In this document: one piece after another, positions 1 to 32,000 of the stretch
Layout: every line of letters starts with the position of its first letter
Numbering within the stretch: position 1 is the first letter of the stretch
NCBI RefSeq assembly: GCF_000020385.1
Contig: NC_010814.1
Span: forward strand, 780,001 to 812,000
DNA from: Trichlorobacter lovleyi SZ
GTDB lineage: Bacteria; Desulfobacterota; Desulfuromonadia; Geobacterales; Pseudopelobacteraceae
Length of the DNA stretch: 32,000 bases
Reading direction: 5' to 3'
Notes under the pieces: generated by a model
Seen by the model: only the letters and a program-made list of their open reading frames with translations
Told to the model about the DNA's origin: nothing
Databases searched by the model: none
Made by a program: the position numbers and the translations under genes

Positions 1-2037
1 TTTCAGGAAGTGCAGGTGTCCAGTGAGCCGGGTAACGGCGGGGTGGTGCTGGTCTATGCGGTGATTGAAAAACCGGTTGTCAGGGATATCCGGTTTGAAG
101 GGAATAAAGAGCTTAAACAAGACAAGCTGCTGGAGGGGCTGCCGGTCCGCCGCAATGCAATCTTTTCCCAGAAGGACCTTGACAAGGCGGTTGCCAAGCT
201 GAAGAAGCAATACCAGGATGAAGGATACTTTCTGGTTGTGGTTGAACCATTGATTGAACAGCGTTCACCAACGGAATATCAGGTGCTCTTCAAGGTGACT
301 GAAGGCAAGAAGATCAGGATCAGTGCCATCAACTTTGAGGGTAACTCTGCCTTCAGTCCGCGTAAATTGCGCGGTGTGATGGAGACCAAGCAAGAGTGGT
401 TCATGTCATGGTTGACCGGGGCCGGTACCTATAAGGAAGAGGTGCTGAAGAACGACGCCCTGCTGATCGCAGACCACTACATGAATAACGGGTATATCAA
501 CGTAAAGGTTGGTGAGCCGGTCATGAAGCTGGCAGAGGACCAGGAGTCCTTGCTGGTGGATATCAGCATAACCGAAGGGGATCAATACCGGGTTGGTGAG
601 ATTGCCTTTAAGGGCGATATCCTCTATCCGGAACATGAGATCCGTAAACAACTGAAGACAGAGAGCGGTGAGGTGTTTAGCCGTGCCAATCTCCGGGCTG
701 ATATCGGCACCCTGACCGACATGACTGCCGATAAGGGATATGCTTTCAACAACGTCAACCCCCAGACAAAGCCGGATCCTGGCAGGAAGACAATGGATCT
801 GACCTTTGATGTTGAAAAAGGGGATCTTGTCTATATTGAACGGATATCCATCGCCGGCAACTCAAAGACGCGCGACAAGGTTGCACGACGTGAGTTGCGG
901 CTGATGGAGGGAGATCTGTACAGCGCCACAGGGTTCAAGCGCAGCAAGCAGAACCTGATGAATACCGGCTATTTTGAAGAGGCCAATGTGGCAACCTCCA
1001 AGGGGAGCAGCGGGAACAAGCTGAATGTCAATGTGGACCTGAAAGAAAAGGCCACCGGCGCATTTACTATCGGTGGCGGTTACAGTTCGCTGGATGGCCT
1101 GATCTTCCAGGGCTCGGTTTCCCAGGCAAACTTTCTGGGGCTGGGGCTCAAGGCCAACGCGTCGGCTGCCATCGGAGGCAAATCCAACACCTACTCAATC
1201 GGTTTGACGGACCCCTACTTTCTGGACACCAAATGGACGCTCGGGGTTGATATCTACCGTTCAGAACGTGACTATACCGACTACAGCCGCCGTTTGACCG
1301 GTGGTGATATCAAGGCCGGCTATCCGATTACCGATTTTATCGGCACTTTCTGGATGTACAAGTACGAGATCAAGGATATTTATGATCCTGATATCTACTA
1401 CCTGGATGCTAACGCAAAGTACCCGGACAGCTATCCGCTGGGGCAGACCACTACCAGTTCCGTTTATGCCAGCCTCACCAATAACACAACCGACTTCCGC
1501 TTTGACCCGTCCAGCGGCTGGGTCAACACCCTTTCGGTGGAATATGCCGGCCTGGGTGGTGACAATAAATATGTACGTGAAATTTTCGATAATACCTACT
1601 ACCATCCGCTCTGGTGGAAGTTCGTCATCTCTGGCAAGGTGGTGGTCGGTGCGGTACAGAAGGCCGGCGGCCCGATCCCGATTGATGAAAAATTCTACCT
1701 GGGGGGTATCGGAACACTGCGTGGTTATTCTGCAAGGACGGTAAGCCCTAAGAACAATGATGTCTATGTCGGTGGCGAAAAGGAGTTGTTCGGCAATATT
1801 GAGATCAAGTTTCCGCTGCTGCCGGAATATGGCATTAAAGGGGTTGGCTTCTTTGATTATGGTAATGCCTGGTCAGGCAGCTTTAAACCGCCGAAAATGT
1901 TGATGAGCTACGGAGGCGGTATCCGTTGGGCCTCTCCGATGGGGCCATTGCGGCTTGAGTATGGTATTCCGATCAATCCGCGCCCTGAAGACAGCAAGTC
2001 CGGCCGTTTTGAGTTTGCAATCGGCAGTTTGTTTTAA
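1..2037 (+). CDS. bamA: Outer membrane protein assembly factor BamA, 5'-truncated by the window edge (C-terminal POTRA repeats plus Omp85 beta-barrel)
   Basis: Frame 1 is open from nt 1 (FQEVQVSS...), so the GTG at 10 in the ORF track is not the real start. Repeated POTRA-like units are present (VVRDIRFEGN, IRISAINFEGN, YRVGEIAFKGD, VYIERISIAGNSKTRD). The C-terminal half has Gly/aromatic-rich barrel strands and ends in the OMP signature with terminal Phe (FAIGSLF). It sits upstream of skp-lpxD-fabZ-lpxA, the conserved neighbourhood. Confidence 0.93.
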   Translation, partial: FQEVQVSSEPGNGGVVLVYAVIEKPVVRDIRFEGNKELKQDKLLEGLPVRRNAIFSQKDLDKAVAKLKKQYQDEGYFLVVVEPLIEQRSPTEYQVLFKVTEGKKIRISAINFEGNSAFSPRKLRGVMETKQEWFMSWLTGAGTYKEEVLKNDALLIADHYMNNGYINVKVGEPVMKLAEDQESLLVDISITEGDQYRVGEIAFKGDILYPEHEIRKQLKTESGEVFSRANLRADIGTLTDMTADKGYAFNNVNPQTKPDPGRKTMDLTFDVEKGDLVYIERISIAGNSKTRDKVARRELRLMEGDLYSATGFKRSKQNLMNTGYFEEANVATSKGSSGNKLNVNVDLKEKATGAFTIGGGYSSLDGLIFQGSVSQANFLGLGLKANASAAIGGKSNTYSIGLTDPYFLDTKWTLGVDIYRSERDYTDYSRRLTGGDIKAGYPITDFIGTFWMYKYEIKDIYDPDIYYLDANAKYPDSYPLGQTTTSSVYASLTNNTTDFRFDPSSGWVNTLSVEYAGLGGDNKYVREIFDNTYYHPLWWKFVISGKVVVGAVQKAGGPIPIDEKFYLGGIGTLRGYSARTVSPKNNDVYVGGEKELFGNIEIKFPLLPEYGIKGVGFFDYGNAWSGSFKPPKMLMSYGGGIRWASPMGPLRLEYGIPINPRPEDSKSGRFEFAIGSLF

Positions 2038-2065
2038 TTCTATACGGAACGTAAGGAGAAATTCG

Positions 2066-2584
2066 ATGAAGCGTTTGGTCATGATGGTGCTGATGCTGGC
2101 TCTTATGTCTGGTTCTGTCTGGGCTGCTGATACAAAGATCGGCTACCTTGATATGCAGCGCGCCCTGAATACGTCAGAGACTGGTAAGGCCGCCAAGGCA
2201 CAGCTGCAGGAAAAGTTGAAGAAGTATCAGGAACAGATCAACAGCAAGCAGGAAGAACTTCAGAAACTGAAGAATGATCTTGAAAAACAGGGGCTTGCCC
2301 TGACCGAGGCATCTCGCGCCGCCAAAGAAAAGGATTACCAGCAGAAGTTGAAGGACTTCCAGCGTTTCACCAAAGATGCTGAAGAAGACCTGCAGGCCCG
2401 TGACGGCGAATTTACCAAGAAGATCCTTGAAGTTCTGGAGAAGATTGTTCAGGAGTACGGCAAGAAAAACGGCTACTCGGTGATATTTGATGCCCGCAGC
2501 GCCGGTATGCTCTATGCTGACACGTCAGTGGATCTGACCGATGAGATTCTGAAGGCCTTGAATGCCGCGCAGAGCAAGAAATAG
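2066..2584 (+). CDS. skp: Periplasmic chaperone Skp/OmpH
   Basis: ATG at 2066 is preceded by AAGGAG (2053-2058). Signal peptide MKRLVMMVLMLALMSGSVWA, then a Lys/Glu/Gln-rich coiled-coil body typical of the OmpH family (KIGYLDMQRALNTSETGKAAKAQLQEK). The ORF-track start at 1955 overlaps bamA and was discarded. Confidence 0.88.
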   Translation: MKRLVMMVLMLALMSGSVWAADTKIGYLDMQRALNTSETGKAAKAQLQEKLKKYQEQINSKQEELQKLKNDLEKQGLALTEASRAAKEKDYQQKLKDFQRFTKDAEEDLQARDGEFTKKILEVLEKIVQEYGKKNGYSVIFDARSAGMLYADTSVDLTDEILKALNAAQSKK

Positions 2585-2599
2585 GCACAGGTGGTTAAG

Positions 2600-3637
2600 A
2601 TGCTGACCAAGACGCTTCAGGAACTGGCAGATTATCTGGGGGGCACTGTCCGTGGCGACGGCACGGTTAAAATCAACGGTCTTGCTCCGCTTGAAGGTGC
2701 TGCGCCGGATAAAGTCACCTTTCTTGCAAACCCGAAATATGCAGCAAAAGTAGCAGATACCAAGGCTGGCGGTGTATTGATGGCGCCGGGCGGTGAATCG
2801 TACGGCCGCAACATCATTGAACTGGCCAACCCGTATCTGGGGTTTGCCAAGCTGCTGACGCTCTTCTATACCCAGCCACATCCGCCCTTAGGGGTGTTGC
2901 CCGAAGCGGTGGTCGGGATCAACGTTGCACTCGGTGAAGGGATCAGCATCTACCCCGGGGCGGTGATCGGCAATAATGTCAGTATCGGTGACCGGGTGGT
3001 GGTCTATCCCGGGGCGGTGATTTATGACGGCGTCGTTATTGGTGATGACTGCGTCATTCATGCCAATGCGGTGATACGCGAACGCTGCCGCCTGGGCAAG
3101 CGCTGCAAGCTGCAGCCCGGTGCCGTGGTCGGCAGTGATGGCTTCGGTTATGCGCCGGACGGCCCTTCCTATTATCCGATTCCCCAGATCGGCATTGTGG
3201 TGCTGGAAGATGATGTGGAGATCGGCGCCAATGCAACGGTAGACCGGGCCGCCCTTGAAGTCACCCTGATCAGACGCGGTACCAAGCTGGATAACCTGGT
3301 ACAGGTGGCCCACAACTGTCAGATCGGCGAAGATACCATGCTCTGCTCACAAGTGGGAATTTCCGGCAGTAGCAAGATCGGCAACCATGTCACCCTGACC
3401 GGTCAGGTGGGGGTGGCGGGACACCTGACAATCGGTGACAACGTGATCGTCGGTGCCCAGAGTGGTGTGCCCGGCTCCCTGGAGGGCAATGCCTACTACA
3501 GCGGTACTCCGACCATGCCGCACAAGGAATGGCTGCGGGTAATGGGTACGCTGCCCAGGCTGCCGGATATGCGTAAAAAAATGTCTGAGCTTGAGAAGAA
3601 GATTGCCGCGCTTGAGGCCCGGCTGGCAAAGGAGTAA
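2600..3637 (+). CDS. lpxD: UDP-3-O-acylglucosamine N-acyltransferase LpxD
   Basis: N-terminal [10 protein letters not shown]...G domain, then a long left-handed beta-helix of hexapeptide repeats ([31 protein letters not shown]...) and a C-terminal helical tail. ATG at 2600 has AGGTGG 7 nt upstream. The GTG at 2591 from the ORF track is an alternative start. Confidence 0.93.
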
Positions 3638-3640
3638 GCA

Positions 3641-4093
3641 ATGGAACCAACTATGCCGATGGATGTGAACGCCATCATGAAGATTTTACCCCACCGTTTT
3701 CCGTTTCTGCTGGTGGACCGGATTGTGGAGCTTGAGCACGGCAAGCGTTGTGTCGGTATCAAGAATGTCAGCATCAATGAGCCGTTCTTCCCCGGTCATT
3801 TTCCCGGCCATCCGGTTATGCCCGGCGTACTGATTGTTGAGGCAATGGCACAAGTCGCCGGTATTATGGCATATCTTGCGTCTGATGACGAAACCAGAAA
3901 AAAGGTCAGTTATTTTATGGCCATTGACAGCGCCAAGTTTCGCAAGCCGGTCATGCCGGGTGATCAACTTCGGATCGAGATCACCACAACCATGAACCGT
4001 CGCGGCATCTGGGGGGTTGATGGTAAGGCATTTGTTGACGACAAGCTGGTGACCGAGGCCTCACTCAAGGCCACCTTTGCTCCGGCAGAATAG
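3641..4093 (+). CDS. fabZ: 3-hydroxyacyl-ACP dehydratase FabZ
   Basis: Canonical motifs [13 protein letters not shown] and [29 protein letters not shown] lies upstream at 3629-3634. Length 150 aa. Confidence 0.96.
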
Positions 4094-4106
4094 ACAGGGA
4101 GAGACC

Positions 4107-4892
4107 ATGAGCATACATGCAAGCGCAATAGTCCACCCCTCTGCACAGCTGGCTGAAGGGGTGGAGGTCGGTCCTTACGCCATTATTGAAGAACATGCCA
4201 TCATTGGTAAGGGGACCAGTATCGGAGCTCATGCGGTGATCGGCAAGTGGACCGAGCTGGGGGAGAATAACCAGATCTACCACATGGCTTCGGTCGGTGC
4301 TGCTCCGCAAGACCTGAAGTACAAGGGTGAAGAATGCTGGACCCGTCTGGGCAACGGTAACGTGATCCGTGAGTTTGCCACCATTCACCGTGGCACGGTA
4401 ACCGGTCATGCCGAGACCGTGATGGGCAACAATAACCTGATGATGGCCTATTCCCATGTGGCCCATGACTGTACGGTCGGCAACGGGGTGGTCATGGCCA
4501 ATGCCGCTACGCTGGCCGGTCATGTCACGGTACAGGATAATGTCATCCTGGGCGGCCTGGTGGCGATCCATCAGTTTGTCACCATCGGTGCCTATGCCAT
4601 GTTGGGGGGAGGCACACTGGTGGGGATGGATATCCCGCCGTACATGATTGCAACCTCGGGTGGCAAGCGGGAGGCGCAACTGCGTGGCCTGAACCTGATC
4701 GGTTTGAAGCGTCGTGGTTTTAGTGATGAAGCGATCAGCGGATTGAAAAAGGCGTATAAGACGCTCTTTATGGCCCATCTGAAACAGGCCGACGCCATTG
4801 CAAAGATCAGGTCCGAGATTGTCGGCTGTGCCGAGGTCGATACCCTGCTGGCCTTTATCGAAGCTTCGCAGCGCGGGATCTGCCGCGGATGA
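4107..4892 (+). CDS. lpxA: Acyl-ACP:UDP-GlcNAc (or UDP-GlcNAc3N) O/N-acyltransferase LpxA
   Basis: MSIHASAIVHPSAQLAEGVEVGPYAII start, hexapeptide-repeat beta-helix, C-terminal helical domain (LRGLNLIGLKRRGFS). The internal ATG at 4107 (after GGGAGAG) was chosen over the ORF-track start at 4077, which overlaps fabZ. Confidence 0.95.
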   Translation: MSIHASAIVHPSAQLAEGVEVGPYAIIEEHAIIGKGTSIGAHAVIGKWTELGENNQIYHMASVGAAPQDLKYKGEECWTRLGNGNVIREFATIHRGTVTGHAETVMGNNNLMMAYSHVAHDCTVGNGVVMANAATLAGHVTVQDNVILGGLVAIHQFVTIGAYAMLGGGTLVGMDIPPYMIATSGGKREAQLRGLNLIGLKRRGFSDEAISGLKKAYKTLFMAHLKQADAIAKIRSEIVGCAEVDTLLAFIEASQRGICRG

Positions 4893-5833
4893 GCAGGCTG
4901 CGCACGGCGGTTATAGGGGTCGGCTATCTTGGTAACTTTCACGCCCAGAAGTACGCTGCCCTGGAAGGGGTTGAACTGATCGGGGTAGTGGATGCCGATG
5001 CTGCCCGCGGGACTGAGGTGGCTTCATCCTGCGGATGTCAGGCCTTTACCGATTATCGTGAGCTGATCGGCCGTGTGGATGCGGTCAGTGTGGTGGTGCC
5101 GACCCAGTATCACCATCAGGTTGCAAAAGAGTTCCTGACGGCCGGCGTGCATGTCCTGATCGAGAAACCGATTACCGTTACCATTGAACAGGCCGATGAG
5201 CTGATCAGCCTGGCAGATGCAGGTAAACTGGTCTTTCAGGTGGGGCACCTGGAACGGTTTAATCCGGTGCTGATGGCGGTTGAAGAGGTGCTGATTGAAC
5301 CGTTGTTCGTGGAATCAGTACGGATTGCACCATTCAAACCCCGTGGTACCGATGTTAACGTGGTGCTGGATCTGATGATCCACGACATTGAGATCATCCA
5401 GCATCTGGTCAAGTCGCCGGTGGCAAAAATTGATGCCATTGGCGCACCGGTCTTTACCGGCGAAGAGGATATTGCCAATGCCCGGATTGCCTTTGAGAAC
5501 GGTTGCGTTGCCAATGTCACGGCCAGCCGGATCAGCCTCAAGAGTGAGCGCAAGATGCGGATCTTCCAGCGCGATGCCTACCTGACGCTCGATTTTCAGA
5601 ACAAGAAGGTGCTGGTCGCCAAAAAAGGGGAAGGCGAGTTGATGCCGGGTATTCCCAATGTGCAGGTCAAGGAGCAGGAATTGGGGCAGTCTGATCCATT
5701 GCTATCCGAGATCATCTCGTTCGTGACGGCGATCACCGAAGGCAGGCAGCCCCAGGTCAGTGGCCGCGATGGCAGAATGGCACTGGAAACCGCATTAAAA
5801 ATCAATGAAGCACTGAACAGGATACGCCCATGA
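4889..5833 (+). CDS. gnnA: Gfo/Idh/MocA-family NAD-dependent oxidoreductase, GnnA-like (candidate UDP-GlcNAc 3-dehydrogenase)
   Basis: N-terminal Rossmann motif RTAVIGVGYLGNFHAQKY, EKP motif (VLIEKPIT), 314 aa. Inserted between lpxA and lpxB and paired with a DegT aminotransferase, as described for gnnA/gnnB. ATGA overlap with the lpxA stop. Confidence 0.75.
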   Translation: MSRLRTAVIGVGYLGNFHAQKYAALEGVELIGVVDADAARGTEVASSCGCQAFTDYRELIGRVDAVSVVVPTQYHHQVAKEFLTAGVHVLIEKPITVTIEQADELISLADAGKLVFQVGHLERFNPVLMAVEEVLIEPLFVESVRIAPFKPRGTDVNVVLDLMIHDIEIIQHLVKSPVAKIDAIGAPVFTGEEDIANARIAFENGCVANVTASRISLKSERKMRIFQRDAYLTLDFQNKKVLVAKKGEGELMPGIPNVQVKEQELGQSDPLLSEIISFVTAITEGRQPQVSGRDGRMALETALKINEALNRIRP

Positions 5834-6924
5834 TACCGATGGTAGACCTTAAAACCCAGTACCACCATTTGAAGAGTGAGATTGATGCAGCGGTGTTGGA
5901 TGCCCTGGAAAGCACCCAGTTCATCCTGGGCCCCAACGTTACCGGGCTTGAAAAAGAAACTGCCGGCTATCTTGCTACTGCTCAGGCCGTTGGCTGCGCC
6001 TCAGGTACTGATGCTCTGCATCTGGCTGTACTGGCAGCGGGAATCAAGCCGGGTGATGAGGTGATCACCACACCGTTCACCTTCATCGCCACAGCTGAAG
6101 CGATCTGTTATGCCGGCGCTGTGCCGGTCTTTGTGGATGTTGACCCTCAAACCTTTAACATCGTACCGGAGCTGATCGAGCAGGCGATTACCCCCCGAAC
6201 CAAGGCGGTGATCCCGGTACACCTCTTTGGTCAGCCGGCTGACATGGCTGCCATCGGTGCCATCTGCGAACGTCATAACCTGGTGCTGATCGAGGATTGT
6301 GCCCAGTCCTTTGGCGCTGCCATTGCCGGCCGTATGACCGGCTCGATTGGTGCTTTTGGTTGTTTCAGCTTCTTCCCCAGCAAGAACCTGGGCGGTTACG
6401 GTGATGGTGGTCTGGTGACCGCTGCCACGGCGGAAGGGGCTGAAACCCTTAAGATGCTGCGCAATCACGGCAGCAAGGTGCGTTATCACCATGACGTGAT
6501 CGGTTTTAACAGCCGCCTTGACGACCTGCAGGCAGCAATTCTCAGGGTCAAGCTGCGCCATATTGATCGTTTCAACCAGGAGCGCCGCCGGGTTGCCCAC
6601 CGTTACTCCGAAGGGCTGAAAGATGTCGTCACCGTGCCGTTTGAGGATGGCAAGGGTGTACATGTCTACCACCAGTACACAATTCTGACCGATCAGCGGG
6701 ACACGATTATGGCGGCGTTGAGCGAGCAGCAGATTGCCAGTGCAGTCTATTACCCGATCCCGTTGCATCGTCAGAACGTCTTTGCTGAACAGTGCCGGGG
6801 GATTTCACTGCCGGTGACGGAATCGATAGCGGCGCGTTGTATGTCCTTACCGGTCTATCCGGAAATGACCGATCAGCAGGTAGATCAGGTGATTGCAGCA
6901 GTACGCGGGGCATTGGCTGGCTAA
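5830..6924 (+). CDS. gnnB: DegT/DnrJ/EryC1-family PLP aminotransferase, GnnB-like (candidate UDP-3-keto-GlcNAc transaminase)
   Basis: N-terminus IPMVDLKTQYHHLKSEIDAAVLDAL..FILGPNV. Active-site Lys context FSFFPSKNLGGYGDGG, plus LRNHG. ATGA overlap with gnnA and TAATG overlap with lpxB. Confidence 0.75.
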   Translation: MIPMVDLKTQYHHLKSEIDAAVLDALESTQFILGPNVTGLEKETAGYLATAQAVGCASGTDALHLAVLAAGIKPGDEVITTPFTFIATAEAICYAGAVPVFVDVDPQTFNIVPELIEQAITPRTKAVIPVHLFGQPADMAAIGAICERHNLVLIEDCAQSFGAAIAGRMTGSIGAFGCFSFFPSKNLGGYGDGGLVTAATAEGAETLKMLRNHGSKVRYHHDVIGFNSRLDDLQAAILRVKLRHIDRFNQERRRVAHRYSEGLKDVVTVPFEDGKGVHVYHQYTILTDQRDTIMAALSEQQIASAVYYPIPLHRQNVFAEQCRGISLPVTESIAARCMSLPVYPEMTDQQVDQVIAAVRGALAG

Positions 6925-8075
6925 TGGCAGTAGGACGGCCCAAACGGGTCATGATAGTTGCAGGCGAAGCGTCTGGTGATATCTACGGGGCAGGATTGGT
7001 GCGCGCAGTACAGGCGGCTGATCCTGCCTTTTCCTTCTTCGGCATCGGCGGCCCCCGCATGCGTGAAGCCGGTTGCGAGACCCTGGTGGACTCTGCCGAT
7101 ATGGCGGTGGTCGGGCTGGTGGAGGTACTGAAACACTTTGACGTGATCGCTGCTGCCTTTCTCAAACTGAAAAAGATCCTGCTGGAAGACCCTCCTGACC
7201 TGCTGATTCTGATTGACTATCCCGGATTTAACCTGCGCCTGGGCAAGGTGGCAAAAAAGGCCGGGGTCAAGGTGCTCTACTACATCTCTCCCCAGATCTG
7301 GGCCTGGCGCCAGGGGCGGGTCAAAAAGATCAAACGCCTGGTTGACCATATGGCGGTGATCCTGCCCTTTGAGGTCCCTTTTTATGAGCAGGCCGGTGTA
7401 CCGGTCTCCTTTGTCGGCCATCCCATGGCTGACCTGGTCGAGGTGTCCTTAACACGCGATCAGGCTGCCACCTCTTTCGGGCTTGACACCTCACGACAGA
7501 TTGTGGGGCTGTTTCCCGGCAGCCGACGGAGTGAAGTCAGCCGTTTGCTGCCCACCATTCTGGAGGCTGCCCGTCTCTTGCAACAGTGCCTGCCCGGACT
7601 TCAGTTCGTCCTGCCGCTGGCTTCAACCCTCTCTGATGACGATCTCGCCCCCTGGCTTGAGGGCTGTGAGCTGCCGATAACGGTTACCCGTGATCGGATC
7701 CATGATCTGATGCGGGCCTGTGATGCCGTGATATCGGTCTCCGGTACGGTGACCCTGGAGATCGCCCTGGTGGGTACACCGCTGGTGATCATCTACAAAC
7801 TTTCACCGCTCACTTTCCAGTTGGCCAAGCGACTGGTCAAGGTTGAGCATATCGGCCTGTGCAATATTGTGGCGGGAGAAACGGTTGCCAGGGAGTTGAT
7901 CCAGGAGGAGGCCTCACCGGAGCAGATCGCTGGAGAGATTGGGCGCTTGCTACGTGATGCAGAGTATAACACAGCGTTCAGGGAGCGGCTTACCCATGTC
8001 CGTGAGCGCCTGGGTGGCGGAGGAGCCGACCGGCGTATGGCCGGCTTGGTACTCAGTATGGTGGAACAGTCATGA
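6924..8075 (+). CDS. lpxB: Lipid-A-disaccharide synthase LpxB
   Basis: VMIVAGEASGDIYGAGLVRAV N-terminal motif, DYPGFNLRL, YYISPQIWAWR, FPGSRRSEV. The internal ATG at 6924 (TAATG junction) was chosen over the ORF-track start at 6792, which overlaps gnnB. Confidence 0.94.
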   Translation: MAVGRPKRVMIVAGEASGDIYGAGLVRAVQAADPAFSFFGIGGPRMREAGCETLVDSADMAVVGLVEVLKHFDVIAAAFLKLKKILLEDPPDLLILIDYPGFNLRLGKVAKKAGVKVLYYISPQIWAWRQGRVKKIKRLVDHMAVILPFEVPFYEQAGVPVSFVGHPMADLVEVSLTRDQAATSFGLDTSRQIVGLFPGSRRSEVSRLLPTILEAARLLQQCLPGLQFVLPLASTLSDDDLAPWLEGCELPITVTRDRIHDLMRACDAVISVSGTVTLEIALVGTPLVIIYKLSPLTFQLAKRLVKVEHIGLCNIVAGETVARELIQEEASPEQIAGEIGRLLRDAEYNTAFRERLTHVRERLGGGGADRRMAGLVLSMVEQS

Positions 8076-8983
8076 AAAAGATCGTGTGGATGCTTCAGGT
8101 GGCGGTGCTCTATGGCTTTACCTGGGTGGTGGCTCTGGTGCCGGAACGTCTGTCTGAACGGTTCGGGGTCTGGACCGGTCTGCTACTGCGCCGGATATTG
8201 GGAAGTCGTCGGCGTATTGCAGAGGAAAATATCAGCCGCGTGCTTGAGCATATGCGGGCCCAGCCGGAATGGACCTGTACTATCCCGACAGCCGAGGGGA
8301 TTGCGCGGGAGGTGTTTTGCAATCTGGGGCGTTCACTGGTGGAAACCTGCCGTTTATATCACGGCAAAGGTGGCGGGCTGATTGACCGGATTGAGGTACG
8401 CGGCAGGGAGTATTATGATGCAGCCCGTGCCCAGGGAAAAGGAATTATCTTTCTGACCGGTCACTGCGGCAACTGGGAACTGGTTGCCCTGGCCTACGCC
8501 CGCTTGTTTAAGGAACCGCTTTCCGTGGTGGCCCGCCGCCAGAATAATCCGTATCTGAATACCATGGTAGAGCGGATGCGCCAGCACTACGACAACAGCG
8601 TTATCTACAAGGATAATGCCCTCAAGAACATGATTACCGTTATTCGCAGGAATGGAACCGTGGGACTGCTGGTGGATCAGACGGTGTTTCCTGAAGAGGG
8701 GTATCTGGTTGATTTTCTGGGCCGGCCGGCCTGGGCTTCCAAGGCTCCGGTCCTGATTGCCCGCAAGACCGGTGTCCCGATCGTACCGGCCTTTATTCAC
8801 CGGGAGGCCGGGCGCCATGTTATCGAGATCCACCCTCCGCTTCAGTTCGAAGGCAGTGCCGATGAACAGGGCTGGTGTGATGACGTTAAAACCTACTCCC
8901 GCATCATAGAGCGGTTTATTGTGGCCCATCCCACCGAGTGGTATTGGGTGCACAGGCGCTGGAAGAGAACCGAAGGTCTATGA
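8072..8983 (+). CDS. lpxL: Lipid A biosynthesis late (secondary) acyltransferase, LpxL/HtrB family
   Basis: N-terminal membrane anchor (VWMLQVAVLYGFTWVVALV), acyltransferase HX4E motif in GHCGNWE, 303 aa, located between lpxB and waaA. ATGA overlap with lpxB. Acyl-chain specificity cannot be read from the sequence. Confidence 0.82.
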   Translation: MKKIVWMLQVAVLYGFTWVVALVPERLSERFGVWTGLLLRRILGSRRRIAEENISRVLEHMRAQPEWTCTIPTAEGIAREVFCNLGRSLVETCRLYHGKGGGLIDRIEVRGREYYDAARAQGKGIIFLTGHCGNWELVALAYARLFKEPLSVVARRQNNPYLNTMVERMRQHYDNSVIYKDNALKNMITVIRRNGTVGLLVDQTVFPEEGYLVDFLGRPAWASKAPVLIARKTGVPIVPAFIHREAGRHVIEIHPPLQFEGSADEQGWCDDVKTYSRIIERFIVAHPTEWYWVHRRWKRTEGL

Positions 8984-9669
8984 ACAGCGGTCGCTTCTGG
9001 GCGGAAGTGTGGATGGTACTGGTGCTGCTGGTGATTGCCACCGGACTGCTGGCCCACAGCGGTGCGGATCTGCAGCTTGCGACGTACTTTTATCAGGCCG
9101 GAGGCTGGCCGACCGGTGAACAGTTCCCCTGGAAGCTGCTCTACCGGATTGACCGGATCCCGGCACTGCTGCTGGCATTGGGCTGGTTGGTTGTCGTGAT
9201 TCGCAGCTTTGCTGTCCCATCGCTTCGTCAGTGGCGGCGTGCCGGCATCTTCATGGTGCTGCTGCTGATCCTGGGGCCCGGGTTGTTAGTGAACAGTGTT
9301 TTCAAAGAACACTGGGGCCGTCCCCGTCCCCGTGAGGTCATACAGCTGGGGGGCAGCAAAGAGTTTCTGCAGCCCTGGCAGCCGGGAATCAGCGGCCAGG
9401 GACGCTCCTTCCCTTCAGGTCATTCTTCTGCTGCCTTTTATCTGTTGGCCCCCTGGTTTATCTATCGCCATCGTAAACCGTTTGCTGCGCGCTGCTGGCT
9501 TTCCGGCGGGATCGGGTTTGGTGTTCTGATGAGTGTGGCCCGGATTACCCAGGGAGGGCATTTCCTGACAGATTGTCTCTGGGCCTTTGGCATGGTCTGG
9601 CTGACCGGGCAGCTGCTGGCGGCCGTACTGTTGCCGGAACAGGAGAATGGCGAGGGGCTATCGTCATGA
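8980..9669 (+). CDS. PAP2-family membrane phosphatase (candidate lipid A 1- or 4'-phosphatase, LpxE/LpxF-like)
   Basis: All three PAP2 motifs are present: KEHWGRPRP (9304-9330), PSGH (9412-9423) and SVARITQGGHFLTD (9532-9573). Several hydrophobic segments. ATGA overlaps on both sides, with lpxL at 8980 and waaA at 9666. Confidence 0.8.
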   Translation: MNSGRFWAEVWMVLVLLVIATGLLAHSGADLQLATYFYQAGGWPTGEQFPWKLLYRIDRIPALLLALGWLVVVIRSFAVPSLRQWRRAGIFMVLLLILGPGLLVNSVFKEHWGRPRPREVIQLGGSKEFLQPWQPGISGQGRSFPSGHSSAAFYLLAPWFIYRHRKPFAARCWLSGGIGFGVLMSVARITQGGHFLTDCLWAFGMVWLTGQLLAAVLLPEQENGEGLSS

Positions 9670-10961
9670 ACTGGTCGATCCTGTACCGTCTTCTGACACT
9701 GGCTGCGCTGCCGTTTGCTCTATTATACCACTGGTATCGCTCCATCAGCAGGGGCAGAAAGAGTGCCTTTGGTGAACGATTCGGGTTTCTGCCGGTGGCG
9801 GCTCAGAAGTCGCTGGCAGGACAGCCGGTTATCTGGTTGCATGCGGTCTCCGTGGGAGAGGTGATTGCCGGCCGGCCTTTGCTGAAAGGGTTACGGCAGC
9901 GGTATCCCGAGTACCGGCTGCTGCTCTCGGTTACCACTGAAACCGGTCGCAGTGTGGCTGAACAGGACCAGTTGGCTGATGTCATCACCTACTTTCCGTT
10001 TGATATTCATTTTGCCGTCTGCCGTCTGCTTGATGCTGTGAGGCCGCGGACGATTGTGATCATGGAAACCGAGATCTGGCCGGTCTTTACGTATGAGGCG
10101 CAGCGGCGCAGCATACCGCTCTTACTGGCCAATGGCCGGATATCGGCGCGTTCCTTCCCGCGTTACCGGCGCTTTGCCTGGTTCTTCAGGCCGGTGCTGC
10201 AACGTTTCAGTGGTCTGGGAATGCAAAGCATGGCTGATCTTGAACGGATACTGGCCATCGGTGCGCCGAAAGAGCGCAGCCGGGTTCTGGGTAACCTCAA
10301 GTACGATATACCGTTCAGTCCGGTTGCTGCTGATGAGCGGGGGCAACTGCGGCAGCACTACCGTATCCCGGCTGACCTGGCGGTGTTCTGTTGCGGCAGT
10401 ACCCATCCCGGTGAGGAAGAGCCGGTGTTGGCTGCCTATCAGGGGCTGCTCAGGCAGTTTCCCGCCTTGCTGCTGATTCTGGCACCGCGCCATCCCGAGC
10501 GGGTTGCCGAGGTTGAAACCACAGCCTGTGCCCTGGGATTGCCGGTGGTCCGCCGGTCCCGTCTGGGGCAGCAATCCGAAGGCTGCAATGCCGGCATGGT
10601 CCTGCTGGTTGACACGGTGGGAGAGCTGATGCAACTGTACGCCCTGTCTGATCTGGCCTACGTGGGGGGCAGCCTGGTCCCCACCGGTGGCCATAACCTG
10701 CTGGAGCCTGCCTCGCGGGGGATTCCGATCCTGTTTGGTCCCCACATGGATAATTTTCAGGAGATCACAGCTCTGACACTTGCCTACGGGGCCGGGGTGC
10801 AGGTGACTGGGCAGCAGGAACTGCAGGATGCAGCAGCCGACTTTCTGGCAACGCCTGAGCTGCGGCATGTGGTGGGCACCAATGGTCTCAAGCTGCTGCG
10901 TGACAGCGGCGGCGCGGTTGAACGTCATCTGGCCATGCTGCACGGAGTGCTGCAGCAATGA
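9666..10961 (+). CDS. waaA: 3-deoxy-D-manno-octulosonic acid (Kdo) transferase WaaA/KdtA
   Basis: N-terminal TM helix, VIWLHAVSVGEV motif, C-terminal VGGSLVPTGGHNLLEPA motif. The internal ATG at 9666 was chosen over the ORF-track start at 9573, which overlaps the PAP2 gene. Confidence 0.93.
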   Translation: MNWSILYRLLTLAALPFALLYHWYRSISRGRKSAFGERFGFLPVAAQKSLAGQPVIWLHAVSVGEVIAGRPLLKGLRQRYPEYRLLLSVTTETGRSVAEQDQLADVITYFPFDIHFAVCRLLDAVRPRTIVIMETEIWPVFTYEAQRRSIPLLLANGRISARSFPRYRRFAWFFRPVLQRFSGLGMQSMADLERILAIGAPKERSRVLGNLKYDIPFSPVAADERGQLRQHYRIPADLAVFCCGSTHPGEEEPVLAAYQGLLRQFPALLLILAPRHPERVAEVETTACALGLPVVRRSRLGQQSEGCNAGMVLLVDTVGELMQLYALSDLAYVGGSLVPTGGHNLLEPASRGIPILFGPHMDNFQEITALTLAYGAGVQVTGQQELQDAAADFLATPELRHVVGTNGLKLLRDSGGAVERHLAMLHGVLQQ

Positions 10962-12040
10962 CAGGGGCTGTCTGGTGGCGTGGCATGGCTGACGGGAGCA
11001 ATCGGAGTGCCGCTGCTTTTGCCCTGAAACTGCTGCTGGCTCCCTTTGCGCTGTTATACGGAACGGCACTGTGTATCAGGGCTCTGCTCTATCAGGCCGG
11101 TATTCTGGCCACTCACCGTCTGCCTTGTCCGGTCATTTCCGTCGGCAACCTCACAGTCGGCGGCACCGGCAAGACTCCGGTAACCATTCTGCTTGCCCGG
11201 GAACTGCAGCATCGCGGTTGCAGGGTTGCGGTCCTGTCCCGTGGTTACGGCGGCTCCCTTGAGGGGCAGGTCGCCGTGGTGAGCGACGGTGAATCATTGC
11301 TGCTTGGGCCAGGACAGGCCGGTGATGAACCCTGCCTGCTGGCCCGAAGCGTGGCAGGTCTGATCGTGGTTATCGGCTCAGATCGTTATCAGGCCGGTCT
11401 GACGGTACTGGAACGCTTTAGGCCTGATGTGCTGCTGCTGGACGATGGTTTTCAACATATCCGCCTGTACCGGGATCTGAATATCCTGCTGTTGGATGCA
11501 GCCCGTCCGTTCGGCAATGGCTGGACCGTACCGCTGGGGCTACTGCGGGAACCTCGTACGGCATTGAAACGGGCTGATCTGGCACTGTTTACCCGCTGTC
11601 ATGGTACTGAGATGCTGCCGCCGCTTACACTGCCAACCAGCCGGTCATACCACCGTCTGGCCAGCTTCCAGCTCTTAGTGACCGGAAATGCGGTGTCGCT
11701 TGAACAGCTGCAGCAGGGCCGGGTTGCGGCCTTTGCCGGTATCGCTGAGCCGTCGGCATTTTTTGAGGCGCTCCGGCAGATCGGTATTGAGCCGGTTGCG
11801 ACCCTCAGTCTACCCGACCATGAACCCTATCATGCCGCAGGGCTGCAGCAGCTGGAAGCTCTGGTTGCATCGGCAGAGCCGGACTGGCTGATCACCACAG
11901 AGAAGGACGGGATCAAGCTACAGGGGGGGGGATACGCCTGGAGTTCCCGTCTGGTAACCGCGCGTCTTGAGGTTCAGCTTGAGGACCGGGAACTGCTTGC
12001 AAGAGCCCTTGATAAACTGTTTCAAATCGGTCCTGAGTAA
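10958..12040 (+). CDS. lpxK: Tetraacyldisaccharide 4'-kinase LpxK
   Basis: P-loop [21 protein letters not shown] and LLDDGFQH motifs. ATGA overlap with waaA. Confidence 0.93.
11923..11931 (+). repeat. Homopolymeric G9 tract inside lpxK (codons QGGGY)
   Basis: Direct count: c a then nine consecutive g at 11923-11931. Confidence 0.95.
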
Positions 12041-12059
12041 GGCATACTCTTAAATTGCC

Positions 12060-13139
12060 ATGAAGAGTTCCCAACATGCTGAAATAGCCGGGCAGGCTGC
12101 CGTACAGAGGGTGCTGGTCCGGGCGGTTAACTGGATTGGTGACGCGGTCATGACCACTCCGGCGCTTATGGCAGTACGGGAAACCTATCCCCGGGCAGAG
12201 ATTACGCTGCTGGCCAACCCGCTGGTGGGACAACTGCTGCAGGGGCATCCGGCACTGGATCGGGTTATGCTGTTTGATCGTAAGTTAAAGCACCGTGGTC
12301 TGCTGGGGCGGTTGCGTCTGGCACGGCAACTGGCTGCGGAACGGTTCGATCTGGCGGTTATCCTGCCCAACTCCTTCGATTCTGCCCTGATCCCCTGGCT
12401 GGCAAGGATTCCGGTACGGATCGGCAAGGCCTCGGATGGACGCAGTCTGCTGTTGACCCACCGTTTTTACGAGCAGTCGCCGTCTGCAGAGCGGCACGAG
12501 GTGCAGTATTATTGTGAGCTGCTGGCGGCATTCGGCATCTCTGCTGAACAGTCGACACCAACACTCGCCGTCACTGCTCAGGAGGAGCAAGAGGTCTCAA
12601 CGCTGCTGGCAGAACATGGCATCTCTGCAGAGGAGATGGTACTTGGTGTCAATGCCGGTGCCAGTTTCGGCTCGGCAAAACGCTGGTACCCGGAACGGTT
12701 TGCCAACGTTGCCCAACGCCTTGCCGCCTCGTGGGGGGCGCGGGTTATCCTGTTCGGCGGCCCGGATGAGCAGGAGCTCGTGGCGGTGATCGAGCGGGAA
12801 ATGGCAGGAAACTGTCTGAATCTGGCAGGTAAGACCACGGTTCGTCAACTGATGGCGTTGATCAACCGCTGCAACTTTTTTGTCACCAATGATTCCGGGC
12901 CGATGCATATTGCTGCTGCCTTTGGCGTGCCGTTGGTGGCGATTTTTGGTCCCACGGACCATAGGGGTACGGCTCCCTGCTCTGATAAGGCGGTGATTGT
13001 GCGCCAGACGATTGACTGTGCCCCTTGTAAATTGCGGGTCTGTCCGACCGACCACCGTTGCATGACGGCGGTGACGGTGGAGGATGTAGTGAAGTCTGCA
13101 AACCTGTTATGGAAGAACAAAGGAGTCAAGACACGATGA
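12060..13139 (+). CDS. waaF: ADP-heptose:LPS heptosyltransferase II (GT9), WaaF-like
   Basis: By-eye alignment to E. coli WaaF along the whole length: [96 protein letters not shown]. Confidence 0.85.
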
Positions 13140-14218
13140 AGAAGGCTTTGATCACCGGTATCACCGGCCAGGACGGTGCCTATCTGGCCGAACTGCTGCT
13201 TGAGAAGGGGTATGAGGTCCACGGCATCAAGCGGCGTGCCTCCCTGTTCAACACCGACCGGATTGACCATCTCTATCAGGACCCCCATGAAAAGGGGCGC
13301 CGGTTGGTCCTGCACTACGGAGACATGACCGACTCCACCAACCTGATCCGGATCATTCAGGCCGTGCAACCGGACGAGATCTACAACCTGGCAGCCCAGT
13401 CCCATGTTGCCGTCTCCTTTGAGACCCCTGAATACACCGCCAATGCCGACGCCATCGGTCCTTTGCGGATTCTGGAGGCGATCCGGATCTTGGGGCTTGA
13501 GAAAAAGACCCGCTTCTACCAGGCCTCCACCTCCGAACTCTACGGCCTGGTCCAGGAAATTCCCCAGAAGGAAACCACCCCCTTCTATCCCCGGTCCCCC
13601 TATGCCGTAGCCAAACTCTACGCCTACTGGATCACCGTCAACTACCGCGAAGCCTACGGCATCTACGGCTGCAACGGCATCCTCTTCAACCATGAATCAC
13701 CGTTGCGGGGAGAAACCTTTGTCACCCGCAAGATCACCCGTGCCCTGGCCCGGATCAAACTGGGGCTTCAGGACTGCCTCTACCTGGGCAACCTTGACTC
13801 CCTGCGGGACTGGGGCCATGCCAAAGACTATGTCGAAATGCAATGGCTGCTGATGCAACAGGAGCACCCTGAAGACTGGGTCATTGCCACCGGTATCCAG
13901 CACAGCGTCAGAGAGTTCGTCAATGCCGCCGCTGAAGAACTTGGGATGAAAATCAGCTGGCAGGGCAGTGGAATCGATGAAACCGGTACCGACCAAAGCG
14001 GTAGAGTGATTGTCAGGGTTGATCCCCGTTACTTCCGTCCCACCGAAGTCGAAACCCTGCTGGGAGATCCGGGCAAGGCCCGTGAGAAACTGGGCTGGAC
14101 GCCGAAGATCAGCTTTAAGGAACTGGTTGCCGAAATGGTTCGTGAAGATCTGAAGGCAGCTGAACGGGATGAGCTGGTCAAAAAGCACGGCTACCAGGCG
14201 TTTGACTATAATGAGTAG
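13136..14218 (+). CDS. gmd: GDP-mannose 4,6-dehydratase
   Basis: [56 protein letters not shown] (YxxxK), [20 protein letters not shown]. The internal ATG at 13136 (ATGA overlap with waaF) was chosen over the ORF-track start at 13058. Confidence 0.95.
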
Positions 14219-15980
14219 CGCTGTCTCGCAACGACATGTCCTGCTGAGAACCCTTGACTACCTCAGGCCCTACTGGGGACTGCTGGTGGTTTCAGCCCTG
14301 TGTTCGATGGTGGTGGGTGCCATGGATGGTGCCTTTGCCTATCTGGTCGAGCCGGTACTCAAAAAAATATTTGCTGGCAAGGATACCGGTATCTTCCTGC
14401 TGGTGCCGATTGGTATCATCGCCCTCTTTGTGCTGCGCGGCATCTGTCGCTTTACCTACGACACCACCATCAAGCTGGCAGGTCAGAAGGCGATTCAGGA
14501 TATCCGCAATGACCTGTACGGCAGCACCATCAGGAAGGATATGGCCTTTTATAACCGGCAGGCCACCGGTGAGCTGATGTCCCGCATGACCAACGACATC
14601 GGCATGATGCAGGATGGTATGGCCAACGTGGTCTGCGGTCTGTTCCGTGATCTGATCTCCTTCCTGTCGTTGCTGGTGGTGATCTTTTACCGCAACTGGC
14701 AGCTGGCAATCCTGTGCTTTATTGTGTTGCCGGTGACGATTTATCCTGCCCAGCTGATCGGCAAAAAGATCAAGAACGCGGCCCGGCGCAGTCTGGATGT
14801 CATGGGGGGGATCGGCTCAATCCTGCAGGAGACCTTTTCCGGTATCAAGGTGATCAAGGCCTTTGGCCTTGAAACGCGGGTGATTGAGCGCTTTCGCACT
14901 GAAAACCTGGCCTTTCTGAACCAGTATAAACGGTTTATCAAATATGAATCGCTGGCCATGCCGGTGTCCGAGATGATCATTTCTCTGGGGATTGCCGCAG
15001 TCGTCTATCTGGGGGGAAGTCAGGTCCTGTCGGGGCGGATGTCTGCCTCAGAGCTGTTCTCTTTTATCGCTGCCATGATCATGCTGTTTAACCCGGTCAA
15101 GAAGCTGCAGGGATCCTGGAATGTGGTGCAACGCTCTTCCGGCGGTGCCGAGCGGGTCTTTCAGCTGATGGATGCACAACGCCTGATCGTTGACAAAGAT
15201 GCTACCGTTGAATTGGCACGGGTCAGCGGCAGGGTGGAGTTGCATGAGGTCTCCTTCAGCTACGGTGATGAACCGGTGCTGCAGAATATCTCTCTGTCCG
15301 TTGAACCGGGCCGGATGGTGGCGCTGGTTGGGCCGTCCGGTGGGGGTAAATCGACACTGGCAGCGCTGTTGATGCGTTTTTACGATGTCAGCAGTGGTGC
15401 CATCCTGCTGGATGGGCATGACCTGCGTGCAATCAGCCTTGAATCGCTGAATCGCCAGTTTGCGCTGGTTGATCAGGAAACAACCCTGTTTAACGATACG
15501 ATTGCCAATAATATCCGCTATGGCTGGACCGATGCGTCCGATGCAGAGGTGGAGGCAGCTGCCCGGGCCGCCTTTGCCCATGATTTTATTCTGGAGCTTC
15601 CGGAAGGGTACGCCACCAATATCGGTGATCGCGGAGTGCGGTTGTCCGGCGGGCAGCGTCAACGGATCTGTATTGCCCGGGCGATCCTGAAGAATGCGCC
15701 GATCCTGATTCTGGATGAAGCCACCAGTGCGCTGGATACCGAGAGTGAGAAGATGGTGCAGCAGGCCCTGGACAACCTGATGCTGAACCGGACCACGTTT
15801 GTGATCGCGCACCGGCTTTCAACGGTGCTGCATGCCGATACCATCGTGGTACTGGAGAAAGGCCGGATTGTTGAGTGCGGCAGCCATGCCGATCTGGTTG
15901 AGGGGAGCGGGCTCTACAGCCGTTTGCACGCCCTGCAGTTCAGCGATCAGCCTGTCAAGGGCGATGCTGCCTCAGCGTGA
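14211..15980 (+). CDS. msbA: Lipid A export ABC transporter (flippase) MsbA
   Basis: Six-helix TMD followed by an NBD with Walker [10 protein letters not shown], signature LSGGQRQR and Walker [13 protein letters not shown]. Located within the lipid A/core operon. ATG at 14211 overlaps the gmd stop by 8 nt. Confidence 0.9.
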
Positions 15981-15986
15981 CTGGTC

Positions 15987-16739
15987 ATGCCGATATCCGC
16001 CACCATCATCACCCTGAATGAAGGAGACAACATCGCTGACTGTCTTGCCGCTCTTGATTTTGTTGACGAGATCATCGTGCTTGATTCCGGCAGCTCCGAT
16101 CAAACGGAAGAGCTGTGCCGGGCCTGTCCCAAGGTCCGCTTTTATCATCAGGAGTGGCTGGGGTACGGGAGACAGAAAAACCGGGCCGCAGAACTGGCCC
16201 GGCATGACCTGATCCTGAATGTCGATGCCGATGAACGGGTCTCACCGCAGTTGCGGCGTTCAATCGAACAGTTCGACAGCAGCAGTTTTGCTGCGGCACG
16301 CATGGCGCGGGAAAACTATTTTGGCCGGCGCTGGATCCGGCACTGCGGCTGGTATCCTGACTATTCCAGCCGTCTGTATGATCGCCGTCGCTGCTCCTTC
16401 AGTGAACGTGCGGTGCATGAATCGCTGCAGACTGCCGGAGCGGTTGCCACGCTTGCAGGGAATCTGGTTCACTACACCTACAACGGCGTGGGTGACTACC
16501 TGGAGCGTATGAACAGGTATTCGACGCTGGCGGCAGAAGAGTACCATCGCGCCGGTAAAACCGCTGGACTGCTCCGGATGCTGGTCAAGCCGGTTGCCAC
16601 GTTTATCAAGATGTATCTGCTGCGCAGGGGCTTTCTGGATGGCCGGACCGGGTTGGTGCTGTCACTGCTCTATGCCGTCTACACCTTCTGTAAATATGCA
16701 AAACTGTCAGAGCTTAACGCTGAAGAACACCGAAAGTAG
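15987..16739 (+). CDS. Family 2 glycosyltransferase, LPS core type (KdtX/WaaE-like)
   Basis: ISATIITLNEGDNIADCLAALDFVDEIIVLDSGSSDQTEE, DxD-type motif NVDADE, C-terminal amphipathic/hydrophobic tail. Immediately downstream of msbA. Confidence 0.8.
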   Translation: MPISATIITLNEGDNIADCLAALDFVDEIIVLDSGSSDQTEELCRACPKVRFYHQEWLGYGRQKNRAAELARHDLILNVDADERVSPQLRRSIEQFDSSSFAAARMARENYFGRRWIRHCGWYPDYSSRLYDRRRCSFSERAVHESLQTAGAVATLAGNLVHYTYNGVGDYLERMNRYSTLAAEEYHRAGKTAGLLRMLVKPVATFIKMYLLRRGFLDGRTGLVLSLLYAVYTFCKYAKLSELNAEEHRK

Positions 16740-16746
16740 CCGCGCT

Positions 16747-17682
16747 ATGCCCAAACTCTATATTGAAGAATTTGTGGGAATAACCAATCGTCTGGAGACG
16801 CTGCCGCTGGCCTTTGCCATCCAGCAGGAGTTCGGCCACGATATCGTGCTTGACTGGCGGGAGCTTGACTCGTTTGAGGTTGAGGGAACCAGGCAGGGGC
16901 GTGTGACCTGGCTGACAAAGCTGGGGGCCGAACGGGTCAGGAACTGTGATGAGGCTGTCTTTAACGGACTGCGGGGGAAAAAGATCCTGCTGCGCTCACT
17001 GGACGGCCCTCCGCAGCGGCTGGACCCGATCTACATGCAGATCCCGCCGAAGCTGCATCTGAAACAGCATCTTGCCGATGCGGTCCGGGAGACATTTGCC
17101 AAAACGGCCGGCCGGCCGGTGGTGGGGGTGCATATCAGACACGGCGATTTCCAGGTTATTGATGCTGACAGCTACCGTATCGATGGCTATGAATGGCCTG
17201 CCGTGCCGGTCTGGTGGTATGAAAAGGCCATGGAGGCGCTGGTCCGTAAAAATCCGGAGATCTGTTTTTTCCTCTCCTGCACCGGTGACCCTGCCGCATA
17301 CGAGTCGCTGATGAAAAACTTTGACCTGATCACCCTCAACCAGGCATCGCATTACGCTTACAAGAATGCCGGTAATGATCACCATTCCCTCATCAACCCG
17401 GTGGCCGACCTCTTTGCCCTGGCCTGCTGTCCGGTGGTACTGGCAACACCGATCTCCGGCTATTCCCACTGGGCTGCCAACGTGCTGGGAGTGCCGGCAA
17501 CCTGTCTGGTCCCCCTGCCCGGGGCAACCAGAACAACGCCGGCAATCGGGATGGTAAATATCCATGGCAGCCGTTTGCCGCGCTGGAGAGCCGCCGGTCG
17601 TACCGGAAGCGATACCGTTGCACTGGACGATGACCTGGCAGGGCTTGAACTCGGCCAAACTGCGGATACCGGGTGGCTGTAA
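16747..17682 (+). CDS. Uncharacterised protein with GT11/GT23-type (fucosyltransferase-like) motifs
   Basis: VGVHIRHGDF resembles the HxRRGD(Y/F) motif of alpha-1,2-fucosyltransferases. It is followed by FFLSCTGD (compare the SDD motif) and ADLFALACCPVVLATPISGYSHWAA (compare the Cxx..NStFSWWaA motif). The internal ATG at 16747 was chosen over the ORF-track start at 16594, which overlaps the previous gene. Confidence 0.5.
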   Translation: MPKLYIEEFVGITNRLETLPLAFAIQQEFGHDIVLDWRELDSFEVEGTRQGRVTWLTKLGAERVRNCDEAVFNGLRGKKILLRSLDGPPQRLDPIYMQIPPKLHLKQHLADAVRETFAKTAGRPVVGVHIRHGDFQVIDADSYRIDGYEWPAVPVWWYEKAMEALVRKNPEICFFLSCTGDPAAYESLMKNFDLITLNQASHYAYKNAGNDHHSLINPVADLFALACCPVVLATPISGYSHWAANVLGVPATCLVPLPGATRTTPAIGMVNIHGSRLPRWRAAGRTGSDTVALDDDLAGLELGQTADTGWL

Positions 17683-18524
17683 TGGGGCAGCCAGACGGAG
17701 GCATAACGGCAGCAGTCAGTATCGTGATTCCGCTGTACAACCAGCTGGAGTATACCCGCGGTTGTCTGGATAGCCTGCGCCGTACCAGCGCTGCCGATGT
17801 CGAGCTGATTCTGGTGGATAACGCCTCAAGCGACGGGACTGCCGACTATCTGCAAACCGTGCCGGATCTGGTACTGATTGCCAACCGGGAAAACCGTGGT
17901 TTTGCCGGTGCCTGTAATCAGGGTATTCTGGCGGCATCTGGTGAGTGGATCGTGGTCATGAATAACGATGTCATCCTCAGTCAGGGCTGGTTGCAGGGGC
18001 TGCTGTCAGCTGCCGGTGAGCGGCAACTGGATATGGTCAGCCCGGCCATTCGTGAAGGTGACCTGAATTACGACCTTGATCCCTATGCAGAAGAGCTGAC
18101 CAACCGGATGAAGTCGGTTGTCAGATCCGGCACGGTCAACGGGATCTGTTTTATGGCACACCGCAGGGTGTTTGAAACCATCGGGGTTTTTGATGAAAAC
18201 TTCCGCATCGGTCAATATGAAGACAAAGACCTCTTTTTGCGCGCCCGGCGGGCCGGTTTCCGGCTGGGTACTGTGGGGGCGGCCTTTATCCATCACTTCG
18301 GTTCCATCACCCAGAAAGCGGTGGGAGCACGCCGTGAGACGCGGGACTACGCTCTGGCGAACAAGGCCTACTTCAGCCGCAAGTGGCACCTGCCCTGGTG
18401 GAAGCGGTTGTCCGAGCGAATCTGGAACAGGCTGAAAAACCGGCTGCACAGTCTCAGGGAAAAGCGGCGGTATGGCCATACCCTGATGGAAAAATGGGTT
18501 GACGGGCAGTTGCGCTATGACTAG
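17682..18524 (+). CDS. Family 2 glycosyltransferase
   Basis: VSIVIPLYNQLEYTRGCLDSLRR...ELILVDNASSDGTADYL, NRGFAGACNQG, VMNNDV. TAATG junction with the previous gene at 17682. The GTG at 17673 is an alternative start. Confidence 0.85.
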   Translation: MGQPDGGITAAVSIVIPLYNQLEYTRGCLDSLRRTSAADVELILVDNASSDGTADYLQTVPDLVLIANRENRGFAGACNQGILAASGEWIVVMNNDVILSQGWLQGLLSAAGERQLDMVSPAIREGDLNYDLDPYAEELTNRMKSVVRSGTVNGICFMAHRRVFETIGVFDENFRIGQYEDKDLFLRARRAGFRLGTVGAAFIHHFGSITQKAVGARRETRDYALANKAYFSRKWHLPWWKRLSERIWNRLKNRLHSLREKRRYGHTLMEKWVDGQLRYD

Positions 18525-19626
18525 TACAAAACCGCTTACCTACCTGATTGTCTGCTGCCGCTATATCGGCGATGTCCTGGTGACCACGCCGCTGGCGCTT
18601 TCCATCAAGACGGCGCAACCGGACGCGGTGGTGGATTATCTGGTGTTTGAGGGGACCGAGGGGATTCTTGCCAAGAATCCTCATGTTCGCACCGTTCACA
18701 CCATTCCCAATAAAAAGGCATCCATCGGAAAGCTGCTCTCGTTGCACCGGCAGTATGATGTGGCAATAGCCGCCTACCCTTCTGACCGGACCGTTATTGC
18801 TGCTGTCTTGGCCGGGAAAAGGTCATTTGGTCTCATTGATGGATGGAGGAAAGATTGGTGGAAAGCACTTTTACTTACGCATCATAATGTGGTTTACGAT
18901 CAGATTCACGTTGTTTCCAACATGCTTATGCCTCTGCGCATGCTGGGTATACATCCTGTACCCCGGGTGGTCGCTGGGTATGATGAGCATGATCTTGCTT
19001 TTGCCCGTTGCCGGATAGCTGCTCAGCGGTATGTCATACTTCACCCCTATAGTATGAAAGAATATAAATATTGGGCTGCCGAAAAATGGGCCGCCCTGTC
19101 TGATATGATTTGTGAACAGACCAACTGTACTGCTTTGTTTACGAGAATTCCTGATCCCATGGGTGATGCCTATCTGGAACAGATCAGAAGTTTTTCTTCT
19201 AAAAGAGTTGAAGATATTGGGGGGGTCTGTTCTTTTAGTCAGCTGGCTGCAATCATTAGTGAGTCAGCCGCTTTTGTTGGGGTTGATACGGCTGTAACAC
19301 ATCTTGCTGCAGCTGTTGATGCTCCAACGGTTGCCATTTTGGGACCTTCGTTAACCAGATATTGGGCTCCATGGCCAAACGGCTGTTTGAATCAGTCTGT
19401 TTATGCTGAAGGTAACGGTATACAACGGCACGGGTATGTTGCTGTGGTTCAGAAAGACTGGAGTTGCGTGCCTTGTAATCAGGATAGCTGTCGTATCTCT
19501 GAACGGAGCGCCATCGAATGCCTAGAACAACTATCAGTACAGGACGTGCTGCAGGTATTAACGACATTGTTACAAGCGGATGATGTTGGTGTAGCCCCTC
19601 TTGTCCAAGAGGGCAGGGTGATATGA
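18517..19626 (+). CDS. GT9-family glycosyltransferase (heptosyltransferase family), compositionally chimeric
   Basis: YLIVCCRYIGDVLVTTPLALSIKTAQPDAVVDYLV N-terminal GT9 pattern. C-terminal FVGVDTAVTHLAAAVDAPTVAILGPS. ATG at 18517 overlaps the upstream stop by 8 nt. GC drops sharply inside this gene at about 18.8 kb. Confidence 0.8.
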   Translation: MTSTKPLTYLIVCCRYIGDVLVTTPLALSIKTAQPDAVVDYLVFEGTEGILAKNPHVRTVHTIPNKKASIGKLLSLHRQYDVAIAAYPSDRTVIAAVLAGKRSFGLIDGWRKDWWKALLLTHHNVVYDQIHVVSNMLMPLRMLGIHPVPRVVAGYDEHDLAFARCRIAAQRYVILHPYSMKEYKYWAAEKWAALSDMICEQTNCTALFTRIPDPMGDAYLEQIRSFSSKRVEDIGGVCSFSQLAAIISESAAFVGVDTAVTHLAAAVDAPTVAILGPSLTRYWAPWPNGCLNQSVYAEGNGIQRHGYVAVVQKDWSCVPCNQDSCRISERSAIECLEQLSVQDVLQVLTTLLQADDVGVAPLVQEGRVI

Positions 19627-20513
19627 CTTTTCTCTGCAAAAATGCCGAATATTCTACAACACGCAGGCTCCTCGCTACAGAGCCGTTCAACCGAGTCCCC
19701 GGTGATGCTGCTGTAAAGGGAGGATTACGTTTTTTGGGGTTTGAGAAGGCCGGTACCGCTGGAAAGCCGCTGTTTAGCGTCATTATGGCGGTCTTTAACA
19801 GCTCTGCAGTGCTTGAACACGCCATACGAAGCGTCATCTATCAGGATTATGATAATGTCGAATTGATAATCATAGATGGCGGTTCCACCGATGGAAGTGT
19901 TGAGCTTATCAGGAAATATGACGAGTGTATTGATTATTGGGTAAGTGAACCGGATGATGGTATTTATTACGCACTGAATAAAGGTATTGAAGCGGCTAAA
20001 GGGGATTGGCTTTACTTTTTGGGGAGTGATGATGTAATGCTCAACTGTCTGCACCAGCTTGCATGCCGGTTTGTTGATCCGAATGGCGTGTATTATGGTG
20101 ATGTTTATTATCCTGCTCGACATAAACTGTTCGGAGGGGAGTTTTCTGCCTACAGAGTGATGAACTGTCAAATTCCCCATCAAGCTACGTTTTATCCCAA
20201 GCAGCTGTTTTTGCGATATAAATTTGATACCAGATACATTTCAGCTTCCGATTATGCTTTTAATATAGTCTGCTACAATGATAAGGATTTCAAATACCGT
20301 TATCTGCCGGTTCTGGTTGCCGTGTACGAGGATACTTCTGGTTTTAGTACGCAGGACCTTGATAAGCGCTTCCACGAAGAGAAGAATGACCTATTGCGAA
20401 AGTACTTCTCGCGCTCTGACTACCGTACGTACGCTATCCGGACATTCATAAAGGGTTTTGATCGCTATTTTGTGAGAAAAATCTTTAACTTGTTTAAGAA
20501 AAAGGCAGTGTAA
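19623..20513 (+). CDS. Family 2 glycosyltransferase (WcaE-like subgroup)
   Basis: FSVIMAVFNSSAVLEHAIRSVIYQDYDNVELIIIDGGSTDGSVELIRKY, SEPDDGIYYALNKGIEAAKGDWLYFLGSDD. The start is uncertain. ATG 19623 (ATGA overlap) gives an unusually long 55-aa leader. TTG 19734 lies 10 nt after a GGGAGG box and would give a family-typical length. Confidence 0.8.
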   Translation: MTFLCKNAEYSTTRRLLATEPFNRVPGDAAVKGGLRFLGFEKAGTAGKPLFSVIMAVFNSSAVLEHAIRSVIYQDYDNVELIIIDGGSTDGSVELIRKYDECIDYWVSEPDDGIYYALNKGIEAAKGDWLYFLGSDDVMLNCLHQLACRFVDPNGVYYGDVYYPARHKLFGGEFSAYRVMNCQIPHQATFYPKQLFLRYKFDTRYISASDYAFNIVCYNDKDFKYRYLPVLVAVYEDTSGFSTQDLDKRFHEEKNDLLRKYFSRSDYRTYAIRTFIKGFDRYFVRKIFNLFKKKAV

Positions 20514-20530
20514 CAGTACATTAAACTACC

Positions 20531-21460
20531 ATGAATATATTACTCTATCACTTTGGGTATCGCGGAGACATACTTGTTGTGGGACAGCACTTTACCCGAG
20601 AGCTGCTTACTCGCTACCCGCATGCCGATATAGACCTGATGGTGCGTCCAAGGATGGTTGAAGCCGGTGACTTCATGATGCCTTTGGGGGTGTACCGGGA
20701 TATACTTTGGGGAGAGAAAAAGGATTTCCATCTCTCCAAAGAGTCGTATGATCTTGCGTACATGATCGATGAAAATGTGTATCCTGAAGGAAATCTGAGA
20801 ACTCCATTCACTAAAGCAGGTTTCCCGTTCCGGCATCACAAATTGTCGTTAACAGTGATGCCGGAGGACAAAGCTCTGGCAACCCGTATTATTGCAGACC
20901 TCCCCCGTCCCATCATCGCTGTCCAGTCGGATATGTCAAGGAAATGGCCTGCTGAGCGATGTGCTGCACTTAATCAGCGACTTGCAGCTCTTGGCAGTTT
21001 GGTAACTCTCGGTCCAGATGAACGATATCCATCCTGTGAAAAACCACTTTCGTTTCTGCAGTCGGCAGCCCTTGCCGCCTCAGCTGACATATTCGTTGGA
21101 ATTGACTCGGGAATAGCCCACGCTGCGGCACTGATGGGGGTTCAAACGGTTTTGATTCCTCCCGTTTTTCCCGAATCCTGGATCTCGCCAACGGAATACG
21201 CCAATCCGTTTATTGCCGATGAAGCCTGCAGACATATTAGCATCCGTCCGCACCCTGAAGATTTTTGCGGGCATTATTTCTGCCTACGCCCAACGGCGCA
21301 AGGTGGTATCCAACCGCCGGGTGGTAACTCCTTATTGGTAAAATGTAGATGGAAAAAACGGTTCGGAATCTTCAAAGGGAACAGCTGTTTTAACAAAATC
21401 TCGGTGGACGCGTTATATGATGTGGTTGTCGCTGCCATGAAGAAACGCAGGCTGATCTGA
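20531..21460 (+). CDS. GT9-like glycosyltransferase (short heptosyltransferase-family member)
   Basis: N-terminal ILLYHFGYRGDILVVGQHFTRELLTRYPHADIDLMV and C-terminal IFVGIDSGIAHAAALMGVQTVLI match the two GT9 signature regions. At 309 aa it is shorter than canonical WaaC/WaaF. Confidence 0.6.
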   Translation: MNILLYHFGYRGDILVVGQHFTRELLTRYPHADIDLMVRPRMVEAGDFMMPLGVYRDILWGEKKDFHLSKESYDLAYMIDENVYPEGNLRTPFTKAGFPFRHHKLSLTVMPEDKALATRIIADLPRPIIAVQSDMSRKWPAERCAALNQRLAALGSLVTLGPDERYPSCEKPLSFLQSAALAASADIFVGIDSGIAHAAALMGVQTVLIPPVFPESWISPTEYANPFIADEACRHISIRPHPEDFCGHYFCLRPTAQGGIQPPGGNSLLVKCRWKKRFGIFKGNSCFNKISVDALYDVVVAAMKKRRLI

Positions 21461-21500
21461 GCCTCATTAGGTGTATACTGCGTAAAATATGAGGTCATGC

Positions 21501-22541
21501 ATGTCTAATGTGAAAATCATAGTTATCACGCTGGTAAAGGATGAGGCCTGGATGCTTGACAGGTTTCTTGCCACTTGCAGTGTGTTTGCCGACCACATTA
21601 TCGTGTCGGACGAGAGTACGGGGCTCGACAGCAGTCTCGAAATTTATAAAAAATATCCGAAAGTGACGCTGCACCACAACTCAGGAGCGCCCGTACGGGG
21701 AGACATCCGAAGAAAATTCGTCTTCGACGAGGCCCGCAAGATCTCCTGCGACAAGCGGATCATTATCGCGATAGACTCGGACGAGATTCTTTCCGCCAAT
21801 CTGCTGCACAGTCCGGAATGGCAGACTGTCCTTGCCGCGGAGCCGGGCACCCTCTTTCATCTGCAGTGGGTGAGTTTATGGAAGAATTGCAATTATTACC
21901 GGGTTGAAGCCAAGTATCAATTCGGCGGCTATAACCGGCAAATTTGGATAGACGACGGCGTTTCCGAAATCCCTGCCATCGGATATCAGGAAATGCATAT
22001 GGCATACAATCCCCTCCATGCCAGAACGCACGTATACCTCAACGAGATTGTTTGTTTGCACTATCAGTATTGCAATTGGGAGCGAATGGAGTCAAAGCAC
22101 CGCTACTATCGTGCCCATGAGAAGGCTGATATCGGGAAACTTTCAGACATAGCAATTTATCGGATATACGGCCATGCACATTCACGAAAGATTGAAGTCA
22201 AACCCTCGCTTTCTTGTTGGTTTGATGGTTGGATCTCCAGGGGGATTGACATGACAAGTACAGCGCGTGATGAGCTCACTCACTTTGATATAAGTGTGTT
22301 GAGACTATTTGAATCTCATGGGGCGGGCTTCTTTCTTAACCAGGATTTATGGAAGGTTGATTGGGAGTACCTTACAAATCGCGCCAAGGAGCTTGGATTG
22401 TTATCCGCTGATTTTAAGTATACACGGCCTCCAAAGACGATCCGAAGCAGATTGTTTCACGCGTACATGAAAACGGCTTTTGATGTTAAAATTTTGAAAT
22501 CAGTTGAAAAAAGATTATTTCCAAAAGGTCGTGTATATTAA
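21501..22541 (+). CDS. Putative GT-A fold glycosyltransferase (family 2-like), otherwise uncharacterised
   Basis: VKIIVITLVKDEAWMLDRFLATCSVFADHIIVSDESTG and the DxD-type motif IIAIDSDEIL. ATG 21501 has GAGG 6 nt upstream, so it was preferred over ATG 21489. Confidence 0.5.
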   Translation: MSNVKIIVITLVKDEAWMLDRFLATCSVFADHIIVSDESTGLDSSLEIYKKYPKVTLHHNSGAPVRGDIRRKFVFDEARKISCDKRIIIAIDSDEILSANLLHSPEWQTVLAAEPGTLFHLQWVSLWKNCNYYRVEAKYQFGGYNRQIWIDDGVSEIPAIGYQEMHMAYNPLHARTHVYLNEIVCLHYQYCNWERMESKHRYYRAHEKADIGKLSDIAIYRIYGHAHSRKIEVKPSLSCWFDGWISRGIDMTSTARDELTHFDISVLRLFESHGAGFFLNQDLWKVDWEYLTNRAKELGLLSADFKYTRPPKTIRSRLFHAYMKTAFDVKILKSVEKRLFPKGRVY

Positions 22542-22577
22542 TTTAACCAGTTACTTCCTTCTCTTTGTGGAGAAATC

Positions 22578-23351
22578 ATGAAAGTAGTCATTCTTGCCGG
22601 CGGTTTTGGCACACGTATTAGCGAAGAGTCCCATCTGAAACCAAAACCGATGATTGAAATCGGAGAACGGCCGATACTTTGGCATATCATGAAGACTTAT
22701 TCCCACTATGGATTTAACGATTTTATCATATGCTTGGGCTACAAGGGGTACTGCATTAAGGAGTACTTTGCTCATTATTTCCTTCATGAGTCCGATGTCA
22801 CCTTTGATTTTACCAATGAGAATCAAAGAATAATACACAACCATTCTGCAGAACCGTGGCGTGTCACTCTGGTGAATACTGGCATTGAAACCATGACCGG
22901 TGGTCGGGTTAAGAGAATCAGCAGATATATCGGCGATGAGCCGTTTATGCTCACCTATGGCGATGGTGTTGCAGATATAAGTATTGATAATTTGGTGGAA
23001 TATCATAAAAAGCACGGTAAGCTTGCTACGGTTAGCTCTATTCAGCCAGCCGGACGTTTTGGAGCCCTCGATCTTGATGCGGATAACCTGATCCATGGAT
23101 TCAAGGAAAAGCCCAAAGGTGATGGAGCCTGGATTAATGGTGGTTTTTTCGTGATGCAGCCGGAAGTGTTCAGGTATATCGACGGGGACACTACTGTTCT
23201 GGAGAGGGAACCGCTTGAGAGATTAGCACACGATGGACAGTTAGTGGCTTACAAGCATACTGGTTTCTGGCAACCGATGGATTCAATGCGGGATAAAAAT
23301 CAGCTTGAAGAACTATGGAAAACCGGGTCTGCCCCCTGGAAGGTGTGGTAA
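22578..23351 (+). CDS. rfbF: Glucose-1-phosphate cytidylyltransferase
   Basis: MKVVILAGGFGTRISEESHLKPKPMIEIGERPILWHIMKTYSHYGFNDFIICLGYKGY, LTYGDGVADI and FWQPMDSMRDK are near-canonical RfbF/DdhA motifs. GGAGA precedes the ATG. Confidence 0.95.
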   Translation: MKVVILAGGFGTRISEESHLKPKPMIEIGERPILWHIMKTYSHYGFNDFIICLGYKGYCIKEYFAHYFLHESDVTFDFTNENQRIIHNHSAEPWRVTLVNTGIETMTGGRVKRISRYIGDEPFMLTYGDGVADISIDNLVEYHKKHGKLATVSSIQPAGRFGALDLDADNLIHGFKEKPKGDGAWINGGFFVMQPEVFRYIDGDTTVLEREPLERLAHDGQLVAYKHTGFWQPMDSMRDKNQLEELWKTGSAPWKVW

Positions 23352-24424
23352 TGGGGTTCTGGCAAAACAAGAAAGTCTTTGTCACCGGTCATACCGGATT
23401 CAAAGGAAGTTGGCTGACTCTTTGGCTGCTCAAGCTTGGTGCCGAGGTGCATGGTTATGCTCTGGAACCGCCAACCGAGCCGAGTCTCTTCAACCTGTTG
23501 GGCCTCAACTCTCCCTCCCCACAACTTTCCAGTCAGATTGCCGATATCCGAGATAGCTCCGCTCTTGCAACTGCTATACAGCAAGCCCAGCCGGAAATTG
23601 TCATTCATATGGCAGCTCAACCGTTGGTACGAGATTCGTACCTTATTCCTGTAGACACTTATGCTATTAACATCATGGGCACAGTTAATATGCTTGAGGC
23701 GATTCGCCACTGTCCAAGCGTCAGGGCGGTGGTCAATGTTACTACTGACAAGTGTTACGAAAATAGGGAATGGGTCTGGGGATATCGCGAAGACGAGCCG
23801 ATGGGGGGATTTGATCCCTACTCCAGCAGTAAAGGGTGTTCAGAGCTGGTCACTGCAGCATACCGGCAATCATATTTTAACTCCCGACAACCCACGCAGC
23901 ATGGAGTAGCGTTGGCCTCCGCCAGAGCGGGTAATGTGATTGGGGGCGGTGATTGGGCAGCCGACCGACTGGTTCCTGATATTGTCCGGGCTTTGTTGAA
24001 TAAGGAACCGGTTAGCATTCGCAATCCCCTTGCTGTTCGCCCCTGGCAACATGTTCTTGAACCACTTTCCGGCTATTTATGTCTGGCACGGCACCTATAT
24101 GAGCATGGAACTGCCTTTGCTGAGGGCTGGAACTTCGGACCAGCGGATGAAGATGCCAAGCCGGTCGCCTGGATTGTCGATCATCTCTGCAAGCTTTGGG
24201 GCAATTCAGCCTCATATACAATCGTTAGTGGTGATCACCCCCATGAAGCTCAGTATCTGAAACTGGATTGCTCCAAAGCAAAGATGCGTCTGGGCTGGAA
24301 ACCGCGATGGAATCTGGAAACTGCGCTGGAACAGGTTGTTACATGGACAAAGGCATATAGCAAAAAGGAGTCGATACGCACCATATGTCTGAACCAAATA
24401 GCGAGTTACGAGGCTCAAGCGTAA
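23351..24424 (+). CDS. rfbG: CDP-glucose 4,6-dehydratase
   Basis: FWQNKKVFVTGHTGFKGSWLTLWLLKLGAEVHGY, TTDKCYEN, DPYSSSKGCSE (YxxxK), RAGNVIGGGDW. TAATG junction with rfbF at 23351. The ORF-track start at 23315 overlaps rfbF. Confidence 0.94.
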   Translation: MGFWQNKKVFVTGHTGFKGSWLTLWLLKLGAEVHGYALEPPTEPSLFNLLGLNSPSPQLSSQIADIRDSSALATAIQQAQPEIVIHMAAQPLVRDSYLIPVDTYAINIMGTVNMLEAIRHCPSVRAVVNVTTDKCYENREWVWGYREDEPMGGFDPYSSSKGCSELVTAAYRQSYFNSRQPTQHGVALASARAGNVIGGGDWAADRLVPDIVRALLNKEPVSIRNPLAVRPWQHVLEPLSGYLCLARHLYEHGTAFAEGWNFGPADEDAKPVAWIVDHLCKLWGNSASYTIVSGDHPHEAQYLKLDCSKAKMRLGWKPRWNLETALEQVVTWTKAYSKKESIRTICLNQIASYEAQA

Positions 24425-24444
24425 TTCGAATTGAGGAGTATGTT

Positions 24445-25785
24445 TTGAGTACAGACCAGAAAGAACTGCTACGACAGCGCGTGGTGAAAGCCGCATGTGA
24501 ATATTATCAGCATGCTCACGTTCACCATAAAGAATTTGAACCTGGGGACCGCATTCCATACGCAGGCAGAATTTTTGATGATGCGGAAATAAGTGCCTTG
24601 ATCGATTCGTCCCTTGAGTTCTGGCTCACTAGCGGTCGATATGCGGAAAAATTCGAAAAAGAGTTTGCTGATTATATCGGCGTGCAGCATTGCTCACTGA
24701 CCAACTCGGGTTCGTCGGCCAATTTACTGGCTTTTATGGCCCTTACTTCTCCAAAACTTGGAGAGCGCAGGATACATAGGGGGGATGAGGTCATCACTGT
24801 AGCTGCAGGCTTCCCTACAACAGTTGCGCCTATCATCCAGTACGGCGCAGTGCCGGTTTTCGTAGATGTCTGTCTGCCCACTTACAATATTGATGTCACC
24901 CGGCTTGATGCCGCCCTTTCTGATAAAACCAAGGCGGTCATGGTTGCCCATACTCTTGGCAATCCCTTTGACATCACCGCAGTGAAGGCGTTTTGCGACA
25001 AGCACAACCTGTGGCTTATAGAAGACAACTGTGATGCCCTTGGGTCACGCTATTTATTTAGAGGTCAATGGTGCTATACCGGCACGATCGGGCATATCGG
25101 CACCTCTAGTTTCTACCCGCCTCACCACATGACTATGGGGGAGGGGGGCGCGGTTTATACCAATGATCCCTTGATAAAGCGCCTGATCGAATCGTTTCGT
25201 GACTGGGGACGTGACTGTTGGTGCCCGTCAGGACGGGACAACACCTGCAGTAACCGCTTTGGTCAGCAGTTTGGTGAACTGCCGTTTGGGTACGACCATA
25301 AGTATGTCTACTCCCACTTCGGCTATAATCTGAAGGTGACTGATATGCAGGCTGCCATTGGCTGTGCTCAACTACAAAAACTGCCCGGTTTTGTTGAAGC
25401 ACGCAAACGAAACTGGCAGATGCTGCGAGATGGACTGGCAGATCTGCAGGATCAACTTATTTTGCCAGAGGCGGCTGAAAACAGCGACCCTTCCTGGTTT
25501 GGGTTCCTGCTGACTGTACGTAGGGAATCAGGATTTACACGGGATAGATTGGTTGCCCAGCTTGAATTGCACGGCATTCAAACCCGTATGCTCTTTGCCG
25601 GTAATCTGACCAAGCACCCTTGCTTTGATGAGATGCGAAAAAGCGGTGAAGGGTATCGAGTGGCGGATGATCTTTCTGTAACTGACCAGATTATGCGTGA
25701 TACTTTCTGGGTAGGGGTGTATCCGGGGATGACGGAGCCAATGATTGAGCATATGATCAGTGTTATGAGGCAGCAGTTGAGGTGA
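24445..25785 (+). CDS. rfbH: CDP-4-keto-6-deoxy-D-glucose 3-dehydrase (E1; RfbH/DdhC/AscC type, PMP and Fe-S dependent)
   Basis: By-eye alignment to Salmonella RfbH over the whole length: LTNSGSSANLLAFMALTSPKLGERR, GDEVITVAAGFPTTVAP, SFYPPHHMTMGEGGAV (His replaces the aminotransferase Lys), DWGRDCWCPSGRDNTCSNRFGQQFG (Fe-S cysteines), YNLKVTDMQAA, DPSWFGF. TTG 24445 lies 6 nt after GAGGAG and is preferred. The ORF-track ATG at 24385 overlaps rfbG by 40 nt. Confidence 0.9.
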   Translation: MSTDQKELLRQRVVKAACEYYQHAHVHHKEFEPGDRIPYAGRIFDDAEISALIDSSLEFWLTSGRYAEKFEKEFADYIGVQHCSLTNSGSSANLLAFMALTSPKLGERRIHRGDEVITVAAGFPTTVAPIIQYGAVPVFVDVCLPTYNIDVTRLDAALSDKTKAVMVAHTLGNPFDITAVKAFCDKHNLWLIEDNCDALGSRYLFRGQWCYTGTIGHIGTSSFYPPHHMTMGEGGAVYTNDPLIKRLIESFRDWGRDCWCPSGRDNTCSNRFGQQFGELPFGYDHKYVYSHFGYNLKVTDMQAAIGCAQLQKLPGFVEARKRNWQMLRDGLADLQDQLILPEAAENSDPSWFGFLLTVRRESGFTRDRLVAQLELHGIQTRMLFAGNLTKHPCFDEMRKSGEGYRVADDLSVTDQIMRDTFWVGVYPGMTEPMIEHMISVMRQQLR

Positions 25786-25786
25786 T

Positions 25787-26665
25787 ATGAATATTTTTTT
25801 AACGGGTGGTAGCGGCTTTATTGGAAAAAATATTATCGAGACGCTAGGCGGTACATACAATATAATTGCCCCGTCAAGTAAGGAACTCGACCTGACGGAT
25901 GAACAGGCTGTTCAAACGTTCTTCCGTGTGAATTCAATTGATATTGTCATTCACGGCGCTGTCAAGCCAGGGCACCGTAATGCTAAAGACCCGTCCAATC
26001 AGCTGTATGTAAATACGCGGATGTATTTTAATATCGTTCGGAATGCAGGAAGATTCCAACGCCTGATTTTTCTTGGGTCGGGGGCTGTGTACGACGTCAG
26101 TCAATCAATAGCAAAAGTGGATGAAGATACCTTTGACACCCATGTGCCGGCAGACGAACATGGCTTTTCGAAATATATTATTGCCAAACATATAAAACAC
26201 CTGAATGATGCTGTCGCGTTGAATATTTTTGGTATATTTGGAAAATATGAGGATTACGCGATCCGATTCATATCCAATGCCATTTGCAAGGCCCTTTTTG
26301 ATCTCCCTATTACCATCAGGCAAAACCGGCTATTTGATTATCTCTATATTGATGATCTTATGCCGGTATTAGAGCATTTCATTCATAACAAACCCCTATC
26401 CTCCACTTACAATGTAACACCAGAGTCTTCAGTTGAGCTGACAACCGTTGCAGAACTGGTTAGAGCCCGTTCTGGGAAAGATCTGCCCATCGTGGTTGCC
26501 ACCCATGGGCTTGGTTTGGAATACAGCGGCAGCAATGCAAGGCTTTGCTCTGATCTTCCTCAAATGGCGTTTACGCCGCTTGTCGCAGCAATAGACTCCT
26601 TGTACTCGTGGTACGAACAACAAAAAGACAGCATTAACCGTGATGCACTTTTAACTGACAAATAG
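25787..26665 (+). CDS. Extended-SDR NAD(P)-dependent sugar-nucleotide reductase, GDP-fucose-synthase (Fcl)-like; candidate 4-keto or branch-keto reductase (YerF-like role)
   Basis: IFLTGGSGFIGKNI Rossmann motif. KELDLTDEQAVQTFFRVNSIDIVIHGAVKPG parallels Fcl ([31 protein letters not shown]). LIFLGSGAVY parallels LLFLGSSCIY. Catalytic YxxxK is in SKYIIAKH, and there is a YLYIDDL motif. Sits between rfbH and the ThDP enzyme. Confidence 0.7.
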   Translation: MNIFLTGGSGFIGKNIIETLGGTYNIIAPSSKELDLTDEQAVQTFFRVNSIDIVIHGAVKPGHRNAKDPSNQLYVNTRMYFNIVRNAGRFQRLIFLGSGAVYDVSQSIAKVDEDTFDTHVPADEHGFSKYIIAKHIKHLNDAVALNIFGIFGKYEDYAIRFISNAICKALFDLPITIRQNRLFDYLYIDDLMPVLEHFIHNKPLSSTYNVTPESSVELTTVAELVRARSGKDLPIVVATHGLGLEYSGSNARLCSDLPQMAFTPLVAAIDSLYSWYEQQKDSINRDALLTDK

Positions 26666-26718
26666 TCACTGATAACACAGTGGTAGTGTCCGGGAAACAT
26701 TCAGCGAGGTTTGCATGT

Positions 26719-28515
26719 ATGGAAATGAAGGTTTCAGATTACATTGCGTCATTTATGGTTGAAAACGGCATCACCGACCTGTTTACCGTGACGGGTGGTG
26801 GTGCAATGCACCTTAATGATTCATTGGGTAACCATCCTGAGCTGGTTTCAACCTATAACCATCATGAGCAGGCATGTGCAATTGCGGCAGAAGCGTATGC
26901 CCGGCTAACCGGCAGGATTGCTTTGGTCTGTGTGACCAGTGGTCCTGGTGGCACCAATGCGATTACTGGTGTTATGGGAGGGTGGGTCGATTCAATCCCG
27001 ATGTTTGTAATTTCGGGGCAAGTTAAGTTTTCAACAACTATTGCTTCTACCAACGTGCCGCTTCGACAGTTAGGGGACCAAGAGTTTAATATCGTCGATT
27101 CCGTGCGGTGTATGACCAAGTATGCAGTGATGTTGACGGAGCCTGAGTCCATTGCCTACCACCTTGAGCGAGCTCTCTTCCTTGCCGGACATGGCAGGCC
27201 AGGCCCTGTGTGGCTTGACATCCCGCTGAATGTACAGGGGGCTCTCATTGAAACAGATGCGCTCCAGCATTACGACCCGTCTGAAGATGCTGTTCAGGTG
27301 GTTGCGCCACCTTCCAATGATGTGTATTCCCAGCTTATTGAAAAAATTTGTAATGCCCGAAAACCTGTAATACTCGCCGGTAGCGGTATTCGTCTTTCCG
27401 GTAGTCATGATGTCTTTATACAGCTACTTGAAAAACTTAACATCCCTGTTGTCACAGCGTGGAATGCCCATGACAATCTATGGGACGATCACCCCTTGTA
27501 TTGTGGGCGTCCAGGCACTATCGGCACACGAGGCGGTAATTTTGTTGTCCAAAACTGTGACCTGCTGCTATCGCTTGGTTGCCGGATGAATATTCGCCAG
27601 ATAAGTTATAATTGGGAAAATTTTGCGAAAGATGCGTATCTCGTCGCCGTAGATATTGATGCGGGAGAATTGAAAAAGCCAACATTAACAGTAGATATGC
27701 CGATTCATGCGGATTTGGGTGATTTTTTGCCGGGGCTGCTTGGGGCGATGCAAGCCGATCATAAGCTTGGAAATATCGAATGGTTGGAGTGGTGTCGGAA
27801 GATAAACCAGAAGTATCCTGCGGTACAGCCCCATCACTACACCCCCCACTCTCCAGTCAACCCGTATGTTTTCATGGACAGGCTCTCACAGTATCTTGAT
27901 GAGGGAGATGTGACCGTGACAGGAAACGGCAGTGCCTGTGTGTGCTCATTCCAGGCCATGGTTATCAAAAAAAATCAGCGGCTCTTCACAAACTCAGGGT
28001 GTGCCAGCATGGGCTACGGTCTTCCCGCTGCGCTTGGTGCTGCTGTCGCTCTTGGCGGCAAACGGGTAATCTGCCTTGACGGTGATGGTAGTATTCAGAT
28101 GAATTTGCAGGAGTTACAGACTATTATTCACAATAAACTCAACTTGAAAATATTCTGGTTAAATAACGACGGGTACCACTCCATTCGTCAAACCCAAACC
28201 AATATTTTTAATGCGAGGTTTTGCGGCGTAAATGAAACCAGCGGTATAAGTTTTCCCAGTGCGGATAAAATTGCACGAGCATATGGTTTTGAATTTATTA
28301 AAATTGATGCCGTTGAAGACATGGATGAAAAAATAAAGAAAGTCTTGCTATCGGATACCTCTATTGTGTGCGAAGTGATTCTAAATCCTGCTCAGGGGTT
28401 TGAGCCCAAGTTGTCTTCACGCATACTTCAGGACGGTACAATGGTTTCGCCATCGCTTGAAGACATGTTTCCATTTTTGAGCGCTGAAGAAATGAAAATG
28501 AATGCTTACAAATAA
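26719..28515 (+). CDS. Thiamine-diphosphate-dependent enzyme, acetolactate-synthase large-subunit-like (YerE-like candidate C-branching enzyme)
   Basis: N-terminal Pyr domain (DLFTVTGGGAMHLNDS, HEQACAIAAEAYARLTG, VTSGPGGTNAITGV). C-terminal ThDP-binding motif GDGSIQMNLQELQTI...NNDGY (28081-28174). Length 598 aa. ATG 26719 has GAGG 8 nt upstream. Confidence 0.85.
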   Translation: MEMKVSDYIASFMVENGITDLFTVTGGGAMHLNDSLGNHPELVSTYNHHEQACAIAAEAYARLTGRIALVCVTSGPGGTNAITGVMGGWVDSIPMFVISGQVKFSTTIASTNVPLRQLGDQEFNIVDSVRCMTKYAVMLTEPESIAYHLERALFLAGHGRPGPVWLDIPLNVQGALIETDALQHYDPSEDAVQVVAPPSNDVYSQLIEKICNARKPVILAGSGIRLSGSHDVFIQLLEKLNIPVVTAWNAHDNLWDDHPLYCGRPGTIGTRGGNFVVQNCDLLLSLGCRMNIRQISYNWENFAKDAYLVAVDIDAGELKKPTLTVDMPIHADLGDFLPGLLGAMQADHKLGNIEWLEWCRKINQKYPAVQPHHYTPHSPVNPYVFMDRLSQYLDEGDVTVTGNGSACVCSFQAMVIKKNQRLFTNSGCASMGYGLPAALGAAVALGGKRVICLDGDGSIQMNLQELQTIIHNKLNLKIFWLNNDGYHSIRQTQTNIFNARFCGVNETSGISFPSADKIARAYGFEFIKIDAVEDMDEKIKKVLLSDTSIVCEVILNPAQGFEPKLSSRILQDGTMVSPSLEDMFPFLSAEEMKMNAYK

Positions 28516-28524
28516 GGGTTACCA

Positions 28525-30120
28525 ATGAAATCTATTCAAATTCTTGATTGTACGCTACGTGACGGCGGTTTTGTCAATGACTGGAATTTTGGGCTGGGAA
28601 GCATGAAAAGCATTATCAGTCGGTTGGATAAAGCCGGCGTTGATATGGTTGAAATAGGCTTTATTGACGAGCGGCGTTCATATGATCCAAACAGGGCAAT
28701 TCAACCGGATACCCAGTCATTTCAAGCGGTATTACAGGGTCTTGATATCCGCAACTCATTGATACTTGGTATGGTTGATTATGGCACTTGCGACATTGAT
28801 AAGATAGCCCCCAAAGAGCATTCATATATCGACGGGATCAGGGTTATTTTTAAGAAAAAAGATCAAGATGCTGCACTCCGGTATCTGCAACAGATTAAGG
28901 CCAAAGGTTACAAAATATATGTTAACCCGGTATCTATTACTGGATACTCAGATGAAGAAATCTGCTCACTAATAGGCAAAATAAACGGTCTTGACCCTGA
29001 AGGGGTCTCTATTGTTGATACTTACGGGCTTATGCACCGGAAGGATCTCCTGCACTATTTCCGGCTGTTCGATAAATACCTGAGCAATCACATTACTTTA
29101 GGATACCATGCGCATAATAATTTCCAGCTTGTTTACGCGAATTCGATAGAGCTATGCGAATTGTTGGGTGAACGCAATATTATTATTGACAGTTCTCTCT
29201 ATGGCATGGGCAAAGGTGCGGGGAATGCAAATACCGAATTGATCGCCATGTACTACAATGAAAATATTAACAGCAAGTATGAAGTAGAACATCTGCTTGA
29301 AGCAATTGATGTTGATATTCTTAAGGAATATGCTAAGGCCCCGTGGGGTTATTCGCTGTCGTATTATCTTGCTGCATCTAACGACTGCCATCCTGATTAT
29401 GCGAAGTATTTGCTATCAAAGAAGACACTTGCGGTTAAGTCAGTCAATGAACTGCTTACTTCCCTGCCAGTTACCCATAAGCTGGCATTCAACAGAGAAC
29501 TGATTGAAAGGCTATATGTAGAATACCAGGACGTAGCTTGTAATGATGCCGCTGCTTATAGAAGACTTGCTGCAGAGATAACAGGCCGTAAGGTTCTTCT
29601 TATTGGGCCAGGTGCGTCCATAGTTAATGATGCAGATGCTATAATGTCTTATATTAAACAGAATAGTCCCGTCCTTATTTCAATTAATTTTATTAATGAC
29701 ATGTACCCTATTGACTATGTATTCATGGGAAATTCAAAAAGGTACAGCCAGTTTTTCCATAATCTGCATGGTACTAACAGAAACGCAAAAATAATTACGA
29801 CCTCAAATATTACGGCTTCTGGTGAGCATATTGACTTCGTATTCAACTATGGAAAACTTCTTGACGAGACTGAGGTTGTAAGAGACAACCCACTGCTTAT
29901 GATGTTAAACATATTAACTAAATTAGGCTGTGTAGATGTGACAATTGCCGGATTTGATGGCTATGACCAGAACGTAGCGCAGAATTACTATGATCAATAT
30001 ATTCCATTCTTATACTGTCATGATAACGTGCTGTTGAGAAATAGCGCTATAGCTAATAAACTTAAAGTTATTTCAAAAGATATGTCTATTCGTAGTATTA
30101 CCAAAACATTGTATTTATAA
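28525..30120 (+). CDS. Two-domain fusion: N-terminal DRE-TIM metallolyase (HMGL-like aldolase/pyruvate carboxyltransferase domain) plus C-terminal DUF115 (MptE/Maf)/GT42-sialyltransferase-like domain
   Basis: N-terminal domain: ILDCTLRDGG (metal-binding Asp), GYHAHNN (HxH metal ligands), GMGKGAGNANTEL. C-terminal domain, from about residue 345 (nt ~29557): VLLIGPGASI...VLISINF...YVFMGN and LNILTKLGCVDVTIAGFDGY. This parallels the GxGPS / N / G-x-D-x-Y layout of DUF115 and Cst-type transferases, as recalled from memory. Confidence 0.65.
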   Translation: MKSIQILDCTLRDGGFVNDWNFGLGSMKSIISRLDKAGVDMVEIGFIDERRSYDPNRAIQPDTQSFQAVLQGLDIRNSLILGMVDYGTCDIDKIAPKEHSYIDGIRVIFKKKDQDAALRYLQQIKAKGYKIYVNPVSITGYSDEEICSLIGKINGLDPEGVSIVDTYGLMHRKDLLHYFRLFDKYLSNHITLGYHAHNNFQLVYANSIELCELLGERNIIIDSSLYGMGKGAGNANTELIAMYYNENINSKYEVEHLLEAIDVDILKEYAKAPWGYSLSYYLAASNDCHPDYAKYLLSKKTLAVKSVNELLTSLPVTHKLAFNRELIERLYVEYQDVACNDAAAYRRLAAEITGRKVLLIGPGASIVNDADAIMSYIKQNSPVLISINFINDMYPIDYVFMGNSKRYSQFFHNLHGTNRNAKIITTSNITASGEHIDFVFNYGKLLDETEVVRDNPLLMMLNILTKLGCVDVTIAGFDGYDQNVAQNYYDQYIPFLYCHDNVLLRNSAIANKLKVISKDMSIRSITKTLYL

Positions 30121-30131
30121 GGTTGCGTCAA

Positions 30132-30797
30132 ATGGGAAAGACAGTATTTATAACTGGTGGTAGTAGAGGTATTGGCAAAGCGATAGTTGATGCATTTTCC
30201 AGAAATGGATATACAATAATAGCGCCAACAAGGGCTGAAATGGACCTTTCTTCTGATAGTTCAGTATTGAATTATTTTGAACGTAACAAAATACAAGTTG
30301 ATTGTATTGTCAATAATGCTGGTATAAATCCACTATCTCAAATTGAAAATGTAAATGATTGCGATATTGAAGAAGCTATAAATATTAATCTTAAAGCACC
30401 TATACTCATTGTGAGATCTCTTGTCTCGAGTATGAAAGAACGGAAATACGGACATATTGTTAATGTCTCATCTATTTGGGGAGTAGTTTCAAAAGAAAAG
30501 AGAACAGTTTATTCAATTACAAAAAATGGCTTACATGGTCTTACCAACACACTCGCCGTTGAGCTTGGCGCGTATAACATCCTCGTAAATACCGTATGTC
30601 CAGGTTTCACTAATACGGAGCTTACTAAAAAGAATGTCTCCACTGATGAGGCAAAAGCTATTGCCACAAATATTCCTCTCGGCAGATTTGCAGAGCCTGC
30701 TGAAATTGCTTCACTGATATATTTTCTTGGATCTGAACAAAATTCTTATATTACGGGTCAGAAAATAGTCATAGATGGAGGTTTTACAGTACTATGA
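30132..30797 (+). CDS. Classical short-chain dehydrogenase/reductase (FabG-like)
   Basis: TGGSRGIGKAIV (TGxxxGxG), NNAG, catalytic Ser in VNVSSIWG and YSITK (YxxxK), C-terminal GQKIVIDGGF. ATG 30132 was preferred over TTG 30123. Confidence 0.88.
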   Translation: MGKTVFITGGSRGIGKAIVDAFSRNGYTIIAPTRAEMDLSSDSSVLNYFERNKIQVDCIVNNAGINPLSQIENVNDCDIEEAININLKAPILIVRSLVSSMKERKYGHIVNVSSIWGVVSKEKRTVYSITKNGLHGLTNTLAVELGAYNILVNTVCPGFTNTELTKKNVSTDEAKAIATNIPLGRFAEPAEIASLIYFLGSEQNSYITGQKIVIDGGFTVL

Positions 30798-31864
30798 ATA
30801 TTAATTCTTATAATAAAACATACACTGTTGATACAGTAGATGTTATCGACTTGCAAAATTTTGTTGGTAGTTCTGTATACCTTATTGTTTTTGATAAGAA
30901 AGTGTATGATATATATAAAGGCACTGCTTTTAAGGACTTAGATGTAAGTAGAGCTGTTTTTTTAGAGGCCGATGAGAATTGTAAGACTATTGATACTGCT
31001 GTTGAAATATGCAAAATAATGGCTGATATTCCATTTAATAAAAATAGTATCTTAATATCTATTGGGGGGGGAATCATACAGGATATAACTGGGTTTGCTG
31101 CCAATATATACAATAGAGGGATACGATGGATTTTTATTCCAACTACTCTTCTTGCGCAATGTGATAGTTGTATAGGCGGCAAAACATCATTAAATCTTAT
31201 GAATTATAAAAATATTCTGGGAACATTTTATGCGCCGGACAGGATAATGATCGATTTGAATTTTGTAACCACCTTGTCAGAAGACGATTATTTAAGTGGA
31301 CTTGGAGAAGTGGCAAAATTCAATATAATGGCTGCACATGACGGTATAGAGCTACTCGAAAGACACATTGATAGGCTTCTGCACCGAGATATTGAATGTC
31401 TGCGTGCCTTTTTGAAACGTTCTTTGGAGTTTAAGAAAAAATTTATTGAAGAGGATGAGTTTGATAAGGGTGTACGTAACCTCCTTAATTTTGCCCATAC
31501 CTTTGGTCATGCTTTTGAGTCTGTAAGCCATTACGCCATCCCGCACGGTCAGGCAGTTACATTGGGTTTGCTGATGGCTAATATGATCTCCTTTGATCGT
31601 GGGCTTCTTGACCACAATCTGAAGTGTCGGATAGAAAAACTGTGTGTACGGCTAATTTCAGTAAAGCTTGACTACCATTGGTTTGAGCCGAGTAGTATTA
31701 TTGGGGCAATGAAGAGGGATAAAAAGAGGACATCTGAGCAGTTGACGGCAGTGCTCTTTAAAAGCGATTTAGGGCTTGAAATTGTTCATGACTTAAGGCC
31801 TGAAGAAGTAGAGCGAAGCTTGCTTGAGCTGATTTCGTATCTTAAATTGAGCAAGCTTTGCTAA
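30794..31864 (+). CDS. 3-dehydroquinate-synthase-like sugar phosphate cyclase / metal-dependent NAD oxidoreductase superfamily protein
   Basis: GGGIIQDITGFAANIYNRGIRWIFIPTTLLAQCDSCIGGKTSLN parallels the DHQS motif GGGvvgDlaGFaAatymRGvrfiqvPTTLLAqvDSSvGGKtgvN. YKNILGTFYAP is present. The three metal-ligand positions are conserved: GLGEVAKF (Glu), NFAHTFGHAFE (His), IPHGQAV (His). ATGA overlap with the SDR gene. Confidence 0.8.
   Translation: MNINSYNKTYTVDTVDVIDLQNFVGSSVYLIVFDKKVYDIYKGTAFKDLDVSRAVFLEADENCKTIDTAVEICKIMADIPFNKNSILISIGGGIIQDITGFAANIYNRGIRWIFIPTTLLAQCDSCIGGKTSLNLMNYKNILGTFYAPDRIMIDLNFVTTLSEDDYLSGLGEVAKFNIMAAHDGIELLERHIDRLLHRDIECLRAFLKRSLEFKKKFIEEDEFDKGVRNLLNFAHTFGHAFESVSHYAIPHGQAVTLGLLMANMISFDRGLLDHNLKCRIEKLCVRLISVKLDYHWFEPSSIIGAMKRDKKRTSEQLTAVLFKSDLGLEIVHDLRPEEVERSLLELISYLKLSKLC
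31064..31071 (+). repeat. Homopolymeric G8 tract inside the DHQS-like gene (codons 91-93, the GGG of the nucleotide-binding loop)
   Basis: Direct count: att then eight consecutive g at 31064-31071, in a gene that is otherwise very AT-rich. Confidence 0.95.
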
Positions 31865-31937
31865 GCCTTTGTATTGTGTACAGAGATGGTATTCACTTTG
31901 TAGCATACCTCAACCAGTACATACAGAGGTGTTGACT

Positions 31938-32000
31938 TTGAACAAAAATATTCCTTTTCTTGATCTGAAGGCTGCTTATCTGGAACTTAAAGAAGAGCTG
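31938..32000 (+). CDS. DegT/DnrJ/EryC1-family sugar aminotransferase, 3'-truncated by the window edge (first ~21 codons only)
   Basis: The frame reads (L/M)NKNIPFLDLKAAYLELKEEL, the characteristic N-terminus of this family (compare gnnB IPMVDLKTQYHHLKSEI in this window). TTG 31938 lies 8 nt after AGAGG. The GTG at 31929 is an in-frame alternative. Too short to appear in the ORF track. Confidence 0.55.
   Translation, partial: MNKNIPFLDLKAAYLELKEEL

Follow-up and report, generated by a model that had tools for sequence, protein, structure and literature searches.

We have found that positions 22578-31864 of the window (the whole stretch of 32,000 nucleotides of Trichlorobacter lovleyi DNA that was analysed) form a single operon of the LPS region, which most likely produces an uncommon deoxysugar with a long branch, of the caryophyllose type. 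The reading we favour, at a probability of roughly 0.55, is that its enzymes build a 3,6-dideoxyhexose, activated with CDP and bearing a long polyhydroxyalkyl branch at C4, attached by YerE-type acyl-branching from a donor that is initially phosphorylated. The backbone of the operon matches the published YerE-type scheme (Steitz et al. 2022, PMC9306805), in which a pyruvate aldolase makes a 4-hydroxy-2-keto acid, a YerE-like ThDP enzyme joins this to C4 of CDP-4-keto-3,6-dideoxyglucose and a reductase acts next; erwiniose, caryophyllose and gastriose are all explained in this way. The new result is that a DHQS look-alike is predicted to remove phosphate by elimination, a task that falls to an ordinary phosphatase in sister operons. 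The initial annotation had taken the biosynthetic genes of such sugars to be undefined, which still holds for caryose, whose biosynthetic origin is reported as unknown (PMC9092360), but not for caryophyllose, erwiniose and gastriose (PMC9306805). Its gene list and coordinates were confirmed for all nine genes, every one on the + strand, and the chain-extended, C4-branched 3,6-dideoxyhexose of caryophyllose type that it raised is the best-fitting product. The operon is compact and low in GC and lies within a lipid A/core locus; its intergenic distances range from -40 to +73 nt, and no intergenic terminator-like site stands out (12 observed against 11.9 expected). The HMM scores are at equivalog level, so that chance matches are no concern for the gene assignments. 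Proteins named as those of Trichlorobacter (Geobacter) lovleyi are 99-100% identical to the ones encoded here.

The genes for the acceptor, CDP-4-keto-3,6-dideoxy-D-glucose, form a complete ddhA, ddhB and ddhC set with all three members above their equivalog cutoffs: rfbF/ddhA (22578..23351, + strand; glucose-1-phosphate cytidylyltransferase; TIGR02623, 434 bits against a cutoff of 300), rfbG/ddhB (23351..24424, or from an alternative start at 23315, + strand; CDP-glucose 4,6-dehydratase; TIGR02622, 520 against 278 bits; its annotated length on sister contigs is 357 or 369 aa) and rfbH/ddhC (24385..25785, + strand; the E1 enzyme, CDP-4-keto-6-deoxyglucose 3-dehydrase; NF011936, 745 against 423 bits). 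RfbH carries the sequence SFYPPHHMT, in which His replaces the PLP Lys, together with a C-x-C-x7-C motif (DCWCPSGRDNTC). Judged from this equivalog-level family membership, these three enzymes, supplied with electrons by a donor whose gene lies elsewhere, would yield the acceptor. We found no ferredoxin-reductase-like ORF that could encode the E3 reductase (ddhD/ascD), either within the window or over the 10 kb that follow it, which were read from a near-identical contig used for sequence beyond the window end (L001; NCBI GCA_036805505.1), and a housekeeping reductase would therefore need to serve. Among nine related loci picked via the AroB-like protein described below, from Thermodesulfobacteriota (Geobacterales, Syntrophales) and Firmicutes, an rfbF orthologue is found in eight and an rfbG orthologue in seven, with rfbH in only five, which indicates that C3 deoxygenation is optional within the family. 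The C3 deoxygenation by rfbH that the initial annotation counted among the steps is not supported as given, rfbH being optional and no E3/ddhD gene being present.

We present evidence that the carboligase of the operon (26719..28515, + strand; 598 aa, three TPP domains and a canonical GDG motif) belongs with enzymes that branch ketosugars. Its best PDB match is JanthE (8rph; 418 bits, E 5e-124, aligned over 3-590), followed by PpYerE (5ahk, 258 bits) and then by true AHAS at 222 bits or less, and it scores under every NCBIfam acetolactate-synthase cutoff. On these sequence comparisons it falls in the YerE-like subclass, within the ketosugar-branching clade, and not with AHAS; its homology to ErwE, JanthE and YerE suggests that it would decarboxylate a 2-keto acid and add the acyl anion to the C4 ketone. 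The branch C1' carbonyl might then be reduced by the 292-aa extended SDR (25787..26665, + strand; Pfam Epimerase, RmlD_sub_bind), a candidate YerF-like reductase by analogy with YerF and ErwF of the published scheme. Its PDB relatives are weak (RmlD-like, 42 bits; GDP-fucose synthase, 36 bits). Orthologues occur in two sister loci (L087 and L093) and a different extended SDR of about 305 aa substitutes in others; an extended SDR was found in 22 of the 25 roomy loci.

The 531-aa aldolase (28525..30120, + strand) has two domains, an N-terminal DRE-TIM (HMGL-like) class II pyruvate aldolase and, from about 29530, a C-terminal MptE/DUF115-like domain. The former matches PF00682 at residues 4-260 and comes closest to the 4-hydroxy-2-oxovalerate aldolases NF006049/TIGR03217, under cutoff; in an AF2 model (pLDDT 82.7) the top fold match is DmpG (1nvm, E 1.8e-11), to which the sequence aligns at 51 bits. 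A Pfam search with the C-terminal domain returned no match, and the model of this domain (pLDDT 86) has as its top folds SteA (9hmz, E 4.8e-4, TM 0.50) and the archaeal HPPK MptE (8sd5). The ThDP enzyme adjoins the aldolase in all 34 metagenomic loci, which were themselves picked via the aldolase. In L089, L093 and L094 the aldolase slot is occupied by an HpcH/HpaI aldolase of 257-265 aa, and in L012 by a NeuB-family synthase; since the HMGL-like, HpcH/HpaI and NeuB-like enzymes that share this one slot all form 3-deoxy-2-ulosonic acids, the donor is probably an acid of this kind. The aldolase had been supposed to form one more C-C bond, beyond that of a two-carbon YerE branch. We have abandoned that idea, as in the published scheme the aldolase makes the long 2-keto-acid donor for ThDP transfer; ErwE, MMAR_2332 and MyGE all use aldolase-made 4-hydroxy-2-keto acids, and their clusters also include ddh genes and a reductase gene (PMC9306805).

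Between the aldolase and the end of the operon lies a pair of genes, encoding a 221-aa classical (FabG-like) SDR (30132..30797, + strand; adh_short_C2, adh_short) and, immediately downstream and overlapping it, an AroB-related putative sugar-phosphate phospho-lyase (30794..31864, + strand; TIGR04425, 440 bits against a cutoff of 400). We considered whether the latter could be AroB proper and rejected this, as it scores 266 bits against aroB TIGR01357, under the cutoff of 305, and its genes always lie in glycan operons, beside those for an SDR, a ThDP enzyme and an aldolase and exchangeable for a HAD phosphatase, not in a shikimate context. Its nearest PDB relatives are true DHQS (170 bits), then EEVS (104), DOIS (98) and DDGS (89). 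The DHQS active-site positions that it carries (R108, D124, K130, N140, E172, K175, K214, R228, N232, H235, H239, H251, K310 and K311) are all common to eight genuine AroB sequences, so that it should be competent for DHQS chemistry; their catalytic, metal and phosphate roles are those we take them to have in the Aspergillus nidulans DHQS structure. K214 and R228, which are invariant, correspond to K250 and R264 of that enzyme, presumably the carboxylate binders. The family also has 26 specific substitutions of its own (for example C126, T144, F176, N177, K215 and E219).

An indication of what this pair does comes from the loci that lack it. When scored at the aldolase, 18 loci have the AroB-like gene only, 20 have a HAD phosphatase only, and none has both or neither (Fisher p = 3e-11), an exclusivity that covers the two queried HAD types only, since a Hydrolase_3-type HAD occurs next to the AroB-like gene of L012 and another, 6 kb distant from it, in L093. 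Of the 18 loci with the AroB-like gene, 16 were found to have the FabG-like SDR as well, which was not detected in any of the 20 with a HAD phosphatase; the SDR and AroB-like gene form an optional module at the position occupied elsewhere by the phosphatase. The substituting phosphatases belong to two unrelated HAD subfamilies. The ThDP tree has at least eight switches between the two states; enzymes from loci of different state are up to 86% identical, and none of 46 clusters at 90% identity is mixed. This mutual exclusion points to a phosphorylated donor that loses its phosphate either by elimination or by hydrolysis.

A pathway can be proposed on this basis. The class II aldolase would condense pyruvate with a phosphorylated aldose of central metabolism, most simply a tetrose 4-phosphate, to give a 3-deoxy-2-ulosonate omega-phosphate. 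The AroB-like enzyme would then, through transient NAD+ oxidation, beta-elimination of phosphate and re-reduction, as in DHQS chemistry, remove the phosphate, and its partner SDR would reduce the leftover ketone to a terminal CH3-CHOH. After coupling by the ThDP enzyme and reduction of the branch, a glycosyltransferase of the same low-GC island may transfer the sugar to the LPS core. If a C4 aldose phosphate is used, the product has the constitution (constitution only, not stereochemistry) of caryophyllose, 3,6-dideoxy-4-C-(1,3,4,5-tetrahydroxyhexyl)hexose (PMC5706390), and sister operons with a HAD phosphatase in place of the pair would yield the 6'-hydroxy analogue. We found no LPS structure for T. 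lovleyi.

Gene content is compatible with removal of phosphate before the aldolase acts, from the free keto acid, or only once coupling has taken place. It counts against our preferred reading that DHQS chemistry on a DAHP-like substrate normally ends with cyclisation, which would destroy the 2-keto acid that the ThDP enzyme needs, and we found no sequence feature of the AroB-like protein that would explain a halt before the aldol step. An alternative, which we consider unlikely, is that the ThDP enzyme couples the phosphorylated 2-keto acid to the CDP-ketosugar, that the AroB-like enzyme then closes a cyclohexanone onto the C1' carbonyl and that the SDR reduces the ring ketone, giving a 4-C-(tetrahydroxycyclohexyl) deoxyhexose, in keeping with the carbocyclic idea of the initial annotation. 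The fully kept DHQS active site, of which cyclisation is the natural outcome, speaks for this, as does the continued need of an SDR to act on the ring ketone, and the identity of up to 86% between ThDP enzymes of AroB-type and HAD-type loci fits a shared phosphorylated donor that is tailored only after coupling. Nevertheless, the invariant K214 and R228, if they do bind a carboxylate, favour a free acid over a bulky CDP-sugar; the extended SDR would be left with no obvious task in most loci; and, to judge from KdsC and Neu5Ac-9-P phosphatase, small sugar phosphates are the usual substrates of the HAD phosphatases that take the place of the pair. Moreover, distant relatives of the SDR and AroB-like pair lie in L008 and L009 beside an HpcH aldolase, a SIS isomerase and a CMP-ulosonate-type cytidylyltransferase, which needs an intact 2-keto acid, and retention of the 2-keto acid is thereby favoured. 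The proposal in the initial annotation that the DHQS-like enzyme closes a carbocycle is accordingly doubtful, given both its exchange for a HAD phosphatase and these cassettes.

It is less likely again that tailoring precedes the aldolase, with the AroB-like enzyme and SDR turning an aldose phosphate (e.g. erythrose 4-phosphate) into an omega-deoxy aldose (4-deoxytetrose) that is then condensed with pyruvate, and with the phosphatase giving a free aldose in the HAD-type loci; the final sugar would be as in our preferred reading. This order agrees with the donor proposed for caryophyllose, which is made from pyruvate and a free aldehyde (PMC9306805), escapes the difficulty over cyclisation, since a tetrose lacks a carbonyl close enough for ring closure, and fits the exclusivity of the HAD and AroB-like genes equally well. 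It leaves the conserved DHQS pocket, including the presumed carboxylate binders, unexplained by a four-carbon substrate, and known ulosonate pathways condense first and dephosphorylate afterwards.

The distal genes do not behave as an independent pathway: in the nine loci picked via the AroB-like protein the ThDP enzyme, the aldolase and the SDR each accompany the AroB-like gene in 9/9, alongside the rfbF and rfbG orthologues at the frequencies given above. The outcome by which the initial annotation would have been refuted, conservation of the distal genes elsewhere in the absence of the rfb or ThDP genes, is thus not what these loci show. The aminotransferase, taken initially as a pathway member, does drop out. 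Only the first 21 codons of this 373-aa DegT-family gene are in the window (31938..32000, + strand); it is complete on L001 (11145-12266, with an SFYPGK lysine motif), and it does not adjoin the cassette in L087, L089, L090 or L092-L095. It is peripheral, as a lineage-specific tailoring gene or as part of the next pathway; its GC3 of 0.51 is island-like (0.65-0.75 in genes further downstream). It is very improbable that two unrelated pathways are neighbours here, one in which rfbFGH and the 292-aa reductase give an abequose/paratose-type 3,6-dideoxyhexose and one in which the ThDP enzyme, aldolase, SDR, AroB-like enzyme and aminotransferase give a separate (amino)carbocycle, as the CDP-glucose genes recur with the core of ThDP enzyme and aldolase in different phyla and in varied gene orders, a further kinase or nucleotidyltransferase for activation is missing from minimal loci such as L094, conservation does not extend to the aminotransferase and the ThDP enzyme lies within the ketosugar-branching clade, even though the extended SDR is indistinguishable by sequence from CDP-4-keto reductases and the GC3 of the aldolase, SDR and AroB-like genes (0.22-0.39) is below that of rfbF through the ThDP gene (0.43-0.51).

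With AroB and the sugar-phosphate cyclases DOIS, EEVS and DDGS, the AroB-like protein shares a two-domain fold family and the catalytic, metal and phosphate positions, but it differs from them in forming the separate NCBIfam family TIGR04425, in its glycan operons and FabG-like SDR partner, and in being exchangeable with a phosphatase. In the pathways to Kdo (KdsA/KdsC) and to Neu5Ac or Kdn-9-phosphate, a sugar phosphate and a C3 unit give a 3-deoxy-2-ulosonate phosphate on which a dedicated HAD phosphatase then acts. The HAD-type sister loci resemble this synthase-then-phosphatase logic, whereas in the window a lyase and a reductase replace the phosphatase; in neither case is the product CMP-activated, and the ThDP enzyme is instead predicted to decarboxylate it and join it to another sugar through a C-C bond. 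The nearest solved relative of that enzyme, JanthE of Janthinobacterium sp. HH01 (PDB 8rph; PMC12188165), is a YerE-like enzyme that takes long 2-keto acids and ketone acceptors and has a CDG motif in place of GDG; the match to it does not by itself point to one substrate for the window enzyme.

The erwiniose cluster of Pectobacterium atrosepticum comprises the ThDP enzyme ErwE, the reductase ErwF, the BphI-like aldolase ErwI, the dehydrogenase ErwJ and ddh genes (PMC9306805). The window shares with it an LPS locus, the genes for CDP-4-keto-3,6-dideoxyglucose, a YerE-like ThDP enzyme adjoining an HMGL/BphI-type aldolase and an NAD(P)H reductase. Unlike that cluster, it has neither an ErwJ-type acetaldehyde dehydrogenase nor an E3 gene, and its aldolase is only distantly related to DmpG/BphI and has the extra MptE-like domain. 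The SDR and AroB-like pair (a HAD phosphatase in sister loci) is an addition, suggesting a phosphorylated sugar aldehyde instead of acetaldehyde. The caryophyllose genes of Mycobacterium marinum encode an HpcH-type aldolase (MMAR_2331), a ThDP enzyme (MMAR_2332) and a glycosyltransferase (MMAR_2333) (PMC9306805, PMC5706390); an HpcH-type enzyme likewise takes the place of the HMGL-like aldolase in some sister loci, and the constitution predicted for the product, with a 1,3,4,5-tetrahydroxyhexyl branch on a 3,6-dideoxyhexose, is equal. An AroB-like enzyme is not reported as needed in the published caryophyllose clusters, which counts against our reading, and where the published scheme is silent on the origin of the terminal deoxy group, the window predicts that it arises by eliminative dephosphorylation.

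The nine genes under study are all encoded on the + strand and form one operon, with intergenic spacing of -40 to +73 nt; no internal terminator stood out in it in a promoter/terminator scan, which was itself uninformative. Equivalog models match RfbF (22578-23351), RfbG (23315 or 23351-24424) and RfbH (24385-25785), each with a score above cutoff, and RfbH has His in place of the PLP lysine together with a C-x-C-x7-C motif, a combination that we take, from E1/ColD, to be the E1 dehydrase signature. These genes are followed by an extended SDR of the Pfam Epimerase family (25787-26665; 292 aa), a ThDP enzyme with three TPP domains (26719-28515; 598 aa), an HMGL-like aldolase in which PF00682 is joined to a C-terminal domain (28525-30120; 531 aa), a FabG-like SDR matching adh_short (30132-30797; 221 aa), a DHQS homologue assigned to NCBIfam TIGR04425, 'AroB-related putative sugar phosphate phospholyase (cyclizing)' (30794-31864), and a DegT aminotransferase that starts at 31938 and has its first 21 codons inside the window. 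Family models thus recovered every gene named in the initial annotation, each where it had been placed. No gene for an E3 (ddhD/ascD-type) reductase was found in the window or in the 10 kb downstream on L001, a near-identical contig (GCA_036805505.1).

The backbone of the operon is a known kind of pathway. In the unifying scheme proposed and partly demonstrated by Steitz et al. 2022 (PMC9306805), the ddh genes provide the acceptor, CDP-4-keto-3,6-dideoxyglucose, and a pyruvate aldolase provides a 4-hydroxy-2-keto acid; this acid is decarboxylated by a YerE-like ThDP enzyme, which joins the remainder to the C4 ketone, and a YerF-like reductase carries out the last step on the branch. The scheme covers erwiniose (ErwE/F/I/J), gastriose and the caryophyllose of M. 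marinum, which is missing from MMAR_2331-2333 mutants (PMC9306805), and more than 200 such clusters have been found in silico according to a 2025 review (PMC12247030). The view that the genes for caryophyllose and caryose are undefined is therefore outdated for caryophyllose (PMC9306805) but holds for caryose, for which a biosynthetic origin has yet to be reported (PMC9092360). Likewise, the aldolase had been seen as an extra C-C bond former on top of a two-carbon branch, but in the published scheme it makes the long donor (PMC9306805). We rejected a caryose-specific reading because the 4,8-cyclo skeleton of caryose needs a chain extension at C6, which the 6-deoxy product of the 4,6-dehydratase forbids. 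The closest solved structure to the ThDP enzyme is that of JanthE (8rph; 418 bits, full length), followed by PpYerE at 258 bits, with true acetolactate synthases at 222 bits or less; the physiological substrates of JanthE are unknown (PMC12188165).

What distinguishes this operon is the step at which phosphate appears to be removed. Scanning metagenome contigs with the family-specific C-terminal domain of the aldolase gave 74 loci, and wherever there was enough flanking DNA the ThDP enzyme adjoins the aldolase (34/34), whereas only 10 of these 34 carry the AroB-like gene; loci without it have a HAD-superfamily phosphatase, of the IA or IIA subfamily, at the position beside the aldolase. Among the 38 loci whose core is flanked by 2.2 kb or more on either side, 18 have the AroB-like gene and no HAD gene, 20 have the HAD gene and no AroB-like gene, and none has both or neither (Fisher p = 3e-11), counts limited to the two HAD types with which the loci were queried; a Hydrolase_3-type HAD lies beside the AroB-like gene in the distantly related locus L012, and another lies 6 kb away from it in L093. 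Clustering at 90% identity divides the 48 ThDP sequences into 46 groups, none of them mixed, parsimony places at least eight AroB/HAD switches on the ThDP tree, and ThDP enzymes of AroB-type and HAD-type loci are up to 86% identical, so the pattern does not reflect one inherited event. The FabG-like SDR accompanies the AroB-like gene in 16 of 18 loci and never the HAD gene. The simplest reading of this mutual exclusivity is that one intermediate of the pathway is a phosphate ester, in which case the aldehyde partner of the aldolase would be a phosphorylated aldose. The alternation of phosphatase and lyase is what gives the locus its value, since it yields a directly testable hypothesis for the uncharacterised family TIGR04425 for which the HAD-type sister operons are a natural control.

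The kind of intermediate can be read from the aldolase position. Three AroB-type loci have an unrelated HpcH/HpaI aldolase of 257-265 aa instead of the HMGL-like protein, and the more distant L012 has a NeuB-family synthase. The only chemistry that these three unrelated classes share is the formation of a 3-deoxy-2-ulosonic (4-hydroxy-2-keto) acid from pyruvate or PEP and an aldehyde, and this settles what type of intermediate is formed. The N-terminal domain of the HMGL-like protein is modelled as a DmpG-like TIM barrel, and its closest solved relative (PDB 3dxi; 89 bits) is the N-terminal domain alone of the Bacteroides vulgatus protein BVU_2661. The C-terminal ~200 residues (29530-30120), a domain absent from the HpcH-type loci, have no Pfam match even at E < 10; fold comparison gives a weak match to an MptE/SteA-like (DUF115-type) fold, and the motifs GPGxS, SINF, TSN, DNP and AGFDGY are conserved.

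The AroB-like family keeps all positions that are invariant in genuine AroB and have assigned functional roles, roles that we take from the Aspergillus enzyme to be catalytic or metal-, phosphate- or carboxylate-binding, and the protein resembles true DHQS more closely than it does DOIS, EEVS or DDGS. This sequence comparison points to a DAHP-like substrate, putatively formed from pyruvate and a tetrose 4-phosphate. A collection scan with the AroB-like alignment hit motifs common to housekeeping aroB, and among its 80 loci only L007 holds a true family member, with L008, L009 and L012 holding distant relatives. We note that L012 (8655-18198; uncultured gammaproteobacterium) combines its NeuB-family synthase and Hydrolase_3 HAD with AroB-like, ThDP and SDR genes as well as methyltransferases, a GT2 and a PMT_2 (GT-C) enzyme, with no rfbF or rfbG within 10 kb. 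A role for the AroB-like enzyme in making dehydroquinate for a quinate-like substituent was also considered and rejected, since a ThDP enzyme cannot use a carbocyclic acid as donor and the minimal locus L094 has no attaching enzyme.

We propose a pathway in which the donor is dephosphorylated by elimination, and we give this pathway as a whole a probability of roughly 0.55. Donor synthesis would start with a phosphorylated ulosonic acid made from a sugar phosphate of central metabolism, the aldose phosphate presumably having the chain length of a tetrose 4-phosphate. The phosphate would then leave in one of two ways, by hydrolysis where a HAD phosphatase is encoded or by DHQS-family chemistry (oxidation, beta-elimination and reduction) where the AroB-like enzyme is, and the ketone left by elimination would be reduced by the partner FabG-like SDR. 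Elimination and ketoreduction without ring closure would give a 3,7-dideoxyheptulosonate donor, from which ThDP coupling and C1' reduction would produce a 1,3,4,5-tetrahydroxyhexyl branch, and HAD-type loci would produce the 6'-hydroxy analogue. Such a branch has the constitution of caryophyllose (PMC5706390). Hydrolysis would keep the terminal OH, whereas elimination and reduction would create a terminal methyl, and the DHQS-type route would thus explain the terminal deoxy group of caryophyllose-type sugars.

Three orders of events, with tailoring of the free acid, before the aldolase or after coupling, each fit the gene content, and we prefer the one in which the free keto acid is tailored and does not cyclise. 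DHQS chemistry on a DAHP-like free acid normally ends in an intramolecular aldol, which would consume the 2-keto group needed by the ThDP enzyme, and we found no sequence feature of the AroB-like enzyme that explains a stop before the aldol step. Tailoring after ThDP coupling could instead give a cyclohexyl-branched sugar, the carbocyclic idea of the initial annotation, with the TIGR04425 paralogue closing a six-membered carbocycle on the C4 branch or on a precursor that the ThDP enzyme can still use. If so, anaerobes such as T. lovleyi, Smithella and gut Clostridia would carry, on their LPS, flagellin or wall polymers, a deoxyhexose bearing a C-linked cyclitol, to our knowledge a monosaccharide class never described. 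We consider this unlikely, in part because of L008 (5755-11070) and L009 (5044-11631), where a distant SDR and AroB-like pair (38-41% identity) is embedded in another conserved cassette: this cassette comprises a CTP_transf_3 cytidylyltransferase, an SIS sugar-phosphate isomerase, a D-2-hydroxyacid dehydrogenase, a GFO/IDH/MocA oxidoreductase and, in L009, an HpcH aldolase, without a ThDP enzyme, and looks like one for a CMP-activated omega-modified ulosonic acid. A cytidylyltransferase of the CMP-ulosonate type needs an intact 2-keto acid, which favours the non-cyclising readings. With the phosphatase alternation, this context means that the assignment of the DHQS-like enzyme as a carbocycle closer probably needs correction. 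Somewhat less probable still is that the aldose phosphate is tailored before the aldolase acts, which would avoid cyclisation and lead to the same final sugar as tailoring of the free acid.

That the operon joins two unrelated pathways that are merely neighbours is very improbable, given the co-conservation of its genes. We compared the window with eight loci that have AroB-like relatives (48-71% identity) from Smithella, Clostridium sp. LP20, Eubacteriales, Candidatus Limiplasma and metagenomic bacteria, annotating them by tBLASTn with the window proteins as queries. The ThDP enzyme, the aldolase and the FabG-like SDR occur in all nine, the last always directly upstream of the AroB-like gene and overlapping it, and eight have rfbF, seven an rfbG orthologue, five rfbH and eight an extended SDR of ~300 aa. 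The distal genes are thus co-conserved with the CDP-hexose and ThDP genes and are not an independent pathway, and the core of the initial annotation, one pathway to a C4-branched, chain-extended deoxysugar of the caryophyllose type, is borne out. The aminotransferase, which it had included, is not conserved with the cassette across these loci, and we no longer count it as a core gene. In several of the loci the cassette is accompanied by a GtrB/ArnC-like GT2, GtrA and a GT-C enzyme, which suggests transfer of the sugar through a polyprenyl phosphate carrier. In Clostridium sp. LP20 (L089:14609-21062) genes for flagellin and the flagellar basal body directly follow the cassette, and the branched sugar made there is probably a flagellin glycan and not an LPS component.

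The window is the lipid A/core region of T. lovleyi (formerly Geobacter); for two of its proteins, public sources list counterparts of 99-100% identity under this species name. On the + strand, BamA, Skp, LpxD, FabZ and LpxA come first (5' to 3'), then a GnnA/GnnB-like pair, LpxB, a late acyltransferase and a PAP2 phosphatase, and then WaaA, LpxK, a GT9 heptosyltransferase, Gmd, MsbA and several glycosyltransferases. The pair between lpxA and lpxB (4889-6924), a GFO/IDH/MocA oxidoreductase and a DegT aminotransferase, has the arrangement of GnnA/GnnB, which lead to the 2,3-diamino-2,3-dideoxyglucose form of lipid A, and the PAP2-family phosphatase directly 3' of the late acyltransferase (8938-9669) may be a lipid A 1- or 4'-phosphatase. 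G+C drops from ~58% to 34-50% from ~19,000 to the window end, and GC3 is 0.22-0.51 in the operon genes against 0.65-0.75 in genes past the window end; the operon is therefore part of a compositionally foreign island. Among the other genes of this island (19000-32000) are GT2 and GT9-like ones, and two of its ORFs (20531-21460 and 21489-22541) lack any Pfam match. The region just upstream of rfbF varies among sister contigs with identical or near-identical cassette proteins (including L001:1-1752), several of which have a Methyltransf_21 gene in place of the window's 350-aa ORF, and this points to strain-level glycan variation.

Past the window end, L001 carries the remainder of the aminotransferase and then a higher-GC block, in which a gene set of host-like G+C lies directly downstream of the operon (L001:12406-19703; ~33199-40496 in window numbering). 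It encodes a nucleotidyltransferase and a GHMP kinase that resemble HddC and HddA, respectively, an epimerase/dehydratase, a transketolase split in two (273 + 316 aa), a B12-binding radical SAM protein whose best match is HpnJ/BchE-like, and another PMP dehydratase of the E1/ColD-like type (413 aa; His replaces Lys; Cys-rich motif), and looks like a second, separate unusual-sugar pathway. Since C-branched sugars are also known to arise through transketolase-type ThDP enzymes (PMC12247030), the strain may make two different branched sugars.

What is new here is a concrete functional hypothesis for a widespread, uncharacterised AroB paralogue family, TIGR04425; a literature search on the family and on the gene combination gave no match. 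Our survey indicates that such branched sugars are common in anaerobes, among them termite-gut Treponema, Smithella, gut Clostridia and Geobacterales, and the proposed pathway hints at what the physiological donors may be in the JanthE clade of ThDP enzymes, which is used in biocatalysis. Caryophyllose-type long-branched sugars are surface antigens of pathogens, and their assembly was outlined only recently. Unlike the scheme put forward for caryophyllose, the pathway proposed here would account for the terminal deoxy group, through a predicted DHQS-type elimination followed by reduction.

Follow-up and report, generated by a model that had tools for sequence, protein, structure and literature searches.

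A DRE-TIM aldolase fused to a putative DUF115/MptE-like domain in Trichlorobacter lovleyi SZ: a candidate source of keto acids for long-branched lipopolysaccharide sugars

The window, by which we mean the whole 32,000-nucleotide stretch of Trichlorobacter lovleyi SZ DNA analysed here, carries a CDP-sugar gene set on its forward strand. This set comprises rfbF, for glucose-1-phosphate cytidylyltransferase (22578–23351; TIGR02623, 434 bits against a cut-off of 300), rfbG, for CDP-glucose 4,6-dehydratase (23315–24424; TIGR02622, 520 bits against 278), and rfbH, for CDP-6-deoxy-4-keto-glucose 3-dehydrase or E1 (24385–25785; NF011936, 745 bits against 423). A NAD-dependent epimerase/reductase-family protein of 292 aa is encoded next (25787–26665, + strand; Pfam Epimerase, E 1e-22); it matches no NCBIfam equivalog and is a candidate sugar or side-chain ketoreductase. 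It is followed by a YerE/JanthE-like ThDP-dependent carboligase (26719–28515, + strand; Pfam TPP_enzyme_N/M/C), 598 aa long as called in the source genome, whose closest PDB matches are JanthE (8rph, 5e-124) and YerE (5ahk, 1e-75). The mechanical ORF of this gene starts at a GTG at 26680. The gene under study comes directly after the carboligase, and beyond it lie genes for a FabG-like short-chain dehydrogenase/reductase (SDR; 30123–30797, + strand; Pfam adh_short_C2, E 7e-45) and an AroB-related, 3-dehydroquinate-synthase-like putative sugar-phosphate phospholyase (30794–31864, + strand; TIGR04425, 440 bits against 400). The context given in an earlier note on this DNA, a CDP-dideoxyhexose pathway and a ThDP enzyme directly upstream, is thus borne out, with RfbF, RfbG and RfbH all scoring above their NCBIfam cut-offs. 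The E3 reductase (AscD/RfbI) that is required together with RfbH was found neither in the window nor among the genes called over the following 10 kb in locus L001, and no acylating acetaldehyde dehydrogenase of the DmpF/BphJ type appears among the neighbours annotated in either. We know of no lipopolysaccharide (LPS) structure for T. lovleyi.

The gene under study (28525–30120, + strand; ATG start, stop codon 30118–30120) is a real gene and encodes 531 aa. A protein 100% identical to its product is recorded from T. lovleyi, and homologues of ∼531 aa with full-length identities of 53–78% fill the match list, with thousands of full-length members. The earlier note described the product as an HMGL-like aldolase joined to a DUF115 or sialyltransferase-like domain, an interpretation that is partly supported overall. 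The ORF and every motif that the note quoted are present: DCTLRDGG (residues 8–15), GYHAHNN (193–199) and GKGAGNANTEL (229–239) in the N-terminal half, and LLIGPGASI (357–365), ISINF (385–389) and TIAGFDGY (473–480) in the C-terminal half. The protein consists of three parts, namely a barrel (1–262), a helical linker (263–350) and an alpha/beta domain (351–531).

The N-terminal assignment to a DRE-TIM (HMGL-like) class II aldolase barrel (residues 1–262; 28525–29310, + strand) is supported by agreement between Pfam, PDB sequence matches and Foldseek. Pfam HMGL-like (PF00682) matches residues 4–260 (E 6e-20; 72.2 bits against a cut-off of 29), and the closest PDB sequences are 3dxi, the N-terminal domain of BVU_2661 (1e-24), and DmpG, 1nvm (4e-13). 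DmpG-type aldolases are also the top Foldseek matches of the full-length model. The family motif of the barrel is DCTLRDGG[F/Y]xNxW. Arg12 and the metal ligands Asp13, His195 and His197 are retained, align with R17, D18, H200 and H202 of DmpG, and are invariant across 46 homologues. The general base of DmpG, His21, which lies three residues past the metal Asp, is absent; Phe16 takes its place, in a column that holds F, Y or H in relatives, and catalytic details should therefore differ from DmpG. Neither a NeuB nor a DAHP_synth_1 domain is matched in the fusion protein by Pfam or NCBIfam.

Metagenome (JGI) annotations often label homologues as 4-hydroxy-2-oxovalerate aldolase, and DmpG is the nearest characterised fold, both of which would suit an ordinary catabolic enzyme of a meta-cleavage pathway. 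With DmpG and BphI (PDB 1nvm, 4lrs, 8ih7) the protein indeed shares the barrel, the Arg/Asp/His/His metal and enolate site, and a helical region after the barrel. However, the models for that aldolase, TIGR03217 and NF006049, score 78.8 bits against 286 and 91.9 against 229, far below their cut-offs. No DmpF-type dehydrogenase partner is encoded nearby, the gene sits in a biosynthetic setting inside an LPS locus, His21 is replaced, and an alpha/beta domain of 180 aa has been added. Scores, context and the missing His21 effectively refute a catabolic role, to which we assign next to no probability.

The poor scores of the 4-hydroxy-2-oxovalerate aldolase models, together with weak matches to models and structures of isopropylmalate (IPMS), citramalate and homocitrate synthases, could also be taken to indicate a Claisen-type enzyme that joins an acyl-CoA to a 2-oxo acid as those synthases do. 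The C-terminal domain would then be regulatory, like that of LeuA; DRE-TIM synthases typically bear C-terminal regulatory domains. Against this, aldolase models score consistently higher than synthase models (92 versus 49 bits), as do aldolase structures. The RDG motif is followed here by G-F/Y rather than by E-Q, the synthase motif, and the surrounding genes encode sugar-nucleotide and ulosonate enzymes, not amino-acid biosynthesis. A Claisen-type reaction is accordingly highly improbable, though not as remote as a catabolic role.

The helical linker or subdomain (residues 263–350; 29311–29574, + strand), delimited by AF2 secondary structure, occupies the position of the DmpG communication domain, and the Foldseek alignment to 1nvm spans ∼350 columns. 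Its conserved residues, W274-G-Y276, C288-H-P290 and K299, form invariant alignment columns. The ∼180 residues beyond this region are, in support of the earlier note, more than just a communication domain: they make up an added alpha/beta domain that is absent from DmpG-type aldolases.

This C-terminal domain (residues 351–531; 29575–30117, + strand) is predicted by AF2 to be a separate alpha/beta domain (pLDDT 86, pTM 0.86), and AF2, Foldseek and hhalign together point to a nucleotide-binding fold of a remote DUF115/MptE-like (GT42-like) kind. It has no covering model in Pfam or NCBIfam, and PF01973 (DUF115) gave no match at E ≤ 1 in the whole protein or in 24 C-terminal domains. The informative hhalign comparisons were those of profile against profile. 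The domain profile (A3) aligned to a DUF115 glycosyltransferase profile, built from eight sequences and anchored on the PF01973 protein of locus L088, with Prob 88% and E 3.1e-6 over 136–181 columns, at 9% identity; in controls, reversed profiles gave E 0.4 and seven unrelated alpha/beta families E 0.07–0.26. Comparisons of single sequences scored low (A2 against Cst-II, Prob 2.5%; A3 against the PF01973 protein of L088, Prob 3.9%). Since the aldolase barrel dominated full-length Foldseek searches, the domain was modelled alone. SteA (9hmz, E 7e-4) was then the only match below 1e-3, MptE, the archaeal HPPK (8sd5), was matched weakly (prob 0.80, E 0.07, TM 0.49/0.45), and the top 50 contained neither a Maf nor a Cst structure. 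Similarity to GT42 was weak in hhalign (Cst-II, Prob 26%, E 7e-4, 124 columns) and in hmmsearch (9c08, E 0.21). The alignment stops at Cst-II residue 160, so that the catalytic base His188 and the lid region are unmatched in a domain of ∼180 aa.

The conserved core of the domain comprises P362 and G363, N388, F400, R406, N428, G476-x-D478-G479, T526 and Y530. The G-P, N and G-x-D motifs that it has in common with DUF115 are its most conserved positions, invariant or nearly so. Their order on a parallel beta-sheet matches that of DUF115/MptE proteins (PF01973: Maf flagellin glycosyltransferases, MptE) and of GT42 Cst-II: the glycine-proline loop follows beta1, the Asn follows beta2, and G-x-D comes behind a unit of one helix and one strand. 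Unlike these, the domain is short, has no lid region and occurs only in fusion with an aldolase. The domain thus appears to be a remote relative of DUF115/MptE-like proteins, and probably a diverged nucleotide-binding module of that type. The DUF115 part of the earlier claim gains the controlled hhalign result and the weak MptE and SteA fold matches in its favour and loses direct detection by Pfam or NCBIfam; the GT42/Cst part is suggestive only. As to role, we infer that the likeliest options are phosphoryl transfer and the binding of a nucleotide (cytidine or adenine) that serves regulation or product hand-over. To our knowledge, neither transferase nor kinase activity has been recorded for the domain, and a literature search on MptE/DUF115 returned nothing relevant.

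The aldolase and the C-terminal domain occur together in more than 590 loci or species-representative genomes and in 56 of 56 full-length representatives. Fusion is therefore the rule, in thousands of proteins, and the earlier view of the two modules as normally separate does not hold within this family, which counts ∼5,860 homologues. Apparent stand-alone C-terminal domains (P0126 and others) were rejected as contig-edge fragments; P0126 begins at base 10 of a 1.5-kb contig, and the starts of short representatives are scattered along the whole protein. The literature search found no characterised enzyme with an aldolase plus DUF115-like architecture, in line with what the note had said. The best sequence match with a solved structure, Bacteroides vulgatus BVU_2661, shares the motif ILDCTLRDGGY..W.F. 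Its entry (3dxi, 'N-terminal domain of a putative aldolase') is a structural-genomics one covering only the N-terminal domain, and the title implies a longer parent protein; no functional study of BVU_2661/3dxi was found in the literature search.

Gene neighbourhoods were compared across ∼80 loci, which are the best tblastn matches rather than a random sample, with ORFs and clusters from our own scripts. Of 79 loci, 58 have a YerE/JanthE-like ThDP homologue no more than four genes away from the fusion gene, most often at +1 or +2; with the limit set at 10 kb, the count is 62 of 83. These ThDP-type loci are often accompanied by rfbF, rfbG and rfbH and range over Clostridia, Spirochaetes, Bacteroidales, Negativicutes and Methanomassiliicoccaceae; a literature search on Spirochaeta aurantia glycolipids gave no matches. 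The arrangement seen in T. lovleyi, with an SDR gene at +1 together with an AroB-like gene, is present in 11 of the 79 loci. A HAD phosphatase, whose gene elsewhere stands after the fusion gene, and the AroB-like plus SDR pair never co-occur in the 79-locus survey, a mutual exclusion that fits alternative routes for removing one phosphate. Twenty ThDP-type loci have neither a HAD nor an AroB-like gene within four genes. The second context consists of 12 loci in which the fusion gene stands beside a CTP_transf_3 gene (KdsB- or PseF-like, that is, CMP-Kdo- or CMP-Pse-synthetase-like). In nine of the 12, a HAD phosphatase gene follows the fusion gene directly; this phosphatase resembles phosphoglycolate phosphatases and is not a KdsC-type enzyme. 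A separate DUF115-like transferase is encoded in seven. None of the 12 has a ThDP gene within four genes or an rfbH, and most lack rfbF and rfbG. Across both contexts 64 residues are conserved; D341 and positions beyond it account for 12 of these (11 lie in the C-terminal domain proper), and no residue is specific to either class.

The ThDP-type loci resemble the known pathways to long-branched sugars, represented by ErwI/ErwJ with ErwE for erwiniose and MMAR_2331 with MMAR_2332 for caryophyllose (Steitz et al. 2022, PMC9306805). There too an aldolase gene stands beside genes for a YerE-like ThDP carboligase and CDP-4-keto-3,6-dideoxyhexose synthesis, and the aldolase-made hydroxylated 2-oxo acid becomes the C-4 side chain (PMC9306805). 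For erwiniose, ErwI makes 4-hydroxy-2-oxopentanoate as the donor for YerE-like ErwE, which rejects pyruvate (PMC9306805). ErwI is of the BphI type and has an acetaldehyde dehydrogenase as its partner, MMAR_2331 is a member of the aldolase/citrate lyase family, and no DUF115-like domain is reported for either in PMC9306805, unlike the T. lovleyi fusion. Unlike these systems, moreover, the fusion family has AroB-like phospholyase plus SDR or HAD partners, which suggests a phosphorylated, sugar-like acceptor, and it also occurs without any ThDP enzyme.

Most likely, then, the fusion protein makes a keto-acid building block for an unusual long-branched LPS sugar. The best explanation overall, to which we give slightly better than an even chance, is a biosynthetic pyruvate aldolase that supplies its keto acid to the ThDP enzyme for a C-branched LPS sugar. 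Because the same conserved residues are found in both genomic contexts, we infer that the product is a 3-deoxy-2-ulosonic (4-hydroxy-2-oxo) acid. Domain identities, conservation and gene neighbourhoods are observed; the substrates and the order of steps are proposed, as follows. RfbF, RfbG and RfbH would provide a CDP-4-keto-3,6-dideoxyhexose. The metal-dependent class II DRE-TIM aldolase would join pyruvate, in the biosynthetic direction, to an aldehyde, probably a phosphorylated sugar or a short hydroxy-aldehyde, giving a 4-hydroxy-2-oxo acid. The AroB-like phospholyase and the SDR may then strip the phosphate through elimination and reduction, a task that in most other genomes would fall to hydrolysis by the HAD phosphatase. 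Which aldehyde is used, and whether the product is phosphorylated, are read from neighbouring genes only, and were the AroB-like enzyme to cyclise its substrate like DHQ synthase, the product would cease to be a 2-oxo acid. The JanthE/YerE-like enzyme would decarboxylate the keto acid and transfer the acyl unit to C-4 of the CDP-keto-sugar, yielding a long-chain C-branched 3,6-dideoxyhexose for LPS, comparable to erwiniose and caryophyllose. In the minority of genomes with the second context, the product would pass instead to the CMP-ulosonate synthetase and the DUF115 transferase.

The coupling to a CDP-sugar proposed in the earlier note could alternatively be direct, with the aldolase acting on the cytidine-linked sugar itself while the DUF115-like domain holds the CDP moiety. 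A pyruvate enolate could, for example, attack CDP-4-keto-3,6-dideoxyhexose at its 4-keto group, or else the acetyl branch that the ThDP enzyme installs. The remote homology of the domain to DUF115/GT42-type binders of cytidine-nucleotide sugars, and the adjacency of the fusion gene to rfbFGH and the ThDP enzyme, are compatible with this. The fusion nevertheless occurs with the same conserved residues in the 12 loci that lack rfbH and a ThDP gene within four genes, and the HAD and AroB-like partners point to a small phosphorylated intermediate, not a nucleotide sugar. In the only studied analogue, the aldolase precedes a ThDP step whose enzyme rejects pyruvate (PMC9306805). Direct action is disfavoured by these loci and the erwiniose precedent, and we regard it as unlikely.

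Slightly less credit still is due to a bifunctional synthase-transferase, in which the N-terminal domain would make an ulosonic acid and the C-terminal domain would catalyse a second step, as a DUF115/GT42-type glycosyltransferase or as a pyrophosphokinase like MptE. The DUF115-shared motifs do top the conservation of the domain, MptE and SteA are its best fold matches, and the cassettes lack a kinase even though a phosphatase or phospholyase follows the fusion gene. However, CTP_transf_3-type loci already have a separate DUF115 transferase, ThDP-type loci lack a CMP-synthetase to make the donor, the domain is only very distantly similar to DUF115 members with catalytic activity, and the aligned region does not reach the catalytic His of Cst-II.

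The keto-acid-supplying aldolase favoured above may have a wider meaning. Erwiniose, caryophyllose, gastriose, aurantose and other long C-branched sugars serve as surface antigens, and research has only begun to show how their side chains are made. Krug et al. (2024) reportedly surveyed more than 200 YerE-like clusters in silico. If our proposal is true, the aldolase that forms side chains in long C-branched-sugar loci would most commonly be of the fusion family, which is carried by gut Clostridia, spirochaetes, Bacteroidales and some archaea and whose C-terminal half no family model covers. With the C-terminal domain, the DUF115/GT42 superfamily would come to include a fusion partner that is not a transferase, and the pairing of such an aldolase with a promiscuous YerE-like carboligase would be of biocatalytic interest for chiral tertiary alcohols. 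More speculatively, and with clearly less confidence than in keto-acid supply as such, the family may represent a previously unrecognised 3-deoxy-2-ulosonic acid synthase that uses pyruvate rather than PEP and carries a built-in DUF115-type nucleotide-binding domain. Its product would have two fates, CMP-activation and transfer like sialic acid or Kdo, and decarboxylative, ThDP-dependent grafting onto a CDP-keto-sugar to give very long C-branched sugars. The C-terminal domain would be catalytic or gating, for example through MptE-like phosphoryl transfer or cytidine-nucleotide sensing, and would couple keto-acid synthesis to the nucleotide-sugar pool.

The CTP_transf_3 context, with its CMP-synthetase, HAD phosphatase and DUF115 transferase, may represent a third route to Kdo- or sialic-acid-like sugars, one that starts from pyruvate. 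It follows the synthase-phosphatase-CMP-synthetase logic of KdsA-KdsC-KdsB (Kdo) and of NeuB-type systems (sialic acid/KDN), except that condensation would be catalysed by a DRE-TIM aldolase that depends on pyruvate, whereas KdsA and NeuB depend on PEP. Locus L024 of this type has a KdsD/KpsF-like arabinose-5-P isomerase, a hint as to the acceptor, with no NeuB or KdsA seen in the locus, and L023 has a gene of the same BLAST cluster as the isomerase. A protein joining the aldolase to a KdsB-like domain (P0267) was rejected as a fusion, as it comes from a 1.8-kb contig and has a chimeric-looking N-terminus; it counts as adjacency only. Locus L088 carries in a row a PF01973 gene, a CTP_transf_3 gene and a triple fusion of aldolase, C-terminal domain and HAD phosphatase.

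The gene at 28525-30120 on the forward strand is an ATG-initiated ORF of 531 amino acids, and every motif that the earlier note had quoted from it was found in the sequence. The N-terminal DRE-TIM fold claimed there was also recovered, as residues 4-260 match the Pfam HMGL-like domain (E 6e-20, 72 bits vs. a gathering score of 29); by sequence, the protein belongs to the DRE-TIM superfamily. The top NCBIfam match is 4-hydroxy-2-oxovalerate aldolase, at sub-threshold scores (92 bits vs. 229, and 79 vs. 286), with the isopropylmalate, citramalate and homocitrate synthase models scoring below the aldolase models. The closest solved structure by sequence is 3dxi (E about 1e-24), the 'N-terminal domain of a putative aldolase (BVU_2661)' from Bacteroides vulgatus, followed by DmpG-type aldolases. 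In alignment, Arg12, Asp13, His195 and His197 are the counterparts of the catalytic Arg and metal ligands of DmpG, and Phe16 replaces its general base, His21. Compared with the DmpG/BphI aldolases, the protein falls short of the cut-off score, lacks His21 and has no dehydrogenase partner among the annotated neighbouring genes. A literature search on BVU_2661/3dxi and on the aldolase plus C-domain architecture found no paper. An AlphaFold2 model of the full-length protein, built on a 46-sequence alignment (mean pLDDT 84, pTM 0.73), divides into a beta/alpha barrel (about 1-262), an alpha/beta domain at the C-terminus (about 355-531) and, between the two, a helical segment (about 263-350). Foldseek searches with the whole model rank DmpG-type aldolases and 3dxi first.

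The two modules had been described as normally separate, a view that the homologues contradict for this family. An identical protein is on record from Trichlorobacter lovleyi as 'aldolase catalytic domain-containing protein', and the best 120 homologues, including those from Smithella, Desulfobacterales, Dehalococcoidales, Treponema and Methanosarcinales, are all 529-542 amino acids long with 53-78% identity and 98-100% query coverage. A filter-free search with residues 298-531 returned 751 cluster representatives. Among the best 150, all 56 representatives of at least 500 amino acids are aldolase fusions that align from the N-terminus, the shorter ones have start points spread over the whole protein, and no convincing case of a free-standing C-domain was found; one short representative that was checked starts at base 10 of a 1.5-kb contig. 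Because the long representatives are all fusions and the short ones are scattered or lie at contig edges, fusion is the usual condition in this family. A scan of one genome per species yielded, at the least, more than 590 fusion-gene loci. The best 80 of these (40-56% identical; the highest-scoring, not a random sample) were kept for comparison and come chiefly from Lachnospiraceae and Oscillospiraceae, with others from Treponema, Fusobacterium, Melainabacteria, Bacteroidales, Selenomonas, Pectinatus and Methanomassiliicoccaceae.

The C-terminal half had been likened to DUF115 proteins and to GT42 Cst-type transferases. Direct HMM searches gave no PF01973 match at E<=1 in the whole protein or in 24 C-domains. 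Modelled separately, residues 336-531 (pLDDT 86, pTM 0.86) form a parallel sheet flanked by helices, for which SteA (9hmz) is the sole Foldseek match below 1e-3 (E 7e-4, TM 0.42). MptE (8sd5), the founding DUF115 member and an archaeal HPPK, comes next (probability 0.80, TM 0.49/0.45); the remaining matches are generic Rossmann-like domains, and neither Maf nor Cst-II is among the top 50. A profile of 34 diverse C-domains, 27-37% identical to that of the window, placed SteA, the GT42 sialyltransferase 9c08 and MptE as its top three PDB sequences, each non-significant (E 0.1-0.3). The same profile was aligned by hhalign to a DUF115 glycosyltransferase profile from related loci, anchored on a 282-amino-acid protein of locus L088 with a PF01973 hit and grown by iterative HMM search to only eight sequences. 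This comparison gave Prob 88% and E 3.1e-6 over 136-181 columns, against E 0.4 for reversed profiles and 0.07-0.26 for seven unrelated alpha/beta families from the same loci. Both profiles have a Gly-Pro loop after strand 1, an Asn after strand 2 and a G-x-D following a helix-strand unit, and these shared positions (G363, N388, D478/G479) are the most conserved residues of the C-domain. Despite the negative direct searches, structural and profile comparisons converge, supporting a remote DUF115/MptE-like module outside detectable PF01973 membership. The DUF115 call is thus supported as distant homology and not as a direct Pfam match. The hhalign alignment of the 34-sequence C-domain profile to Cst-II (sequence checked against PDB 2wqq) is weak, with Prob 26% and E 7e-4 over 124 columns in motif order, and the domain is not demonstrably a sialyltransferase.

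The whole window is a single long LPS region. Along it lie bamA, lpxD, fabZ, lpxA, a pair of genes for a GFO/MocA oxidoreductase and a DegT aminotransferase, and lpxB, then a late acyltransferase, a PAP2 phosphatase, waaA, lpxK, heptosyltransferases, gmd, an msbA-like gene and several glycosyltransferases. The CDP-dideoxyhexose and ThDP context noticed earlier was confirmed: rfbF, rfbG, rfbH, an epimerase/reductase-family gene and the ThDP enzyme (26719-28515) precede the fusion gene, which is followed by an SDR and a DHQ-synthase-like gene that scores above the TIGR04425 cut-off ('AroB-related putative sugar phosphate phospholyase (cyclizing)'). Around rfbH, no E3 reductase was seen. The nearest solved relatives of the ThDP enzyme are JanthE (8rph, 5e-124) and YerE (5ahk, 1e-75).

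Whether the fusion recurs beside such genes was addressed in 83 loci, for which gene calls, BLAST clusters and the tree were quick constructions of our own. In 62 of the 83, a homologue of the ThDP enzyme (45-64% identity) is found no more than 10 kb away, mostly one or two genes downstream, and rfbF, rfbG and rfbH each occur in about 40. Sorted by what lies up to four genes from the fusion gene, 79 loci comprise ThDP with HAD (24), ThDP alone (20), ThDP with AroB-like and SDR genes as in the window (11), ThDP with SDR only (2), ThDP with AroB-like only (1), a CTP_transf_3 cytidylyltransferase with HAD (9) or alone (3), HAD alone (2) and none of these (7). ThDP never accompanies CTP_transf_3 at this distance, nor HAD an AroB-like gene (0/79 each). 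Among the cytidylyltransferases, which resemble KdsB or PseF, one KdsB-like representative scores above a KdsB subfamily cut-off; the HAD proteins are closest to phosphoglycolate phosphatase. A DUF115-like glycosyltransferase occurs in 7 of the 12 cytidylyltransferase loci and in no ThDP-type locus. The clearest example of the cytidylyltransferase-type cassette is locus L088, with the order GT2, PF01973, CTP_transf_3, a 751-amino-acid fusion of aldolase, C-domain and HAD, GT2 and flippase. Its central cassette (1277-5041; MptE-like PF01973 protein, CTP_transf_3 and triple fusion) looks like a complete pathway to a CMP-activated Kdo- or sialic-acid-like sugar without NeuB or KdsA; neither domain was found in ten flanking proteins from two other loci, L024 and L055. 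In a rough neighbour-joining tree the cytidylyltransferase-type members are basal, the ThDP-type members fall in one large clade, and the window's protein clusters with Treponema and other spirochaete loci.

CMP-Kdo and CMP-sialic-acid synthetases activate 3-deoxy-2-ulosonic acids, and we read such a 4-hydroxy-2-oxo acid as the one feature that the two contexts share. ErwE-type members of the YerE-like enzymes decarboxylate 4-hydroxy-2-oxo acids and transfer the product; ErwE itself was shown to reject pyruvate and to use 4-hydroxy-2-oxo acids, its neighbouring aldolase ErwI was proposed as the source of these acids, and the same supply logic was proposed for caryophyllose and gastriose (Steitz et al., PMC9306805). 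Given this precedent and the shared acid, the N-terminal domain is read as a keto-acid-forming aldolase that would work like ErwI/BphI and supply the ThDP carboligase. This is the better-supported proposal and replaces action on a cytidine-linked sugar, as the same residues are conserved with or without CDP-sugar genes. The protein, widespread but uncharacterised, would then be a variation on a pathway logic described only recently, with an added domain. A HAD gene comes after the fusion gene in 38 loci, and in L088 the two are fused, which implies a phosphorylated intermediate in the putative pathway. The mutual exclusion of HAD and AroB-like plus SDR genes is consistent with an elimination-reduction route for taking off the same phosphate, and a terminal deoxy group would result; this step we only infer, and the scheme fails if the AroB-like enzyme cyclises its substrate. 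Across the ThDP and cytidylyltransferase classes 64 residues are conserved, among them, in the C-domain, P362, G363, N388, F400, R406, N428, G476, D478, G479, T526 and Y530, and no class-specific positions emerged at the thresholds used. Since conservation of these C-domain residues is the same whether or not CDP-sugar or CMP-synthetase genes are nearby, the domain is predicted to do the same job in both contexts. Possible roles include nucleotide-dependent regulation, product hand-over, a contribution to acceptor binding and MptE-like phosphoryl transfer.

Several other features of these loci deserve mention. In L024, a cytidylyltransferase-type locus of a Gastranaerophilales MAG, an upstream SIS protein with two CBS domains (3919-4908; KdsD/KpsF-like arabinose-5-phosphate isomerase) hints at a pentose-5-phosphate as the possible acceptor of the aldolase; locus L023 has a gene of the same BLAST cluster. 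In a Fusobacterium MAG (L010, 7261-9348), a 695-amino-acid protein with an N-terminal GT2 domain lies immediately upstream of a cytidylyltransferase-aldolase-HAD cassette, and its C-terminal region was recruited into the DUF115-like profile at E 2.5e-92 with no Pfam PF01973 call. PgfS/ArnC-like GT2 proteins occur in 37 loci, GtrA in 14 and GT87/PMT_2-type membrane transferases in 8, with examples in L005 (13125-14499) and many other ThDP-type loci. Such genes suggest a route, in many Gram-positive carriers, in which the branched sugar would be put on polyprenyl phosphate, flipped and attached extracellularly.

Immediately past the downstream end of the window, the source-genome locus (L001, 13414-21596) encodes a DegT aminotransferase, a nucleotidyltransferase, a GHMP kinase, an epimerase, a transketolase split into N-half and C-half genes, a B12-binding radical SAM enzyme and a second aminotransferase. 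Split transketolases are another route to two-carbon branches on keto-sugars, so the T. lovleyi LPS locus may have another unusual sugar among its products. Within the window, the GFO/IDH/MocA oxidoreductase and DegT aminotransferase between lpxA and lpxB (4889-6924) resemble GnnA/GnnB in their arrangement, in which case lipid A would be based on 2,3-diamino-2,3-dideoxyglucose. In the core-oligosaccharide part (13058-14218 and 16594-17682), a GDP-mannose 4,6-dehydratase and an ORF with a weak NodZ-like (fucosyltransferase) match hint at fucose or another 6-deoxyhexose in the core. Two ORFs of 309 and 350 amino acids immediately upstream of rfbF (20531-22541) match nothing in NCBIfam, and their sole Pfam hit is a sub-threshold GT9 match for the first; they are candidate glycosyltransferases, of an uncharacterised kind, for the branched sugar. 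Finally, the mechanical ORF of the ThDP enzyme starts at GTG 26680 (611 amino acids), 13 codons (26680-26718) ahead of the 598-amino-acid source-genome call, whose start is shared with homologues elsewhere; rfbH (466 or 446 amino acids) and the SDR (224 or 221) are similarly ambiguous.

Follow-up and report, generated by a model that had tools for sequence, protein, structure and literature searches.

The window analysed here, a stretch of 32,000 nucleotides of Trichlorobacter lovleyi SZ, holds lipid A and core genes (LpxD, FabZ, LpxA, LpxB, LpxK, WaaA, GT9 and MsbA-like), a run of sugar genes and, at its right-hand edge, an SDR gene, a gene for a DHQS homologue and the 5' end of a DegT gene (Table 1). 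A sequence-only reading had placed these last three genes at the distal end of an LPS locus; the LPS locus stands, while the supposed distal end is merely the edge of the window, beyond which the locus, as seen in related contigs, continues for 9 kb or more, up to a further GT9 heptosyltransferase. Equally, the low GC content claimed for the DHQS-like gene was found, at approximately 34%, with values of 0.33-0.35 over 29.5-31.5 kb compared with 0.55-0.62 in the backbone. The same window holds a GnnA/GnnB-like pair at 4889-6924, which, judged from gene content alone, looks to be its oxidise-then-transaminate pair.

The classical SDR, for which an alternative TTG start exists at 30123, shows the motifs TGxxxGIG and YxxxK in its translation, and its best NCBIfam matches all fall under the equivalog cutoffs. 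Its stop codon overlaps the start of the DHQS-like gene in an ATGA at 30794-30797, and the SDR is translationally coupled to that gene. The DHQS-like protein carries the motifs SIGGGIIQD and PTTLLAQCDSCIGGK, and the metal-ligand positions E172, H235 and H251 are present and invariant family-wide. The ORF positions, the overlap and the motifs quoted in the earlier reading are thus all present, including the intact nucleotide loop and the three metal-ligand positions.

Upstream, the genes for a CDP-sugar are followed by an extended SDR, a ThDP-dependent enzyme and an aldolase. The best PDB match of the ThDP enzyme, whose ORF has an alternative GTG start at 26680, is 8rph (JanthE, YerE-like) with 418 bits, followed by 5ahk with 258 bits, which we take to be YerE of P. 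protegens (PpYerE), and by acetolactate synthases with at most 222 bits. The 292-aa PF01370 protein that adjoins the ThDP gene is without match to any specific model and is a candidate YerF-like side-chain ketoreductase. In the aldolase, residues 1-265 constitute a DmpG/BphI-like HMGL TIM barrel and residues ~267-531 a Rossmann-like domain, which had no match in Pfam even at E <=10; the AF2 model of this domain has a pLDDT of 88.8 and Foldseek gives weak SteA matches (E 2e-3, TM 0.3-0.39).

Table 1. Genes of the sugar cluster and its right-hand border in the window
Feature	Position	Strand	Evidence
Glucose-1-phosphate cytidylyltransferase (DdhA/RfbF type)	22578..23351	+	TIGR02623 433.9 bits (cutoff 300)
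CDP-glucose 4,6-dehydratase (DdhB/RfbG type)	23315..24424	+	TIGR02622 519.7 bits (cutoff 278)
RfbH/DdhC (E1) CDP-6-deoxy-4-hexulose 3-dehydrase	24385..25785	+	NF011936 745 bits (cutoff 423)
Extended SDR (epimerase/reductase family), 292 aa	25787..26665	+	PF01370 1e-22, no equivalog
YerE-like ThDP-dependent carboligase, 598 aa	26719..28515	+	three TPP_enzyme domains
Two-domain pyruvate aldolase	28525..30120	+	PF00682 6e-20; 4-hydroxy-2-oxovalerate aldolase models; PDB 3dxi/1nvm
SDR, classical, FabG-like, 221 aa from ATG	30132..30797	+	adh_short_C2 153.9 bits (1e-45 range)
DHQS homologue, family TIGR04425, 356 aa	30794..31864	+	TIGR04425, DHQ_synthase, DHQS_C
DegT-family sugar aminotransferase, 5' end	31938..32000	+	full gene in L005, L001

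The final 63 nt of the window encode LNKNIPFLDLKAAYLELKEEL. That the downstream ORF is an aminotransferase was borne out by the sequence past position 32000 in a contig identical to the window across 11,207 nt (L005) and in a 97.5%-identical contig (L001), where a complete PF01041 DegT gene of 371-373 aa is found that stays under the cutoffs of all PseC, ArnB and WecE-type models. Between the DHQS-like gene and DegT the GC content makes a sharp step, from 33-40% on the low side to 53-62% on the DegT side, and across DegT itself it climbs to 0.53-0.57, from about 35% before it. A promoter and terminator scan of the stretch from the aldolase to DegT gave fewer sites than shuffled sequence, and none in the spacer between the DHQS-like gene and DegT.

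Conserved partners and family placement of the DHQS homologue

Neighbourhoods of the DHQS-like gene were compared in 11 independent genomic contexts across several bacterial groups. An approximately 600-aa TPP (YerE-like ThDP) enzyme and a pyruvate aldolase stand beside the gene in every one of them, a ~221-aa SDR is located immediately upstream in ten, mostly with the same 4-nt overlap, and a DdhA/RfbF homologue of 255-261 aa occurs in nine; genes for an NDP-4-keto-6-deoxyhexose are also conserved neighbours, and in most contexts a 292-312-aa extended-SDR homologue belongs to the cluster or lies close to it. The surroundings are glycan clusters in all 11 contexts, with shikimate-pathway genes beside the TIGR04425 gene in none. 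On the other hand, a small DegT immediately downstream of the DHQS-like gene is restricted to one context of the 11, that of this lineage, where the GC content jumps from about 35% to about 55% between the two genes. The proposed cassette of SDR, DHQS-like gene and DegT, and with it the DHQS-like/DegT pairing, therefore does not hold: DegT is outside the conserved unit, goes with the host-GC block downstream and probably serves a different sugar pathway. The true partners of the DHQS-like gene, missed by the earlier reading, are the upstream aldolase, the ThDP enzyme and the CDP-sugar genes, a link of TIGR04425 to YerE-type clusters that is absent from the family name and from the literature searched. 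In two contexts (L007 and L091) a ~260-aa HpcH/HpaI aldolase replaces the two-domain aldolase, and the occupation of one slot by aldolases of two unrelated folds, HMGL-like and HpcH/HpaI, suggests that pyruvate aldol addition is the activity needed there.

The DHQS-like protein matches TIGR04425 with 439.9 bits (cutoff 400), its residues 3-348 aligning to positions 1-346 of the 348 of the model, while the score against the aroB model TIGR01357 is 265.7 bits, under the cutoff of 305; the Pfam domains DHQ_synthase and DHQS_C are matched with 126 and 109 bits. TIGR04425 is named 'AroB-related putative sugar phosphate phospholyase (cyclizing)' in NCBIfam, where it is rated a 'hypothetical equivalog', and several close homologues in NCBI bear this name. 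A literature search on TIGR04425, on AroB-related or AroB-like proteins and on YerE with dehydroquinate found no functional study. Among PDB entries, DHQS is matched with 131-170 bits, EEVS with 104, DOIS with 98 and DDGS with 89 bits.

In a first search, more than 7,000 DHQS-superfamily proteins were scored, most of which are probably ordinary AroB; the best 120, at 48-99% identity, include proteins of Trichlorobacter, Smithella, Clostridium, Subdoligranulum and Bacteroidales. A profile search of genome contigs with the family alignment retrieved mostly canonical AroB and a single true TIGR04425 member (L011), along with three sister-clade loci (L012, L013 and L016) and an AroB outgroup; canonical AroB prevailed because it shares the pattern HTFGHA[FI]E. 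In a neighbour-joining tree, 22 TIGR04425 members and L011 form a single clade in 50 of 50 bootstraps, apart from 33 canonical AroB, so that the tight clustering with bona fide AroB that the earlier reading had named as its test is absent. Its view that the gene is not the housekeeping aroB is upheld by the score under the TIGR01357 cutoff, the separate clade and the location amid sugar genes in an island of low GC, and we likewise agree that a DHQS-superfamily enzyme in LPS sugar biosynthesis is involved.

In the sister clade, an SDR also lies directly upstream of the DHQS homologue. L012 and L013 contain a CMP-type cytidylyltransferase, a D-2-hydroxyacid dehydrogenase and a SIS_2 isomerase, in L013 with an additional HpcH aldolase, and L016 contains a TPP enzyme and an SDR. 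As these partner enzymes all use 2-keto acids or ulosonates, their presence argues that the product keeps its C2 ketone and is not cyclised.

Thirteen catalytic and binding positions (R108, D124, K130, N140, E172, K175, K214, R228, N232, H235, H239, H251 and K310/311) are invariant in the TIGR04425 family and common to it and the 33 canonical AroB. Their counterparts in the A. nidulans DHQS are, as we assume, R130, D146, K152, N162, E194, K197, K250, R264, N268, H271, H275, H287 and K356, which presumably cover the DAHP-, phosphate-, carboxylate- and metal-binding roles of DHQS; on this mapping, the Arg/Lys that bind the carboxylate of DAHP are also kept. To our knowledge, sugar-phosphate cyclases that use neutral sugars do not need these carboxylate-binding residues. 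The invariance of all DHQS binding residues fits a substrate that bears, besides a phosphate, the head group of a 2-keto-3-deoxy acid. Beside the catalytic residues the clade has substitutions of its own at Q96, W112, C126, K215, D224 and N263 (compared with AroB, G to Q96, F/Y to W112, S to C126, A to K215 and E to D224), which could account for an altered outcome.

A proposed route to an acyl-branched sugar and its alternatives

Clusters for acyl-branched sugars have been described with YerE/YerF for yersiniose A, ErwE/F/I/J for erwiniose, MMAR_2331/2332 for caryophyllose and MyGE/MygI/MygF for gastriose, and for the latter three sugars a scheme has been outlined in which an aldolase is followed by ThDP-dependent ligation to CDP-4-keto-3,6-dideoxyglucose and by a reductase (Steitz et al., 2022; PMC9306805). 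The parts of this scheme are present at the locus, namely a YerE-like ThDP carboligase, a predicted pyruvate aldolase and genes for an NDP-4-keto-(3,)6-deoxyhexose acceptor. The DHQS-like gene, judged from sequence and gene neighbourhood, most likely helps to build a long carbon-branched LPS sugar and not an aminocyclitol. Our preferred explanation, for the whole of which we regard the chances as evenly balanced, is that a Trichlorobacter (Geobacter) lovleyi-like host acquired 22.6-31.9 kb horizontally, as an 'acyl-branched sugar' cluster of the yersiniose/erwiniose/caryophyllose type that lies inserted in its lipid A/core locus and would make a caryophyllose-like product via DHQS-type phosphate elimination.

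Three predicted activities of this route are shown by homology: DdhA, DdhB and RfbH would make CDP-4-keto-3,6-dideoxyhexose, the pyruvate aldolase would supply 4-hydroxy-2-keto acids, and the YerE-like ThDP enzyme would decarboxylate a 2-keto acid and add the acyl anion at C4 of the sugar. In the proposed sequence of steps, the aldolase would join pyruvate to an aldose phosphate, the simplest candidate being erythrose-4-phosphate, with a DAHP-like 3-deoxy-2-heptulosonate 7-phosphate as the product. The TIGR04425 DHQS homologue would then perform only the first half of DHQS chemistry, in which C5 is oxidised with NAD+, phosphate is lost by beta-elimination and re-reduction follows, and the coupled SDR would reduce the resulting 6-ketone. 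The donor would be an omega-deoxy polyhydroxy 2-keto acid (3,7-dideoxyheptulosonate) with its 2-keto acid function intact for the ThDP enzyme, which could graft this omega-deoxy 2-ulosonic acid onto CDP-4-keto-3,6-dideoxyhexose. After ligation, the 292-aa reductase may reduce the side-chain ketone to yield a caryophyllose-like long C-branched 3,6-dideoxyhexose, which a glycosyltransferase of the locus may add to the LPS core. The DHQS-like step could also fall before the aldolase, on the aldehyde, or after the ligation, on the side chain.

Several points count against this explanation. An E3/DdhD-type reductase was sought within the window and not found, the conserved C-terminal domain of the aldolase is an unexplained piece, and 'cyclizing' in the TIGR04425 name, a guess of the NCBI curators, speaks against a model without cyclisation. 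Furthermore, the enol-pyranose intermediate of DHQS cyclises readily unaided, so that a non-cyclising outcome needs active protonation or fast capture.

That the DHQS homologue instead completes the cyclisation is unlikely, although the complete DHQS catalytic set is conserved and the family name points in this direction. A dehydroquinate-like carbocycle would arise either from the free ulosonate phosphate or, after the ThDP ligation, from the phosphorylated side chain, the SDR would reduce the ring ketone and the glycan would bear a cyclitol-type unit or branch; carbocyclic sugars such as caryose and bradyrhizose occur in LPS. However, closing the free acid destroys the 2-keto acid required by the ThDP partner, which is present in all 11 contexts, and the same loss would affect the 2-hydroxyacid dehydrogenase and the CMP-transferase that accompany the gene at two of three loci in the sister clade, while closing after ligation leaves the retained carboxylate-binding Arg/Lys unexplained. 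Caryose itself (4,8-cyclo-3,9-dideoxynonose) was rejected as a product on chemical reasoning, since a DHQS-type closure leaves a ring CH2, which caryose lacks.

Decidedly improbable is also an action of the DHQS homologue and the SDR before the aldolase, whereby phosphate would be eliminated from a small aldose phosphate such as erythrose-4-phosphate to give a 4-deoxytetrose that is then joined to pyruvate. The final keto acid would be identical, and the gene order aldolase, SDR, DHQS-like gene is compatible with either sequence of steps; nevertheless, the conserved residues that in DHQS bind a carboxylate and hold a heptulosonate pyranose are better suited to a DAHP-like substrate than to a tetrose phosphate. 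In favour of this order counts that Steitz et al. (PMC9306805) gave no explanation of where the aldehyde for the caryophyllose donor comes from.

The aminocyclitol precedent offered by the sequence-only reading, in which a sugar-phosphate cyclase, a DegT aminotransferase and a dehydrogenase act as in BtrC/BtrS, draws on the adjacency of the three gene types in the window and is very unlikely: a DegT neighbour is found once in 11 contexts, behind a GC boundary, the protein is nearer to DHQS (131-170 bits) than to DOIS (98), EEVS (104) or DDGS and keeps the presumed carboxylate-binding positions, and the conserved partners are an aldolase, a ThDP enzyme and NDP-sugar genes. Slightly less likely still is a redundant or xenologous genuine 3-dehydroquinate synthase located in the locus by chance, for which the best PDB matches (DHQS, to 170 bits) and the full set of retained catalytic residues could be cited, against a score under the aroB and over the TIGR04425 cutoff, a distinct clade, a GC content of about 34%, and glycan clusters always and shikimate-pathway neighbours never in the 11 contexts. 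The second precedent, a KdnB-like oxidoreductase and a KdnA-like aminotransferase that oxidise and then transaminate a sugar, is extremely improbable: a distant relation in fold exists between DHQS and the group III alcohol dehydrogenases, and a weak Fe-ADH_2 match (E 9e-4) was obtained, but this match stays at 19.7 bits under the Pfam cutoff of 28, compared with 126 bits for DHQ_synthase and 109 for DHQS_C, so that the protein does not belong to the group III Fe-ADH enzymes. In addition, it retains every phosphate-binding residue of DHQS, DegT is not a conserved partner and the window's own such pair looks to be the GnnA/GnnB-like one.

Significance and comparison with known systems

Erwiniose, caryophyllose and gastriose are long C-branched sugars and rare surface antigens, the biosynthesis of which was outlined only in 2022 (PMC9306805), and according to a 2025 review (PMC12247030) more than 200 YerE-like clusters are predicted, the majority of them with unknown products. 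With the present analysis an uncharacterised, widespread DHQS-like family is tied to a subtype of YerE-like clusters, and DHQS chemistry is proposed to be reused on a keto-acid donor, as an NAD+-dependent phosphate elimination to an omega-deoxy ulosonic acid. If this is true, the source of terminal-deoxy polyol side chains would be explained, a textbook enzyme fold would gain a new reaction outcome, new chiral keto-acid donors would become available for ThDP biocatalysis and unusual surface sugars might be predicted from sequence. If, on the other hand, the enzyme cyclises, which is unlikely, many anaerobes would have in their LPS cores and flagellin glycans a C-branched sugar with a carbocycle that has not been seen before, shikimate-type chemistry having been recruited to glycan biosynthesis to form a dehydroquinate- or quinate-like ring, in or for the C4 side chain, out of a pyruvate-derived ulosonate phosphate.

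With AroB (TIGR01357; PDB 5hvn, 5eks, 3okf and 1dqs) the DHQS-like protein has in common, at approximately 35-40% identity, the fold, the sites for NAD and metal and all residues that contact the phosphate, carboxylate and hydroxyls of the substrate, whereas it differs in falling under the equivalog cutoff, in forming a separate clade and in a glycan context instead of the shikimate pathway; its product is probably not DHQ. DOIS BtrC, EEVS ValA and DDGS belong to the same superfamily and follow the same logic of oxidation, phosphate elimination and reduction, but are more distant (89-104 bits compared with 131-170 bits for DHQS) and act on neutral sugar phosphates, and a conserved BtrS-type aminotransferase partner is absent from TIGR04425 loci.

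In the literature consulted on the erwiniose, caryophyllose and gastriose clusters, including that of M. marinum, no DHQS homologue was found mentioned, which also counts against the proposed route; either the product differs here, or the deoxy-aldehyde of the studied clusters comes from elsewhere. Compared with the clusters of Steitz et al. (2022), the lovleyi cluster adds the coupled pair of SDR and DHQS homologue, its aldolase has an extra C-terminal domain of ~265 aa, and it is devoid of an ErwJ-type acetaldehyde dehydrogenase. Alike in both are the genes for CDP-4-keto-3,6-dideoxyhexose, the YerE-like carboligase, the DmpG/BphI-like or HpcH-like aldolase and the placement in a cell-surface glycan locus, while the counterpart of the reductase is the candidate 292-aa protein.

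Locus and protein family

The LPS locus named by the sequence-only reading is confirmed, the whole window being a lipid A/core locus (BamA, Skp, LpxD, FabZ, LpxA, a GnnA/GnnB-like pair, LpxB, an LpxL-like acyltransferase, PAP2, WaaA, LpxK, GT9, an MsbA-like transporter and more glycosyltransferases); the 'distal end' at which it placed a cassette of SDR, DHQS-like and DegT-family genes is merely the window edge, past which the locus extends for at least 9 kb. ORF scan and raw sequence agree on its ORFs, their coordinates and the ATGA overlap coupling the SDR to the DHQS-like ORF, which a 73-nt spacer separates from the third ORF. A search with the exact 356-aa protein recovered 22 contigs. The top homologue (99% identity) is labelled Trichlorobacter lovleyi. 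Contig L005 is identical to the window across all 11,207 shared bases and contig L001 is 97.5% identical downstream; in both, the third ORF is a complete DegT-family gene (371-373 aa), an aminotransferase as anticipated. Equally, the low GC content reported was recovered: the SDR and DHQS-like genes lie at 0.33-0.35, the backbone at 0.55-0.62.

From 18.5 to 31.9 kb, a GC mosaic of ~0.58 (backbone), 0.42-0.52 (GT and CDP-sugar genes), 0.33-0.41 (aldolase, SDR and DHQS-like genes) and then 0.53-0.62 is observed, and the island appears to have been put together from at least two foreign sources. Neither of the two ORFs preceding the CDP-sugar genes matches a Pfam family. In L001 and relatives, a Methyltransf_21 gene replaces the 346-350-aa ORF of the window and L005 strain; upstream gene content thus differs between strains and the island edge is therefore strain-variable. 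The pair between lpxA and lpxB, which we take to be the GnnA/GnnB arrangement, looks, judged by gene content alone, like the real oxidise-then-transaminate pair of the window; the UDP-GlcNAc3N made by GnnA and GnnB goes into lipid A whose backbone is 2,3-diamino-2,3-dideoxyglucose.

Location of features in the window and in related contigs
Feature	Contig	Positions	Description
Oxidoreductase and aminotransferase	window	4889-6924	GFO/IDH/MocA (314 aa) and DegT (364 aa), between lpxA and lpxB
Two ORFs	window	20531-22541	309 and 350 aa, just 5' of CDP-sugar genes
ThDP enzyme	window	26719-28515	598 aa, YerE-like
Aldolase	window	28525-30120	two-domain
Aldolase C-terminal domain	window	29323-30117	residues 267-531
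SDR	window	30132-30797	221 aa; adh_short_C2 (Pfam/NCBIfam), FabG-like, under all equivalog cutoffs
DHQS-superfamily ORF	window	30794-31864	356 aa; DHQ_synthase and DHQS_C (Pfam/NCBIfam)
Third ORF, 5' start	window	31938 to window edge	DegT-family gene
Region compared with the two ORFs, with Methyltransf_21 gene	L001	1-1752	
Block 3' of DHQS-like gene, past window end	L001	11145-19703	host-like GC; all members under equivalog cutoffs
Flagellin-linked locus	L007	4576-15818	Clostridium sp. LP20
Locus with extended SDR	L095	6393-9981	
Sister-clade locus	L012	5755-11070	
Sister-clade locus	L013	5044-11631	

The DHQS-like protein matches TIGR04425 ('AroB-related putative sugar phosphate phospholyase (cyclizing)', NCBIfam) over its full length (439.9 bits, cutoff 400) and stays below the cutoff of the aroB model TIGR01357 (265.7 bits, cutoff 305); literature searches with the family name were without result. 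Nearest in the PDB are true DHQS (131-170 bits), then EEVS ValA (104), DOIS (98) and DDGS (89 bits), with glycerol dehydrogenase marginal. A neighbour-joining tree was calculated from 22 family members, the L011 homologue, 3 remoter homologues and 33 canonical bacterial and archaeal AroB sequences. In it, TIGR04425 forms a single clade (50/50 bootstraps), which together with the distant homologues splits from canonical AroB (50/50 bootstraps); the protein is not a housekeeping aroB product, as had been stated. Invariant in the alignment are R108, D124, K130, N140, E172, K175, K214, R228, N232, H235, H239, H251 and K310/311, the predicted counterparts of every DHQS substrate, metal and phosphate residue, with roles presumed from A. 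nidulans DHQS numbering. Clade-specific substitutions adjoin them (Q96, W112, C126, K215, D224, N263 and, in TIGR04425 proper, S132, G171, N177, A234, P250); Cys126 is invariant, and 94% of canonical AroB carry Ser at this position.

Conserved partners

Eleven independent contexts were compared, comprising the window lineage, Clostridium sp. LP20, Candidatus Limiplasma and 8 metagenomic lineages. All 11 contain a TPP enzyme (573-607 aa) and a pyruvate aldolase, which is HMGL-like (531-534 aa) in 9 and of the HpcH/HpaI type (~260 aa) in 2. An SDR of 220-246 aa lies immediately 5' of the DHQS-like gene in 10/11, usually with the 4-nt overlap kept, while a glucose-1-phosphate cytidylyltransferase-like gene is present in 9/11 (dTDP-rhamnose genes instead in 1) and an RfbH/E1-type dehydrase in 6/11. 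A small DegT gene directly 3' is restricted to the window lineage, where a GC step from ~0.35 to ~0.55 falls exactly on the DHQS-like/DegT junction. The conserved unit therefore consists of aldolase, SDR, DHQS-like protein and ThDP enzyme with NDP-4-keto-6-deoxyhexose genes, and the cassette of SDR, DHQS-like protein and DegT is rejected as such a unit. Very probably, the DHQS-like gene acts in acyl-branched sugar synthesis and is not partnered with DegT.

With DegT, none of the PseC, ArnB, WecE and DesI models reaches its cutoff, and the gene most plausibly belongs to the downstream block, which in L001 holds DegT (373 aa), an HddC-like nucleotidyltransferase, an HddA-like GHMP kinase, a 312-aa extended SDR, a split transketolase (273 + 316 aa), a B12-binding radical SAM enzyme (HpnJ/BchE-like, 489 aa) and a second RfbH-like PLP enzyme (413 aa). 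This block seems to encode a sugar pathway of its own, again an unusual one, whose product may be another C-branched or C-methylated amino sugar.

The conserved C-terminal ~265 residues of the aldolase are fused to the HMGL-like part, homologues among the 120 best matches listed being 529-542 aa long, and are missing where an HpcH aldolase substitutes. This domain has no Pfam match; its AF2 model is confident (pLDDT 88.8) but only weakly resembles the fold of SteA, a regulator of cell division.

In one family context, L095, the ~221-aa SDR is absent and the aldolase gene is followed directly by the DHQS-like gene and a 297-aa extended SDR, so that the SDR partner may be replaceable. In L007, genes for TPP enzyme, HpcH aldolase, SDR, DHQS-like protein and CDP-sugar lie immediately 5' of flagellin and flagellar basal-body genes, a gene order implying that Firmicutes glycosylate their flagellin with a branched sugar of this class. 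In the sister clade (38-41% identity), too, an SDR lies directly 5' of the DHQS-like gene. In two of its three loci (L012, L013) the pair stands beside a CMP-Kdo/CMP-NeuAc synthetase-like CTP_transf_3 gene, a D-2-hydroxyacid dehydrogenase and a SIS_2 isomerase, together with methyltransferases; L013 has in addition an HpcH aldolase, a GFO/IDH/MocA oxidoreductase and a PF04199 'putative cyclase'. Such neighbours point to an uncharacterised CMP-activated deoxy-ulosonic acid pathway.

Proposed chemistry and its alternatives

A branched-sugar cluster with non-cyclising DHQS-like chemistry is the best explanation overall, to which we give an even chance; the specific chemistry is put forward more tentatively. 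The succession of aldolase and DHQS-like enzyme would parallel that of DAHP synthase and DHQS. Aldose phosphate and pyruvate would be joined by the aldolase to a 3-deoxy-2-ulosonate omega-phosphate, a kind of substrate which the retention of every DHQS binding residue suits. The DHQS-like enzyme would eliminate phosphate and leave the ring open, giving a 2,6-diketo-3,7-dideoxy acid. Reduced by the coupled SDR, this acid would become an omega-deoxy polyol keto acid; ligation to the CDP-sugar and reduction would yield a caryophyllose-like C6 side chain. Speculatively, Cys126 is a candidate proton donor diverting the enol.

Cyclisation to a carbocycle by the same enzyme is unlikely; retention of C2 as a ketone is favoured because the ThDP partner requires a 2-keto acid and because the partner enzymes in L012 and L013 likewise use 2-keto acids or ulosonates. 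Slightly less likely again is action on the aldehyde, ahead of the aldolase. The precedents invoked by the sequence-only reading, aminocyclitol formation by BtrC/BtrS and the KdnB/KdnA pair, both drop out along with DegT as partner, while its assignment to sugar biosynthesis stands; each of them, like a spare aroB, is highly improbable. The hypothesis put forward for the DHQS-like family is a specific one that applies widely and lends itself to direct testing.

Comparison with acyl-branched sugar clusters

In the window, the aldolase is preceded by DdhA (TIGR02623), DdhB (TIGR02622) and RfbH/E1 (NF011936), each above cutoff, then by a 292-aa protein of a reductase family and by the TPP enzyme; an E3 reductase is absent from the window. 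The second PDB match of the TPP enzyme, 5ahk (258 bits), annotated there as an acetolactate synthase, is presumably P. protegens YerE, and together with the best match, 8rph (418 bits), outscores all other acetolactate synthases. 8rph is JanthE, a YerE-like enzyme (PMC12188165). More than 200 YerE-like clusters have been predicted, the products of most being unknown (2025 review, PMC12247030). Erwiniose, caryophyllose and gastriose follow one common scheme, in which a pyruvate aldolase provides a gamma-hydroxy 2-keto acid for YerE-like ligation to CDP-4-keto-3,6-dideoxyglucose, followed by a YerF-like reductase (Steitz et al., PMC9306805). No mention of a DHQS homologue in acyl-branched sugar clusters was found in the accessible literature. 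The window cluster matches the common scheme gene for gene, with the 292-aa protein as the candidate YerF-like reductase and the SDR and DHQS-like pair as the extra; what is new is that a known type, the acyl-branched sugar cluster, has taken up a DHQS-like family so far uncharacterised.
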